Assembly: GCA_050175015.1 (NCBI GenBank)
Contig: JBFXJJ010000006.1
Coordinates: forward strand, 32,001 to 96,000
Length of the DNA stretch: 64,000 bases
DNA from: Alphaproteobacteria bacterium
GTDB lineage: Bacteria; Pseudomonadota; Alphaproteobacteria; JBFXJJ01
Direction: 5' to 3'
Part shown: positions 1 through 64,000 of the stretch, piece by piece
Numbering within the stretch: the first letter of the stretch is position 1
Layout of the letters: each line of letters begins with the position of its first letter
Translations under genes and position numbers: made by a program
Notes under the pieces: model-generated
Seen by the model: only the letters and a program-made list of their open reading frames with translations
Databases searched by the model: none
What the model was told of the DNA's origin: nothing

Positions 1-1239
1 TTTGATTCTAGTTGGTCTAATAAACACTTCTTTAGTATTATCAGGCATAGAACCAGCAATAATCGGTTCAGACAGCTCTCCGCCACAAATATCTAAGATA
101 AGCTTAGCCGCATATTCTGAGCCAGTCATTGTCGATTTAGGGTCAACCCATCTTTCAAAGCGATATCTTGAATCAGAAACGATTTGAAGCTTACGTCCCG
201 TATGAGCTATTTTAATTGGATCAAACAAAGCTGATTCTAGAAAAACATTTTCTGTTTCTTCTGTACAGCCTGTTGCTTGCCCGCCCATAATTCCGCCTAA
301 GGATTGAACTTCAGCATTATCACAAACCGCAATCATACTTTCATCTAAGTTATAAATCTGCTCGTCTAAAGCTTCTAATTTTTCACCTTTTTTTGCATAT
401 CTGATTTGAATATTGCCAACAAGTTTATCGGCATCAAATACATGTAAAGGACGGCATAAATCATAATTAATATAATTAGTAACATCAACTAAGGCCGATA
501 TTGGTCTAAGCCCAACAGCAGTTAGACGATCCTTAAGCCATTTAGGACTTTGAACATTTTTTACACCCTTAATATAACGACCTATGAATAAGGGACAAGC
601 GCTGTCATCACTTTCGAATTTAATTTCGACCCCGACAGGACTTGCAAAATTTCCCTTAACATCGCCGACATTAAGAGGTCTCAGCTTTCCTAAGCCCGCA
701 GCAGCCAGATCTCTAGCTATGCCTCTTACACCTAAACAATCGCCCCTATTAGGAGTTACAGAAACATCGAAAATCGGGTCAAAAGTAATTGCTTTATTAG
801 CCGCTTCACCAACAACCGCACTGGCTGGCAATTCAATAATACCATCATGACTATCACTTAAAAGAAGCTCTCTTTCCGAACAAAGCATACCTTGGCTTTC
901 TACTCCTCTTATTTTGCCTTTTTTTAATTTTTCGTTATAAACAGGAATAAGGGTTCCCTCTAGAGCCAAAACACTTTTAAGACCTAAACGACAGTTAGGA
1001 GCGCCGCAGACAATTTGAATTTTTTCTTTGCCACTGTCTACAACCAAGAGCTTAAGTCTATCGGCATCGGGGTGCTTTTCACATGAAATGACTTCGCCTA
1101 CAATAAAACCATCAAGATATTTAGAGTTATCAACCAAACTTTCGACTTCTAAACCTATAACATTAAGTTTTTCAGCTATTTCTTGGGCTGTAGCCGTTGT
1201 TTCTAAATGTTCTCTTAACCAAGAATAAGTAAATTTCAT
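1..1239 (-). CDS. pheT: Phenylalanine--tRNA ligase beta subunit (5' part; runs off window)
   Basis: Missing from ORF track; read by hand as MKFTYSWLREHLE..., with VTPNRGDCLGVRGIARDLAAAG and RFERWVDP motifs; ATG overlaps the pheS TGA. Confidence 0.97.
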   Translation of the reverse strand, partial: MKFTYSWLREHLETTATAQEIAEKLNVIGLEVESLVDNSKYLDGFIVGEVISCEKHPDADRLKLLVVDSGKEKIQIVCGAPNCRLGLKSVLALEGTLIPVYNEKLKKGKIRGVESQGMLCSERELLLSDSHDGIIELPASAVVGEAANKAITFDPIFDVSVTPNRGDCLGVRGIARDLAAAGLGKLRPLNVGDVKGNFASPVGVEIKFESDDSACPLFIGRYIKGVKNVQSPKWLKDRLTAVGLRPISALVDVTNYINYDLCRPLHVFDADKLVGNIQIRYAKKGEKLEALDEQIYNLDESMIAVCDNAEVQSLGGIMGGQATGCTEETENVFLESALFDPIKIAHTGRKLQIVSDSRYRFERWVDPKSTMTGSEYAAKLILDICGGELSEPIIAGSMPDNTKEVFIRPTRIK

Positions 1240-2339
1240 TTCGCAACTCCCTTAGTCATACTTAAACCACCTGCAACACTTGGAACATCTAACGGCAAAA
1301 AGCCATAATGATCTATCCACCTGATATCTGTGTCAAAAAACGTTCTTAAATCTGGAATGCCATATTTAAGCATAGCCAAACGATCAAGTCCTAACCCAAA
1401 GGCAAAACCTTGATACTCATTAGGGTCGATGCCGCAATTTTTTAAAACATTGGGGTGAACCATTCCGCAGCCTAGAATCTCAAGCCAGTCATCGCCTTCT
1501 CCAATTGCAATAGCCCCGTCCCTGCGAGAACATTTTACATCTAACTCGGCAGAAGGTTCTGTAAATGGGAAAAACGATGGTCTTAATCTAACGGGAACAT
1601 CATCAACCTCAAAAATAGTCTTAATGAACTCTAAAAGACACCCCTTTAGATGAGCCATTGTGGTATTTTTATCAATCACTAACCCTTCAACTTGATGAAA
1701 CATAGGTGTATGTGTCATATCAGAATCACAGCGATAAGTTCTTCCTGGAGCAATAATCTTAATTGGAGGTTTTACTGATGTCATTGTCCTAATTTGGACA
1801 GGTGATGTATGCGTACGCAAAAGTTTTGAAACGGCACCATCTTCAGAACCAGATAGATAAAAAGTATCATGCATCTGACGAGCTGGGTGAGCCTCAGGAA
1901 TGTTAAGTGCGGTAAAATTATGAAAATCATCTTCAATATCAGGACCTTCAGCAACAGCAAAACCCATTTCTGAAAAGACAGCAACAACTTCTTCATAAAT
2001 TTGTGTCGTTGGGTGGATTTTTCCTCTTTTTTCAAAGCGTGGCGGCAAAGAAACATCGATTCTTTCGTTAATTAATTTTTGATTAATCTCTTCTTTCTCG
2101 AGAATATTTTTTCTTTTTTCTATTTCCGCTGAAGCTTCATCTTTAATAATGTTCAGCTCTTTGCCTGCATTTTTTCTTTCTTCTGGTGCCATTCCAGCAA
2201 GATTTTTCATAAAATTAGTAATTATCCCTTTTTTGCCAAGAGTTGCAACTCTTGCCTCTTCCAATGTTTTGATATCATTAGCTTTAGAAATAATTTCTAT
2301 AATTTCTTTTCTTAGTTCTGTGAAGTTATCCATCTGCAT
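1236..2339 (-). CDS. pheS: Phenylalanine--tRNA ligase alpha subunit
   Basis: HPARQMHDTFY, LLRTHTSPVQIR, FPFTEPS, GFAFGLGLDRLAMLKYGI. Confidence 0.99.
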   Translation of the reverse strand: MQMDNFTELRKEIIEIISKANDIKTLEEARVATLGKKGIITNFMKNLAGMAPEERKNAGKELNIIKDEASAEIEKRKNILEKEEINQKLINERIDVSLPPRFEKRGKIHPTTQIYEEVVAVFSEMGFAVAEGPDIEDDFHNFTALNIPEAHPARQMHDTFYLSGSEDGAVSKLLRTHTSPVQIRTMTSVKPPIKIIAPGRTYRCDSDMTHTPMFHQVEGLVIDKNTTMAHLKGCLLEFIKTIFEVDDVPVRLRPSFFPFTEPSAELDVKCSRRDGAIAIGEGDDWLEILGCGMVHPNVLKNCGIDPNEYQGFAFGLGLDRLAMLKYGIPDLRTFFDTDIRWIDHYGFLPLDVPSVAGGLSMTKGVAK

Positions 2340-2377
2340 TAAAATCCTTCATTCCATCATTCCAACAAAATCATCTT

Positions 2378-2417
2378 AAAATAAAAGGGTCGCTTTATTA
2401 CTTGCGACCCCTTTATT
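2378..2417 (-). terminator. Intrinsic terminator-like hairpin after rplT
   Basis: Minus strand GGGTCGC-N12-GCGACCC followed by TTTTATTTT. Confidence 0.7.
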
Positions 2418-2439
2418 CGTTTCTTTGTGTTTTGTAACC

Positions 2440-2793
2440 TTAAAGAGCCGCTTTAACCTTTTCAACTATCTTTGCAAAAGATTCTGGTTCATGCATAGCA
2501 AGGCTTGCTAAAACTTTACGATCAAATTCTAAGCCAAGCTTGTTTAAACCATTTACAAATTTAGAATAGGTAAGCCCATAAAGGCGAACACCTGCATTAA
2601 TTCTTTGTATCCAAAGCGAACGGAAGTTACGCTTGTTGTTTTTGCGGTCTCTATAAGCATATTTTAAGCCTTTTTCAACCTTTTGAACGGATACACGAAA
2701 AACGTTTTTATTACGACCGATATAACCCTGGGCTCTATCTAATGTCTTTTTATGACGAGCGTGGCGCGTCAATCCTCTTTTTATTCTAGCCAT
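2440..2793 (-). CDS. rplT: 50S ribosomal protein L20
   Basis: [25 protein letters not shown]; follows rpmI. Confidence 0.99.
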
Positions 2794-2796
2794 TTC

Positions 2797-3003
2797 TTAC
2801 CTCTTAGCTGCATAGGGCATATGTTTAAGAATCGTGATTACATCAGAACTGCAAGCAACAACTGCGCCCCTTGCTTTTCTTTTCATGCTTTGAGATTTAA
2901 GACCAAGATGGTGTCGTTTTTTAGCAAAGCCACGTTTGACTTTACCTGTGCCTGTGAAGCTAAATCTTTTTTTAGCTGCACTTTTTGTTTTCATTTTGGG
3001 CAT
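2797..3003 (-). CDS. rpmI: 50S ribosomal protein L35
   Basis: [24 protein letters not shown]. Confidence 0.99.
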
Positions 3004-3042
3004 TTATATAAATCCTTATTTAGTAATTAAGTTTAATATTAA

Positions 3043-3085
3043 ATGTTTAGGCATGCCCCAAAGCTTTCGCTTTGGCCCACAACAT
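3043..3085 (-). promoter_or_regulatory. Candidate structured rpmI-rplT leader (possible L20 autoregulatory RNA)
   Basis: CCAAAGC-GAAA-GCTTTGG GNRA hairpin plus GGCATGCC inside an ATGTT/AACAT stem, 40 nt upstream of rpmI. Confidence 0.45.
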
Positions 3086-3196
3086 CAACCAAAAATCACA
3101 AATTTATTGTGATCGATAAGTTGTTATAATCTTTTATTTTTTAAAAATCAATATCAAAGATTAGAGCATTAATACGATTTTCAAACTTTTTAATCT

Positions 3197-3733
3197 TTAT
3201 TTAGGAGCAACAACCATCATCATCTGTTTGCCGTCTAACTTTGGTGAAGTTTCAATTTTGGCAACAGAACTGAGATCTTCTTTTAATTTTTCAAGAATAT
3301 CTTTTCCTAATTGAATGTTGGCCATTTCTCTGCCTCTAAATCGCATTGTAAACTTAACCTTATCCCCATCTTCTATGAATCTTTTTGCAGCCTTAAGCTT
3401 AACATCATAATCATGATCTTCGATTAGAGGTCTTATTTTCAATTCTTTAATATTAACTACTTTCTGCTTTTTCTTAGCATCAGCTTTTTTCTTCTGAGCT
3501 TCATACTTGTACTTACCGTAGTCAATAATCTTACAGACAGGCGGATCAACATTAGGTGAAACCTCAACTAAATCCAAGCCAGCCTCATAAGCTCTTTTAA
3601 TGGCTTCTTTTGTTGCTACCACACCTATATTTTCACCATTTTCATCAATAAGACGAACTGTTGCATTATTGATTTCTTCGTTTGCACGTGGTCCTTCTTT
3701 AGGAGGCAGTGCATTATTAGCTAAGTTTGATAT
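3197..3733 (-). CDS. infC: Translation initiation factor IF-3, non-canonical ATA start
   Basis: GLDLVEVSPNVDPPVCKIIDYGKYKY, GDKVKFTMRFRGRE; frame extends upstream of the called start (EGPRANEEINNATVRLID) to ATA preceded by AAGGAG. Confidence 0.95.
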   Translation of the reverse strand: MSNLANNALPPKEGPRANEEINNATVRLIDENGENIGVVATKEAIKRAYEAGLDLVEVSPNVDPPVCKIIDYGKYKYEAQKKKADAKKKQKVVNIKELKIRPLIEDHDYDVKLKAAKRFIEDGDKVKFTMRFRGREMANIQLGKDILEKLKEDLSSVAKIETSPKLDGKQMMMVVAPK

Positions 3734-3805
3734 GTATTTTTCTCCTTATATAAATTTACTAACTGCAATCATTTTTTCTTTAAACAAATTAAAGAAAACC
3801 AACAT

Positions 3806-5722
3806 TTAATCAATACTTGGCATCTTAGATTCATTTTTTAAAATTTCAACAATTTTATCAAGAGCAATAATTTCTTGGTTATCACCACCAAGGCGTCTTA
3901 AAGCTACCGTTCTATCTTCGGCTTCTTTGTTGCCAACAACCAAGATTAATGGAACTTTTGCTTTAGAGTGTTCTCTAATTTTATAGCCAACTTTTTCATT
4001 TCTTACATCGATATCAACTCTTAAGCCTTGCTTCTTAAGAATATCTCTAACCTCGTAAGCATAATCATCAACATTGTTAGTAATTGTTGTAACAACGGCT
4101 TGAACTGGAGATAACCACAGAGGAAATTTGCCAGCATAAAATTCAATCATCGTTCCAATAAAACGCTCAAGTGAGCCAAATAATGCTCTATGCAGCATAA
4201 CAGGACGGTGCTTTGCTCCATCTTCCCCAACATAACTAATATCAAAACGTTCAGGAAGGTTCAAATCTGCTTGCAATGTTCCAAGCTGCCATTCACGCCC
4301 CAATGCATCTTTAACTTTAAAGTCAAGTTTAGGTCCATAGAATGCTCCATCGCCTTCATTTATGGTATATTTATAGCCTAAATGAGTTAGAGAATCAGCC
4401 AAAGCATTCTCCAATTTATCCCACAAGCTATCATCACCAATTCTTTCAGCTGGACGGGTTGAAAGTTTAATTGCGACATCACCCAGACCAAAATCTTTAT
4501 AAATATCAAGCATTAATGTAATAACTTTTTGGCATTCTTCTTCCAACTGCTTCTCTGTGCAGAAAATATGGGCATCATCTTGAGTAAACGCACGAACACG
4601 CATCAAACCGTGCAAAGCTCCAGATGGTTCATAACGGTGAACTTTACCAAATTCTGCAATATAAAGAGGTAAATCACGATAGCTTTTTATTCCTTGCTTA
4701 TAGATTAAAAGACCGCCTGGACAGTTCATAGGTTTTACAGCAAAAACACGTTCTTCAATTTCTGTTGTAAACATATTTTCACGATACCAGTCCCAGTGTC
4801 CTGAAGTTTCCCAAAGGGTACGATCCATAATTTGCGGAGTGTTAACTTCGATATAACCTGCGGCAAGCTGTCTTTTTCTCATATATTCAATAAGAGTACA
4901 GAAAAGTGTCCAGCCTTTATGGTGCCAAAAAACATCTCCTGGAGCATATTGCTCAAAATGGAACAAATCCATTTCTTGTCCTAAACGACGATGATCTCTT
5001 TTTTCAGCTTCTTCCAAAATTGTAAGATATTGTTTTAATCTTTTTTTATCCTGCCAACAGGTGCCATATATTCTCTGAAGCATTTCATTATCAGAATTGC
5101 CGCGCCAATAAGCTCCAGCAACTTTCATAAGTTTAAACCCATCTCCTATTTTGCCCGTAGATGGCACGTGAGGACCTCGGCACAAATCAATAAAATCACC
5201 CTGACGATAAAGGCTTATGGTTTCACCAGCCGGAAGATCTTTTATGATTTCTGCTTTATAATTTTCACCTTTTTCTAAAAAGAATTTGACTGCCTCGTCT
5301 CTATCCCACTCTTCTCGAGTTATCTTTTCGTTTCTTCTAACGATTTCGGTCATCTTTGCTTCTATTTTTGTTAAATCATCGCTAGAAAAAGGCTCTTTCT
5401 TAGCAAAATCATAATAGAAACCATTATCAATTGCAGGGCCTATGGTAACTTGAACATCTTGGTAAAGTTCTTTTACTGCTTCAGCCATAATATGAGAGCA
5501 GCTATGACGTAGGATTTCCAAACCATCATCATCTTCAGCTGTTACAATAGTTACCTCGGCATTTTTTTCTATTTTAGTGGCTAAATCCTTTAATTTTCCA
5601 TCTAATTTAATAGCCAGAGCTTTTTTTGCCAGCCCCGAACTAATTTTTTCAGCCAATTCAAAACCCGTTACTGCCTCTGCAACTTCGAGTATTTTGCCAT
5701 CAGGTAATTTTATTGCTATCAT
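3806..5722 (-). CDS. thrS: Threonine--tRNA ligase
   Basis: TGS N-terminus, RHSCSH, DLCRGPH, KPMNCP, HRALFGSLERF. Confidence 0.99.
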   Translation of the reverse strand: MIAIKLPDGKILEVAEAVTGFELAEKISSGLAKKALAIKLDGKLKDLATKIEKNAEVTIVTAEDDDGLEILRHSCSHIMAEAVKELYQDVQVTIGPAIDNGFYYDFAKKEPFSSDDLTKIEAKMTEIVRRNEKITREEWDRDEAVKFFLEKGENYKAEIIKDLPAGETISLYRQGDFIDLCRGPHVPSTGKIGDGFKLMKVAGAYWRGNSDNEMLQRIYGTCWQDKKRLKQYLTILEEAEKRDHRRLGQEMDLFHFEQYAPGDVFWHHKGWTLFCTLIEYMRKRQLAAGYIEVNTPQIMDRTLWETSGHWDWYRENMFTTEIEERVFAVKPMNCPGGLLIYKQGIKSYRDLPLYIAEFGKVHRYEPSGALHGLMRVRAFTQDDAHIFCTEKQLEEECQKVITLMLDIYKDFGLGDVAIKLSTRPAERIGDDSLWDKLENALADSLTHLGYKYTINEGDGAFYGPKLDFKVKDALGREWQLGTLQADLNLPERFDISYVGEDGAKHRPVMLHRALFGSLERFIGTMIEFYAGKFPLWLSPVQAVVTTITNNVDDYAYEVRDILKKQGLRVDIDVRNEKVGYKIREHSKAKVPLILVVGNKEAEDRTVALRRLGGDNQEIIALDKIVEILKNESKMPSID

Positions 5723-5781
5723 CTTTAACCTTTTAATTTTAAGTTTTACTTTTCATATATTTAAGACGAAATTAGAATTAG

Positions 5782-6720
5782 TCAAGAAAAGCTAAAGTTT
5801 TTCTCTAAAAAATCATCAACTTCATCACAAGTTAAATTATTTAAATCGTCCTTTTGCATAATTTTTACATCACCATAAGGGCGGCATAAATCTGGATTAG
5901 AATTACTGGAAAACAAAACTAAACACGGCGTTTTTGCTGCCGCTATTAAATGCATAGGACCAGTATCATTGCCTACAGCCAAGACCGCTTCACGTGCTAG
6001 ATCTGCGATATCTTCAAATTTTGTTTTCCCCATTAAAGAAATCGCATCTGGGCATTCTTTAATAATTATATCAATCGACTCTCTTTCACTATCACCACCA
6101 ATAATGACAGGGACAATTGCTTTTTTTAAAAATCTTTTTGCTAATTCCGCATAATTTAAAGAAGTCCATCTTTTTTGCGGACGATGTTTGGCGCCGCCTG
6201 GTACAAGTAGGACATATGGTTTTTTTATATTAAAATCAGTTTTAACATCGGCTGTAAACCAAGAGATATCTGGAACTGGAACATTTTTTATTCCCGCCAT
6301 TTGCAACTGCTCTTTCTGCCTATCTACCGTATGCATAAAATCTCTTTTAGAATTACTATGAGGATATTTGCACCCCTTAGCAATTCCAGACCAATCTCCT
6401 TGAAACCCGAGCAATTTCGCAATATAGAAATAACGGTTCGTTCTTTTTGAGGTCTGCAAATCATAAACAATTTGATATTTTTTTATAATCTTTGCGGTTT
6501 TAAACCAGCCTTTTATATTGAACCACTTAGGACGTTCATCAATTACAATCTCATCAAACCACTTGCATTTTTTTGCCATTTCATAATATGGCTTTGTGGT
6601 CATTAAGGTTATGTGAGCTTGAGGAAATTGCTGCCTTATAGCCTTAAAAGGTCCTGTCGCCTGAATAAAATCTCCAAAAGCGCTTAATTTTATTATTAAA
6701 ATTTTTTCTTCAACGTTCAA
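5782..6720 (-). CDS. Glycosyltransferase family 9 (LPS heptosyltransferase-like)
   Basis: ILIIKLSAFGD, YDLQTS, VGNDTGPMHLIAA. Confidence 0.9.
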   Translation of the reverse strand: MNVEEKILIIKLSAFGDFIQATGPFKAIRQQFPQAHITLMTTKPYYEMAKKCKWFDEIVIDERPKWFNIKGWFKTAKIIKKYQIVYDLQTSKRTNRYFYIAKLLGFQGDWSGIAKGCKYPHSNSKRDFMHTVDRQKEQLQMAGIKNVPVPDISWFTADVKTDFNIKKPYVLLVPGGAKHRPQKRWTSLNYAELAKRFLKKAIVPVIIGGDSERESIDIIIKECPDAISLMGKTKFEDIADLAREAVLAVGNDTGPMHLIAAAKTPCLVLFSSNSNPDLCRPYGDVKIMQKDDLNNLTCDEVDDFLEKNFSFS

Positions 6721-6730
6721 CTTCGTTTCT

Positions 6731-7888
6731 CTAATTTTGAGCCGATTTTAAAATTTCCTGATAAACCGCAATTTCACCTTCACACATTTTTTTTGTTGAA
6801 AAGATCTCTTTAGCATTATTTATAGCACTTAGAGATATTTCTTTTCTTTTTGAGGAATCCATTGCAAAAATCTCTTTTATTTTTTCGGCCAAAGCTTCGG
6901 GATTAGCAGGAGGAACAAGAAAACCTGTTTTGCCGTCTTCTATAGTTTCACAAGCCCCGCCGTGAGCGCTCGCAATAACGATTTTGCCCATAGCTTGACC
7001 CTCGATAGCAACTCTGCCAAAGGCTTCCGGATCAGTTGAAGCCGAAACAACTATATTGGCAAGCATATAAGCCGCAGGCATATCATCACAATTATCTACG
7101 ATATGAAAAACGCCCTCTAAACCACGAGATTTAACTAAACGTTCAAGCTCTCTTCGATATGAGCGACGCCCCTGATCTGAGCCCAATAAGACACATCTAA
7201 AGTCCTTATTCTCCAACTTTGATACCGCATCAATCAGCACCCTTTGACCTTTCCACCTAGTAAGACGGCCTGGGAGCATAATAACGGGAGCATCTTCTGG
7301 AAGACGCCATCTTTTTGCCAGCCGAATCATTCTCTCGGCACTTACTCTGGAAATATCAAATTTATCAGTGTCAACACCACGATGGACAATCCTGATTAAA
7401 TCTTCTGAAATATTATAATTTTTCTTTATGTGTTCAGCGATAAATGAAGATATTGCAATAACCTTTTCGCCTTTGGTCATAACAGCGTTATACCGTTTTT
7501 TTATCCCCCAAGGACCTAAACCATAAGTTCCGTGAAAAGTCGTTATAAAATGAACTCCTGCTTCTTGGGCTGCCTTAAAAGCACTCCAAGCTGGAGCTCT
7601 GGAACGGGCGTGAACGATTCCAACCTTTTTCTCTTTAATGATTTCTACTAATTTTTGAGCGTTTTTATTAATTACCCAAGGCTTCTTTGTTTTAACAGGA
7701 AGAGTAATATGCTCAACTCCTATCCTGTCAAGTTCACGAACCATAGCACCGCCAGATGACACTACAATATTAGGCCAGCTCATTTTAGTAAGAGCCGTCG
7801 CAACTTCTATGGTTCCTCTTTCTACCCCGCCCGTCTCAAGTTCTGGCAGAATCTGCATTATTACTGGCATATCAACATTAGAATTCAT
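6731..7888 (-). CDS. Glycosyltransferase family 4
   Basis: GGVERGT, VHARSRAPAW, PGRLTRWKG, EAFGRVAIEGQAMG. Confidence 0.92.
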   Translation of the reverse strand: MNSNVDMPVIMQILPELETGGVERGTIEVATALTKMSWPNIVVSSGGAMVRELDRIGVEHITLPVKTKKPWVINKNAQKLVEIIKEKKVGIVHARSRAPAWSAFKAAQEAGVHFITTFHGTYGLGPWGIKKRYNAVMTKGEKVIAISSFIAEHIKKNYNISEDLIRIVHRGVDTDKFDISRVSAERMIRLAKRWRLPEDAPVIMLPGRLTRWKGQRVLIDAVSKLENKDFRCVLLGSDQGRRSYRRELERLVKSRGLEGVFHIVDNCDDMPAAYMLANIVVSASTDPEAFGRVAIEGQAMGKIVIASAHGGACETIEDGKTGFLVPPANPEALAEKIKEIFAMDSSKRKEISLSAINNAKEIFSTKKMCEGEIAVYQEILKSAQN

Positions 7889-7917
7889 TTTTTATATTCT
7901 TATATTACTTTTAAAAT

Positions 7918-8307
7918 CTATTTTATATTACTAGTGTAGTTAACGCTTTTATTTTGGACATAGCCCTTCTTTTTCATACAGCTTTTATACATTGTTGACG
8001 AGACCATATTGGATCTTTTGTCATAATTAACTGTTACAGCATCAGCTCCTTCATAAGGCACATAACTTGCCCAAATACCGTTAGAATCTTCCCATCTTGC
8101 TCTAAGCTCCAATCTTCTTTTTTCAAAAAGATCTTTTAATTTTGGAACCCGCCAAGGAAAAAAATCAGCCTTACGCATACAATACTGATGATCTTCGCCA
8201 AATTGATAAACTCCAGTTCCAGCTTTTTCCCAAACAAAAACTTTTTGACCTGAACAACCTGTCAAAATTAATAAAGCAATGGCTATAACTGAAACTCGCA
8301 GCATCAT
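7918..8307 (-). CDS. Hypothetical lipoprotein
   Basis: Hydrophobic leader with lipobox LTGC; two further Cys (D.QYC...CM..KGY). Confidence 0.7.
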   Translation of the reverse strand: MMLRVSVIAIALLILTGCSGQKVFVWEKAGTGVYQFGEDHQYCMRKADFFPWRVPKLKDLFEKRRLELRARWEDSNGIWASYVPYEGADAVTVNYDKRSNMVSSTMYKSCMKKKGYVQNKSVNYTSNIK

Positions 8308-8414
8308 AAAATTTATCCAAACCTCCACGCCACACGTTACAACAAAATATTGCGCCTTAACAACAATAAATAACAACTGTTAGTGTTTTTTTGTTTATAG
8401 TTTTGTTTTGTGAT

Positions 8415-9083
8415 TTAAAAATCTAAGTTTTCATAGTCTGGCTGAGGATCCAGCCCTACAATTTTATCTGATAAAACATCTCTAAATGTTGGTCTTGATT
8501 TAATCCTAGCATACCAATTTTTAGCTTCGATATGGTCATTCCAAGGAACATCTCCTAAATAATCAACAACAGATAAATGAGCCGCAGCAGCAATATCAGC
8601 AAGCGAGAACGATGTTCCCGCAATCCATCTTCTTCTTTCAATAAGCCATGAAATATAATCGAGATGGACATGAATGTTCTTTTTACCGGCAGCAATAAAT
8701 CGAGAATCGGGAGAGCCGCTTTTAGATAATCTTTTTATAAGTTTTTCACCAACTATATTTAAGAAAACTTCATTATAGAACTTACGATCGAACCAACTTA
8801 CGATGCGCCTTACTTCTGCACGCTCTAATGGATCAGAACCTATCAATTTTGTATCACCATACTGCTCATCTAAATATTCGCATATTGCATTATGGTCAGG
8901 AACAATAACCCCATTATCCTCTATTAAAACTGGCACCTCACCTGAAGGGTCCACTTTTAAAAACTCAATACTGCGGCGCCAAGGCTTTTGCTCAATCAAT
9001 GAAAAAACTTCTCTTTTTTCAGCAAGCATTATCCTTACTTTACGGCAAAAAGGCGACATACAATAGTGGTGAAGCTGCTTCAT
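8415..9083 (-). CDS. Glutathione S-transferase family protein (FzlA-like)
   Basis: SPFCRKVRIMLAEK, GEVPVL, SLADIAAAAHLSVVDYLGDVPW, WYARIKSRP. Confidence 0.88.
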   Translation of the reverse strand: MKQLHHYCMSPFCRKVRIMLAEKREVFSLIEQKPWRRSIEFLKVDPSGEVPVLIEDNGVIVPDHNAICEYLDEQYGDTKLIGSDPLERAEVRRIVSWFDRKFYNEVFLNIVGEKLIKRLSKSGSPDSRFIAAGKKNIHVHLDYISWLIERRRWIAGTSFSLADIAAAAHLSVVDYLGDVPWNDHIEAKNWYARIKSRPTFRDVLSDKIVGLDPQPDYENLDF

Positions 9084-9440
9084 AATAATCCTAAACTTTA
9101 ATGTCCTAGCATTTAATTAATATAATAAACAAAACTTTTGTATCAAGATAATGTTTCTATTATTTTTTTCCATTACCATTTTTTTCTTAAACCGTAAAAA
9201 ACATATCGATTCGAAAGAAAGCCTACTAAATATTTTTGTTTTTTGATGATTTAGCTAGCAAATTCTAAAAAAAATATTAAGCTATTGTTACTTTTTGATA
9301 AAGATTGCTTGCTAATCAAAGTTTTTTTATATAAAACCATATTCTTTAATGTTTTATAGCATATCTTAAATTTTGAATTTTCATAATCAAAGTTAAAGTT
9401 ATGCTGGTTGTGTTTAATATTTTTTTTAAGGATTTTAGCT

Positions 9441-9641
9441 ATGGCTGTTCCAAAGAAGAAAACTTCTAAATCTCGCAGAGATATGCGCAGATCTCATCAC
9501 GCACTTAAAGGCAACGCCTATATGGAATGCCCAAATTGCGGTGAACTAAAACGCCCTCACAACGTTTGCGGCGAATGTGGTCATTATAATGATAAAGAAG
9601 TGTTAAGAGTTACCATTTCTGAAGAAACTACTTCCGCTTAA
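9441..9641 (+). CDS. rpmF: 50S ribosomal protein L32 (Zn-ribbon type)
   Basis: [23 protein letters not shown]...CGEC. Confidence 0.98.
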
Positions 9642-9695
9642 TTTAAAGTTGCTTTCGGAGCGCTTTAATTAAATAGTTTTGAGGAGATATCTGCA

Positions 9696-10730
9696 TTGCA
9701 GGAAAAACAAGTATTATCGATTGATGCTATGGGTGGGGATTTTGCTCCAAACATGGTAATTGGTGGTTTGTGTCTAATTCAAAAGGATTTTCCCGATTTT
9801 CATTTTTTACTTCACGGTGACGAAGCGAAAATTGCGCCTTTATTAGCAAAGAATCCACAATTGTTGTCAGCCTGCGAAATTAGACATACTCCAGATGTTA
9901 TTTCTAATGATTTAAAACCTTCTCAAGCCATTAGAACTGGCAGAAAAAGCAGTTTATGGCAAGCGATAGAAGCTGTTGAAAAAAAAGAAGCTGGTGCCGT
10001 AATTTCTGCTGGAAATACGGGTGCCTTGATGGCTATTTCTAAACTAGTACTTAAAACTATGCCTGGAATAAATCGCCCTGCTATAGTTGGTTTATTGCCA
10101 ACAACCAAAGGGCTTACCGTAATGCTTGATCTTGGAGGCAACACTGAATGTGATGCCGTAAATCTTGTACAGTTTGCCATTATGGGTGAAATTTTTTCAA
10201 GAGCCGTTTTAGGAACTAAACGTCCTAAAGTTGGGCTGCTTAATATTGGCTCCGAAGATATGAAGGGAAGAGAAGAAATCAAAGAGGCCGCAAAAATTTT
10301 AAAAGAAAGCCCTCTTGATTTGGATTTTTACGGTTTTATCGAAGGACATGACATTGGACAAGGAACAGTAGATGTTATTGTTACCGATGGTTTTTCTGGA
10401 AATATTGCATTAAAATCGATTGAAGGTACAGCAAAGCTGTTTGCTAACATTTTAAAAGAATCTGCGAAAAAAAGCTTTATTTCTAAATTAGGTTTCCTTA
10501 TTGCCTGCTCTGCAATTAAACATCTAAAGGAAAAAACCGATCCCCGTAAATATAATGGCGCAATGTTTGTCGGCTTAAATGGTATTTCCGTAAAGAGCCA
10601 CGGTGGAACAGATGCCTTTGGTTTTGCTAATGCCCTTAGGTCTACCATTAATTTAATGCGTCATGGCTTTAATGAACAAATAAAACAAGAATTAGAAAAC
10701 ATTAGCCTTTCTAATAAAACTCTTTCTTAG
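9696..10730 (+). CDS. plsX: Phosphate acyltransferase PlsX
   Basis: IDAMGGDFAP, SAGNTGA, VTDGFSGNIALK, VKSHGG. Confidence 0.98.
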   Translation: MQEKQVLSIDAMGGDFAPNMVIGGLCLIQKDFPDFHFLLHGDEAKIAPLLAKNPQLLSACEIRHTPDVISNDLKPSQAIRTGRKSSLWQAIEAVEKKEAGAVISAGNTGALMAISKLVLKTMPGINRPAIVGLLPTTKGLTVMLDLGGNTECDAVNLVQFAIMGEIFSRAVLGTKRPKVGLLNIGSEDMKGREEIKEAAKILKESPLDLDFYGFIEGHDIGQGTVDVIVTDGFSGNIALKSIEGTAKLFANILKESAKKSFISKLGFLIACSAIKHLKEKTDPRKYNGAMFVGLNGISVKSHGGTDAFGFANALRSTINLMRHGFNEQIKQELENISLSNKTLS

Positions 10731-10740
10731 GAAATGAAAA

Positions 10741-11718
10741 ATGACAGTATTACGGTCTCAAATAATTGGAGCTGGGCATTATTTACCAGAGCGTATTTTA
10801 ACGAATAGTGAATTATCTAAAACCGTAGATACCTCAGATGAATGGATTAGAGAAAGAACAGGCATTAAAGAACGCCACATCGCAGCAGATAATGAAAAAA
10901 CTTCGGATTTAGCTTTCAAAGCAGCTTCCAAAGCTATTGAAAATGCGAAGATAACAGCTGATGATATTGATGCTATTGTCCTTGGAACAACTACACCCGA
11001 TAATACTTTTCCAGCAACAGCTGCAAAAGTTCAAGCTTTACTTGGTATGACAAGGGGCTTTGCTTTTGATGTTCAGGCCGTTTGCTCTGGATTTATATAT
11101 GCATTAATGGCTGCAGACAACTTGATTCGCTTGAAACAAGCAAAAAAAGTACTTGTTATTGGAGCCGAGACTTTCTCGAGAATTCTTAACTGGAATGATA
11201 GAAACACTTGTGTTTTGTTTGGCGACGGTGCTGGAGCCATTGTACTTAGCGCTTGTGAAGGCGAAGGAACAAGCAACGATACTGGTATTATTGATATAAA
11301 CGTCTATTCGGATGGTCGTGAATATGAACAACTTTATCTTACTGGCGGTCCCTCTTCTTTAGAAAGAATTGGTAATATCTTTATGAATGGGCGAGAAGTT
11401 TTTAAGCATGCGGTTACAAACCTTGCTGTTGCAGCTCAAACCATTCTTGACAATAATAAGATAAAAGTCGAAGAAATTAGTTGGCTGCTTCCTCATCAAG
11501 CTAATGCTAGAATTATTGACAGCACATCAAAAAAATTGGGAATACCAAACGAAAAGGTTATTATTACAGTAGATAAGCACGCTAACACATCCGCAGCTTC
11601 GATTCCTCTAGCATTATCAGAATCAATGATGGCTGGGAAAATAAAAAAAGGTGATTTAGTAGTGATGGACGCAATGGGTGGAGGTTTCACTTGGGGCGCA
11701 GCATTAGTTCGTATATAA
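10741..11718 (+). CDS. fabH: 3-oxoacyl-ACP synthase III
   Basis: AVCSGF, LFGDGAGA, PHQAN, HANTSAAS, GGGFTWG. Confidence 0.98.
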   Translation: MTVLRSQIIGAGHYLPERILTNSELSKTVDTSDEWIRERTGIKERHIAADNEKTSDLAFKAASKAIENAKITADDIDAIVLGTTTPDNTFPATAAKVQALLGMTRGFAFDVQAVCSGFIYALMAADNLIRLKQAKKVLVIGAETFSRILNWNDRNTCVLFGDGAGAIVLSACEGEGTSNDTGIIDINVYSDGREYEQLYLTGGPSSLERIGNIFMNGREVFKHAVTNLAVAAQTILDNNKIKVEEISWLLPHQANARIIDSTSKKLGIPNEKVIITVDKHANTSAASIPLALSESMMAGKIKKGDLVVMDAMGGGFTWGAALVRI

Positions 11719-11820
11719 AAAATTGCTAAAGCTGTTATAATTTTGTATAATGCTTGTAATTTGATGATTTTTGTTTAATCTTAAATTTAGTGAAACTAAA
11801 CCAAATAATTGGGTGTGCTA

Positions 11821-12117
11821 ATGGAAAACAATACTATTACTAGAGTTGATATCAGTGAAGCAATATATCACGAAGTAGGTCTTTCCCGTAAAGATACTAT
11901 GGATTTATTGGAAATGATTATTGATGAAATTTCTTCAGCCCTATCAAAAGGTGATGAGGTAAAGATTTCTTCATTTGGAACGTTTGCTGTGCGCCAAAAG
12001 AAACAAAGAATTGGCAGAAACCCAAAAACCAAACAAGAAGTTCCTATTACTCCAAGGAAAGTATTGTCTTTTAGAGCTTCTCAGCTTTTAAAAAAACGTA
12101 TCAACGATAATAAATAA
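11821..12117 (+). CDS. ihfA: Integration host factor alpha
   Basis: VKISSFGTF, RIGRNPKT, FRASQLLK; fabH-ihfA-MerR synteny. Confidence 0.95.
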   Translation: MENNTITRVDISEAIYHEVGLSRKDTMDLLEMIIDEISSALSKGDEVKISSFGTFAVRQKKQRIGRNPKTKQEVPITPRKVLSFRASQLLKKRINDNK

Positions 12118-12140
12118 TACTCTTGTGGTAAAAAGAAGAG

Positions 12141-12587
12141 ATGTCCCAAACGGAAAACCATACCTTAAAAAAGTCAAAGACGGCGTTTAGAACAATTAGC
12201 GAAGTTTCAAAAGAAGTTGAAGTCGCCCAACATGTTTTACGTTTTTGGGAAACAAAATTTCCTGAAATTCAGCCAATCAAACGTGGCGGTGGGCGTAGGT
12301 ATTACCGTGTTGATGATATTACTTTAATTAAAACAATTAAAACACTTCTTTATGAAGAACGTTACACTATTGAAGGCGTTCAAAAGCTTTTTAAAGAAAA
12401 GGGCGTAAAAAATATTATTGATGACAGTAATAGTGGGTTCTTCGCCAATGAATTTCTAGCTCCTACAGTTGAAGAGCATCAAAAGCCATCTCCCATTGAG
12501 ACGACCGCCTTAAACCAAGAAAAAATCAATAATATTTTATCCGAGCTTCAAAGCTTAAGAAATTATATTAGAACATCTAACGTCTAA
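12141..12587 (+). CDS. MerR-family regulator (ihfA-linked)
   Basis: [27 protein letters not shown]. Confidence 0.92.
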
Positions 12588-12995
12588 TTGTACGTAAGGT
12601 AAGATTTATAACTTTACCCTTTAACAAGTCTATAGTTTTTTTATAAATATCTCTTTAGAACATATTTCATTTAGTTGTACGCAATTTAAGTTTCTCATTT
12701 GAGAGACAATACGCAAGAAGTGCCTCAAATATACGGTCGACACGACGCTAGCAAAATGCCCCCCAAAAAAGGACAAGCTAAAAAGCTCTACGCCCCCCTA
12801 AAATCTTGATTGGTACGCCTTTAATAAAACTTCAAGATATAAGATAACATCGATTTAAACTAACCCAATGTAATGTTATTTATGAATTTTCTAATTACAA
12901 AACGGATATGCCCACTAAAAATCCATATATAGCTAACCTTTTATAATTTAAGCTATTGCTTTAATTAATAATTATAGCTATATTTCTAAACGTGT

Positions 12996-13072
12996 CGGAG
13001 CGTGGCGCAGCCTGGTAGCGTACTAGCATGGGGCGCTAGGGGTCGGAGGTTCAAATCCTCTCGCTCCGACCA
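12996..13072 (+). tRNA. tRNA-Pro (GGG)
   Basis: Cloverleaf CGGAGCG/CGCTCCG, anticodon arm CTAGC-ATGGGGC-GCTAG, GGTTCAAATCC, CCA end. Confidence 0.97.
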
Positions 13073-13396
13073 ATTTATTTACGAACTTCATCATCAAAAA
13101 AATTTATAGCTACTTCCTATCATTTATTGAAATTCACAAAAAGTCTGCCTTTTTTTATTTTTTTCTATCTATCTAAGAACAAATAATTTCTTACTAAATT
13201 GTGTTAGCTGCAATTAAACAGCTTACATTCCAAGCTTTAAAACAATTTAAACAAAGAACTTTTTTCCTTATATGCTAAAAACTTTTTGCCTAGCTTTTCT
13301 TTCTTAGTATTAAAAAATATTTAATGCTCTTTTTATATAAAATCTTAAATTGGAATTCAGCTAATCCCGTTTATGGCACTGAACTCACTCAGGCAA

Positions 13397-13409
13397 TAAC
13401 ATATTGATA
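13397..13409. promoter_or_regulatory. IHF-site match upstream of the flgE promoter
   Basis: TAACATATTGATA fits YAANNNNTTGATW. Confidence 0.4.
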
Positions 13410-13528
13410 ATAAAATATTTTTTCTAAACAAAAAAATATCCCTCTTAATTAAAGTTATTTTTATTATCAGATACACTTTAAATTTTAATTTTATTAAAAA
13501 AACAATTTATATCCGTTATAAAGTGTTT

Positions 13529-13544
13529 TGGCATACTTATTGCA
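13529..13544 (+). promoter_or_regulatory. Sigma54 (-24/-12) promoter
   Basis: TGGCATACTTATTGCA = GG-N10-GC consensus, 51 nt before flgE ATG. Confidence 0.8.
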
Positions 13545-13595
13545 TACCACATTTTGATATTATTTTTATGTTAAGCTCACAAGGAGTTAAAAACT

Positions 13596-14831
13596 ATGAC
13601 TATTGGTCTCTTTACTTCCAGCGTTCAGGGAATGAATGTACAAAGCCATAGTATGGCACAAATAAGCACCAATATTGCAAACGTCAATACTGTAGCTTAC
13701 AAACGGTCTGAAACCAATTTTCAAACAATTTTAGGCAAAGAAAATTTGTCTCTAAATAGTTTTTCAGGCGTTGCAGCAACAGACCGCAGATACGTTGAAG
13801 ATATTGGACAATTTGTTTCAAGCAGTGGACAATACGATGTTGCAATAAACGGTTCAGGTTTTTTTGTTGTTAATGATTCTGTCGATGGTGATGGTCAAAA
13901 TTACTATACCAGAGCCGGCAACTTCAGTGGCCTTTCCTTAACTAACTCTGATGGCACCATTGATAGTTATCTAGGTACAGAAAGCGGATATTATGTTATG
14001 GGTTGGATGGCTGATGATGACGGCACATTTCCAACAGGAGAAGATCTTGAAGCTTTAAATATAGAAGCCGCAGAAGAAATAGATGGGACAGCTACAACAA
14101 GCGTGACCATAAGAGGAAATATTGCCGCTGACTGTGATGATGAATCACAATCCATCGGCCTTGCTATTTATGGACCAGATTTTGATGCCAAAAACATTTC
14201 TGCTGTATTCACGGAGACTGATACAGCCAATGTTTGGGAATTAAGTTTTGTTTCATCTGAAGGCACTGTTACCTCACCAGCAGCAGATGAGCCAATAACC
14301 GTTAGGTTTGATGATGAAGGCAACTTTGCAGAACCCACAACCGGAATACCTTTTAGTATAACTTGGGCTGACGGTAGCGGTTCTAATACTGTTGAATTAG
14401 ACATTAGTGAGATGACGCAGCTTGGCGACGAAAAAATTATTTTAGGCATTGACCAAAACGGCCAAGAAACAGGGCAACTATTATCAACTAGCTTTGATTC
14501 AAATGGCGTTCTATCTGGGATATATTCAAATGGCGTATCTAAGCCTATTTGCAAACTTGCTCAAGCTGAATTTACGGTTCCTAACAATTTAGAAGCTGTT
14601 TCTGGCAATCTTTTTAAGGCAACGTTTGAAGCTGGAGAGATAACGATAAAAGGCGATGGCGAAAATGGAGCAGCCTCTCCTTTATTAGTCAGCACATTAG
14701 AAAGCTCTAATGTTGATTTGGTTGATCAGTTCTCTAAAATGGTTATAACACAAAAAGCATACTCAACAGCAGCAACAGCCTTTAAAACTACTGATGAAAT
14801 GCTCCAAGAAGTAGCAAACCTGAAACAATAA
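13596..14831 (+). CDS. flgE: Flagellar hook protein FlgE family
   Basis: STNIANVNTVAYK, DVAINGSGFFVV, YYTRAGNF, LESSNVDLVDQFSKMVITQKAY. Confidence 0.88.
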   Translation: MTIGLFTSSVQGMNVQSHSMAQISTNIANVNTVAYKRSETNFQTILGKENLSLNSFSGVAATDRRYVEDIGQFVSSSGQYDVAINGSGFFVVNDSVDGDGQNYYTRAGNFSGLSLTNSDGTIDSYLGTESGYYVMGWMADDDGTFPTGEDLEALNIEAAEEIDGTATTSVTIRGNIAADCDDESQSIGLAIYGPDFDAKNISAVFTETDTANVWELSFVSSEGTVTSPAADEPITVRFDDEGNFAEPTTGIPFSITWADGSGSNTVELDISEMTQLGDEKIILGIDQNGQETGQLLSTSFDSNGVLSGIYSNGVSKPICKLAQAEFTVPNNLEAVSGNLFKATFEAGEITIKGDGENGAASPLLVSTLESSNVDLVDQFSKMVITQKAYSTAATAFKTTDEMLQEVANLKQ

Positions 14832-14851
14832 CTAAATATCGTTTCAGGTTT
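14816..14851. terminator. Hairpin at flgE 3' end
   Basis: AAACCTGAAAC-N14-GTTTCAGGTTT between convergent genes. Confidence 0.5.
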
Positions 14852-14895
14852 GATAAATTTTATAATAAATTAAGTCTTATAATTTTTTATAGGAC

Positions 14896-15660
14896 TTATT
14901 TTTTGCCTTTAGCTTTAGCAATAGCTTCAAGGAATGTATCTTCAGGATAAGCACCTTCAATGAAAGTTTCACCAATGATAATTCCAGGAACGCCGTTACC
15001 GCCTAAAGCTTGGAATAATTTCTGAGCAGCATTAAACATATCTCTAACAGCATCAGATTTCATATCTTTATCAAGACGTTTAACATCATAACCAACACCT
15101 TCAGCAAGTTTCAAAAGGGTTTCTCTGTTAGCATGACCACCATCTTGGAAAATAGCATCGTGTAAAGCTCTTAATTTGCTAGAATCCTGAAGACTTGCAG
15201 CATACATAATTTCAGCAGCTTCGGTTCCACCAAGTGGGTTAAGAGGCTTAAGAATCCATCTTAAAGAAGAATCTTCTTTAGCAAGTTTTTCCATTGTATC
15301 AACATTCTTTTTGCAGAATGGGCATCTGAAATCCATAAATTCAACCATATTTACGGTTCCATTTGGATTAGCAAGAATAACAGCGCCATCTAAACTGTTT
15401 AAAGCGTCTTTATTTTCATTAATAACTTTAGCATGTTCTTCTGGGGATTTAGCTTGTTCTGCAAGGTTTTTTTCTTCTTCTAAAGAAGGCATTCCAAAGA
15501 ATTTTCTCATAGAAGCATCAATAACTTTTGGATTTTCTACTACATAGTTTTCAATAGCTTTATCAAGAGCTGCTTTTCTGGTTGTATAGAAAGGAAGATA
15601 TGCCAGTATTGCAACGACAATAACAGCTAACACTACGTTTTTGTTATTTTTTTCACTCAT
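14896..15660 (-). CDS. DsbA/ScsC(Com1)-like thiol-disulfide oxidoreductase
   Basis: N-terminal TM, VEFMDFRCPFCKK, G(N)GVPG cis-Pro loop. Confidence 0.88.
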   Translation of the reverse strand: MSEKNNKNVVLAVIVVAILAYLPFYTTRKAALDKAIENYVVENPKVIDASMRKFFGMPSLEEEKNLAEQAKSPEEHAKVINENKDALNSLDGAVILANPNGTVNMVEFMDFRCPFCKKNVDTMEKLAKEDSSLRWILKPLNPLGGTEAAEIMYAASLQDSSKLRALHDAIFQDGGHANRETLLKLAEGVGYDVKRLDKDMKSDAVRDMFNAAQKLFQALGGNGVPGIIIGETFIEGAYPEDTFLEAIAKAKGKK

Positions 15661-15685
15661 TAATTTTTCTCCTTAAAATTAAACA

Positions 15686-17035
15686 TCAGTCTTTTTTATT
15701 ATAAAAATTTGTTTCTTGCAAGATATCTTTCATTCTTATCCAAGAAGGTGAATCTTTAGCAAGAACATCTATTGCTTTTTTGGCATTTAGCTCTGCCATT
15801 TTAGTATCACCGATAATAAAACTATACTCAGCAGTAGCCTCCCAAGCTTTACCCATATCGTTCAACCGTCCATACCCATTAGCCATAAGGCGCCAAGCTC
15901 CAGAATTATCTTTTTCAAGATCAACAACTTTTCTTAAATAAGAAATGGCTTGATTAATATTATTGGTATTATTGGTTTCAATAAGGGCGCTTGCCAACCC
16001 ATACATCAACAAAGGATTGTTAGAGAGGTTATCAACAGCTTTTTGATAATAAGGTACAGAATCATTTATTTTAGATCCCTCAAATAATATTTGACCTTTT
16101 AATTCATTAAAATAAGGATCATTTGGAAACTCCGTAAGAAGAGAATCTAACTCTTTCAAAGAATCATTTGTTTTCAACTGGCGGTAATATGCTATTGCTC
16201 TTGCATACCTAGCTATTAAAGATACATCTTCTTTAGGATACTTACTTAAAGTTGTTACTGGATTATCTAAAAAAGCTTTTAATTTGGTAACAAGCCTTTG
16301 ATGTTTTCTAACAAAATCAGGATTAGATGGTTTGTTAGTATATTTTGAGCTTTTTACAAAGTTATCAAGAAAGCTAATTCTCTCTGGTGTTAAAGGGTGG
16401 GTTCTAAAATAAGGATCTTGGTTATTGCTTAGAAGAGCGTCATTATGATTTATTTTTTTCATAAACTGCAATAATCCCAACGAGGATTCCCCAGTTTCTT
16501 CAAGCACCTTGGTTGCATATAAATCTGCAGAGTTTTCTTCTGACCTGCGATAATTAAAATAAGACCCCATTGAAGAGGACATACCACCCATAGCAACAGC
16601 TGATCCGACATCAGAACGACCACTTGCAATCATAGCGAGACCGCCAGCTAATGTGGATAAAAGCATAGCTGTACTAGTTTTTTTGTTTTGACCTTCAAGA
16701 CGAACCAAGTGCCCGCCCACAATATGTCCTAGTTCGTGGGCAACAACGCCTATTATCTGCTCTGGAGTTTCGCTTTGAGTTAACAAACCCGTGTAAATAA
16801 AAAGATTATTACCCTTTGCTACAAAGGCATTAATTTTATTATCATTAACGATACTAACAGATATTGTGTCAGGATTAATATTGGAAGCTTCAAATATTTT
16901 TTTTGTGAATTCTTTAAGATAATTTTCAATCTCAGCATCTCGGATAATGCTCATATCTGCCTTGGTATTTGATGGGAAAAAAACCATTACAAACATAAAG
17001 CATAAAATAAATTTTAGAAAAAACCTTTTTATCAA
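15686..17035 (-). CDS. M48 metalloprotease with TPR repeats (BepA-like)
   Basis: INAF, AHELGH, E..AD, THPLTPERI, C-terminal TPRs. Confidence 0.92.
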   Translation of the reverse strand: MIKRFFLKFILCFMFVMVFFPSNTKADMSIIRDAEIENYLKEFTKKIFEASNINPDTISVSIVNDNKINAFVAKGNNLFIYTGLLTQSETPEQIIGVVAHELGHIVGGHLVRLEGQNKKTSTAMLLSTLAGGLAMIASGRSDVGSAVAMGGMSSSMGSYFNYRRSEENSADLYATKVLEETGESSLGLLQFMKKINHNDALLSNNQDPYFRTHPLTPERISFLDNFVKSSKYTNKPSNPDFVRKHQRLVTKLKAFLDNPVTTLSKYPKEDVSLIARYARAIAYYRQLKTNDSLKELDSLLTEFPNDPYFNELKGQILFEGSKINDSVPYYQKAVDNLSNNPLLMYGLASALIETNNTNNINQAISYLRKVVDLEKDNSGAWRLMANGYGRLNDMGKAWEATAEYSFIIGDTKMAELNAKKAIDVLAKDSPSWIRMKDILQETNFYNKKD

Positions 17036-17120
17036 GCAAAAAAATCCTTATATAATGCTTTCATAAGTTTAAACAACTTATACTTTGTTTCTATTAATGG
17101 GAAAAATCAAGTTAAAAGCT

Positions 17121-18515
17121 ATGAAAATGACTTTTTATAATAAAATACTACCAATTTTTTTGGTCTCCGTTTTAATCAGCTCTTGTTCTGGCAATGCTAA
17201 AGTTGCAAGAACAGTTGCTAATCAGCAAACTTTTAGAGGTATTGTCGTTTCAGATGAACCACAAGCTACCATTGTAGGGCAAAATATACTAGCCAATGGC
17301 GGAAGTGCTGGCGATGCAATGGCAGCAATGGGACTTGCGATGTCAGTTACAATGCCTTCCCGTGTAGGTTTAGATGGCAGTGGTTTTTGCCAACTCTATA
17401 ACCCTAAAGAAAAGAATGTCCAAACGCTTGATTTTATTACAAACAATTTAAGTGATTCAACTGTCATCCCTGCTCTTCCAAGAGCCTTATTTGCTATTTA
17501 TGCTAAAGCTGGTAATCTGCGTTGGCCTGAAATTGTTTTTCCTGCAGAAAGCTTAGCTAAGTTTGATATGAAAATTTCAAGAGCTTTTGTTAAAGATTTA
17601 GAAACGTTATATCAAGCAAAAAGCGATACTAAAGACATCTATCTAGCTAGATTAATCAGCCATTTCTCATCAAAAGATGGAGAGCTTTTAAAAGAAGGTA
17701 TGCCTTTTTCTCAAATTGAACTAGCTACAGTTTTAGCTGGAATTAGAAATGCCGGAGCAGGAGATTTTTATAATGGCAATTTTGCTAAAAGATATATTGA
17801 ACAAATTTCCAATTTCCATTCAGGTATTACAGCCGAAAGTTTAGCCAATTATACGCCTATATGGCTGGCATCAAACGGCTTTAAGCTTGGAAATGAAATG
17901 GCTTATTTTCCATCTGACAAATTAACATCTGATTTTGGAAGCACTATTTGGAATCAACTAGTCGGTGATAATAACGACACTTCAAATAATATTTTAAACC
18001 TTTTGAACAACAAAAATGAAGATGTCGCATCTAAAACCAACTATGCTGCCAGTGCAATAGCTGTTGATGAAAGCGGAATGGCTATCGCCTGCACCTTTTC
18101 TATGGGGAAACTCTTTGGCGAACAAAAAATATTGCCAACCCTTGGCATAGTAAAAGCTTCAAAAGCCACTGATTTATTATCAGATATAAATCAATTAGCA
18201 AAAGCATCATCAATGATAATCATCAATGAGAATGTCAACGAATTTCGTTTTATTGGATCAGCCACAGGAGAATCTGCCGTTAGTGATTTACTGAAAACTT
18301 CTTTTTACGCAAACTATCAAAAGAAGAATTTAGAAACAGCGCTTCAGGAAACAGCTGATAACGATACAAGCACTATAAATCTTGTATCATGCAAAGAAGG
18401 CTTGCCTCCCTTCCCTGATACCTGTGAAGCTTTAAACGATATTCGAGCCGATGGCTACTTTAGATTTTCTGGAGTCCCTAAAAAAGGGAAAAGACCAGCT
18501 CCTAGAGAACGGTAA
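17121..18515 (+). CDS. Gamma-glutamyltransferase-like lipoprotein (degenerate)
   Basis: Lipobox ISSC; GIVVSDEPQA..G..IL.NGGSAGDA; GDFYNG; AIAVDESGMAIACT. Confidence 0.75.
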   Translation: MKMTFYNKILPIFLVSVLISSCSGNAKVARTVANQQTFRGIVVSDEPQATIVGQNILANGGSAGDAMAAMGLAMSVTMPSRVGLDGSGFCQLYNPKEKNVQTLDFITNNLSDSTVIPALPRALFAIYAKAGNLRWPEIVFPAESLAKFDMKISRAFVKDLETLYQAKSDTKDIYLARLISHFSSKDGELLKEGMPFSQIELATVLAGIRNAGAGDFYNGNFAKRYIEQISNFHSGITAESLANYTPIWLASNGFKLGNEMAYFPSDKLTSDFGSTIWNQLVGDNNDTSNNILNLLNNKNEDVASKTNYAASAIAVDESGMAIACTFSMGKLFGEQKILPTLGIVKASKATDLLSDINQLAKASSMIIINENVNEFRFIGSATGESAVSDLLKTSFYANYQKKNLETALQETADNDTSTINLVSCKEGLPPFPDTCEALNDIRADGYFRFSGVPKKGKRPAPRER

Positions 18516-18980
18516 TATTTTTGTGTTTTTTTGCTTTCCTATGGTTTAGAAACAGCGTACTTAAGCCTTAGGAAAGCCTTTAAACCATTGACAATAAAAA
18601 ACAAAATACTTTAAATAAAAAAACATTTGTTAAATCATTATAACAATTAAAAAACAATATTTAACAAAAATATGATTTTATATAACATATATAAGAATGA
18701 TAAACCTAACTATAACAAGGATAAGCTATAGTTATAATCGAAAACAGCAGACTTAGAAATATATTTTTATTAAACATAGTCTTGCCCTTTCTAAAATAAA
18801 TCCTAATTTTATTTTCTTATTGTCTCTATTCTGCCTTATTTTAAACGGCGTTGCAACAATTAAAAAAATGTCATTAAGCATCGTTTAGAGTATTTTTATC
18901 AAAATTAATTTAAAAGTTACATTTTTTTAACATTTAATTGAACTAATTTTTATGCAAAAAAATATCACCAACAGCTAATA

Positions 18981-19255
18981 TAACACCTTGATTATATTAT
19001 ATTTTATTTCAATATTATTTTAGGGTAACATATGGGTAGCAATAATATGCTAATTTTATAGAATATCTTAAAACATTATTAATATAACTTATTGAATTAA
19101 CATACTTTTTATATAAATACTTTTATTTAATGGGTAACATATAGGTAGCTTTATATAAAAAATATATAATAAAAATCTAAAAAATAAAAAATGTAATATT
19201 TATAACATATTGATTTTAAATATCTTTTTTATATCTTTTTTTCAATACATTTGAA
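18981..19255. repeat. Att-like region: two 18-bp direct repeats and three IHF-like sites
   Basis: GGGTAACATATRGGTAGC at 19023-19040 and 19132-19149; TAACACCTTGATT 18981, TAACTTATTGAAT 19085, TAACATATTGATT 19203. Confidence 0.65.
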
Positions 19256-21075
19256 TATATCCTTGTTATGGTTATAGTCAAACAGCCATCACAACCTGCT
19301 CAGAATTACAGGCGATAAACAACAACTTATCAGGTAGTTACTATCTTGCCAACGATATTGATTGCAGTGCGACATCAAGCTGGAACAGCGGTGCTGGTTT
19401 CGTACCTATCGGAAATGCATCGACCCCATTTGCAGGAACTTTTGATGGTAAGAGTTTAACCATAAAAGGACTATACATAAGCAGAGCGGGAATAAACCAA
19501 ATTGGCTTATTTGGGGAAACTAATAGTGCTACAATAAAAGATGTTACGTTGGATAGTATCAACATCACAGGGGGAAGCCGAACCGGCGGTTTAGTTGGAA
19601 GGACTGGAGGTACAACCTCCATAAAAAACTGTGGCACAAAAGGTTATGTTTATGGGCGTGCCGATTACTGCTGTATCGGAGGACTTGTTGGAGGTGCTTA
19701 CGGCAATTTTACTATTGCTAATAGTTATTCTCACGCAGCTGTCAACACTAATGTTTCTTGGTCTGGTGGGCTGGTTGGAGATCACTATACAGGAAAGATA
19801 ATTAATAGCTATGCCACGGGTTCTGTCGTTGGTTGTTCCGCAAGATGCGGGGGACTATCTGGACAACTTGTGAATAGTGGCTCAATAATAAATAGTTTTT
19901 CAACAGGTTCGCTATCAGGCTGTTCATCTTATTGTGGCGGTTTGTTTGGAATATATTATTCTGGGACATCTTCTGGCAATTATTGGGATTATCAAACATC
20001 AGGAATGGCCACCAGTGCAGGAGGAACAGGCAAAACTACAGCCCAAATGCAAACACAAAGCACTTTTGCAGGCTGGGATTTTGAAAATGATTGGTGTATG
20101 CCGGAAGGTGATTATCCACGGTTAAAATTTGAAGATGCTTGTTCCTTGCCAACTTGTACAGGTTGTGCGGTTTTAAGCGGCAGAGAATGTGTTGCTGGCG
20201 ACAGTTGTTCAGGCGAACACCCAAATTGTGTTGTAACTGATAATGATGGCATTTGTGAATGTTCAGCATCTAGCTGTAATGCGGGACGCAGCTGCTCTAC
20301 TGCGGGAATATGCTCTGACTGTGATAATTCTGAGGGGTGTGGCTCTTGTACTTGTGGAACCTCACAAAAGCCGACAGGAACAGGCGCCTGTATAAATGAC
20401 AGCTCGTGCTGTGTTGGTGAATGCAATATGGCAACTGGTGCTAATTTTTGCAGTTACAGTGATGACTTATGCTCCTCAGGAATAGCGTGCAACCGTTCAA
20501 CATTATCTTGCTGTGCTTCCTCCCTTCCTTATTGGCGAAGCAGCGACTGCAAACCTTGTGCCGCCACTAGTGGTTTGTCTGGAACGTGCCAAACTAAGGG
20601 CATGATGTGCAACTCGAATTATGATTGCGTAAGCTGTTTGGCTAATATGCAATGCACCTGTGATGATGGCTTTGTTTCTGATGGTGCTGGCGGCTGTATC
20701 GAGCCTTTATGCTACACCGACAGTGAATGCGGAACCGATAAATGTATCAATGCTGGAGACTACGACGCTTTCTGCTCAAACTGCAGTTCTATCAATAAGG
20801 TCTGGGTTTCAGGATCTTGCGAAAGCTGTCCAAGTGGTTCGACGTATCATAATGGTATTTGTTTATGCTCTGATGGCAAAATGTGGAATTCTGCAAGCAA
20901 TACCTGCTCTAAAAAAAGCGTAATTTCAAGCCACGGGGTTATTGATACCAAGAGTAAGGCAACCGCCATAACACCAGAGAGCCGCTATGACCGCATTAAG
21001 CGCAAAATGAATCGCATCACGAACAGCGCCTATGCAGGAGTAGCTGATAAAGAAGAATTGGAAGAATTAGAATAA
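19255..21075 (+). pseudogene. 5'-truncated GLUG-repeat plus Cys-rich extracellular protein
   Basis: Frame open from 19255 (AITTCSELQAINNNLSGSYYLANDIDC..GTFDG..GGLVG repeats) with no ATG/GTG/TTG before 19549 and no signal peptide; about 40 Cys in the C-terminal half. Confidence 0.7.
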
Positions 21076-21137
21076 TTAATTTTAGAGAAAGGAGGTTTTT
21101 AATAATCTGAAACTTTGCAAGAACAAACCCTGATAAT

Positions 21138-21186
21138 AAACGAGGAAATCTTAAAATATAATTTTAAAAATTTCCTCGTTTTTTTT
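21138..21186. terminator. Intrinsic terminator
   Basis: AAACGAGGAAAT...ATTTCCTCGTTT plus T-run. Confidence 0.75.
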
Positions 21187-21256
21187 ATGCTGAAATATCT
21201 GAAAAACTGATTTTGTAAAATATTTTTTTCCAATTATGCAAAATCTAATTGAGAAA

Positions 21257-22732
21257 CTAATCTCTCCAATAAGCAGGCATAAATAAAACCAGCAACGTAA
21301 AAATTTCTAGACGTCCCGCCATCATAGCCAATGAAAGCCACCATTTTGCAGCATCAGGCAAAGGGAGATAATTTCCTGCTGGTCCAACAATATCACCTAA
21401 ACCAGGTCCAACGTTTCCTAAAGATGATGCCACCGAAGTCAAACTTGTAACCAAATCAACCCCAGTTAATGCAACCAAAATGCTCAAAACGCCCCAGCTT
21501 ATAATAAAAACAGCAAAAAACATTGCAACCGAAAGCACTAAATCGGTTGTATAGGTTTCTCTGCCATATTTCATTTTTACAACCCTGTGAGGCAAAAACA
21601 ACTGAACAATACTTTCTTTTAAGTAACGAAGCAAAATCTGCCATCTAAAAATCTTAATTGAACCCGCAGTAGACCCCGTACAACCACCGATAAAAGGAAA
21701 AAACATAAACATTGCAACGGATAAGAAGCCCCATTTACTATAATCCTGAGAAGCAAACCCAGTTCCGTTAAACAACGAAGAAACATTAAACGATGCGTGC
21801 CTTAAAGACTGAATAAAGCTGTATTTTCCCTCATAAAAGACTGCAAAAGTAACAATTAAAATGCAAACCGCAAGCGAGCCTAAATAAGCCAAGACTTGAG
21901 TATCTTGTGCCGAATGAACATTTCCTCTTTTAAACAATCTTACATAATAAGTTAGAGGAAGCCCCGCAGAAATCACGAAAATCATAATAATGAATTCATA
22001 AAGAGGATTGTTATAATAACCAACTGATGCATCTTTAGTTGAAAATCCACCTGTTGAAAGCGCTGACATTGCGTGATTTATGGCATCAAACCAAGACATT
22101 CCAGCTAAACGAAGCAGTATGGTACAAAGAATTTGCAAAATAAAATAAACTAAAATAATAGCCTTTGCCATAGCGCCCATTTTGGCTGATATTTTTCCAA
22201 AATTTTCAGATGATTCCATTTGGAAAATCTGCATACCACCAACACGGAAATAAGGGAAAACCGAAAATGCCACCACAACAATCCCTACCCCGCCGATACA
22301 ATGTAGAATAGACCGCCAAAGCAAAATACCTTTCGACATATCATCAAGCCCAGTGATAACCGTTGAACCTGTGGTAGAAAGACCTGAAATAGATTCAAAA
22401 AAGGCATTAACATAAGAATTGGGAAACAAGAAAATATAAAAAGGCAGAGAAGCTGTTACCGTAAGCATCACCCATACCAAAACTGTGAATAAGAATGCTT
22501 GTTTGACTGATATTGTTTTTATTTCTGTCCTTGTCGAAAAAAACATTGCAAGTCCCAAAAAGAAACAAACTCCAGCAGACTCTAAAAATACGACCCAAGA
22601 CTTCCCGTCATATAAAAAATCAACTAAAGCTGGAATTAACATTATAGCTGCGAACAAAGCAACCGTAAGTCCGCAAACCATAAAAACTGGTCTAAAATCT
22701 GTTTTTGATGATCTGTTCAAATTTTTCTCCAA
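21257..22732 (-). CDS. trkH: Trk potassium uptake protein TrkH
   Basis: FFESISGLSTTGS, LSTGGFS, GGCTGSTAGSIKIFR, LGNVGPG, GRLEI. Confidence 0.95.
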   Translation of the reverse strand: MEKNLNRSSKTDFRPVFMVCGLTVALFAAIMLIPALVDFLYDGKSWVVFLESAGVCFFLGLAMFFSTRTEIKTISVKQAFLFTVLVWVMLTVTASLPFYIFLFPNSYVNAFFESISGLSTTGSTVITGLDDMSKGILLWRSILHCIGGVGIVVVAFSVFPYFRVGGMQIFQMESSENFGKISAKMGAMAKAIILVYFILQILCTILLRLAGMSWFDAINHAMSALSTGGFSTKDASVGYYNNPLYEFIIMIFVISAGLPLTYYVRLFKRGNVHSAQDTQVLAYLGSLAVCILIVTFAVFYEGKYSFIQSLRHASFNVSSLFNGTGFASQDYSKWGFLSVAMFMFFPFIGGCTGSTAGSIKIFRWQILLRYLKESIVQLFLPHRVVKMKYGRETYTTDLVLSVAMFFAVFIISWGVLSILVALTGVDLVTSLTSVASSLGNVGPGLGDIVGPAGNYLPLPDAAKWWLSLAMMAGRLEIFTLLVLFMPAYWRD

Positions 22733-22850
22733 AAAAGCTCTATTTTTTGTTACAATTAGTTTGCAAAAAGTCTTTATTTTATTTGATAGATTGTAAAATC
22801 CACACTATATATTAAATACTAGATTAGCAATTATTTTTGGTGGTTTAAAA

Positions 22851-23204
22851 ATGAATTTTTATAACAACGTTTTAATGGGAACCATTAAAAACAGCAAGAC
22901 AAGCGAAGAAACCCAGTCTGAGGTAAAAGTAAAACCTAAGGCTAAGACCAAAAAACCTTCTATGTATAAAGTCTTGCTTCTCAATGATGATTATACACCT
23001 ATGGAGTTTGTTGTTTTTATTCTCGAAACCTTGTTTTCAAAAAACCACGAAGAAGCTACAGAGATTATGCTAAATGTTCATAAAAATGGCGTTGGATTGT
23101 GTGGAATTTACACCTATGAAATAGCAGAAACTAAGGCTTCCCAAGTTGTAAACTTGGCAAGACGTAACCAACACCCATTACAATGTCATATTGAAAAGGC
23201 TTAG
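22851..23204 (+). CDS. clpS: Clp protease adaptor ClpS
   Basis: [22 protein letters not shown]. Confidence 0.98.
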
Positions 23205-23210
23205 AAAATT

Positions 23211-25553
23211 ATGCTTTCCAAAAATTTAGAACAAACCCTACATTACGCTTTAGCACTGGCTGAAGAGGAAAAGCACGAATTTGCAACTCTTGAGCATTTA
23301 TTATTAGCGCTAACAGATGACAGCGATGCCATTGAGGTTATGCAAGCCGCAGGAGTTGATATTAATAAGCTGCAAAATGACTTAATTAATTTTATTGAAA
23401 ATGAACTTGCGTCAAATATTATGCCTTCTGCAGCAGAACCTAAACCAACAGCTGCTTTTCAACGAGTAGTTCAAAGAGCCGCCGTTCAAGTGCAGTCTTC
23501 TGAACGTCAAGAAGTTGATGCTACCCATATCTTGGCGGCAATTTATTCTGAAAAAGAATCTTATGCCGTATACCTCCTGCTTGAACAAGGAATGACTAAA
23601 CTTGATGTTTTAAATTACAGTTCCCACGGTATTGCGAAAATTCCAGGAAAATCAAAAGAAAAAACGGTTAAAGGTGTTGAAGAAACAGAAAGTGATTCCG
23701 AAAACGATAAACCTAAAGACGCTTTAAACAACTTCTGCGTCAACCTTAATCAAAAAGCTAAAGAAGGCGGCATTGACCCCTTAATCGGACGAGAAGAAGA
23801 AATTGAGAGAACCATTCAAATTCTATGCCGCCGAACTAAAAACAATCCTTTGTTTATTGGTGATTCCGGAGTAGGAAAAACTGCTATTGCTGAAGGTCTT
23901 GCGTTAAAAATAATCAAAAAACAAGTTCCTGCTGTTTTAGAAGACGCCACAATTTATGCCCTTGATATGGGATCGTTAATTGCGGGAACAAGATATCGCG
24001 GCGATTTTGAAGAACGCATCAAAGCTGTAATTCATGAATTGGAACAAATTAAAGATTCTATTCTATTTATTGATGAAATTCATACTGTAGTTGGAGCAGG
24101 TTCAACCTCTAGCGGTTCAATGGACGCATCTAATCTTTTAAAACCGGCTTTATCCTCTGGAAATATCCGCTGCATAGGATCTTCAACCTATAAAGAGTTC
24201 CGCACTCATTTTGAGAAAGATAGAGCGCTGCTGCGCCGCTTCCAAAAAATAGATATTAAAGAGCCTTCAGTTGAAGACTCTATCAAAATATTAGACGGGA
24301 TAAAGCCATATTATGAAAATTTTCATAATATCCATTATACTAAAGAAGCTATTATTGCCGCGGTTGAGCTTTCGGCTCGCCATATAAACGATCGTAAATT
24401 ACCTGATAAGGCCATTGATGTTATTGATGAGGCTGGTGCTTCAACTAACCTTGTCCCTGTTAATAAACGCCCTAAAGTTATCAATGTTAAAAACATTGAG
24501 GAAATAGTAGCTAAAATGGCAAGAATACCTGCCAAAAAGGTTTCTAGCGATGATAAAAAAGCCTTAAAAGAACTTGATAAAGAGCTCAAAAGAGTTGTCT
24601 TTGGACAAGACAAAGCTATTGATGCTTTAGCAACAGCCATAAAACTTTCAAGAGCGGGTTTAAGAGAACCATTTAAGCCTATCGGCAATTATTTATTCTC
24701 TGGTCCAACAGGTGTTGGTAAAACCGAAGTAGCAAGACAGCTTGCCCTGATTATGGGAATTGAACTTAAACGCTTTGATATGTCTGAATATATGGAAAAG
24801 CATTCTGTTTCAAGATTAATTGGAACGCCTCCTGGATATGTCGGGTTTGACCAAGGGGGTCTTTTGACAGATGCTATAGATCAACATCCCCACTGCGTTC
24901 TTCTGCTTGATGAAATTGAGAAAGCTCACCCAGATTTGTTTAATATTCTGCTTCAAGTTATGGACCACGGCAAACTTACAGATAACAACGGAAAAAGCGT
25001 TGATTTTTCTAATGTAATTTTAATTATGACTACTAATGCTGGCGCTGCTGATATTGCTAAACCTCCTATGGGATTTGAAAGAAGCAATCGTGAAGGTGAA
25101 GAAAAAGAAGCTATTGAAAAAATGTTTTCGCCTGAATTTAGAAACCGTCTTGACGCTATGATTCAATTCGCTTCCCTGCCACCAAGCATTGTCCATTTAA
25201 TTGTTGATAAATTTATTTTGGAATTATCGGAGCAATTAAAAACAAAGCAAGTTATTGTAACGGCTAGTAAAGAGGCTAAAGATTGGCTGGCAACGAAGGG
25301 ATATGATGAAAAAAATGGTGCAAGGCCTCTTGCCAGAGTTATCCAAGAATACATTAAAAAGCCACTTGCAGAAGAATTATTATTTGGTAAATTAGAGAAA
25401 GGCGGAAATGTTGTTATTAATGAGAAAAACAACAAGCTCGAAATTTTTTGTGAACCTTTATCTTTTTCTAAAAAGAAGAAAAAAGCTAAAGCAAAAAGCA
25501 AATTGAAGACCAGTCTTAAATTAAAAAAAGACAAAGAAAAAATAAACGCTTAA
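23211..25553 (+). CDS. clpA: ATP-dependent Clp protease ATPase ClpA
   Basis: Two AAA modules ([16 protein letters not shown]), [14 protein letters not shown] loop; downstream of clpS. Confidence 0.98.
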
Positions 25554-25561
25554 GTAGTTTT

Positions 25562-26548
25562 ATGCTTCTAATGACCCAATTTTTGCAAAACCTAAATCAT
25601 TTATACGTAAAAAAAATATACAGCCGCCTGATGTATACGCTGTTGTTTGCTTTTGCGCTACTTTTTGCAACAATAAAACCATCTTTTGCCAGCATTCCTA
25701 TGGCATCAATAGCCGTTGATGCTGACAGCGGACTTGTTATAAAAGCTGATAATGCTGATGTTCAAACTTACCCAGCTTCTCTTACTAAGGTTATGACCCT
25801 TTATATGGTTTTTGAAGCCCTTGAAAAAGGCTGGATAACTGAAAACGATATGATGAAAGTTTCATATAACGCCTCATCAAAACCATCGGCCAAATTATGG
25901 CTCAAACCTAATTCTGAAATTTCGGTAGAAGACGGTATTAAAGCCATTATTACTCGTTCTGCTAATGATGTTGCCACTGTTTTTGCTGAACATTTAGGAA
26001 AAAGTGAAGAAAACTTTGCCAAAATGATGACCACGGTTGCCAAAGAGCTTGGCATGAGTTCAACAACTTTTAAAAATGCTTCAGGTCTTCACAACAGTGA
26101 ACAGAAAACAACAGCAAGAGATTTAGCCATCTTAGCTATGGCTATAATGAATCACTTTCCTCAATATTATTACCTATTTTCAACTAGAATGTTTGAGTTC
26201 AACAATCAAAAATGCTTCAACCATAATCGACTGCTTAGAACTTACAGCGGTGCCGACGGCATAAAAACTGGTTTTGTACAAGCATCTGGCTTTAACCTTA
26301 TAACATCGGCTCATCGAGGCGGTCATAGAATTGTTGCCGTTGTTTTAGGAAGAAACAGTGCTAAACAAAGAGATAAAGATATGACCAAGCTGCTTGATAA
26401 AAGCTTTATGTCGTTAATAATGTCACCTGATAACATCTATATTCCTCCAGAAAAACCTAATATTGAAATATTAAACGATATGGAAAATGACAGTATTTTT
26501 TCTCTCGTTAATAAAAAATACAATTTCAAAAAAATAACAGAAAATTAA
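25562..26548 (+). CDS. D-alanyl-D-alanine carboxypeptidase (S11)
   Basis: PASLTK, SAN, IKTG motifs; start uncertain. Confidence 0.93.
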   Translation: MLLMTQFLQNLNHLYVKKIYSRLMYTLLFAFALLFATIKPSFASIPMASIAVDADSGLVIKADNADVQTYPASLTKVMTLYMVFEALEKGWITENDMMKVSYNASSKPSAKLWLKPNSEISVEDGIKAIITRSANDVATVFAEHLGKSEENFAKMMTTVAKELGMSSTTFKNASGLHNSEQKTTARDLAILAMAIMNHFPQYYYLFSTRMFEFNNQKCFNHNRLLRTYSGADGIKTGFVQASGFNLITSAHRGGHRIVAVVLGRNSAKQRDKDMTKLLDKSFMSLIMSPDNIYIPPEKPNIEILNDMENDSIFSLVNKKYNFKKITEN

Positions 26549-26617
26549 CTTAATAGTTACTCTTTATTCCGTAAAATGGCAGATAATTTAGTAATTATCA
26601 AAAATGGTTTTTGAAAA

Positions 26618-27451
26618 ATGGATAAGAATAATGCTCATATTGTCGTTGTCGGCAACGAAAAAGGCGGCACAGGAAAATCAACAATTTCTATGCACCTTAT
26701 TGTCAGTCTCCTTCGCAGCGGCTTAAAAGTAGGTTCCATTGACCTTGACGGCAAGCAGAGAACGCTAACTCACTATATTCAAAACCGAGTATCTTTTGTT
26801 GAAAAATCTGGAGTTAATCTACCTATTCCAGAGCATATTGTCTTAAAACCATCAGAATATAATGATGAAATATCCTGTAAGAAAGATGAGCAGTTGCTTG
26901 AAGAGGAAATTAAAAACCTCGCCGAAACTTGTGATGTCATTATTATTGATGTTGCTGGCTCAGATAACCATTTATTCCGTGCAGGACATCGTTATGCCGA
27001 TACCTTAATAACTCCTATAAATGACAGTCTTTTAGACCTTGATGTTATTGCTAAAATAAACCCTGATACACTTGAAATGACATCGCCTAGCCATTATGCC
27101 GAAAAGGTATGGCAGGCCAAAAAAGAGCGCGTTGCCAAAGGCTTAAAAACGTTAAATTGGTTTGTAATTAGAAACAGACTGTTTCACGTTGAATCTAAAA
27201 ACAAGAAACAAATGGAAAAACTGTTAAAAAATCTTTCCAAAAGACTTGGCTTTTCTTGGATTGCAGGAATGGGAGAGAGAGTTATATTTAGAGAGCTCTT
27301 TTTAAAAGGCTTAACAATTTCCGACATTAGAGACAAAGGCATTAATATTAATTTATCAATCTCCAATGTTGCCGCCAGACAAGAAATAAGGAATATTACC
27401 GATACTATTTTTATGTGCATCAATGAGCAATTAAAAAAAAGTGCCTCTTAG
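26618..27451 (+). CDS. mipZ: Division plane positioning ATPase MipZ
   Basis: GNEKGGTGKST, ADTLITPINDS.LD.D, ERVIFRELFLKGLT. Confidence 0.93.
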   Translation: MDKNNAHIVVVGNEKGGTGKSTISMHLIVSLLRSGLKVGSIDLDGKQRTLTHYIQNRVSFVEKSGVNLPIPEHIVLKPSEYNDEISCKKDEQLLEEEIKNLAETCDVIIIDVAGSDNHLFRAGHRYADTLITPINDSLLDLDVIAKINPDTLEMTSPSHYAEKVWQAKKERVAKGLKTLNWFVIRNRLFHVESKNKKQMEKLLKNLSKRLGFSWIAGMGERVIFRELFLKGLTISDIRDKGININLSISNVAARQEIRNITDTIFMCINEQLKKSAS

Positions 27452-27488
27452 AGCATCTGGTGTTTAAATGTATTCATTCTGACGAAAT

Positions 27489-27521
27489 AAAAAAACCTCT
27501 CTTTTTCTAGAGAGGTTTTTT
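27489..27521. terminator. Bidirectional terminator
   Basis: AAAAAAACCTCTCT...AGAGAGGTTTTTT between convergent genes. Confidence 0.8.
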
Positions 27522-27543
27522 CATTAATTCTTAGGAATTATAA

Positions 27544-29580
27544 TTATGACAAATCTTCATCTGAACCGATATTAATTCCAAATTTAGGCAGAATCTTTTT
27601 ATGAATAATAATTATTAACCAAGCCGTTAATCCTGCGGCTCCAAAAACCTTTACCGTTCCCATAAGACTGTTCAATGTTTCTGGGGAGAATATCATAAAT
27701 ATCGCAAGGAATGCCATAACTAAACCACCGATCAATTTTAAAACACGTCCGTGTTTTTCCTCAAAGCGGTTAGTCTTCAATGTGATAACAGCACTTATAA
27801 TAAGCACAAGCTCATCAAGGAGATAAATAAAAATGTATATTACAAATAAACACGCAAAATACATACCATGAACATTATTCCTAGCTAAAAGATTAGCCCA
27901 AATTACAGGAAAACCAGCTGTACAAGGCAATTCGACTAAAACTACCCCCAAAGCAAGAAGAGATGTCGCTGTAATCATAGCAAATGTCGACTTATCCGGT
28001 TTTATAATATTTCTCATATCTTTAAATATCCCAGGCTTATGCTTATCTGAGATTGTAAAAGAAAGTCCCTTTTTAAACCAAAAATAATCCTTAATGTTAA
28101 CAACTGCAAACAACAACGCTAACATAGCTATCGAGATTTGAATCCATTCAATATATCCTACATAGGCAAAGACATTAAGAATGCCAAGCATAAAAGCTCC
28201 GTAAGCCGCAGCGGTTACTGAAAGGAATGTCAAAGATACCATTAAAACTTTTTTACGAGATCTCGTATGAATAACCATACCTAGAAGAAACATTATAAGC
28301 CACGTCGAACATGGATTAAAACCATCAACAAAAGCTATAATCGAAGTAGTAATAATTATAGGAGAATCTGCTAAATTAACTTCACCGAAAAATGGTAATG
28401 TAATCGAACGATCCTCATCTGGCGTAATTTCTTTTGCTCTCGGAATAATTGGCGTTGAACCCAAAACATTCTCGGCTGGACAATGACAATCTTTTTTCAA
28501 ACAAACATCAACTGTTTTTTCCAAATTATCTTTTATTGAACGTTCACCTACAAAATATTTAGAACCAACAAAAACAACAGGATAGGAAACTTGTGTTAAA
28601 CCATATTTTTCCTTGAATAAATCAAATAAGGCATTTTCATTTTCTTCATAAACATTGTGACGATAAATCTCAACATATTTATTAGTTTCAAGATTAGATA
28701 AGAAATCTTGAATACGAATACAATGAGGGCAGTCAGGTCTATAGAAAAGATGGATACAAAGCTTTCTATCATCAATTAGCCCTGCTTTAACTGCGGGGTT
28801 AACGCAAGTATCACCAAGGCACTCTTGAACTCTTGAGGTGATTTCGCCTTTCATATCTTCAGTAAAACCAAAAATTGGAGACTTATCACCAATAAAAAAA
28901 GCAGGAACACCTAAAGGTTTAACATTGTATGCACTAGATATATCTTGAAAAATTTTGGCGCCTTCTTGGTTCTTCCAAGTTTCATAAGAATGGATCTCAA
29001 ACGATGGATATTGCTTTTTAAGTTCTTCCAAAAAGGGCTTAGCCTCTGCACAATGAGGACAGCCATCACCCCAGAAAAAATACATTATAGCCTTGTGCAA
29101 ACCACCATATAAATTATCTTCGAAAACCCCCTCTGCTTCTGCAACAGATGTTTCAACAACTTTTGTCTTTTCTTGTGCAGTGTATAATCTATCTAAAGGA
29201 TTAGGACAGCCTTCATTTAAGCATTTTTCAATTTTTTCAAAAAACTTAGGTTGCATCAACTGAGTATAGCCAAAGATAGGCCTCTCATCTCCAATAAAAA
29301 AGGCTGGAACACCAGAAGGCTTAACTCCATACTTAGCCGCTAAATTTTGAAACAATTTAGCATTATCACTATTTTCCCAAGTTTCATAAGCATGAACTTT
29401 AAGCTCAGGATACCTTGCTTCCAGATCTCCTAAAAAAGGTTTAGCTTCAGCGCAATGCGGGCAACCGTCACCCCAAAAAAACAGTAAATCTACTTGCTTG
29501 TTTGTTTCTTCTGCTTTCAAGCTTGATGTAGAAAAAACAAACGACATAAAAACAGTTAACAATATTGCGATTTTTTTCAT
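27544..29580 (-). CDS. Three CPHC thioredoxin/glutaredoxin domains fused to a CcdA/DsbD-like membrane domain
   Basis: Signal peptide; FFWGDGCPHC x2 and FYRPDCPHC; TM region with DGFNPC and VELPC. Confidence 0.85.
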   Translation of the reverse strand: MKKIAILLTVFMSFVFSTSSLKAEETNKQVDLLFFWGDGCPHCAEAKPFLGDLEARYPELKVHAYETWENSDNAKLFQNLAAKYGVKPSGVPAFFIGDERPIFGYTQLMQPKFFEKIEKCLNEGCPNPLDRLYTAQEKTKVVETSVAEAEGVFEDNLYGGLHKAIMYFFWGDGCPHCAEAKPFLEELKKQYPSFEIHSYETWKNQEGAKIFQDISSAYNVKPLGVPAFFIGDKSPIFGFTEDMKGEITSRVQECLGDTCVNPAVKAGLIDDRKLCIHLFYRPDCPHCIRIQDFLSNLETNKYVEIYRHNVYEENENALFDLFKEKYGLTQVSYPVVFVGSKYFVGERSIKDNLEKTVDVCLKKDCHCPAENVLGSTPIIPRAKEITPDEDRSITLPFFGEVNLADSPIIITTSIIAFVDGFNPCSTWLIMFLLGMVIHTRSRKKVLMVSLTFLSVTAAAYGAFMLGILNVFAYVGYIEWIQISIAMLALLFAVVNIKDYFWFKKGLSFTISDKHKPGIFKDMRNIIKPDKSTFAMITATSLLALGVVLVELPCTAGFPVIWANLLARNNVHGMYFACLFVIYIFIYLLDELVLIISAVITLKTNRFEEKHGRVLKLIGGLVMAFLAIFMIFSPETLNSLMGTVKVFGAAGLTAWLIIIIHKKILPKFGINIGSDEDLS

Positions 29581-29681
29581 CTTTTTCTCTCTAAAATTTT
29601 GTTTTAGATTTCGTCTTTATTTTAAACTAATTTTTTATAGCAAATATGAAAAATAAATAAAATAATTATTCTCTTTAAATA

Positions 29682-29713
29682 ATTACTGCGCAGTTTTAAG
29701 GCTGCGCAGTAAT
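29682..29713. terminator. Hairpin between the two thioredoxin genes
   Basis: ATTACTGCGCAG-N8-CTGCGCAGTAAT. Confidence 0.6.
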
Positions 29714-29740
29714 CGTATAAAAGCTATTTAAATTTAAATA

Positions 29741-30601
29741 TTATTCAAGTCCAGCTTTAACAGCAGGATTGGTACAGCCATTATCAAAGCATTCTTGGAT
29801 TTTAGATGTAATACTGCCTTTCATTGAATCAGCATAGCCAAAGATAGGGCTGTTATCGCCAATGAAAAAGGCTGGAACACCTCTTGGATCAACACCATAA
29901 GCTGTTGCAAGTTTGCCAAACATTTTGATGCCTTCTTGGTCTTTCCAAGTTTCATAAGCACGAACATCTAAATCTGGGTATTGCTTTTTTAATTCCTCTA
30001 AGAAAGGTTTTGCTTGAGCGCAGTGAGGACAACCATCACCCCAGAAAAAGTACATAACAATTTTTTCTTTTGTGAAAAGTTTTTTCACATAAGATTTTGC
30101 ACTATCAAAAAAAGATCCCTCTTTCTTATCTTCATCTTTTACAGCTTTATAATCATCAGATACTTTAGAAGCATATGAAGAGCCATCACTTTCAAACCCT
30201 TTTGATGCAACTTTATCTAAAGGATTAACACAACCGTCTTTAATGCAAGTTTCAACTTTTTCAATAAAAGCAGGCTGCATTTTTTCGTTATAGCCAAATC
30301 CTGGAATAGAATCACCAATAAAGAATGCAGGAACACCTCTTGCTTCTGCATTATATGCTTTTGCTACCTCTTGGAATAACTGAGCGTTCTGTCTATTCTT
30401 CCAAGTTTCAAAATAATGAACTTTAAGTTCTGGATATTTCTCTTCAAGCTCTTTTACAAAAGGTTTGGCTTCAGCACAATGAGGACAGCCATCACCCCAG
30501 AAAAATAGCAGGTGAGTTTCGTGTTTTTCTTGAGCATAAGAATTAGAAGCAAAGACAATAGAAACCATTGCCAATACTACGCTTGCTAAGATTTTTTTCA
30601 T
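29741..30601 (-). CDS. Secreted tandem CPHC thioredoxin-like protein (two domains)
   Basis: Signal peptide (SYA|Q); FFWGDGCPHC..GVPAFFIGD..C...C.NP twice. Confidence 0.85.
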   Translation of the reverse strand: MKKILASVVLAMVSIVFASNSYAQEKHETHLLFFWGDGCPHCAEAKPFVKELEEKYPELKVHYFETWKNRQNAQLFQEVAKAYNAEARGVPAFFIGDSIPGFGYNEKMQPAFIEKVETCIKDGCVNPLDKVASKGFESDGSSYASKVSDDYKAVKDEDKKEGSFFDSAKSYVKKLFTKEKIVMYFFWGDGCPHCAQAKPFLEELKKQYPDLDVRAYETWKDQEGIKMFGKLATAYGVDPRGVPAFFIGDNSPIFGYADSMKGSITSKIQECFDNGCTNPAVKAGLE

Positions 30602-30641
30602 TATATTATCTCTCTAAATATTTGGGTTTAATATCGTTATT

Positions 30642-31430
30642 TTAAAAATCTGATTTTCCTGTCTTTAATATCGGATATTGTTCTTTCAAATCCTTTATTA
30701 TAGCAAGATCTTCAGGCTCAGTGTAAGAGCAACCATTTTTCTTGCCGCCACAACCGCCTTTTTTGCCCAATCCGGCAGCAGGACAAGTTCCACGGACTGC
30801 TGCAACTTCTTGTTTATCAGATGTTTTAGATACATCTTCTTGTCCCTGAATCATTGAAGCCCCTTGCTCAGGAACTACACCTTCTGGTGTAGAGAAAATA
30901 CATATTCCTTCTTTAGTTCTTGTTGCCCCTTTAGGACAAACCTCATCTCCCATAGGAGGTTTTTCTGTAGGATATTCATTATCAATCCATTTTGAGATTC
31001 CATCTTTTAGCCAAAAGACATTGCCTAAACCAATTTCCCAATCCGCTATTTGTTTTAAAGCTTTAGAACTCCTTGCTCCATCATCACAGTAAAAGACAAC
31101 TGAACTATGATTTTTCAGAACAGCTTCAACCATAGCTTGGGTCAGACTATTATTTTTTTCGTCTTCATCGCCAAAAGGCATATTTAAAGCCCCGACAATG
31201 TGTTTTTCACCAAAAAATTCAGGAGATCTATTGTCAACGAAAACGACATTTGCTGTCTTAAATAATTCAAACGCTTTCTCGGTATTAATAATATTGGCAT
31301 CACCAATAATCTTTGCTACACCTTTTACATCTACGGAAGAAGCGAGATTACTTGGTTTATAAAAAACATATGCTGCAACAACAATAACAACGGCTACAGC
31401 AATAGTTATAATAAGCTTTAGATTTTTCAT
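30642..31430 (-). CDS. Membrane-anchored rhodanese-domain protein with Cys-rich tail
   Basis: N-terminal TM, FVDNRS..HIVGALN, VVFYCDDGARS, LKDGISKW; RBS AGAGGG before 31430. Confidence 0.8.
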   Translation of the reverse strand: MKNLKLIITIAVAVVIVVAAYVFYKPSNLASSVDVKGVAKIIGDANIINTEKAFELFKTANVVFVDNRSPEFFGEKHIVGALNMPFGDEDEKNNSLTQAMVEAVLKNHSSVVFYCDDGARSSKALKQIADWEIGLGNVFWLKDGISKWIDNEYPTEKPPMGDEVCPKGATRTKEGICIFSTPEGVVPEQGASMIQGQEDVSKTSDKQEVAAVRGTCPAAGLGKKGGCGGKKNGCSYTEPEDLAIIKDLKEQYPILKTGKSDF

Positions 31431-31535
31431 GTAACCCTCTCTTGTTTGGCATAATAACCAAACATTAACATTTGTCAACCACGCTATTTATGCTTTATTT
31501 TTTTGCTTTTAATATTTTTTAAACATAACTCAAAA

Positions 31536-32597
31536 TTACTCTCTACGCCATCTTTTTTCTGCATTAATAGACATTCCTTTTCCTTGACCAACTTCCCTGC
31601 CTATCAATTTTATTCTCATTGCCATACAAGACTTACATTCTTCTGCTGTTTCATCAATACAAGCTTTGGCTGGATATATTTCATAAAGCTTACGATACTT
31701 TATTGGCGTTAAATTCGGCATTAAGACATTGGCTCCAGACATTAAACCTCGCTCCCGCCCCTTTGCTTTGTTAAGCGTTGCTATAGCTGTGGTGCTTGGA
31801 ATATTGGTGTATGGGCATAAAATTCTAGTAAGAGCTATAACCTTATATGCCATATATTCTGTATTCGGCACCTGTTCTTCACCATCAAGAAAAGGGATAA
31901 TCCCTTTGCCTAAAGGCGTGTCTTGGTGCGGAATAAAAGGCCCAACCCCTATCATATCTAAATCAAGTTCTTTAAATTTTAAAATATCTTCCGCCAAACT
32001 TTCATAGGTTTGCGTTGGAATGCCTATCATAACTCCGCTTCCAACTTCATACTTTAAGTCTCTTAACTGCTTTAAAATCGCAAATCTATCACATTTTTTA
32101 TTTTTCAATGGTGGGTGAATTTTATAAAACAGCTCTTTATTAGATGTTTCAAATCTTAAGAGATAGCGATCAGCCCCTGCTAATCTCCAAGCATTAAGCT
32201 CTTCATATGACCTTTCTCCCAAAGAAAGCGTTACCGCCAAATCTGTTTTTTCTTTTATTCTTTTAATGATGCTTGTTACCATATCTGCGGTAACATTAAA
32301 ATCTTCTCCAGACTGCAAAACAACCGAACCATAACCATAAGAATCTGCCTCAACGGCACATTCAACAATCTCATCTTCTGTCATACGATAACGAGGAGTT
32401 TCTGTGCGTTCGGCTCTAAGTCCGCAATAAAGACAATTTCGATAACAACAATTCGAGAACTCTATAAGCCCTCTTAAATGAATTTCATCACCGACACATT
32501 CTTTGCGAATATTGTCCGCCTCTTCAAAAAGTTCTTTCAGCTTATTTTCATCTGTTTCTTTAAGCCAAGAAGTAATTTGTTCTTTATTTAGTTCCAT
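31536..32597 (-). CDS. hydE: [FeFe]-hydrogenase H-cluster radical SAM maturase HydE
   Basis: CYRNCLYC, VVLQSGED, GPFIPHQDTPLG, GANVLMPNLTP..YEIYPAK; next to hydF. Confidence 0.92.
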   Translation of the reverse strand: MELNKEQITSWLKETDENKLKELFEEADNIRKECVGDEIHLRGLIEFSNCCYRNCLYCGLRAERTETPRYRMTEDEIVECAVEADSYGYGSVVLQSGEDFNVTADMVTSIIKRIKEKTDLAVTLSLGERSYEELNAWRLAGADRYLLRFETSNKELFYKIHPPLKNKKCDRFAILKQLRDLKYEVGSGVMIGIPTQTYESLAEDILKFKELDLDMIGVGPFIPHQDTPLGKGIIPFLDGEEQVPNTEYMAYKVIALTRILCPYTNIPSTTAIATLNKAKGRERGLMSGANVLMPNLTPIKYRKLYEIYPAKACIDETAEECKSCMAMRIKLIGREVGQGKGMSINAEKRWRRE

Positions 32598-32628
32598 TGA
32601 TAAAAATATCCTCTTTTTTATACCGTTA

Positions 32629-32661
32629 ATACTTGACTTAAATCATTTTTGACTCAAGTAT
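32629..32661. promoter_or_regulatory. Palindromic operator candidate in the divergent hydE/TM1266 promoter
   Basis: ATACTTGA-N17-TCAAGTAT overlapping TTGACT and TATAAT. Confidence 0.5.
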
Positions 32662-32836
32662 AATAACGTAACCTGAGAGAAGGAATTAGTCTCTGACTTA
32701 TAGGGTAAAATTTTAAAAAATTTTATGCTCTTTTTTAGTTTTATCCCTAAATGTTTTTTTATAAATTAATCCTTTCTCTTTGCTAGTTCAAGAGAACGCT
32801 CAATTATTTTTTATATTTTATAACTGCGAGTAAATT

Positions 32837-33079
32837 ATGGATAAAAGAATTTGTGTTATATCAATGATTGTAAGCAATCGCATTGAAACTGCACCCAAAG
32901 TTAATGAACTTCTCTCTAAATATGGAGAAAAAATTGTCGGACGTTTTGGGATTCCGTTCAAAGATAAAGGGTATAATGTTGTTTCGGTTGTTCTTGAAGC
33001 CGAAACCGATGACATCGGTTCTTTAACGGGAAAGCTCGGGCAAATATCTGGCGTTACCGTTAAGTCTCTCACCGTTTAG
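32837..33079 (+). CDS. TM1266-family iron-only hydrogenase system small protein
   Basis: KRICVISMIV..VNELLS.Y...IVGRFGIP..IGSLTGKLGQISGVTVKS; 80 aa; hyd context. Confidence 0.88.
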   Translation: MDKRICVISMIVSNRIETAPKVNELLSKYGEKIVGRFGIPFKDKGYNVVSVVLEAETDDIGSLTGKLGQISGVTVKSLTV

Positions 33080-33098
33080 AGCATAAGGTTTTTACTTA

Positions 33099-34487
33099 AT
33101 GAGAAAAGAACAAGATGCCCTAGGAACAAGAGAACTTGAAGATGATGTTCTTTTTGGAATTCACACTTTAAGAGCTAGTGAAAATTTTGCTGTTTCCAGC
33201 TATGTTATGCCTAAAGTTTTTATCGACGCTTTTACTATGGTTAAAGAAGCTGCGGCAACGACCTCGTTATCGCTAAAAATGCTGGAAGAAAACAAGGCTT
33301 ATGCAATCATAAATGCTTGTCATAAGATTAGGAATGGCGAAGCTTTAAATTACTTGGTAACAGATGCCTTGCAAGGAGGTGCTGGAACTTCAACCAATAT
33401 GAACTTCAACGAAGTTATCGCCAATCTTGCGATAATAGAACTTGGCGGAACCGCTGGCGATTATTCTGTTATCAGCCCGCTTGATGACGTTAACCGCTTT
33501 CAGTCAACCAATGATGTCTATCCAACGGCGTTAAAAGTTGCCTCTCTTCTTTTATTGAAACAACTAGAAAACTCCTCAGCTATTTTACAAGAAGAGCTAC
33601 AAAAAAAAGAACAAGAATTTAAAAATGTTATAAAGGTTGGACGCACAGAATTTCAAGATGCGGTTCCAATGACCTTAGGTATGGAGTTTGGAGCTTTTGC
33701 CGACGCTCTATCACGGGATCGCTGGCGGATTTTTAAATGCCGTGAACGAATCAAACAGGTAAACTTAGGAGGAACAGCGATAGGAACAGGACTTGCAGCG
33801 CCTAGAGAATATATTTTCAAAGTAGTAGAAAACTTGCGCAGTATTTCTGGTCTGGCACTATCCCGTTCAGAAAATCTAATTGATGCAACGGCAAATTCGG
33901 ATAGTTTTGTAGAAGTTTCAGGAATGCTAAAAGCTTTTGCCGCTAATCTTTTTAAAATAGCAAGTGATTTAAGAGTTTTATCCAGCAGCCAGTATGCAGA
34001 AATAACTCTGCCTGCCGTACAGGCGGGATCATCAATTATGCCGTCAAAAATAAACCCTGTTATCCCTGAAATGGTTTCGCAAATTGCACTAAAAATTATG
34101 GCTAACGATAGCCTAATCGCTCAAGCGGCATCTTTGGGAAATATGCAGATTAATCAGTTTATGCCTCTTATTGCCCAAGCTCTTTTAGAATCTCTTGAAC
34201 TGCTTAACAATGCATCTTTAATTTTTGCAGAAAAATGCATTAAAGGAATTACGGCAAATGGTGAAAAATGCCTAACTAATTTTGAAAAAAGCTTTACTCT
34301 GGCTACCGTTTTGGTTCCCATTTTAGGATACAACAAGGTTTCTGAAATTGTAAAAGCTGCAAAATTAAATCAATGCACCATTAAAGAACAACTGCTTCAG
34401 GAAAAGCTTCTTTCTGCAACTGAAATTGATGAATTAATGTCTGCTCAAAATATGTATAAATTAGGATTTGAAAAAAAATATGAATAA
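33099..34487 (+). CDS. aspA: Aspartate ammonia-lyase (fumarase/aspartase family)
   Basis: QGGAGTSTNMN, QSTNDVYPTA, GRTEFQDAVP, GSSIMPSKINPVIPE. Confidence 0.9.
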   Translation: MRKEQDALGTRELEDDVLFGIHTLRASENFAVSSYVMPKVFIDAFTMVKEAAATTSLSLKMLEENKAYAIINACHKIRNGEALNYLVTDALQGGAGTSTNMNFNEVIANLAIIELGGTAGDYSVISPLDDVNRFQSTNDVYPTALKVASLLLLKQLENSSAILQEELQKKEQEFKNVIKVGRTEFQDAVPMTLGMEFGAFADALSRDRWRIFKCRERIKQVNLGGTAIGTGLAAPREYIFKVVENLRSISGLALSRSENLIDATANSDSFVEVSGMLKAFAANLFKIASDLRVLSSSQYAEITLPAVQAGSSIMPSKINPVIPEMVSQIALKIMANDSLIAQAASLGNMQINQFMPLIAQALLESLELLNNASLIFAEKCIKGITANGEKCLTNFEKSFTLATVLVPILGYNKVSEIVKAAKLNQCTIKEQLLQEKLLSATEIDELMSAQNMYKLGFEKKYE

Positions 34488-35709
34488 GCCAAAAGATAAC
34501 GGTGGAGCAGAAGGCGCCGCCAGAGGAATGAGAACGATTATAACCCTTGTTGGACGCAGAAACGCAGGAAAATCATCTTTGATAAATGCTTTGTGTAATC
34601 AAGAGGTCGCCATTGTTTCTGATATAGCAGGAACAACCACAGACCCCGTAGCCAAAGCTTATGAGTTGCTTCCCCTTGGTCCTGTAACTTTTTATGACAC
34701 AGCAGGAATTGACGACGAAGGAGAAATCGGAAAATTAAGAGTATCTGCAACCAAAAAAGTGTTATGTAGAACCGATATTGCCTTAATGGTAATTAATGAA
34801 CGCGGCATTAAAAAGGAAGAAGAAGATTTAGTAAACGAATTAAAAAAACTTGATATTCCATTCATAATTGTTTTCAACAAATGTGATTTAACATCACCAT
34901 CACAATCTGACATTAAATTCTGCCAAAGCAATGCCATAAACTTTGCTGAAGTATCGGCTAAAAATTATGCTAATATTGACGACCTAAAAGCCAAAATTAT
35001 TGCAACCCTTCCTAAGGATATGATGGCAGAACCCAGCCTTGCCGCCGATCTTATTAAAGAAGGCGATTTTGTTTTATGTATCACTCCGATTGATTTGGCT
35101 GCGCCTAAAGGCAGGCTTATTCTGCCGCAAGTCCAACTGATTAGGGAAATATTAGATTCTGATGCCATTGCCGTTGTTTCTAAAGAAAGAGAAATTGAAG
35201 CGGCGTTATCCAATTTCGGACGAAAACCAAATCTTGTGGTAACAGATTCTCAAGTCGTTTTAAAAGTTGCAGGCGATGTCCCTGATGATATACCACTTAC
35301 AACTTTTTCTATTCTATTTGCTAGATTTAAAGGCGATTTAAAGCTTTTAGTCGATGGAGCGAGAGCGATTGATAAGCTGCAAAATGGGGATAAAGTATTA
35401 ATTGGTGAAGCTTGTTCACATCATAATCAAGCTGATGATATTGGGCGGGTAAAAATCCCAAGATGGCTGACGCAATATACAGGGAAAGATCTTCATTTTG
35501 ACATTTTCTCGGGACACGACTTCCCTGAAAACCTAGAGGATTACAAGTTGGTTATTCATTGCGGAGCCTGTATGATAAATCGCAAAGAAATGGTAAGAAG
35601 GATTGTGGAATGCAACCGCAGAGGAGTTCCAATAACTAATTATGGCGTTTGCATTTCAAAGGTTCAAGGTGTTTTAGAACGTGTGATTAAACCTTTTATT
35701 GGAATTTAA
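34480..35709 (+). CDS. hydF: [FeFe]-hydrogenase maturation GTPase HydF
   Basis: GRRNAGKSS, DTAG, NKCD, APKGRLILPQ, EACSHH, HCGAC, TNYG. Confidence 0.97.
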   Translation: MNKPKDNGGAEGAARGMRTIITLVGRRNAGKSSLINALCNQEVAIVSDIAGTTTDPVAKAYELLPLGPVTFYDTAGIDDEGEIGKLRVSATKKVLCRTDIALMVINERGIKKEEEDLVNELKKLDIPFIIVFNKCDLTSPSQSDIKFCQSNAINFAEVSAKNYANIDDLKAKIIATLPKDMMAEPSLAADLIKEGDFVLCITPIDLAAPKGRLILPQVQLIREILDSDAIAVVSKEREIEAALSNFGRKPNLVVTDSQVVLKVAGDVPDDIPLTTFSILFARFKGDLKLLVDGARAIDKLQNGDKVLIGEACSHHNQADDIGRVKIPRWLTQYTGKDLHFDIFSGHDFPENLEDYKLVIHCGACMINRKEMVRRIVECNRRGVPITNYGVCISKVQGVLERVIKPFIGI

Positions 35710-35765
35710 GCTAAATAACTATTGCTAGTTCAATAAAATTAATCTATTAATTAGATTACCAATGC

Positions 35766-35841
35766 GTCCCCTTCGTCTAGGGGCCTAGGACGCTGGCCTC
35801 TCACGCCGGTAACAGGGGTTCGAATCCCCTAGGGGACGCCA
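35766..35841 (+). tRNA. tRNA-Glu (CTC)
   Basis: GTCCCCT/GGGGAC acceptor, anticodon arm CTGGC-CTCTCAC-GCCGG, GGTTCGAATCC, CCA. Confidence 0.96.
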
Positions 35842-35893
35842 TATAATATATTTTATATGAAAAACATAATTGGTATAAAAACCGCCCACCTGT

Positions 35894-35927
35894 AGCCAAA
35901 TCAAAATGTTTTGATTGTGGCTTTTTT
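35894..35927 (+). terminator. Intrinsic terminator after tRNA-Glu
   Basis: AGCCAAATCAAAA-TG-TTTTGATTGTGGCT plus T-run. Confidence 0.65.
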
Positions 35928-35959
35928 AATGTCAAATAAGTCCATAATTAAAATTGTTA

Positions 35960-36289
35960 TTATTTTTTATTTAAAGCTTGAGGATAAAAAGGAACTGAAA
36001 ATTTGATTTTATTTATAGTTTCTTTTTCTGTTTTATTTTTTCCATTAACATGTGCTGATAATACTGAAATAGCACACCCTAATTTTCCACCTTGCTCTTT
36101 ACTTTCTGAAGCACTAACTGATAGTTCAAAATCAATATACTGATTTATATTATTATATGCATCTCTCCCCTCAACTCTACCAGGAGCGATTGGGTAATTA
36201 TTACATTCTTCATGCATTTTTTCTTGTGCGCTTCTTATTCCTATACATATTGACAATATGCTTTCTTCTATAAAACAACTTAGCTCCAT
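35960..36289 (-). CDS. Small Trypco2-like protein
   Basis: MEL..FI.E....I..GI..AQ, IDFELSV......GGK.G..I.VL, KIKFSVP; RBS GAGG. Confidence 0.6.
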   Translation of the reverse strand: MELSCFIEESILSICIGIRSAQEKMHEECNNYPIAPGRVEGRDAYNNINQYIDFELSVSASESKEQGGKLGCAISVLSAHVNGKNKTEKETINKIKFSVPFYPQALNKK

Positions 36290-36607
36290 AGCAACCTCAT
36301 ATTTTACTAATATTTTATTTTAAATTGTAACTTATCCTAAATAAAATTTAAACAAAAAAAGCATAAAAACAGAATCTATGAATTTTATCCTAAGGCGTTT
36401 TCTAATTTTATTACAAAGAAAATGCTATTTAACTATTTAAAAACCGCGCTGTCTTAGGGGATTTTGCATTTATTTCTGGTTATTTTGTTTCACAAATTAG
36501 ATTGTTTTTGTGATTAGTTGCACGCTTTTATTTCGCCTTTTGGGCGCACCTTAATAGGTTAAGTTTTTACTTTTGTAAAAGTAAAATCAAAACTTTTTTA
36601 TTAGCAA

Positions 36608-37360
36608 TTACGGCTTAATTTGATTTGATTTTATAAATTTTTTCGGCGATATGCCTATAAATCTTTTAAAAAATTTTGAAAAATGAGCTTGGTCAAAAAA
36701 ACCGAATTTTACAGCGGCATCTAAAATACCAGAACCATTTTGAAGCATTTTTTTAGCTTCCATAATTCTAACGTAATTTTGATAATAATGTGGAGGAATA
36801 CCTATTTTTTGAGAAAATTCTCGGTTTAAGCAGAACTTACTTTTTCTAGCTGTTTTAGAAAGCATATCTAAACTCAAACTTTGGCTGCAATTATCAATAA
36901 TATAAGATTTTATCTCATCTATCTTATCTAATTTTATAATATCTTTAGAGCCATCTTGATTGATAAAAATATTTTCTACCCTTTCTATTATTTTATAATA
37001 ACTGTCTTTAACTCTATCTGGAGAAGCGAACATTTCTTTTAACAAGTTATAAATAGTCAAATCTTGTTTAACATCTAAAACAAAGGATTTTTCTTTTGAA
37101 GAAAACAAGGGAACAACTTTATAATAACACTGGTTAAACATACACTTATGCGGAAAGTTCTTGTTTATTATAAAAACATCTCCAGCCAAGACTTTAATGT
37201 TTTTTGTCTTGGAGGCTATTGTCATTTCGCCATTTTCCACCATACCAATCACGGTATGATTATGAATATGACTTGGAAATTGATGCGATATATTTTCCCC
37301 GCAGACGCCCTCAAAAACAAACTCGCCGAGGTTAAAAGAACAGAACTTTAGAATACTCAT
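36608..37360 (-). CDS. AraC-family transcriptional regulator
   Basis: FPSHIH cupin N-terminus; C-terminal GFFDQAHFSKFFKRFIGISPKKF. Confidence 0.93.
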   Translation of the reverse strand: MSILKFCSFNLGEFVFEGVCGENISHQFPSHIHNHTVIGMVENGEMTIASKTKNIKVLAGDVFIINKNFPHKCMFNQCYYKVVPLFSSKEKSFVLDVKQDLTIYNLLKEMFASPDRVKDSYYKIIERVENIFINQDGSKDIIKLDKIDEIKSYIIDNCSQSLSLDMLSKTARKSKFCLNREFSQKIGIPPHYYQNYVRIMEAKKMLQNGSGILDAAVKFGFFDQAHFSKFFKRFIGISPKKFIKSNQIKP

Positions 37361-37378
37361 TATATATAACCAAATACT

Positions 37379-37762
37379 CTAACGAAGTGCTGGAGCAAAA
37401 TTTGCTAATATATATAAATCAGTTTTCGCATTTATCGAATGAGGAAGACCTTTAGGAACAATCGCAACAACGCCTGGCTTATATGCAATTTCTTTGTCTC
37501 CAAAGATGCACACGCCCTCCCCCTTTACAACCTGATGAATTTCGACTTCTTTTTCGTGAATATGATTACCTATACTATAGCCTGATACAATCCTTACAAT
37601 ATGACAGCTAAGCGTATATTCGGTATCTTTTCCTGCAACATAATCTTTGAGAAAAACATTTTTAAACTTAGGGTGTTCCTTCCAATCAAGCTCATCTGTC
37701 AAAACTTTGCCTTCAACCTTATGAACCTCGCCATTGATAAAAGCTTCAATAATATCCATCAC
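37379..37762 (-). CDS. Cupin-domain protein
   Basis: HIHEKEVEIH..KGEG..PKGLPH. Confidence 0.85.
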   Translation of the reverse strand: MMDIIEAFINGEVHKVEGKVLTDELDWKEHPKFKNVFLKDYVAGKDTEYTLSCHIVRIVSGYSIGNHIHEKEVEIHQVVKGEGVCIFGDKEIAYKPGVVAIVPKGLPHSINAKTDLYILANFAPALR

Positions 37763-37862
37763 TTATTCTCCTAAATCACATTAGTTTTTGATATATGCTT
37801 GGTATCGTAAAACATTTAAAGAGGTTTTTCTTGTATGTTTTTGCTCTTTTTTTAGTTTTTTT

Positions 37863-37891
37863 TTGCTTATTTTGCTTTTGCAGGATATAAT
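37863..37891 (+). promoter_or_regulatory. Sigma70 promoter
   Basis: TTGCTT-N17-TATAAT upstream of the leader peptide. Confidence 0.6.
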
Positions 37892-37925
37892 ATTTTTTGT
37901 TTTTAATAAAGGACTATAAGATTTT

Positions 37926-38036
37926 ATGAAAAGAGCTGGCGATAACATTCTTATTATTAAGAATGCTGCTTTCAAAGCGGCAGCCTTTTCTTGTGCCTTA
38001 TTTATCAACGTTACAACTTCTACTACAACCGCCTAA
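37926..38036 (+). CDS. Thr-rich attenuator leader peptide (36 aa)
   Basis: MKRAGDNILIIKNAAFKAAAFSCALFINVTTSTTTA*; 5 Thr in the last 7 codons, upstream of a thrS homolog. Confidence 0.7.
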   Translation: MKRAGDNILIIKNAAFKAAAFSCALFINVTTSTTTA

Positions 38037-38113
38037 AGGCGGTCATTTTATTTCTGTTTTCACAAACATTGTTATGGCTTATTGGTGCGGTTTTAACGCC
38101 GTAAGCTTTTATT
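38028..38113 (+). promoter_or_regulatory. Attenuator hairpins
   Basis: ACCGCC-TAAA-GGCGGT over the leader stop; GCTTA.TGGTG...CGCCG-TAAGC-TTTTATT terminator. Confidence 0.6.
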
Positions 38114-38142
38114 AATTTATCAATAAAAAAGTAGAGGTTATT

Positions 38143-38433
38143 ATGAATAACGAAAAACAACAATTATTAAATATGCGTCATAGTGCCGAGCATATTATGG
38201 CTCAAGCTATCCTTAAACTTTACCCTGAAGCAAAAATGGCGATGGGACCTGCTACGGAAGACGGCTTTTATGGCGATTTTGAATTTCCTGAAAATATTTC
38301 AATATCACCTGACGATTTTGCTCTTATTGAAAAAGAGATGCAGCGTTTAATTAATCAAAATCTTATTTTTGAACAAAAAACGGTCACGAAAGATGAGTAT
38401 CAAAGTTTTGGCTGCCTTTTTTTAAACCGTTGA
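38143..38433 (+). pseudogene. thrS: Truncated second ThrRS (N-terminal editing-domain fragment)
   Basis: MRHSAEHIMAQAILKLYP.AK...GPATEDGFYGDF..IEKEM; homology ends after about 85 aa. Confidence 0.82.
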
Positions 38434-38495
38434 CTTTATCTTATTTTTTCGTTTTTATATTTATTCTAAAAATATTTTTTACATAGGGATAATTT

Positions 38496-39128
38496 ATGGC
38501 AGAAGTAAAAAAATTAATTGAAGGTTATAAGAGTTTTTATCAAAAAAATTTCGTTGAAAATAATGGTGATGCCTTTAAAAAACTGCAAACATCTCAAAAG
38601 CCCAAAACCTTAATTATAAGCTGTAGTGATTCCAGAGTTGACCCTGCTATTTTAACTAATGCTGACGTCGGTGATATTTTTGTTATCAGAAATGTAGCCA
38701 ACTTAGTTCCACCTTATCAACCTATGGGCGACAGCAGCCACGGAACAAGTGCCGCCATTGAATTTGCGGTAGATTATTTAAAAGTAAAGCACATTGTAAT
38801 TATGGGACATTCCAACTGTGGCGGCGTCAAAGCACTTATTGATAATGACATTGAAGCTGATAACAATTTTAGCTTTATTACAAACTGGATAAGCCTTGCA
38901 AAAAATGTAAAGAACGAGATACCAAAGGATTTAGACCACGATGAAAAATGCTGTTTTTGTGAAAAAGAAGTTATAAAAATTTCGCTTAAAAACCTTATGA
39001 CTTTTCCCTTTGTGCAAAAACGTGTTGCAACGCAGGAGTTAAAACTTCACGGCTGGTATTTTTCTATTAAAGACGGTTCTCTTGCTGTATTTGATGAAGC
39101 AACTGAAGCTTTTACTAAAATTAATTAA
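38496..39128 (+). CDS. Beta-class carbonic anhydrase
   Basis: SCSDSRV, RNVANLVPP, GHSNCGG. Confidence 0.95.
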   Translation: MAEVKKLIEGYKSFYQKNFVENNGDAFKKLQTSQKPKTLIISCSDSRVDPAILTNADVGDIFVIRNVANLVPPYQPMGDSSHGTSAAIEFAVDYLKVKHIVIMGHSNCGGVKALIDNDIEADNNFSFITNWISLAKNVKNEIPKDLDHDEKCCFCEKEVIKISLKNLMTFPFVQKRVATQELKLHGWYFSIKDGSLAVFDEATEAFTKIN

Positions 39129-39397
39129 ATAATATCTTTAAAGTGGCATTTTACCATATTGAAACTGCACGATGTTGCACATCTAAATTTTTTAACCGAT
39201 ATTACTTCTTGGTTTGCGCTGCTACAATCATTGATACAAGCAATTAAATCATTAGTACAAGAAACCTTCTTCTCATCATTCGGCGCAAAGGTAATAAAAA
39301 TCAAGGTTGCAATCGAGAGAATTAGCAAAAGCACGGAAACAACAAAGATGCTGCCTAAACCCAAATTTAAAATGTGATATTTAACTTTACTACTCAA
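39125..39397 (-). CDS. Small membrane-anchored protein with six Cys
   Basis: One TM segment then C-x6-C-x3-C...C-x3-C-x6-C; overlaps the glmS stop. Confidence 0.55.
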   Translation of the reverse strand: MSSKVKYHILNLGLGSIFVVSVLLLILSIATLIFITFAPNDEKKVSCTNDLIACINDCSSANQEVISVKKFRCATSCSFNMVKCHFKDII

Positions 39398-41213
39398 CGG
39401 TTACACTCTTTGCTAAATTACGAGGTTGATCGACATCAGTTCCTTTAATTACGGCTGTATGATATGCCAAAAGCTGGACAGGAATTGTATATAACACAGG
39501 AGCAACAAAAGGAAAAACTTCTGGCAGAGTTATTCTGGCAAAAGGTTCACAAGCTAAATTTTTATGCCCCTTTTTATCACTAATAAAAATTATTTTTCCG
39601 CCTCTTGCAACAACTTCTTGAACATTTGAAGCCGTTTTTTCATAAAGCTCATCGCTTGGAGCAAGAACGATAACTGGAACATTTTCATCAATTAAGGCAA
39701 TCGGTCCGTGCTTCATTTCACCCGCAGCGTAGCCCTCGGCGTGAATATAAGAAATCTCTTTAAGTTTTAAGGCGCCCTCGAGTGAAATGGGATAACAGCT
39801 GCCTCGACCTAAATAAAGAACATCTCTAGCTTCGGCCACAGAATATGCTATTTTTTTAATATGTTCATCATTATTAACCACCTCAACAGCCAAAGCAGGA
39901 ACTTCTGACAATGCCATCAAAATTTTGGATTCATCTTCTTTGCTGATTGTTCCTCTTGCCTTGCCAATCGCTATCGCTAAACAAGCTAATATTGTAAGCT
40001 GTGTTGTAAACGCCTTGGTCGATGCCACGCCTATTTCAGGACCAGCTAATGTCATCATAAAAGCATCAGATTCCCGAGAAATAGTACTTTCTGCAACGTT
40101 GACTATTGATAGAGTTTTCTGATTCATTTTCTTGCAATACCTAAGAGCTGCTAAGGTATCTGCTGTTTCGCCTGACTGAGAAATAAAAAGAGCAAGCCCG
40201 CCTTCTTCTAAATAAGGCTCACGATAACGAAATTCTGAGGCAACATCTATTTCCACAGGAATCTTCGCCAACTTTTCTATCCAATATTCTGCAACCATTG
40301 AAGCATAGAATGATGTTCCGCAAGCTACGATTGTCATATGTTTAACTTGTGATAAATCAAAAGGCAAATCTTCAAGATTTATAGATCTCGTTGTCGCATT
40401 ATAAAAGGCGTTTAGAGTATCACCAATCACTTGTGGCTGTTCATAAATTTCTTTGAGCATAAAATGACGATATTCACCTTTGCCGATACTAGCACCAGAT
40501 GTTGCAGAGACAACCACTTCACGTGTTACCTCACGACTTTCAATGTCAAAAATATTAACTGAGTTTCTAGTTAAAATCGCCCAATCACCATCATCAAGAT
40601 AAGATATTTTGTTTGTCATAGGAGCTAAAGCCAAAGCATCAGAACCAATAAACATCTCACCTTCACCATAACCAATAGCTAAAGGAGACCCCTGCCTTGC
40701 TCCAACTAACAAATCGGGATAATCTTTAAACAATATGGCTAAAGCAAATGCCCCTTTAAGTTTTTTCAATGCCTCAGGAACAGCTTTTGAAGGTTCCATA
40801 CCCTGTTTCAGATTATAGGTAATTAAATGAACCACAACCTCAGTATCGGTATTGCTTTCAAAAACACAGCCTTTTGCTTCTAAATCTTCTCTAAGTTCTT
40901 TGAAATTCTCGATAATACCGTTATGGACAACCGCAACTAAATCTGAAGCGTGAGGGTGAGCATTGGTTTCATTAGGAGCGCCGTGGGTTGCCCATCTGGT
41001 ATGACCTATACCTATTCTACCCATTAAAGGATTTTCTTTAATTTTGTTTTCAAGATTAACTATTTTACCTTCTGCTCTGCGCCTATCCATTTTGCCATTA
41101 TCAATGGTTGCAATGCCCGCAGAGTCATAACCACGATATTCTAAACGACTTAAACCACGCAAAAGATACGGAGCAACCTCATTGTTTCCAATAATACCAA
41201 CAATACCACACAT
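39390..41213 (-). CDS. glmS: Glutamine--fructose-6-phosphate transaminase
   Basis: MCGIVG, GHTRWATHG, SQSGETADT, PRNLAKSVTVE. Confidence 0.99.
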   Translation of the reverse strand: MCGIVGIIGNNEVAPYLLRGLSRLEYRGYDSAGIATIDNGKMDRRRAEGKIVNLENKIKENPLMGRIGIGHTRWATHGAPNETNAHPHASDLVAVVHNGIIENFKELREDLEAKGCVFESNTDTEVVVHLITYNLKQGMEPSKAVPEALKKLKGAFALAILFKDYPDLLVGARQGSPLAIGYGEGEMFIGSDALALAPMTNKISYLDDGDWAILTRNSVNIFDIESREVTREVVVSATSGASIGKGEYRHFMLKEIYEQPQVIGDTLNAFYNATTRSINLEDLPFDLSQVKHMTIVACGTSFYASMVAEYWIEKLAKIPVEIDVASEFRYREPYLEEGGLALFISQSGETADTLAALRYCKKMNQKTLSIVNVAESTISRESDAFMMTLAGPEIGVASTKAFTTQLTILACLAIAIGKARGTISKEDESKILMALSEVPALAVEVVNNDEHIKKIAYSVAEARDVLYLGRGSCYPISLEGALKLKEISYIHAEGYAAGEMKHGPIALIDENVPVIVLAPSDELYEKTASNVQEVVARGGKIIFISDKKGHKNLACEPFARITLPEVFPFVAPVLYTIPVQLLAYHTAVIKGTDVDQPRNLAKSVTVE

Positions 41214-41226
41214 AAAATCCTACTCC

Positions 41227-42564
41227 TTACACTTTTTTATCTTTTAGATTTTGCTTAGTTGCACGATAAGATACCGCCCATTTATCATAATTTTTTTGAT
41301 CAGATCTTGATAATGCTAAATCATTTTCTGCAACATTCTTTGTTATAACGGAACCTGCGCCCGTCATTGCACCATCACCAATCACAACGGGAGCTACCAT
41401 ACAAGTATTAGAACCAATAAAGACATTTTTACCAATATCTGTAAATGATTTAAAATAACCATCATAGTTGCAAGTTATCGTCCCTGCCCCAATGTTAGTT
41501 TTTTCTCCAACTCTGGCATCACCAATATAGGAAAGATGATTAACCTTAGCTCCATTTTCAATAGTTGCCTTTTTTATCTCAACGAAATTGCCGATATGAA
41601 CATTCTCACCAATTTTGGCTTGAGGTCTAAGTCTTGCAAAAGGTCCAATAATAGCTCCTTTTTCAACCACAGCCCCTTCAAGATGAGAAAACGCTTTTAT
41701 GGTTACATTATCTTTAACCTCAACTCCATTCGCAAATACGACAAACGGCTCTATGACTACATCTTTGCCAAGCTTAGTATCAAAACTAAACGTAACGGTT
41801 TCAGGATTAATTAGAGTTGCGCCATTTTCCATTGCTTTGCGGCGAAGTTTAGCTTGAATCCGCTGTTCCATACGAGCCAAATCAACTCTAGAATTAACGC
41901 CTTCGGTTTCTTCTTCTGGAGCCTCAACAACTTTGCAGATAAGCCCTTTGCTATTTGCTATTTGCACGATGTCCGTAAGATAATATTCGCCTTGATTATT
42001 ATCATTTTTAACCTGTGCTAAAAGATCAAATAATTTTTCACCATCAATGCACATTACCCCAGAATTACAAAGACGAATTTGCCTTTGCTCCTCACTGGCA
42101 TCTTTAAATTCAACAATAGCTTCAAGTTCATTATTTTGAACAATCAAACGACCATATTGAGCAGGATTAACGGGTCTAAAACCAAGAACGACAACCGAAG
42201 CGCCTTCTTCTCTGATTTTAATCATTTTTGCCATAGTCTCAGAAGTAATAAATGGTGAATCTCCAAAGAGAACCAAAACATTGCCTTTAAAACTCTGCAA
42301 TTCGTCTTTAGCCATCAAAACAGCGTGTCCTGTTCCCAAACGTTCTTTTTGAAATACCGTTGTTGCAGGTTTAAACTGTTCTGTTAAAGCATTCATTTCT
42401 GGTGAAATTACAACAACTTTTTTTGCAACCTCAATTTTATCAAGACTTTCAATAAGCCAGTTAATTATAGGACGTCCTGCTATATGGTGCATTACTTTGG
42501 GAAGAGCTGACTTCATTCTTGTTCCCATACCTGCGCCTAGTATAATTGCTGCGGTTTGATTCAT
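41227..42564 (-). CDS. glmU: Bifunctional GlmU
   Basis: GAGMGTRMKS.LPKV, EYYLTD, hexapeptide repeats, GTITCNYDG. Confidence 0.99.
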   Translation of the reverse strand: MNQTAAIILGAGMGTRMKSALPKVMHHIAGRPIINWLIESLDKIEVAKKVVVISPEMNALTEQFKPATTVFQKERLGTGHAVLMAKDELQSFKGNVLVLFGDSPFITSETMAKMIKIREEGASVVVLGFRPVNPAQYGRLIVQNNELEAIVEFKDASEEQRQIRLCNSGVMCIDGEKLFDLLAQVKNDNNQGEYYLTDIVQIANSKGLICKVVEAPEEETEGVNSRVDLARMEQRIQAKLRRKAMENGATLINPETVTFSFDTKLGKDVVIEPFVVFANGVEVKDNVTIKAFSHLEGAVVEKGAIIGPFARLRPQAKIGENVHIGNFVEIKKATIENGAKVNHLSYIGDARVGEKTNIGAGTITCNYDGYFKSFTDIGKNVFIGSNTCMVAPVVIGDGAMTGAGSVITKNVAENDLALSRSDQKNYDKWAVSYRATKQNLKDKKV

Positions 42565-42690
42565 TTATTATCCTTAAAACTTTTCTAAATAAAATACTTG
42601 CAAATAATTTTATATAACATACCTTTGTATTTTAAACTTATATAGAAGAAAACATTTTTTTAAATTCAAATTTTGTTGCAACAGGTTTCA

Positions 42691-43359
42691 ATGACAAAAA
42701 ATATCGCTTTAATTTTCGACTTAGACGGAACTTTAATTGACAGCGTTTTTGATATTGCTCTGGAAATTTCTAAACTTTTAAACGAAGAAGGCTTACCATC
42801 AATCACAGCCAATGACGCTAAAAATATGGTTGGAGAAGGCGCTAAAATTTTTGTAAAAAGAGCTTTTGAAAAATCTGGGCATATCATTTCCGAATATAAG
42901 TTAGAAGAATACTTTGAACGCTATATGCACTATTACCGCAACTCAGAAGTAACAAATACCGTTCTTTATGACGGTGTCAGTGAGACGTTATCTAACCTTA
43001 GAAAAAAAGGTTATAAAACAGCAATTTGCACAAACAAGCCACAAATTCCAACAGAAAAAGTTTTAAATAATTTAAAAATTAAAAACTTGTTTGATGTGGT
43101 TTTGACAGCGGAAAGCACGCCTTTAATGAAACCAGATCCTATGCCTCTTCTTGAAGCACAAAAACTTTTGAACTGTGAAAAAGCGGTTATGATAGGCGAC
43201 AGCCCTCCCGATTTAAGAGCTGGCAAAGCCGCTGAAATACCTGTTATTTTAATGACTTATGGCTATTCCCGCATTCCTTACAGCGAACTAGAAGCCGATG
43301 TTTTGCTTGATGATTTTAAAAAATTAGAAGGCGTAATTAATGAAAAATATCCTAATTAG
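42691..43359 (+). CDS. HAD phosphatase (phosphoglycolate phosphatase-like)
   Basis: FDLDGTLIDS, CTNKP, KPDP, IGDS. Confidence 0.9.
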   Translation: MTKNIALIFDLDGTLIDSVFDIALEISKLLNEEGLPSITANDAKNMVGEGAKIFVKRAFEKSGHIISEYKLEEYFERYMHYYRNSEVTNTVLYDGVSETLSNLRKKGYKTAICTNKPQIPTEKVLNNLKIKNLFDVVLTAESTPLMKPDPMPLLEAQKLLNCEKAVMIGDSPPDLRAGKAAEIPVILMTYGYSRIPYSELEADVLLDDFKKLEGVINEKYPN

Positions 43360-44008
43360 TGATGACTTCAGTAAACTTGGCTTAAATGTTAGTTTAGGCT
43401 GCATTGAAGCTGACGTTGCCTGTGGTAAAGATGACATTCAAATCACAAAGCTTATACAAGCAGAAGCCGCTAGAATAAGCTCCAAATACAGCACCGACAG
43501 CATCAAAGATATTCCAACTATAAATGCTACCAGAAAAGCTTATAAAGCAATCGGGAAAGACCCCAGCCGCTACCGTTCATCGGCAGAAGCTCTACACAAA
43601 AGAATAGTTCAAGGCAAAGACTTATATCGCATTAATAATCTGGTCGACGCTGGCAATTTAATCTCAATGCACACAGGCCTTTCGCTTGGAGCTTATGATA
43701 ACAGCCAAATTAACGGCGATGTTATCTTTAGAATTGGTATCAAAGATGAAACTTATAAAGGAATTGGCAGGGATTATTTTAACTTAGAAGGACTATCAGT
43801 TTTTGCAGACAGTATGGGCGCATTTGGCAATCCTACGGGAGATTCTGAAAGAACAATGATAACCGATGCCACCAATCGGCTTTTGATGATACTTATTGCT
43901 TATGATATTGATGACAACAGCTTAAACGAAGCTATGACTTTTGCTAAAAAGGTTTTAACAAGCACCTGCTCTGCCCAAAATATTGAACAATTGATTGTAA
44001 AAAAATAA
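43340..44008 (+). CDS. Stand-alone B3/B4 (PheT-like) domain protein
   Basis: RKAYKAIGKDPSRYRSSAEAL.KR, INNLVDAGNLISM, DSERT. Confidence 0.85.
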   Translation: MKNILISDDFSKLGLNVSLGCIEADVACGKDDIQITKLIQAEAARISSKYSTDSIKDIPTINATRKAYKAIGKDPSRYRSSAEALHKRIVQGKDLYRINNLVDAGNLISMHTGLSLGAYDNSQINGDVIFRIGIKDETYKGIGRDYFNLEGLSVFADSMGAFGNPTGDSERTMITDATNRLLMILIAYDIDDNSLNEAMTFAKKVLTSTCSAQNIEQLIVKK

Positions 44009-44064
44009 AATACCCCAAGAAAATATTAATTAACTTAAATGCTGCCCCAAATAAGAGAAAAGAA

Positions 44065-45279
44065 ATGGAACTCGTATGTAATATTGACAGGTTAAACAAT
44101 CGTCTTACAGAACTCGGAACAAAGGGAGCGCTTCCGATAAAAGGTGTTAGCCGTCTTGCTTTTAGTAATGATGACAAGCTCGGTAGAGACTTAGTTGTTT
44201 CCTATATGAAAGAGTTAAATCTTAACATCACAATCGATCAAATTGGCAATGTCATTGGAACAAGAAAAGGCAAAAAGGATTTGCCGCCAGTTCTGATGGG
44301 TTCACATATTGATACGGTGGCAACAGGTGGACTTTATGATGGCTGTCTTGGGGTCTTGGCTGGGATTGAAGTAATAAACGTTCTTAATGAACATAATATC
44401 ACAACAAAAAGACCAGTTGCGGTTGGATTTTTCAGCAACGAAGAAGGCTGTGCGGTTCAACCTGATATGATGGGAAGTATGGTTCATCAAGGGCATCTAT
44501 CACTTGAAGAAAATCTTTCTAAAAAAGATACCAACGGTGAAACTATTGCCGAACGATTAGAAAAAATATGTTATGCAGGCTCTACTCCAGTAAATACTTT
44601 AAAGCCTTTTGCTTTTTTAGAAATTCATATTGAACAAGGACCTATTCTTGATAAAAATCAGATTCAGATTGGAGCCGTTACAGGAGTTCAAGGAATTTCG
44701 TGGCAGGAATTAACCATCAAAGGCATATCTAATCATGCAGGAACAACGCCTATGAATTACCGTAATGATGCAGGTCTTGCTGCGGCAAAAATTCTTTGTT
44801 ATGCCAATTCTTTAGCTGTAAATGGTCAATTAGCAACCATTGGCGTTATGCGTTTTAAGCCTAACCTTATTAATGTTATTCCTGAAGAAGTTGTTATGAC
44901 CGTTGATTTAAGAAATCCAAACGAAGAAAAACTGCAACAAGCCGAAAACGAGTTAAAGAACTTTGTTAAAAACCTTGCTAAAGAACATAATTTAACCATA
45001 ACGTCTAAACAAGTTGCCAGATTTCTTCCCGTTGCTTTTAATGATGAACTTATAACTAAAATTGAGCAAAAAGCTAAAGATTCCAATCTTTCTGTTCAAA
45101 GAATTGTAGCTGGTGCAGGTCATGATGCTCAATCATTTGCACCTAATTGTCCAACGGCTATGATTTTTATTCCTAATAAAGACGGTATTAGCCATAATAT
45201 CGAAGAATACGCTTCGCCTAAAGATATTGAGAATGGTGTAAATGTTCTATTATCATTAGTGTCTGATTTAGCTATGTGA
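44065..45279 (+). CDS. M20 Zn amidohydrolase (allantoate/N-carbamoyl-amino acid hydrolase family)
   Basis: GSHIDTV..GG.YDG, NEEG, EIHIEQGP, NHAGTTPM, GAGHDA, SHN. Confidence 0.92.
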   Translation: MELVCNIDRLNNRLTELGTKGALPIKGVSRLAFSNDDKLGRDLVVSYMKELNLNITIDQIGNVIGTRKGKKDLPPVLMGSHIDTVATGGLYDGCLGVLAGIEVINVLNEHNITTKRPVAVGFFSNEEGCAVQPDMMGSMVHQGHLSLEENLSKKDTNGETIAERLEKICYAGSTPVNTLKPFAFLEIHIEQGPILDKNQIQIGAVTGVQGISWQELTIKGISNHAGTTPMNYRNDAGLAAAKILCYANSLAVNGQLATIGVMRFKPNLINVIPEEVVMTVDLRNPNEEKLQQAENELKNFVKNLAKEHNLTITSKQVARFLPVAFNDELITKIEQKAKDSNLSVQRIVAGAGHDAQSFAPNCPTAMIFIPNKDGISHNIEEYASPKDIENGVNVLLSLVSDLAM

Positions 45280-45285
45280 TTTCTT

Positions 45286-45330
45286 TAGAGCATCGGAAAC
45301 TTTCTTTTACAAATAGCTTTTGACACTCTA
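45286..45330. repeat. Short TAGAG...CTCTA inverted-repeat element
   Basis: TAGAGCATC...GACACTCTA; right end coincides with the TAG stop of the transporter gene. Confidence 0.35.
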
Positions 45331-46725
45331 AAGCATTTCCAAAGTCAAAACTAAGAGTGATAATCCAAGCGTTATGGGCGTTACTAAAAAGCCATATTTT
45401 ACAAATTCTAAAAAAGACAAATGAAGATCTCTGCCCTTTAACAAATTTACCCACATAATACCAGCTAAAGCGCCGATTGGAGTGATATTAGCGCCAAGGT
45501 TAGAGCCTATAGTCGTGGCTAAGACCGCTGGTAATTCCAACGTTGCTGAAACTTTGGCAATAATAGGAACATACGCCACTGTCATTGGAATATTGTTAAT
45601 CACATTCGCTGATAATGCTGAAAAGAAGCCAAAAATAAAAACTGTAGCGGAACTTGATTCTTTAACTAGCCCCGCAAAAATGCTGCCAATGCTATCTGTA
45701 ACACCGTAAATTTTTAGCGCCTCAATCATTACAAACAAGGACAGCAAAAAAGGCACAACCGTCCACGGCATACGTTTTAATGTAGCGGGCAGAACACAAA
45801 TTTTGCTGTCTGTTATGGCTATTTTCCTTCGTGCAACAACCATAAAATCTAAGCAAATCAGTATGAGCAAAAGGATTAAGGCAAACCCTAAGGACACGAG
45901 CCACATATCAATATGATAATATGGGGCTAGCGATAAAAATATAATACATAATACTAATAAACCTAGACCTAGAAACATACCCGTCTTATCGGTAATTGCC
46001 TGACTTGGATTAACATCAGATGTAAGCTCTAGTGGTTTATTAATGCTTTTATAAAAAAGCATATAAAGCAGAAACATATTAGCTAAACCTGCCATAATTG
46101 TCGGCAGCAGCATCAGTTTAGTATATTCCAAAAATTTAAGATTATACGCACTGGCTAAAAGAATATTGGTTGGGTTGCCGATATAAAGCATCATACTCCA
46201 AGTATTAGCGGCAAAAAACTCCGCAATTAAATACGGCTTAGGATCAATCTTAGCCTCTTTAGTAAAATAATAAATAAAAGGAGTAAACGTTAAGATGATA
46301 ATGTCATTTGAAGTAAAAACTGTTAAAACCGATACCGCAAAGTATAAGAAAAAAAACAGTTTTTTACCATTATTGCCAGCCCGTTTTAAAGCTAGCCTAG
46401 CACAAAACTCAAAAAATCCGGTAATATCTAAGAAAATACTCATAAAAACCATTGATAAAAACAGAGCTAGAATGCCAAGTGGTTTTAATGATGAGGTTCC
46501 TTCAAGTCCGATTAGAGCCTGATTAAAATTAATTAAACCAGACAGCAATAAAATAACAGGCGCAAGTAAAATTCCCATAAAATAGGTTTCAAGAGAAAAC
46601 CTTCTCTTGCCTATTCTAATATAGAGATATGGACGCCTTAAAATGAAATAAATAGTCAAAGCGCAGGAAATAAAAAATATTCCCTGCACTAAAAAACAAT
46701 GATTATGCCACAAATTAACGGACAT
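45328..46725 (-). CDS. ArsB/NhaD-family (IT superfamily) anion permease
   Basis: FTSNDIIILTFTP, IGNPTNI, INNIPM, GSNLGANITPIGALAG. Confidence 0.85.
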   Translation of the reverse strand: MSVNLWHNHCFLVQGIFFISCALTIYFILRRPYLYIRIGKRRFSLETYFMGILLAPVILLLSGLINFNQALIGLEGTSSLKPLGILALFLSMVFMSIFLDITGFFEFCARLALKRAGNNGKKLFFFLYFAVSVLTVFTSNDIIILTFTPFIYYFTKEAKIDPKPYLIAEFFAANTWSMMLYIGNPTNILLASAYNLKFLEYTKLMLLPTIMAGLANMFLLYMLFYKSINKPLELTSDVNPSQAITDKTGMFLGLGLLVLCIIFLSLAPYYHIDMWLVSLGFALILLLILICLDFMVVARRKIAITDSKICVLPATLKRMPWTVVPFLLSLFVMIEALKIYGVTDSIGSIFAGLVKESSSATVFIFGFFSALSANVINNIPMTVAYVPIIAKVSATLELPAVLATTIGSNLGANITPIGALAGIMWVNLLKGRDLHLSFLEFVKYGFLVTPITLGLSLLVLTLEML

Positions 46726-46756
46726 ATTTTAATAACTTCTTTTTTTACTCTAAATA

Positions 46757-48034
46757 TTAACCAGCTGGTTCAAACTCACCAATATTGGCAAGCATATCTG
46801 GCGTAACCAGCGTAACACCTTTTTCTGTAACATAGAAACGCTTCTTGTCAAGTTCTGGATCTTCACCAATTACAAGTCCTCTTGGCACAATACAGCGTTC
46901 GCTTAAAATTGCTTTTCTAATTCGGCAGTGGCGATTAATCTCACAACCAGGAAGAACAACACTATCCTCAACTAAAGAAAAAGAGTGGGTATGAACATCA
47001 GAAAAAAGCAGTGAACGTCTAATAGTCGAACCTGAAACAATACACCCAGCAGAGACAAGAGACTGAACAGCGTAACCCGTTCTTAGCTTGCTTTCAAACA
47101 CAAACTTAGCAGCGGGTCTTTGCTCTTGGAATGTCCAAACTGGCCAATGCTGATCGTATAAATCTAAATCAGGAACCACATAAGTTAAATCCATATTAGC
47201 TGCCCAATATGCATCAAGAGTTCCAACATCTCGCCAATAAGCCTCATCAGTTTTATTATAAACACAACTATCCGTAAACCTATGAGCTATCATTTTTGCT
47301 TTTCCAATTAACGACGGCAGGATATCCTTACCAAAATCGTGAGATGAATTAGGGTTATTGGCATCTTTTATCAACTCATTAATTAAAAAATCGGTATTAA
47401 AAATATAAATACCCATACTTGCAAAAGATTTGTTTGGCCTGTCTGGTATGGTTGGCGGATTTTTTGGTTTTTCAACAAAGCTAATAATGCGGTCTTCATT
47501 ATCAACTCCGACAACACCAAAACCGCAAGCATCTTCTTTAGGAACCTCAAGACAAGAAATACTAATATCCGCCCCTTTTTCAAGATGGCTGGCAAGCATT
47601 ACGGAATAATCCTGTTTGTAAATATGATCTCCAGCCAGAATCACAATATACTTAGGGTTATGTTCTTTGATAACTTCTAAATTTTGATAGACAGCATCAG
47701 CGGTACCACGATACCACAAAGCTTCATCAATTTGCTGCTGAGCTGGCCACAACTCAACAAACTCATTAAGTTCAGAGTTTAAGAAACTCCAACCCCTTTG
47801 AATATGTTTAATTAAACTATGAGCTTTGTATTGGGTCAAAACAGCAATACGCCTAATTCCCGAATTCATACAGTTAGACAATGGAAAATCGACAATTCGA
47901 AACTTTCCCCCAAAATGAACCGCAGGTTTTGACTGATTATCCGTTAACTGTTTAAGTCTTGAACCTCTGCCGCCTGCTAGAACTAATGCTAACGTTTCTT
48001 TCCTTGCTTTAGCAAGACTCCTAATTTGTGCCAT
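46757..48034 (-). CDS. glgC: Glucose-1-phosphate adenylyltransferase
   Basis: LAGGRGSRL, KPAVHFGG, WYRGTADA, YWRDVGT. Confidence 0.98.
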   Translation of the reverse strand: MAQIRSLAKARKETLALVLAGGRGSRLKQLTDNQSKPAVHFGGKFRIVDFPLSNCMNSGIRRIAVLTQYKAHSLIKHIQRGWSFLNSELNEFVELWPAQQQIDEALWYRGTADAVYQNLEVIKEHNPKYIVILAGDHIYKQDYSVMLASHLEKGADISISCLEVPKEDACGFGVVGVDNEDRIISFVEKPKNPPTIPDRPNKSFASMGIYIFNTDFLINELIKDANNPNSSHDFGKDILPSLIGKAKMIAHRFTDSCVYNKTDEAYWRDVGTLDAYWAANMDLTYVVPDLDLYDQHWPVWTFQEQRPAAKFVFESKLRTGYAVQSLVSAGCIVSGSTIRRSLLFSDVHTHSFSLVEDSVVLPGCEINRHCRIRKAILSERCIVPRGLVIGEDPELDKKRFYVTEKGVTLVTPDMLANIGEFEPAG

Positions 48035-48193
48035 AGTTTCCCCTAGAATAAGAATGAATGATTTTTAAAAAAGACATTAAATGATAACACGCTATTTTAT
48101 ATTTTACAATTATTGTTAAGTTTTGATTTAATCCTTGCTTAATAACTCGTATAAAATTATCATAATATATCTATTTTTAAGGAAATAACTTAA

Positions 48194-48679
48194 ATGGCAC
48201 ACGCTATTGAAAATAAAATTAGAGAATTGGGTCTAGCACTGCCCGAACCTCCTGTTTCTGTTGCCAGTTATGAACCATATAGTATAACTGGAAAGCTCGT
48301 ATTTATTTCTGGTCAGCTTCCTATAATTAATGGGCAAGCAAAATTTAAAGGGAAAGTCGGAAAACCTTTGACTATTGAGGAAGGTGCTTTAGCCGCTAAA
48401 CTCTGCACTTTAAATATGTTGGCACATCTGCAAAACGCTTGCCGTACTATCTACCCTAAACAAGGGCTTAACAGCGTGACTAAAGTTGTAAAGATTGAAG
48501 GTTATGTTAACTCTATGCCTGGTTTTGAAGATCAACCTAAAATCATAAACGGCGCTTCAGACTTAATTGTTTCTATTTTTGGTAAAAAAATTGGCTCTCA
48601 TAGCAGGATAGCTGTTGGAGTTACATCTCTGCCTTTAGATATGCCAGTTGAAATTTCTGGAATTTTTGAGATTGAGTAA
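48194..48679 (+). CDS. RidA family protein
   Basis: FISGQLP, NGASDL, HSRIAVGVTSLP..PVEI. Confidence 0.9.
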   Translation: MAHAIENKIRELGLALPEPPVSVASYEPYSITGKLVFISGQLPIINGQAKFKGKVGKPLTIEEGALAAKLCTLNMLAHLQNACRTIYPKQGLNSVTKVVKIEGYVNSMPGFEDQPKIINGASDLIVSIFGKKIGSHSRIAVGVTSLPLDMPVEISGIFEIE

Positions 48680-50847
48680 TGGCATTTAAGCTAAAATCTT
48701 TTATATTTATGGTCTTATTTTTTTTGGTTTTTATTGCCAAAACTTCTAACAGCCAAAATTTTAAGGAATTTGGCGTTCCTGAATTATCAATCCCTACTTA
48801 TGATGATGAGCAAAACAAACAAACAACTGATGATGAAGAAAAAAATCAGGAGCAAGCAAATTCTGACACAGACGAAACATCTATAAAGGCCTCTGATAAC
48901 CAAGAAAAATCAGCTAACTCTTCTGAACAAAAAGACAATCAAGATGCAGAAAATTCTTCAGATGAAGAAACTGAACCTGAAGAACTTACAATATATCTTC
49001 CCCCAAACAACACCGAAACTAGCATTCCCAATTTTGAACACGTCCCATATTTTTTCAGTAATATTCAGCTTCTCCCTGATGGCTCGGCACAAGTAACTGA
49101 AACCATTAAATTTGTGGTCAAGGGCAATATTATAAAAAATGGCATTAGCAGGCTATTTCCTAAAATAACCTATAATAGAATGAATCAACCAATTAAAGGC
49201 GATATTGAAATCGTTGCTGTTTATCTCGATGGCGTTGAGGAACCTTTCAAAATAAAAAAAACCAAACAAGGACTGCTGCTTATTACTGGGAATTCTAAAA
49301 CTCCTTTAAAAAACGGAGTTCATACCTACGAGATATCTTATGCTGCTTATCGCCAAATCAGTATGTACAACAAATTTGATGAATTTTTTTGGAATGTAAC
49401 TGGGGCAAATTGGAATTTGGGAATATCTAGAGTGGGGGCAAGAATTCAGCTTCCTATGGGCGCCCGTATGCTAAACCGTAAAGCTTTCGTCGTTCTAAAA
49501 GACAAAGAAACTAACGATTATATTGCCTTTAATGACAGTGAAAACAATGTAATATTTGGTACAACCAAAGCTCTTGGAATAGGTGAAGGCTTTGTTGTCT
49601 TAGTATCTTGGCCAAAAGGATTTGTCTTCGAACCCGATATTAATCAAAAGATAACCTACTTCTTAAAAGACAATGGAGATGCGGTAATAAGTTTCTGCGG
49701 TTTTATTATAATATTTTTCTCTTATTTTATGTCTTGGCTTTTCTTTAAGCAAAAAAACAAACCTAAAAATTTAAAAGTTACCAAAAAGCTACCTCAAAAC
49801 ATCAATTCTGCTATCTTAAGATTTTTAGCCAACGGTTATTTTGATGCTAAGAGCTTTGTTACTTGCCTTCTTTTTATGGCACATAAAAATTGCTTAATAA
49901 TAGAAGAAAAAGAAGAAAAAACTTTCAGTCTCATTAAACGTGGAGAAAAAAACAGACTGCTGTCAAAAAGTGAGTTAACTTTACTAGAAATCTTATTTCC
50001 AAACAAAAAAACCATTTTAGAAATAAACAACAAAAATGCTCTTTTAGTTAGAAATGCAATGACTGAATTGTTTTCTTCTTTTCAAAATGAAAACAAAAAA
50101 CTAATCTTTGAGCAAAACAAATCCTACCTTTTCTTAAGCCTTTCAATGTTTATGATTGCTTTTTCAGCAATATCAATATTGTCAATTCAACCTCTTTATA
50201 CTTTTATTATATCACTATCTCTAAGCTTCCTAACATTAGTAACATCTTTTTTGCTTTTTTCTCTTTTCCCGATTTTCTTGCACAATAATGATGACTCCCT
50301 TAAAAATAGGAAATCTAGCATTGATGACATTCTAACTACAAACAAAGATCATCTTATTAAAAAAATTATTCTTTTTATCACGATGATAATTTTTGGACTT
50401 GGCAGTTATGTTGGAGCTTTGCTTTATATGGAGTCAACTTCTTTGCTCGCCACCTTATTCTTTGTCTTAACATCTTTTACGATAAGCTTTTTCTACGGCC
50501 TCTTTAAAAATAAAGACGTCCTAGGAACAACGTTAACCAATACCATTCTAGGATACGGCAAATATCTGAAAAATGATGGTAACGTTACCCCTCCTCTAAC
50601 CAAAGATATTGCATCTAAAAATATAAATTTATTCAATATCCATCTACCTTGTGCCGTAGCTCTTGATGATGAAGAGATATGGTGTAAAAAGTTTATGCCT
50701 AAAAATGACGTTGATTTTAAAGACTTGAGCTACAAACCTAGCTGGTATTCTGGTACGAAACAATTCAACTTAGAAGGTCTTGATAAAGATTTATCTAATT
50801 TGATTCTAGACTTAACCAAAAATATTTCCATAATTTCAGGCATTTAG
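48679..50847 (+). CDS. DUF2207 (YciQ-like) membrane protein
   Basis: DGSAQVTETI, NGISR, DEFFWNVTG.NW, VSWPKG, LP.AVALD, PSWY. Confidence 0.75.
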   Translation: MAFKLKSFIFMVLFFLVFIAKTSNSQNFKEFGVPELSIPTYDDEQNKQTTDDEEKNQEQANSDTDETSIKASDNQEKSANSSEQKDNQDAENSSDEETEPEELTIYLPPNNTETSIPNFEHVPYFFSNIQLLPDGSAQVTETIKFVVKGNIIKNGISRLFPKITYNRMNQPIKGDIEIVAVYLDGVEEPFKIKKTKQGLLLITGNSKTPLKNGVHTYEISYAAYRQISMYNKFDEFFWNVTGANWNLGISRVGARIQLPMGARMLNRKAFVVLKDKETNDYIAFNDSENNVIFGTTKALGIGEGFVVLVSWPKGFVFEPDINQKITYFLKDNGDAVISFCGFIIIFFSYFMSWLFFKQKNKPKNLKVTKKLPQNINSAILRFLANGYFDAKSFVTCLLFMAHKNCLIIEEKEEKTFSLIKRGEKNRLLSKSELTLLEILFPNKKTILEINNKNALLVRNAMTELFSSFQNENKKLIFEQNKSYLFLSLSMFMIAFSAISILSIQPLYTFIISLSLSFLTLVTSFLLFSLFPIFLHNNDDSLKNRKSSIDDILTTNKDHLIKKIILFITMIIFGLGSYVGALLYMESTSLLATLFFVLTSFTISFFYGLFKNKDVLGTTLTNTILGYGKYLKNDGNVTPPLTKDIASKNINLFNIHLPCAVALDDEEIWCKKFMPKNDVDFKDLSYKPSWYSGTKQFNLEGLDKDLSNLILDLTKNISIISGI

Positions 50848-50907
50848 ATTTCACTTTAAAATCTAAAGCTTTGTTGCTTACTTGCCTATAATTTTTGATT
50901 AATAACG

Positions 50908-51696
50908 TTAGCTCTCGCAGCCTTGCAATTTTTGTTTAACATTAAAAACATATATCGTCAAAATAGCAATTTGAGCTAAAAGAACAGCATTAAACAATGT
51001 TGATACAAGAACTATACCGACCATACCTAAATTAAGCATAATAATCATAAGATAAAATTTAGGGATTAAAAGATAGACTATTGTCAGCCCCAAATTAAAA
51101 AATATGCCTAATGTTATGTTAAAGAAATTATGTGAAGTATATTTTATTGATTCTAAAAAACCTAAATACTTAGGGTTGCCGCTTTCAATAAAAAATGGAG
51201 CCAGCATCATTCTTATAACATAAATAGGACCAAAGAAAGGTATCATTGATAAAATAAAAACACTTAATTCTATCAATGTGTGGTGATTAGCTTCTCGGTT
51301 TAAAAGAACATAAAATGAAAAAATAGGCATCAAAAAAAGGATAACCAAAATTAGGACTGTTCCTATTTCTTTGAAAAAACGCTTGGCTCTAATATCAGGA
51401 ACCTTATTTTCAGTTAAAATTCTAATTAGCAGAACAACAAATGAAATCACAAAGAAAATCTGCACCGTAATAGCAGACAACCTCATCGTTAAATCGTCAG
51501 AACAATTAAAAAACCGATCTCTTACATTAGGAAAAGCACAAGGGTAAGGATAACGGAAAATAAAATCGACCGCAGTAACAGCAAATAACCAAAACCAAGC
51601 CTGAACACATATTTTTTTAAAATTATTTTTAAAATCAAGATGAGTTTTTTTGGTCGTTTCCCATAATGGGACTTTTTTAATGGCTTTTTCACTCAT
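50908..51696 (-). CDS. Hypothetical multi-pass membrane protein
   Basis: About six hydrophobic segments; RBS AGGAG. Confidence 0.6.
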   Translation of the reverse strand: MSEKAIKKVPLWETTKKTHLDFKNNFKKICVQAWFWLFAVTAVDFIFRYPYPCAFPNVRDRFFNCSDDLTMRLSAITVQIFFVISFVVLLIRILTENKVPDIRAKRFFKEIGTVLILVILFLMPIFSFYVLLNREANHHTLIELSVFILSMIPFFGPIYVIRMMLAPFFIESGNPKYLGFLESIKYTSHNFFNITLGIFFNLGLTIVYLLIPKFYLMIIMLNLGMVGIVLVSTLFNAVLLAQIAILTIYVFNVKQKLQGCES

Positions 51697-51770
51697 TAAA
51701 AATGCTCCTTTTTTTAAGGTATTTTTAAATCATCGGAATCTATAATAACAGAAAGTTTTAAAAAGGTATA

Positions 51771-54700
51771 CTAAAGCTCTTCAACTTCAACTATGCCCTG
51801 TGTATTTCTAATTGAGCTAACTGTGCTTGGTTCAATAGCAAACCCGCCAGAAAGCTTAATTTCAACCTCACAATCCTTAAGCTTAACTTTAAGATAAATA
51901 TTATTTCTTCCTTTTTTATCTTGGGCAATAATATCCTTTAACTTGTCGATTACAATATCATCATCAAATGACACGACTAAGCCTTCTGCTAGATTGGCCG
52001 TAGCTTTTGATAACGATTGAACACTAAGAGCTGTCAGACGAATAGATTCATCTTCTTTTTTTTCAGCCGAAACCGTAATAAGAACAGGCTCGCCTTCATT
52101 AAGAAGCTCTCTTGATGCCGCTAGTGTTTCAGCAAAAAAGGTTACTTCAAAAACGCCTGTAGAATCTGAAAGTTCCACAAAAGCATAACGATTGCCGCTT
52201 TTGCTTATTTTTTGTTTAACCGCATTTACGCTGCCAGCTATCTTTATTTTAGATGAACTCGCCGATGCTACTTTGTTTTTTAAATCTACCGATTTTACAA
52301 CTCTTAACTTTTTTAACGACTTTTCAAAATCGTCTAATGGGTGAGCCGATAAATAAAAACCGATTGCCTCAGCTTCATTACGAAGCCTCTCAAGGGTTGT
52401 CCAGTGCGGCATTTTATCAAAAGTAATCTCTGGAGCTATATCTGATGTTTGAAACAACACATTTTGTGTGCTTGCCTTTTCCTCAAAAGCGGCTTGGGCG
52501 TGCTGCATTATTTTTCCAGCATTACCAAAAACAAGATTGCGATTTTTTTCCAAATCATCAAAAGCACCTGCTTTTGCTAAATTCTCAAGTTGTCTCTTAT
52601 TTAAGTGTTCCGGTTTTACTCTTCTAGCAAAATCGGTAAGAGATTTAAATGTTTTCTTGCCTCTTGTTTCCACAATTTCTTCCATAGCCGCACGGCTAAC
52701 ATTTTTTACTGCGGCAAGAGAATATCTTAAACTTCCATTTTCAACCGAAAACATAGCCTGAGACTTATTAATACTAGGCGGGAGTATCTCTACTCCCATT
52801 TTCTTAATTTCTTCTTTAAAGAACCTAAGTTTGTCCGTGTTGTTAAGTTCTAAATTCATAGTTGCTGCCATAAATTCGACAGGGTGATGAGCTTTCATAT
52901 AAGCTGTTTGATATGCGATAACGGCATAAGCCGCAGCGTGTGATTTATTAAAACCATAATCGGCGAATTTTGCCATAAGATCAAAAATATGGCTTGCCTG
53001 TCCCTCATCAACGCCACGTTCCTTAGCACCAGATAAGAAAATTTGCCGCTGGTTATCCATCTCTTCTTTTTTCTTTTTGCCCATAGCTCTTCGTAAGATA
53101 TCTGCTCCACCTAAAGTATAGCCTCCTAAAATCTGGGCAATTTGCATAACCTGTTCTTGATATATCATAATACCATAGGTTTCTTTTAGAACTGGTTCTA
53201 AAGAAGGGTGCAAATAATCTGGCTTTTCTAATCCGTGCTTACGAGCAATATAACTAGGGATATTGTCCATAGGACCTGGACGATACAAGGACACAATAGC
53301 GGTGATTTCTTCTATGCTGTCTGGCTGTAATTTTTTCAAAGTATCGCGCATACCAGAACTTTCAAGCTGGAAAACACCTGCCGTATCGGCTTTATGCAAA
53401 AGTTCATAGGTTTCCTTATCATCTATCGGAATAGATGATAAATCAATTTCCAGTCCCTTTGTCTGCTTCACAATATCAACCGCTTGAGCCAATACCGTTA
53501 AAGTTTTTAACCCCAAAAAGTCAAATTTGATAAGTCCTGCTTTTTCAATCCATTTCATATCAAATTGCGTAACAGGCATATCACTTTCTGAATCAGGTTC
53601 GATATAAAGAGGTATCAACTCATCAAGAGGTCTATCACCAATAACCACACCTGCTGCATGGGTCGAGGCATGGCGGTAAAGCCCCTCAAGCTTAATACCA
53701 ATATCAAGCATTTTGGCAACAGCGGCATCATCTTCACGCATTTTTTGAAGTTCTGGTTCTGCGGCAATGGCATCGGTTAACGTTATTTGCTTTCCAGGAG
53801 CATTTGGTATCATTTTACAAATACGATCAACTTGACCGTAAGGCATTTGCAGAACTCTTCCAACATCACGTAAAACCGCTCTTGCTTGAAGCTTTCCGAA
53901 AGTAATAATCTGTGCAACTCGCTCTTTTCCATATTTTTGCTGCACATATTCTATAACTTTGCCACGTTTATCCTGGCAAAAGTCAACGTCAAAGTCAGGC
54001 ATTGAAATACGTTCAGGATTAAGAAAACGCTCAAAAAGCAAACCAAATTTTGTGGGATCTAAATCCGTAATAAGAATAGACCAAGCAACTAAAGAACCAG
54101 CACCGGAACCACGCCCAGGCCCCACAGGAACGTTATGAGCCTTAGCCCAGCTTATAAAATCAGAAACAATTAGAAAATAACCAGCAAAGCCCATTTTCTC
54201 AATAACTTCTAATTCGTGTTCCATTCTTTTGTAGTAAGTTTGGGCTATTTTATCACGATCATCGCCCTTCATACTGTCGTTAAAGACATATTTTTTTAGA
54301 CGTTCCTCAAGACCTTGCTTAGCCTTTTCTCTAAGCATTTTTTTCTCGCCCTCTGCTCCTCCAGAAGTAAATGGCGGCAATATTGGCGGAATAGCTTCAA
54401 CCATTAACGCGCATCTCTTGGCTATGGAAACTGTATTTTCAATAGCCTCTGGAATGTCAGAAAACAGTTCTTTCATCTCCTCAGGGCTTTTGAGATAATG
54501 CTCAGGAGTTAATCTGCGCCTATCTGCTTGATCAACAAAACTTCTATCTTGAATACAAATCAGAGCATCGTGAGCTTCAAACATATTTTTATCTAAGAAA
54601 TATGCTTGATTGGTTGCGACCAAAGGTATGTCAAATTTATACGCCAAATCAATGAGCTTAGGTTCAACAAAATCTTCTTCTTTTAAACCGTGCCTCATTA

Positions 54701-55211
54701 GTTCTATATAAAAACGGTTTTCAAAAATTGAGGACAGTCTCTTAGCATTTTCTTCTGCTTCCGCATTGTTTTCTTCCAGCAAAAAGCGCCCTACTGCTCC
54801 TTCAATGCCGCCCGAAAGAGCTATTAATCCTTTATTATGATGTTCTAAAAGTTCTAAACTTACTTGAGGTTTCTGATGCTCTGGACTACTTAAGTGAGAT
54901 GCACTAACCAGTTTTAGCAGATTGCGATACCCTTGGTCATTTTGCGACAGTAATACTAAAGCGTCAGGTTCTAATATTTTGCCGTTTTTACTTTCTCTAG
55001 AGATATTAAGATGACAACCGATAATTGGCTGAATTCCACTGCCCGCACAATAAGAAGAAAATTCCATAGCTCCAAACAGATTGCTTTTATCGGTCATAGC
55101 GACTGCTGGAGTTTCAAAACTTTGGCATTTTTTTACTAATGCTCCAACTTTTATGGCACTTTCTAAAAGTGAAAATGCAGTATGAATATGGAGATGAATA
55201 AAATCAGGCAT
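51771..55211 (-). CDS. dnaE: DNA polymerase III alpha subunit
   Basis: HLHIHT PHP domain, GPGRGSGAGS, MPDFDVDF, YGFNKSHAAAY. Confidence 0.99.
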   Translation of the reverse strand: MPDFIHLHIHTAFSLLESAIKVGALVKKCQSFETPAVAMTDKSNLFGAMEFSSYCAGSGIQPIIGCHLNISRESKNGKILEPDALVLLSQNDQGYRNLLKLVSASHLSSPEHQKPQVSLELLEHHNKGLIALSGGIEGAVGRFLLEENNAEAEENAKRLSSIFENRFYIELMRHGLKEEDFVEPKLIDLAYKFDIPLVATNQAYFLDKNMFEAHDALICIQDRSFVDQADRRRLTPEHYLKSPEEMKELFSDIPEAIENTVSIAKRCALMVEAIPPILPPFTSGGAEGEKKMLREKAKQGLEERLKKYVFNDSMKGDDRDKIAQTYYKRMEHELEVIEKMGFAGYFLIVSDFISWAKAHNVPVGPGRGSGAGSLVAWSILITDLDPTKFGLLFERFLNPERISMPDFDVDFCQDKRGKVIEYVQQKYGKERVAQIITFGKLQARAVLRDVGRVLQMPYGQVDRICKMIPNAPGKQITLTDAIAAEPELQKMREDDAAVAKMLDIGIKLEGLYRHASTHAAGVVIGDRPLDELIPLYIEPDSESDMPVTQFDMKWIEKAGLIKFDFLGLKTLTVLAQAVDIVKQTKGLEIDLSSIPIDDKETYELLHKADTAGVFQLESSGMRDTLKKLQPDSIEEITAIVSLYRPGPMDNIPSYIARKHGLEKPDYLHPSLEPVLKETYGIMIYQEQVMQIAQILGGYTLGGADILRRAMGKKKKEEMDNQRQIFLSGAKERGVDEGQASHIFDLMAKFADYGFNKSHAAAYAVIAYQTAYMKAHHPVEFMAATMNLELNNTDKLRFFKEEIKKMGVEILPPSINKSQAMFSVENGSLRYSLAAVKNVSRAAMEEIVETRGKKTFKSLTDFARRVKPEHLNKRQLENLAKAGAFDDLEKNRNLVFGNAGKIMQHAQAAFEEKASTQNVLFQTSDIAPEITFDKMPHWTTLERLRNEAEAIGFYLSAHPLDDFEKSLKKLRVVKSVDLKNKVASASSSKIKIAGSVNAVKQKISKSGNRYAFVELSDSTGVFEVTFFAETLAASRELLNEGEPVLITVSAEKKEDESIRLTALSVQSLSKATANLAEGLVVSFDDDIVIDKLKDIIAQDKKGRNNIYLKVKLKDCEVEIKLSGGFAIEPSTVSSIRNTQGIVEVEEL

Positions 55212-55241
55212 AATTAAAGGAGGCCTCTTTATAATTTAACT

Positions 55242-55997
55242 TTAGGTTCTTCTTGAAACAAAATAATTATCGATTTCAATTAACTTACCGTCTCTTAACG
55301 CAACTTTGCGGTCCATACGTCCTGCTAAATCAGGATTATGTGTTGCAATGATAGCCGCTAGCCCTGTTGTTTTTACGATTGCTATCAGCTCTTCAAAAAC
55401 GACATTGGAAGTTGCAGGATCTAAGTTGCCTGTCGGCTCATCGGCTAAAAGAAGCTTAGGGCTATTAGCTAAAGCTCTAGCAATTGCAACCCTTTGCTGC
55501 TCACCTCCAGATAGTTCAGAAGGCCTATGCGATGCTCTTTCCGCGATTTTAAGCTTAGTTAAGAGTTCCAAAGCATAATCTTTTGCATCTTTATACTTTT
55601 TGCCATCAACCATTTGCGGAAGCATAACATTTTCTAATGCCGTAAATTCAGGAAGCAAATTGTGATTTTGATAAACAAAACCCAAATAATTACGCCTTAT
55701 AACTGTACGCTGCCTCTCACTTAAATCCGAGCAGAAATTGCCAGCAATAACAACATTTCCACCATCATTTTTTTCTAAAAGTCCGGCAATATGAAGCAGT
55801 GTTGATTTGCCTGCACCTGAAGGACCTATTAAAGCAACAACTTCACCTTCATTAACGGTTAAATCAATTCCTTGAAGAACTTTAAGTGTTTCTTGTCCTT
55901 GCTTAAAGCTTCTCGTAACCTTTGATAACATTATCGTTGGTTTTTTTTCATTTTTTTCTGGCATAATCTGAGGTTCTTTTTTTTCAAAATCATTCAT
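55242..55997 (-). CDS. lolD: Lipoprotein-releasing ABC ATPase LolD
   Basis: [27 protein letters not shown]; follows lolE. Confidence 0.92.
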
Positions 55998-57237
55998 AAC
56001 GAAGAGCCTCCACTGGGTCTAGTTCAGATGCTCTCCAAGAAGGATATAACGTTGCTAGAAAAGACAGCACAAAAGACATAACAGCAACGGAGAAAACCTC
56101 AATAGGATCCACAACAGCAGGAAGCGTTGATAAAAAGTATATTTCGGCTGAAAACAGATCCGAACCAGTTATATGCTGTAAAAACTGTCTGATATTTTCA
56201 ATATTATCGCAGAAAAGCAAGCCTAACGCGATACCACTTAATGTTCCGACGATGCCAATAAACGATCCGCTTATAAAAAATATACGCATAATCATAGACT
56301 TGCTTGCCCCAATAGTTCTAAGAACGGCAATGTCTTTTCCCTTATCCTGTACCAGCATAATTAAACCCGAAATAATATTAAAGGCCGCAACCAAAATAAT
56401 AAGAGTTAAAATAAGAAACATAACATTACGTTCAACCTTAATAGCGTTGAAAAAAGCAGAATTAGCCTGCTGCCAATCATGTATCACTGCCTGCCTTCCT
56501 ACTATTGGAACCACAGAATCTCTAACACTATCAACCAAATTTGGGCTCGTTGTATAAATTTCTAAATTTGATACCCCTTTACCTGTTGCAAAATATAGAC
56601 TTGCCGTATCAAGAGGCATAAAAACAAAGTTAGAATCGTATTCAAACATTCCAACATTGAATGTAGCATCAACAACAAAACTCTTCATACGGGGAATAGT
56701 TCCAAAAGCTGTAATCGTCCCTTGAGGCGAAATCAAGGTAACTTCATCGCCAATGCGAACACCCATCTTTTCAGCCAGACGATAACCCATAATTATATGA
56801 TTGCCTCTAAAGCCATCTAACGTCCCGCTGTGAATATTATCAGCTATAATATCCCGAGCCTTTAGGTCTGCTTCTTTCATACCTCTAACGATTGCACCTT
56901 GAGCATTACCTGTAGAGGTAATCATAACCTGCCCTTCAATAACAGGATATACCGCTTCAACTTCAGGAATAATTCTGATTCTCTCGGCCATAAAGTCATA
57001 GTCTTCTAAAAATTCACTGCCGACAGCGTAAATTCCCAAATGACCATTTAAGCCTAAAATTCTTGAAAGCAGCTCCTGCCTGAAACCATTCATAACCGAC
57101 ATTACAATAATTAATGTCGCAACTCCTAAGCATATTCCCAAAAGAGAAAACCCTGTAATTACGGACACAAAGCCTTCTTTCCTTTTAGAACGCAGATAGC
57201 GCCAAGCAACCATTCTTTCAAAGGCAGAAAAAATCAT
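55990..57237 (-). CDS. lolE: Lipoprotein-releasing ABC permease LolC/E
   Basis: [37 protein letters not shown]. Confidence 0.93.
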
Positions 57238-57248
57238 ATTATAAATTC

Positions 57249-58562
57249 CTATTTAGTTAAGATATTGAAAGCTTCGTCTATCGTTACTTCCTGCTTTTCT
57301 CCAGTTCTGCGATTCTTAATTTCAACCTTGCCACGTTCTATTCCTTTAGGACCAACAACTAACTGATAAGGCAAGCCTATTAAATCCATATCATTAAATT
57401 TAACACCTGCTCTTTCATCTCGGTCATCATAAAGAACTTCAACTCCAGCATTTAGCATTTTTTCATAAAAATCTTCACATACTTTATCTGTTTTAGCATC
57501 ACCTGATTTTAAATTGATAATACCAACCTTAAAAGGAGCAACAGCTTCAGGCCATATAATGCCGGCATCATCGTGAGATGCTTCAATGATAGCACCAATA
57601 AGACGAGAAACACCGATACCATAACACCCCATTTCAGGTATTAAATATTTGCCATCAGAACCAAGAATTTCAACATTCAATGCTTTTGAATATTTCTTGC
57701 CAAGATAGAAGACCTGTCCAACCTCAATACCCCTCGCGGTGATAATATCATCTTTAATATCAGCAATATCTTCATCTTTATACATATCTTCTGTGGCAGC
57801 ATAAAGAGAGGTCCACTTATTGAAAACATCATCAAGGTTGCCTTGATAATCAATCTTTTCATCAGGGACTTCCATTTCTAAATAGTCTTTATGGCAATAA
57901 ACTTGGCTCTCTCCTGTTTCTGCCAGAACAATAAATTCATGAGAAAGATTTCCTCCAATAGGACCAGTATCGGCTCTCATAGGTATCGTTTTAAGCCCCA
58001 TACGGTCAAATGTTCTTAGATATGCGGCAAACATTCTCTTGTAGCTTTTGGTTGCATTTTCATAGTCAACATCGAAAGAATAAGCATCTTTCATTAAGAA
58101 TTCACGACCACGCATAACTCCAAAACGAGGTCTTACTTCATCTCTAAATTTCCACTGAATGTTATAAAGCGTAACAGGCAAACTTTTGTAACTTTTCACA
58201 TAAGTTCTAACAATATCTGTAACAACTTCTTCTGCGGTTGGCCCATAAAGTAAATCACGGCCTCTGCGATCTTTGATTCTAAGAAGTTCGGGACCATAAG
58301 CATCACTGCGTCCGCTTTCAATCCATAAATCTGCCGGCTGAAGTGTCGGCATTAAAATTTCCTGCGCTCCAGCTTTATCTTGTTCTTCTCTTACAATCTG
58401 CTGAATTTTGCGAAGAACTTTCTGTCCCATAGGAAGCCAGTTATAAACACCAGCACTAGATTGTTTAATCATACCAGCACGAAGCATAAGACGATGAGAA
58501 ACGATTTCTGCTTCTGATGGAGTTTCTTTCATTGTTGGTAAAAAATATTGAGATAAACGCAT
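57249..58562 (-). CDS. proS: Proline--tRNA ligase (short alphaproteobacterial type)
   Basis: [44 protein letters not shown]. Confidence 0.98.
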
Positions 58563-58579
58563 AACTAACACCATAAAAA

Positions 58580-59083
58580 TTATTTATTATTCTTTTTATT
58601 TAGGTCAGAGCAGGCTTTAATCACCATATCTCTAGCCTTTTCATCTAGAACTTCATTATTAAACATAAATTTGCCGTCCTTGAGCGATATTTGCCCAAGC
58701 TTAAAATCTTTTGCTTCAACCCCTTTTGCTTCTATATTCTGCCAAGCAATAGGATCAAATGAAAAGGATATTTCACTTTGCCCCGCAAAAATACTTTCTC
58801 TCTGCCCGCTGTCTGCGGAAACAACGTTCCTGCCATAGACATCAATATTAGGAACATAGTCAGCGCTGGCGGGTTTAACTTTAGAATCAACATCTTTTTC
58901 AAATTCTGACTTTAATTCTGCCATAAACTTTTTGCAATCATCTTCATTCACAACCAGAACAGTTTTTTCTAAAACCGCCTGCTTCCCATCTTCTATCATC
59001 TTTGATATAGAGCTGTCCTGAGCTAAAACTATTTGACTATTAGTAAGGATTATTACGGAAAGTAATAAACACCACAATTTCAT
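58580..59083 (-). CDS. Hypothetical exported protein
   Basis: Signal peptide; [18 protein letters not shown] motif. Confidence 0.6.
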
Positions 59084-59087
59084 AACA

Positions 59088-60743
59088 TCAAATCCTTATA
59101 ACGTGAACATTAATTAACGGTTTTTTTCCGCAAATAGCCGTAAAAGAATGCCTTACTGCCAGCCTTAAAGTTTCTGATACTTTGCCATCATCGAGCTTGT
59201 CTTCTTTTAGCATTTTAGCTAAAGATTTTTGGGCATCTCCTATTATTTTCTGTAAAATATCGGGACTTTCAATATCCTCCAGTAAATCTGGAGCTGAAAT
59301 TTGGATATTGCCTTTAACGTTGCCTTTTTTATCAATGGCAACAGATACTACAGCCGAAGAATTCCACATAATTTTGCGCCGCATCTTGATAAGATTAGAA
59401 TCTAAAGAAACCAAACGATTGCCATCTAAAACTAAAATCCCGACATCAAACTCGTCAATCACGCTGGCATCATCGTCTTCAAATTTGATAACCTGACCAT
59501 TGTTAACCCTTAAAGCTTTATCAACACCAAGACTTAAGGCAAGTTTTTCATGTTCAATTAAATGTATGGGCTCACCATGTATTGGAATTGCGATTTTAGG
59601 TTTTAGAAAGCCATACATTTTCCTTATTTCTTCTTTGGGAGGATGTCCTGAAACGTGAACAAGCTCATCTTTGCCTGTGATAATTTCTATTTTCTTTTCT
59701 GCTAAAATATTTTGGAGTTTCAAAATAGATTTTTCATTGCCAGGAATAACCCTTGAAGAGAAAATTACGACATCACCTTCGTCGAGATAAATATGCTTAT
59801 GATTATCTGACGCTATCCTTAACAAAGCCGAACCCGTTTCACCCTGACTGCCTGTACAGATATATAAAATTTCATTCTCAGGCAAAAAACCTGCTTCGCT
59901 TTCCGTTAAAAAATTAACCCCGTCTAAATAACCAACAGCTTTAGCGGCATCTTCAACTTTCCATAAAGACCGCCCAACCAGACAAACTTGGCGTCCGTTG
60001 GCTTTAGCTGCCCAAGCTATGCTCTCTATTCGAGCAACGTTTGAAGAGAAACACGCAACAGCTATTCTCTTTTTAAATTTTGAAAAAAGTGTAACTAGGC
60101 TGTTTCTTACTTCTGATTCTGATTTTGATTTGCCCTCAACTAAAACATTGGTAGAATCGCAAACAAAAGCTAAAACGCCTTCTTTGCCTACAGATTTAAG
60201 CGTTTTATAATCACTCTCTTCCCCAATCAAAGGATCTGTATCAAATTTCCAATCACCGCTATGAACAATATTGCCGTAAGGCGTTTTGATAAACAACGCA
60301 TTTGCCTCTGGAATAGAATGCGTTACAGAAATAAACCTTATTTCAAAAGGTCCTAAATTGATGGTACTGTTTAACGGCAGAACATCAACATCTACTCTTC
60401 CTAAAAGCCCCGTTTCGTCAAGTCTTGGTTCCAGCATTTCGGCGGCAAACGGTGTTGCATAAACCGGAAATTTTATCTTTGACCATAAATGAGCAATAGC
60501 TCCAATATGATCTTCATGAGCATGGGTAACAACTACACCTAAAAAATCTTTTCTGCGTTCTTCAATAAAAGTAGGATCGACCATCATAATATCTATGCCA
60601 GGAAAATCATCTCCCGCAAAGCCTATCCCCATATCAACGGCTATCCATTTATTGTCACAGCCGTATAGATATAAGTTCATACCAATTTCGCCAACTCCAC
60701 CCAAGGGAATAAAATAAAGTCCTTTATCGTATTTTTTATCCAT
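59088..60743 (-). CDS. rnj: Ribonuclease J
   Basis: PLGGVGEIGMN, THAHEDHIGA, HSIPE, GSQGE, HVSGH, HGE. Confidence 0.97.
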   Translation of the reverse strand: MDKKYDKGLYFIPLGGVGEIGMNLYLYGCDNKWIAVDMGIGFAGDDFPGIDIMMVDPTFIEERRKDFLGVVVTHAHEDHIGAIAHLWSKIKFPVYATPFAAEMLEPRLDETGLLGRVDVDVLPLNSTINLGPFEIRFISVTHSIPEANALFIKTPYGNIVHSGDWKFDTDPLIGEESDYKTLKSVGKEGVLAFVCDSTNVLVEGKSKSESEVRNSLVTLFSKFKKRIAVACFSSNVARIESIAWAAKANGRQVCLVGRSLWKVEDAAKAVGYLDGVNFLTESEAGFLPENEILYICTGSQGETGSALLRIASDNHKHIYLDEGDVVIFSSRVIPGNEKSILKLQNILAEKKIEIITGKDELVHVSGHPPKEEIRKMYGFLKPKIAIPIHGEPIHLIEHEKLALSLGVDKALRVNNGQVIKFEDDDASVIDEFDVGILVLDGNRLVSLDSNLIKMRRKIMWNSSAVVSVAIDKKGNVKGNIQISAPDLLEDIESPDILQKIIGDAQKSLAKMLKEDKLDDGKVSETLRLAVRHSFTAICGKKPLINVHVIRI

Positions 60744-60762
60744 ATTATTTTTCTCTTCTTTT

Positions 60763-61551
60763 TTAGTCTTTATTAAAGAAAACTTCTCCTGAGTTTATTC
60801 TTTGTCTCTGTCCATATTCATTAATAAATAAAATTGCTCCATCTTGATCTATATCTTCAAATTTTCCCTTTAGGGTTTCTTTTGGCAGTCTAATTACAAT
60901 ATCTTGACCTAAACCATAGGCATTTTCTAGCCAATCTTGTCTTATACCACTAAATCCCTCAATTTTCCAAAAATTAAACATCTCCAAAAATTTTTCTAAA
61001 AAAAGTTCTAGCAGCTTCTCATTTTCAATACTTATACCACAATCAGATAAAGATGTTGCTTTAATAGCACCGTCAACATCATCTGGGTGATTTTTGTTAT
61101 TAACACCCATTCCGATAATAACAAAATCATTTAAGCTCGTACCTGTTGTTTCTATTAATATGCCTGACACTTTGCAATAATCAGATGTTATTACGTCATT
61201 TGGCCATTTACATAAGAACTTTGATTTACCTGTTAACTCGTTAAGGACTTTTGTTAAAGCTAAAGATACAACAAAACTTAATTGCCCCATAACAAAAGCT
61301 TCAGAACTGAATTTTAATATCATTGAAAGATATAAATTTCCTTGGGGACTATGCCATAAACGTCCTCTTCGCCCTTTGCCGCTTTTTTGAATTTTTGAGA
61401 CGACAATCGTTCCCTCTGGTGCGCCATTTGCTGCTAAATCCCTAGCATAATCATTAGTGCTACCAACTTCATCTAATCTAATTATATTCCAAAAAACGCT
61501 GTTTTTATCCAAAGGATGCCACCTAAAACAAAACAGTTCCTTAATAAACAA
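60763..61551 (-). CDS. birA: Biotin--protein ligase (no HTH domain)
   Basis: GSTND, Q..GKGRRGR.W.SP, KWPND, KVSGILIE; start uncertain. Confidence 0.95.
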   Translation of the reverse strand: MFIKELFCFRWHPLDKNSVFWNIIRLDEVGSTNDYARDLAANGAPEGTIVVSKIQKSGKGRRGRLWHSPQGNLYLSMILKFSSEAFVMGQLSFVVSLALTKVLNELTGKSKFLCKWPNDVITSDYCKVSGILIETTGTSLNDFVIIGMGVNNKNHPDDVDGAIKATSLSDCGISIENEKLLELFLEKFLEMFNFWKIEGFSGIRQDWLENAYGLGQDIVIRLPKETLKGKFEDIDQDGAILFINEYGQRQRINSGEVFFNKD

Positions 61552-61554
61552 CCA

Positions 61555-62964
61555 CTAATTGGGCAATAAAAATGGATACGCACAAACAAGCAGCATTACA
61601 AAAAAACTACAAATCATAACAATACTATTATATAACCCTATATTATCAAATTTTTCATCTGTTTTTTTAAAATAAACAACATCTATAATTCTGATAAAGC
61701 TTAGCAGCATTAAAACAAGGGAAATAACTACACATACAATTAGCCAGTATATTTTGGTTTTCAATAATATCATTAGCAGATGAAAAATACCGTAAAAGCC
61801 AGCTAAAGCTGGAACGCCCGATAAAGACATCATAAAACAAACAAGGACAATAGCCCCAAACGGATGAGAAGAAGCAAAACCTTTAACATCTGCAATATTT
61901 TCAATTAGATTTCCATTTTTTCTTAAGGATAAAACAATTGAGAAAATACCAACGATGCTAATACTGTAAGATGTTACAAGAAATACTACAGCAGACAAAT
62001 CATTTTCTTTGATGCCGATGAATGATGCCCATATATAACCACTATAAACCATAGAACAATATGCCATCATTCTTTTTATGTTTGTTTGAGAAATCATAGC
62101 TATGGAACCTAGAAGCATTGACGCCGCAGCAAAAAACATTAATACAGGCATAAGCTGCGGCCATAAAGGCAAAAAGACATCTTTGATTAAACGAAGCAAC
62201 ACGACAAAATAGGCGATCTTCGGTGTTGACAATAAAAATGATGTTACTGGTGTTGGAGCGCCTTCCGCAATATTAATACTGCCAAAGTTGAACATCGCCA
62301 TATCACATTTAAATAATAAACTGGCAATAACCATAAAAAAACCAGCCATAAGCAAGGCATTGTTTCCGTTCTTTGAAACATACTCCGATACGATTTTAAA
62401 CCCCATACCACCTGTTGTTCCATAAATAAAAGAAACACCGTACAAATAAAATATTGCAACCACTAAACCTATGGCTAAAAATCTTGTTCCCATAATTGTT
62501 GAACGAGTTGCCCTTCTTTTAAAGGCAACCATCAAATACATCGGAAGCATAGAAAGCTCTAACCCCAAATAAAGGGTTATAAATCCTTTTGCAGAGATTG
62601 CTATCATCATTCCAGCTATCGAGAAAATTAAGAAAAAAGGATATTCATAACGCTTAAATTTTTTCAAAATAAGCCATTCATTGGCTAAGAAAATATTAGC
62701 CAAACCACAAAATAGAATTAATATCTTAAAATAAAGTGTTAGCTTATCATTAACTAAAAATGCCTCTAAATTATAATTAGACATATTGAAAAGAGAGAAT
62801 GTTAGAAATAAAGCACCCAATATAATGACTATTGATGATTTTAGAGCCGTATGATGAGAAATTCCGTGCCTAAATGCCCCCAAAACCAACATCACTACAG
62901 GAGCCATCAACAACAAAATTTCAGTTGTTACAAAACCAAATATATTATGAATTAAACTTATCAT
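61555..62964 (-). CDS. nuoN: NADH-quinone oxidoreductase subunit N (divergent)
   Basis: LYLGLEL, YGTTG, EGAPTPVT, NIKRMMAY, SLSGVP..AGF; nuoN-birA-rnj synteny. Confidence 0.85.
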   Translation of the reverse strand: MISLIHNIFGFVTTEILLLMAPVVMLVLGAFRHGISHHTALKSSIVIILGALFLTFSLFNMSNYNLEAFLVNDKLTLYFKILILFCGLANIFLANEWLILKKFKRYEYPFFLIFSIAGMMIAISAKGFITLYLGLELSMLPMYLMVAFKRRATRSTIMGTRFLAIGLVVAIFYLYGVSFIYGTTGGMGFKIVSEYVSKNGNNALLMAGFFMVIASLLFKCDMAMFNFGSINIAEGAPTPVTSFLLSTPKIAYFVVLLRLIKDVFLPLWPQLMPVLMFFAAASMLLGSIAMISQTNIKRMMAYCSMVYSGYIWASFIGIKENDLSAVVFLVTSYSISIVGIFSIVLSLRKNGNLIENIADVKGFASSHPFGAIVLVCFMMSLSGVPALAGFYGIFHLLMILLKTKIYWLIVCVVISLVLMLLSFIRIIDVVYFKKTDEKFDNIGLYNSIVMICSFFVMLLVCAYPFLLPN

Positions 62965-62969
62965 AAGCT

Positions 62970-64000
62970 TTACCCTAACTCCGCAATAACTTGATTGGCA
63001 AAACTAAAAATTACAGCAAAAATTTTAGTTTGAAAAACAGCAAGAATAATGGTTGCTGCAATTAATGATAAAAAAGTTAGATAGTCTTTTTTATATCCTA
63101 TTTTGCTATTAGCAATATTGCGATTTTTTGCAAGCACGCTGATTGACGAGAAGAAAATAGCAACAACCGCAATTATCATAAAAACAATATCTTTCTTCAT
63201 TAGCTCTGAAATCATTATAATAAAACCAGAGAATACCGCAAAAGGAGGAAAAACAATAATTACAGGCAAAATTAAAAATTTTAAAACATCTAATATGCTT
63301 TTTTCATTATCCAAGATTTCCTCAAATTCAAATTGCAGCATCATCAAGGGAAAACAAAAAGCAATAAAGATAAAAATTACCGATGCCATCAAAAGTGCAT
63401 CAAATGAAAACAATCCGATTGTAACTATTCCCAAATAAATTCCAAAAAGATAGCTTAAAAATCTAAACGTATTCCGCTCTAAAACAACACATATAGAGCA
63501 ATATACCGTAGTAATAGAAGCCATAATTACTATAATATTGCCATATTCAACACAAACTTTAGGCAACAGCGGCATCACAAAGTGCAAAACCACATAAACA
63601 AAGCTCATAATTTGACAAGTAAGGAAAAATGATGCCACAGGAGCCTCTAGTTTCCTTAAAAAACCAGCCAGCCAAAAATGATTAGGAACAAAGCCTAGTC
63701 TCAAAAATAGCGAAGCTGCTATTAAAATAAACGTCAGCCTATTTATGTTACAATCTCCTGTTTCCTTATTAAAAAGGTAGCAGACAACCGCCGTTAAAAA
63801 TAAAAAAGAAGATAACAATAAATTAAGAACAGGCCACTTTTCTTTGGTGTTGTCCTCTTCTTCCATATTTATTCGACTTATAAAAATGAAAGGAATTGGA
63901 AGTATGAAGAAAAACACATTAAAAAGCATAATATTCAAAGATGAAAACATACCGTTACCAATGGCTGTGGCCAAAAGTATACTAACAATATATTCTTTGT
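62970..64000 (-). CDS. nuoM: NADH-quinone oxidoreductase subunit M-like (highly divergent; 5' end off window)
   Basis: Frame open to the window edge: KEYIVSILL...G.F..L...LF.VFF....IP aligns with NuoM TM4-5; P.H.WL; directly upstream of nuoN. Confidence 0.7.
   Translation of the reverse strand, partial: KEYIVSILLATAIGNGMFSSLNIMLFNVFFFILPIPFIFISRINMEEEDNTKEKWPVLNLLLSSFLFLTAVVCYLFNKETGDCNINRLTFILIAASLFLRLGFVPNHFWLAGFLRKLEAPVASFFLTCQIMSFVYVVLHFVMPLLPKVCVEYGNIIVIMASITTVYCSICVVLERNTFRFLSYLFGIYLGIVTIGLFSFDALLMASVIFIFIAFCFPLMMLQFEFEEILDNEKSILDVLKFLILPVIIVFPPFAVFSGFIIMISELMKKDIVFMIIAVVAIFFSSISVLAKNRNIANSKIGYKKDYLTFLSLIAATIILAVFQTKIFAVIFSFANQVIAELG

Follow-up and report, generated by a model that had tools for sequence, protein, structure and literature searches.

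Analysis of a 64,000-nucleotide stretch of DNA (hereafter the window) from an AT-rich, uncultured and probably anaerobic alphaproteobacterium identified a gene in the nuoM position whose product (P0001) lacks all six residues of the proton axis of this complex I subunit, with an intact reading frame and a predicted fold of the NuoM type. We lean toward the interpretation that this positional nuoM was converted into a proton-inert scaffold, with a relay that ends in NuoN and with reduced or no distal pumping, and the NuoM part of the pump looks switched off and not decayed. A purely structural M subunit had been proposed from the letters of the DNA (hereafter the sequence-only reading), and it emerges as the best reading because of the residues lost, the position of the gene, its unbroken frame, a loss that appears old and preserved, and a Lys to Ile change (K395I) in the adjoining NuoN; the companion proposal of an evolutionary intermediate is not retained.

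Extent and identity of the nuoM-like gene

The nuoM-like gene lies on the minus strand at positions 62970..64000, where the window holds its last 342 codons and stop, equivalent to residues 88-429 of the 429 amino acid P0001; the 5' end is outside the window. ORF reading showed that the minus-strand frame is open over 62970..63998 (342 amino acids), with a single stop, its own terminal one, in 343 codons, whereas each of the five alternative frames contains 9-38. P0001 matches this frame at 100% over its last 342 residues. The frame is therefore intact, as first noted: no internal stop, frameshift or truncation was found in the window portion of the gene, and the predicted proteins of 429 amino acids (P0001) and 452 amino acids (its relative P0002, see below) are full length.

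Profile searches with the 342 amino acid window part would not have named this protein NuoM. The NCBIfam NuoM model TIGR01972 gave 36.4 bits (cut-off 263.8), the best equivalog model, NF004499, gave 38.1 (cut-off 585), and a Pfam scan of the fragment returned no family, with PF00361 absent at E ≤ 0.01. The best sequence matches were plant mitochondrial Nad4 and the Paracoccus subunit M. The protein is about 70 residues shorter than its relatives (429 versus ~500 amino acids), and alignment places the deletions before TM7, in the TM11-TM12 interval and near the C-terminus, in agreement with the shortened loops of the sequence-only reading. A MrpD-type subunit of Mrp antiporters was considered and rejected, since the neighbors are nuoN and birA with no mrp genes, the Glu/Lys pair is absent, and MrpD chains rank only 23 and 25 in the structural search described below, under the NuoM chains.

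The gene order downstream is the canonical one. The nuoN gene (61555..62964, minus strand) starts 5 nt past the nuoM-like stop and encodes a 469 amino acid protein with 144 bits to PF00361 and 280.2 bits to TIGR01770 (cut-off 332.6), the best homologue being 35% identical. It is followed on the same strand by birA, encoding a biotin-protein ligase (60763..61551; TIGR00121, 175.1 bits versus a cut-off of 83.1), which closes the nuo operon here and in relatives, and by rnj, encoding RNase J (59088..60743; TIGR00649, 396.7 bits), whose best homologue is 52% identical. Relatives were gathered via rnj (at least 80 loci with 39-57% identity, none close among the matches listed), and the nuoM-nuoN-birA-rnj order was found in 53/53 alphaproteobacterial loci holding all three marker genes. 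Gene position thus matches that of nuoM on the downstream side; the window ends before the upstream (nuoL) side.

Loss of the proton axis and uptake residues

To compare individual residues, four alignments were used: phmmer against the PDB Nad4 chain, two MAFFT alignments (one with 23 library hits, the other with E. coli NuoM and 55 syntenic alphaproteobacterial NuoM proteins), and hmmalign. None of the protonatable positions that make up the conserved axis (a Glu in TM5, a Lys each in TM7 and TM8, two His and a Glu in TM12) is retained in P0001 (0/6): E144F, K234R, K265 to F or S, H322Y, H348F and E407F (E. coli numbering). At the same columns the 55 relatives are nearly invariant, with 55/55 for E144, K234, H322, H348 and E407 and 53/55 for K265 (two have N). 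E144F, K234R, H322Y and H348F agree across all four methods. In TM5 the motif LFYVFFE reads LFNVFFF, so that E144 corresponds to F118 (codon 63906-63908), and in TM7 Lys is replaced by Arg, K234 corresponding to R187 (codon 63699-63701). MAFFT places F220 in the TM8 column of K265 and hmmalign places a Ser there, beside a two-residue deletion, and no Lys occurs anywhere in the TM8 segment FFLTCQIMSFVYVVLHF. E407 in TM12 is F346 by MAFFT and a gap by hmmalign, and no Lys or Glu occurs in PPFAVFSGFIIMIS ahead of E352. The four losses proposed at the outset, in TM5, TM7, TM8 and TM12, are borne out across these alignments, none of which brought back a Glu or Lys on realignment.

Further losses had been overlooked in the sequence-only reading, namely H322Y, H348F, K312F, H248K, D246G and D310N, and two of these positions (E. 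coli H248 and K312) belong to the uptake path. The key positions of P0001 are F118, R187, F220, F265, Y275, F301 and F346, and at six of the nine listed sites a charged residue became Phe or Tyr. R187 and H194 are the only ionizable residues inside predicted membrane helices. H241 at the TM7 break is retained, as are the P-x-H-x-W-L and E-A-P motifs after TM7. We also considered E352, in an ISEL motif conserved in P0002, as a relocated axis acid; this residue follows the column of E407 by six positions, where TM12b ends and MKKD adjoins, and we judged it to be probably surface-exposed.

Predicted fold

The AlphaFold2 (AF2) model of the NuoM-like protein has a pLDDT of 90.6 and a pTM of 0.92, and its helices are broken at residues 189-194 and 335-340; the first 22 Foldseek matches are without exception NuoM/ND4/NdhD chains (query-normalized TM scores 0.81-0.88). 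Structure prediction, which had been suggested as a check, therefore returned an antiporter-like NuoM/ND4 fold with discontinuous TM7 and TM12, in a model whose input was an alignment of canonical NuoM proteins, an input that favors the canonical fold. A complex prediction for NuoN and the NuoM-like protein gave 0.17 and 0.22 against a mark of 0.32, which speaks neither for nor against binding.

Changes in NuoN

NuoN retains E136, K219, K249 and K297, corresponding to E. coli E133, K217, K247 and K295. Its I393 (codon 61786-61788) replaces E. coli K395, the last lysine before NuoM and a residue described as essential in E. coli (PMC13073174). Taking into account this loss, the charge relay is predicted to end within NuoN. 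Other changes are E154I, K158R, H224N and D229N, and 52/92 conserved columns are kept. The label of an eroded NuoN is therefore apt for K395, these four sites and the lost columns, and not for the retained Glu and Lys residues.

Evolutionary rate and a shared derived state

With RNase J as rate control and syntenic anchor, the acceleration is specific to nuoM and nuoN and not genome-wide. The maximum-likelihood (ML) path to relatives, relative to the typical one, was 1.12 for RNase J, 2.01 for NuoN and 6.07 for NuoM. Median identity to the 53 relatives, versus that among the relatives themselves, was 43.8 versus 45.8 for RNase J, 28.2 versus 47.6 for NuoN and 21.6 versus 60.2 for NuoM.

Among ~15 billion proteins, P0001 has a sole relative, P0002, a full-length predicted protein of 452 amino acids that is 45% identical and carries the same pattern of residue loss. 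Both form a long derived branch in the ML tree, with a stem of 2.5 changes per site and a support of 100. At 172 columns conserved in at least 90% of relatives, P0001 keeps 43, and 98 are changed in both proteins, 57 of these 98 to the identical new residue. Identity between P0001 and P0002 is 158/330 (47.9%) in helices versus 35/91 (38.5%) in loops. A search for close relatives of P0001 in a genome contig collection yielded 41 pattern matches, of which none was confirmed. These comparisons support a loss that would be old and preserved since. Intact frames and shared residues may point to purifying selection; a family of two members would also suit a lineage on its way to gene loss.

Hydrogenase maturases and metabolic setting

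The HydE and HydF genes named in the sequence-only reading are present, both over curated cut-offs. The [FeFe]-hydrogenase maturase gene hydE is at 31536..32597 on the minus strand (TIGR03956, 338.5 bits versus 254.6), and hydF is at 34468-35709 on the plus strand (TIGR03918, 573.4 bits versus 325.55), overlapping by 20 nt with aspA (33099-34487, plus strand; NF008909, 584.2 bits versus 510). The two maturase genes are 27-31 kb from the nuo genes and unlinked to them, and lend no support to the ferredoxin/H2-linked electron transfer suggested in the sequence-only reading. A profile search of the 64-kb window found neither hydA nor hydG, and no hydrogenase subunit or candidate partner gene is near the nuoM-like gene in the window. 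The aspA gene as a hint of fumarate respiration was dropped, since ammonia-lyase genes are known companions of hyd maturase genes, hyd operons being associated with ammonia-lyases (PMC11736057); its place beside hydF is read through this link as a hyd-operon association and not as a respiratory role. We take hydE, aspA and hydF as the setting for an anaerobic, H2-metabolizing life.

Literature searches, with subscription journals thinly covered and hence no proof of absence, found no account of a naturally de-charged NuoM and no account of complex I in hydrogenase-bearing alphaproteobacteria. The literature on Holosporales and on a hydrogenosome-associated Holospora-like symbiont yielded nothing on complex I or hydrogenase.

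A proposed proton-inert M subunit and alternative explanations

Under the scaffold interpretation, the antiporter-like fold, including the broken TM7 and TM12, would have been kept while the protonatable residues of the axis and uptake path were replaced, mostly by Phe, and these Phe side chains would fill and dry the water-lined cavity. The change would date to the common ancestor of the host and the P0002 lineage and would then have been held by selection. NuoN would keep its Glu-Lys-Lys core without the terminal lysine through which NuoM receives the signal, so that lateral charge transfer along the membrane arm would stop inside NuoN. Should the complex be assembled and active, the number of protons it moves per NADH would lie below that of canonical complex I, or the distal arm would move none; M would be retained so that the membrane arm assembles and stays stable, and such a lower stoichiometry would suit an anaerobic electron-transfer chain with a low driving force. 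A more specific version, in which a working complex I has its relay cut at the N/M boundary, with NuoN and the E-channel pumping and with M and everything beyond as sealed, Phe-filled ballast for assembly, is one that we hold only tentatively. In the Paracoccus M subunit the single changes E141Q, K232Q, K263Q or E405Q abolish NADH:ubiquinone turnover and do not lower the stoichiometry, and no escape cycle was seen (PMC9802314); a complex with the present M subunit could therefore be dead. Single-exit models through ND5/NuoL, as outlined in a preprint (10.64898/2026.10.08.757549), would likewise allow no pumping by an enzyme whose axis is interrupted in M. The score of NuoN under its NCBIfam cut-off and its loss of H224, D229 and E154 would also count against a functional complex; parts of the complex may be missing, or the genome may carry a second, canonical operon.

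A slow-decay relic, in which a fermentative [FeFe]-hydrogenase host needs no complex I and nuoM and nuoN drift in an inactive complex, could explain why extreme divergence is confined to these two genes, why all known essential residues are gone when one such loss is enough to kill the Paracoccus enzyme (PMC9802314), why loops are shortened and profile scores of both proteins fall under curated cut-offs, and why only two family members are known; hydE, aspA and hydF do indicate hydrogen metabolism. We nevertheless regard decay as rather unlikely, since two lineages at 45% identity both encode full-length predicted proteins of equal architecture, carry the same new residue at 57/98 doubly changed conserved columns, and are more conserved in helices than in loops, and since the frame in the window has no internal stop. 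Moreover, the replacements are non-random, with Phe or Tyr in place of a charged residue at 6/9 sites, NuoN keeps E133, K217, K247 and K295, the fold is predicted with confidence, and the 5-nt nuoM-nuoN junction is kept. Less probable still is that the gene belongs to a specialized second complex, with a canonical nuo operon elsewhere, or that the M-like subunit has a new role, such as docking another partner in the manner of NdhD/NdhF variants in the cyanobacterial CO2-uptake NDH-1. The new residue set common to P0001 and P0002 could mark an interface or function, and some of the 32/102 comparable metagenome matches that keep at most four of the six residues may be extra copies. However, the locus is the ancestral one of nuoM, ahead of nuoN-birA-rnj, and not a separate one, the divergence of the adjoining NuoN implies that the whole local operon is altered, no candidate partner gene is nearby within the window, and the membrane core shows no new cluster of conserved charges. 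An artefact, with residues displaced in the alignment or a frame that is no gene, is hardly credible: at ~22% identity single columns are uncertain, as seen for K265 (F versus S) and E407 (F versus gap) between MAFFT and hmmalign, but four methods concur on E144F, K234R, H322Y and H348F, neither the TM8 segment nor the stretch before E352 has any Lys or Glu, and the frame is open where others have 9-38 stops and has a homologue in P0002.

Comparison with known complexes and significance

There is still dispute over the mechanism by which complex I links the reduction of quinone to proton pumping as far as 200 Å away, and over the site of proton exit. The protein described here shares its operon position and, according to the model, the antiporter-like fold with broken TM7/TM12 with canonical NuoM/Nqo13/ND4, from which it differs in having 0/6 axis residues, no uptake residues, 43/172 conserved columns and a length reduced by ~70 residues. 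Short-arm complex I relatives of the Ech, FHL and MBH type have a single antiporter-like subunit, and a common logic is possible by analogy, with one active antiporter-like module by the quinone/E-channel part and a low-energy reaction. This kinship is at the superfamily level only, as synteny derives the nuoM-like gene from a canonical nuo operon of the 14-gene type. Neither the standard nuoM-nuoN-birA-rnj arrangement nor the long derived branch with P0002 supports the proposal of an undescribed intermediate that would bridge respiratory complex I and anaerobic energy-converting enzymes; the gene appears to be a late degeneration of canonical complex I with no link to Ech/MBH-type enzymes.

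In the preprint 10.64898/2026.10.08.757549, naturally silenced ND4 proton uptake is proposed in M. smegmatis, whose ND4 lacks the uptake triad, and in the '[+--]' complex I of E. coli, where it would adjust the stoichiometry to low-potential quinones and to an anaerobic lifestyle. As in these variants, the uptake Lys and the junction His are lost here (E. coli K312F and H248K). As far as that source describes them, however, those enzymes lose the uptake path only, and the present case, with the axis erased in M and capped in N, would be far more radical. The proposed picture of an active complex I with an idle distal module would resemble a Yarrowia lipolytica subcomplex that lacks 14 subunits and is active with half the pumping capacity (PMC3160329); that subcomplex was made by deletion in the laboratory and physically lacks subunits, whereas here the M gene is present and M is predicted to be chemically inert. 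Similarly, ΔNuoN preparations of E. coli are reported to exceed the K247A and K395A point mutants in activity (PMC13073174). Removal of a whole distal module may thus have tolerated precedents in the Yarrowia subcomplex, the ΔNuoN preparations and silenced ND4.

Laboratory point mutants of NuoM/ND4 stop the enzyme and do not uncouple it, and a naturally de-charged M, with the whole charged axis gone, the facing NuoN lysine lost and this state conserved in two lineages, is a ready-made test case. An active enzyme would set a minimum for the capacity of the proximal modules alone and would argue for a variable, evolvable stoichiometry; an inactive one would document the order in which an anaerobe takes apart a large membrane complex, with residue chemistry going first and the fold last. 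If the enzyme turns over and pumps, protons must exit the membrane arm proximal to NuoM, which would contradict single-exit NuoL/ND5 models, and the erasure of a whole module would then escape the block seen in single-residue mutants.

Other degenerate NuoM-like proteins

NuoM-like proteins without key residues are not rare in uncultured bacteria. Among 102 comparable metagenome matches, four had lost all six residues and 32 kept four or fewer. P0136, P0148 and P0199 are examples of such degenerate proteins, and some proteins of this kind are labeled NuoM in Pseudomonadota MAGs; a cluster look-up of ten degenerate matches returned almost no names. At 76 conserved columns these other proteins have 0-6 derived residues in common with P0001, versus 17 for P0002, and are on this account probably independent cases. 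Together with them, the lineage described here would, if its complex I does work with the relay cut at the N/M boundary, define a natural 'short-stroke' class of complex I for low-energy anaerobic chains. Annotation pipelines name such proteins NuoM without comment or, as in the present case, score them far under the cut-off.

An intact frame in the position of nuoM

The nuoM-like gene at 62970..63998 (minus strand) reads open for 342 codons and extends past the window end. Its only stop is its own terminal one, against 9-38 stops in the five alternative frames across this interval, which bears out the sequence-only reading on the integrity of the frame. The window portion corresponds to residues 88-429, the C-terminal part, of the 429-amino acid protein P0001, encoded on one 149,715-bp contig. 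The start of P0001 lies 28 residues after that of P0002, the one close relative found, and P0001 is without the TM1 that P0002 and canonical NuoM have; this may be a true truncation or a matter of start-codon calling.

The nuoN gene (61555..62964, minus strand; 469 amino acids) starts 5 nt past the TAA of the nuoM-like gene; birA (60763..61551) and rnj, encoding RNase J (59088..60743), come next on that strand, so the canonical nuoM-nuoN-birA position noted earlier is correct. Among at least 80 alphaproteobacterial loci, retrieved with an RNase J alignment, the usual arrangement has nuoL-nuoM-nuoN ahead of rnj on the same strand. Given this shared gene order, the frame is the positional nuoM.

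Loss of the charged axis in NuoM and its boundary in NuoN

We compared residues with 55 syntenic NuoM proteins and numbered them by the E. coli (Ec) NuoM and NuoN of NC_000913.3, in which the key positions were verified to carry the expected letters; PMC13073174 numbers E144 and K234 of NuoM, and E133 and K217 of NuoN, in the same way. All six protonatable axis residues are gone. Ec E144, K234, H322, H348 and E407, each invariant in the relatives (55/55), are F118, R187, Y275, F301 and F346, respectively. Ec K265 (K in 53/55 relatives, N in 2/55) is F220 by MAFFT or S by hmmalign; this column adjoins a two-residue deletion, and there is no Lys anywhere in that segment. The TM5, TM7, TM8 and TM12 changes listed in the sequence-only reading are confirmed, and the loss exceeds them, as it includes H322 and H348 together with the junction His H248 (K203) and the uptake Lys K312 (F265), two residues named in section 6 of a preprint (10.64898/2026.10.08.757549). 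Most of the 26 conserved charged or His columns are lost, and R187 and H194 are the only ionisable residues left inside the predicted membrane helices of P0001. The possibility that realignment might restore the Glu and Lys residues did not hold up: the losses were seen again by phmmer against the PDB and in a second MAFFT run (23 library hits), and hmmalign restored no Lys at the K265 column.

Two uncultured alphaproteobacterial NuoM proteins (L056:5397-6956 and L063:5354-6925) carry Asn at the Ec K265 column (TM8). Their NuoM/RNase J identity ratios, 1.06 and 1.14, are the next lowest above that of the window, and they may be mild forms of the same trend.

NuoN, previously described as eroded, is so only in part. 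Among 92 columns with conservation of 90% or more in 65 relatives, it keeps 52, and Ec K395 (64 K and 1 R in the relatives) is replaced by Ile, with further changes E154I, K158R, H224N and D229N. Ec E133, K217, K247 and R296 are retained, as is the uptake Lys K295. The axis of NuoN terminates in K395, and the E. coli enzyme is severely impaired by K395A (PMC13073174). From the architecture, this Lys would adjoin the NuoM entry ion pair. The charged axis is thus present as far as the NuoN TM8 Lys, capped at the NuoN end and absent throughout NuoM, a coherent boundary rather than scattered hits.

Gene-specific divergence and predicted fold

Rates were compared across 53 loci having rnj, nuoM and nuoN together. 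Median identity of the window to these relatives, and of the relatives to each other, was 43.8% and 45.8% for RNase J, 28.2% and 47.6% for NuoN, and 21.6% and 60.2% for NuoM, with maximum-likelihood path-length ratios of 1.12, 2.01 and 6.07. The NuoM/RNase J identity ratio is 0.49 in the window and at least 1.06 in all other taxa of the set. These figures rule out a fast-evolving genome as the whole cause.

Searches of Pfam assigned no family to the NuoM-like protein, and NCBIfam NuoM models scored 36-38 bits against cut-offs of 264-585. Its best solved relatives were plant mitochondrial Nad4 proteins (E 1.3e-8), with Paracoccus subunit M lower in the list. The AlphaFold2 model (50-row alignment; pLDDT 90.6, pTM 0.92) has a NuoM/ND4 fold with the expected TM7 and TM12 helix breaks, although the input alignment consisted of canonical homologues and biases towards the canonical fold. 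In Foldseek against the PDB, ranks 1-22 are all subunit M/ND4/NdhD chains (query-normalised TM 0.81-0.88), and MrpD and NuoL/N chains rank below them. The protein is therefore barely NuoM-like by sequence and, in the predicted model, clearly so by fold.

A shared pattern in P0002 and other degenerate NuoM-like proteins

Simple decay of nuoM by neutral drift would be an alternative, and the evidence leans against it. P0002 (452 amino acids, 45% identical to P0001, from a 4,157-bp contig) was the only relative found in a word-indexed search of 5.8 billion clusters and, when 1.84 billion representatives were searched exhaustively with phmmer, the only other match with an E-value under 1e-30; the next match is 24% identical (E 9e-19). 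Of the 172 columns with conservation of 90% or more in 55 relatives, the window keeps 43 and P0002 keeps 57. P0002 carries F, R, I (S by hmmalign), Y, F and F at the six axis positions, the same pattern as P0001; 98 of the 172 columns are changed in both, 57 of these to an identical new residue, and the replacements at ionisable sites are mostly Phe/Tyr and identical in both. The two form a clade (support 100) whose stem measures 2.53 changes per site and whose tips measure 1.29 and 0.70, and their identity is 158/330 in predicted helices against 35/91 in the rest. Two distant lineages with full-length predicted proteins, a shared architecture and a new consensus are, we infer, hard to square with neutral drift.

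The exhaustive search listed 150 proteins, of which 102 have residues at all six axis columns. Among these listed matches, which the P0001 query biases towards axis-deficient proteins, 52 keep all six axis residues, 32 keep four or fewer, and four keep none (P0002 and the metagenome proteins P0136, P0148 and P0199). At 76 conserved columns, P0002 has 17 derived residues in common with P0001 and the other degenerate proteins have 0-6, because of which axis loss in the latter looks independent and seems to have occurred several times. A few of the degenerate proteins carry a NuoM label in MAGs of Pseudomonadota. We found no description of a naturally de-charged NuoM in the literature searched.

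Putative function

This NuoM-like protein is best read as a scaffold subunit that is proton-inert and probably dry. It would keep the fold and membrane-arm place of NuoM, the lateral relay would end in NuoN, and the complex, if active, should move fewer protons per NADH than the canonical enzyme. In favour of this reading, a Yarrowia subcomplex that lacks the distal module still works, at half the pumping capacity (PMC3160329), and Delta-NuoN E. coli preparations are more active than K247A or K395A point mutants (PMC13073174). On the basis of mutants and measured stoichiometries, a preprint makes the case that stoichiometry is adjusted in evolution through the silencing of MrpD-type subunits (10.64898/2026.10.08.757549). 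The same preprint describes an ND4 without the uptake triad in M. smegmatis. Counting against it, in Paracoccus, E141Q, K232Q, K263Q and E405Q each abolish turnover, with no uncoupled escape cycle (PMC9802314), and single-proton-exit (ND5) models require the axis through ND4 (10.64898/2026.10.08.757549). The interest of the case lies in whether erasing all charges together could relieve the block caused by single mutants. The interpretation given in the sequence-only reading is borne out in part. A structural NuoM with lower stoichiometry is a reasonable hypothesis. The evidence does not support an intermediate linking complex I with an anaerobic energy-converting complex, since synteny and the tree show a late, derived change in a canonical alphaproteobacterial operon.

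Genomic context

The window (G+C 30-41%) encodes, among other products, FlgE, lipopolysaccharide and peptidoglycan enzymes, GlgC, FzlA and TrkH, as well as the housekeeping genes proS, lolCDE, dnaE, pheST and thrS; the source genome is not that of a minimal symbiont. In the RNase J tree the organism falls within a supported group of 16 rows that comprises Rhodospirillales (5), Acetobacterales (3), Holosporales (1), Rickettsiales (1) and other taxa, and its closest relatives among the matches listed are 49-52% identical. Three of the retrieved loci, titled Solirubrobacterales (L057), uncultured Bordetella (L009) and uncultured Thiotrichales (L069), all have alphaproteobacterial-type RNase J; nuoM-nuoN is visible upstream of rnj in L009, and L057 is among the tree rows nearest the window. 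These bins are probably mislabelled or mixed.

The HydE and HydF genes, which had been linked to the remodelled complex, are indeed present above equivalog cut-offs, but nothing in the window ties either to nuo. hydE lies at 31536..32597 (minus strand) and aspA-hydF at 33099..35709 (plus strand), where aspA, also above its cut-off, overlaps the hydF start by 20 nt (34468-34487), in line with the strong association reported between ammonia-lyase genes and hyd operons (PMC11736057). Neither hydA nor hydG was found within the 64-kb window. The maturase genes make an [FeFe]-hydrogenase, and therefore an anaerobic habit, likely. Downstream of hydE on the same strand are a rhodanese-domain protein (30642-31478) and proteins with repeated thioredoxin/glutaredoxin-like domains (29741-30601, 286 amino acids; 27544-29580, 678 amino acids), so that 27544-32597 may be a sulfur/thiol-handling operon attached to the maturase.

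The only tRNA genes in the window, tRNA-Pro(GGG) at 12996-13072 and tRNA-Glu(CTC) at 35766-35841, have anticodons that read G/C-ending codons, slightly unexpected at about 35% G+C. A 508-amino acid protein with a GLUG motif (19549-21075) and a 722-amino acid DUF2207 membrane protein (48679-50847) have no NCBIfam name.
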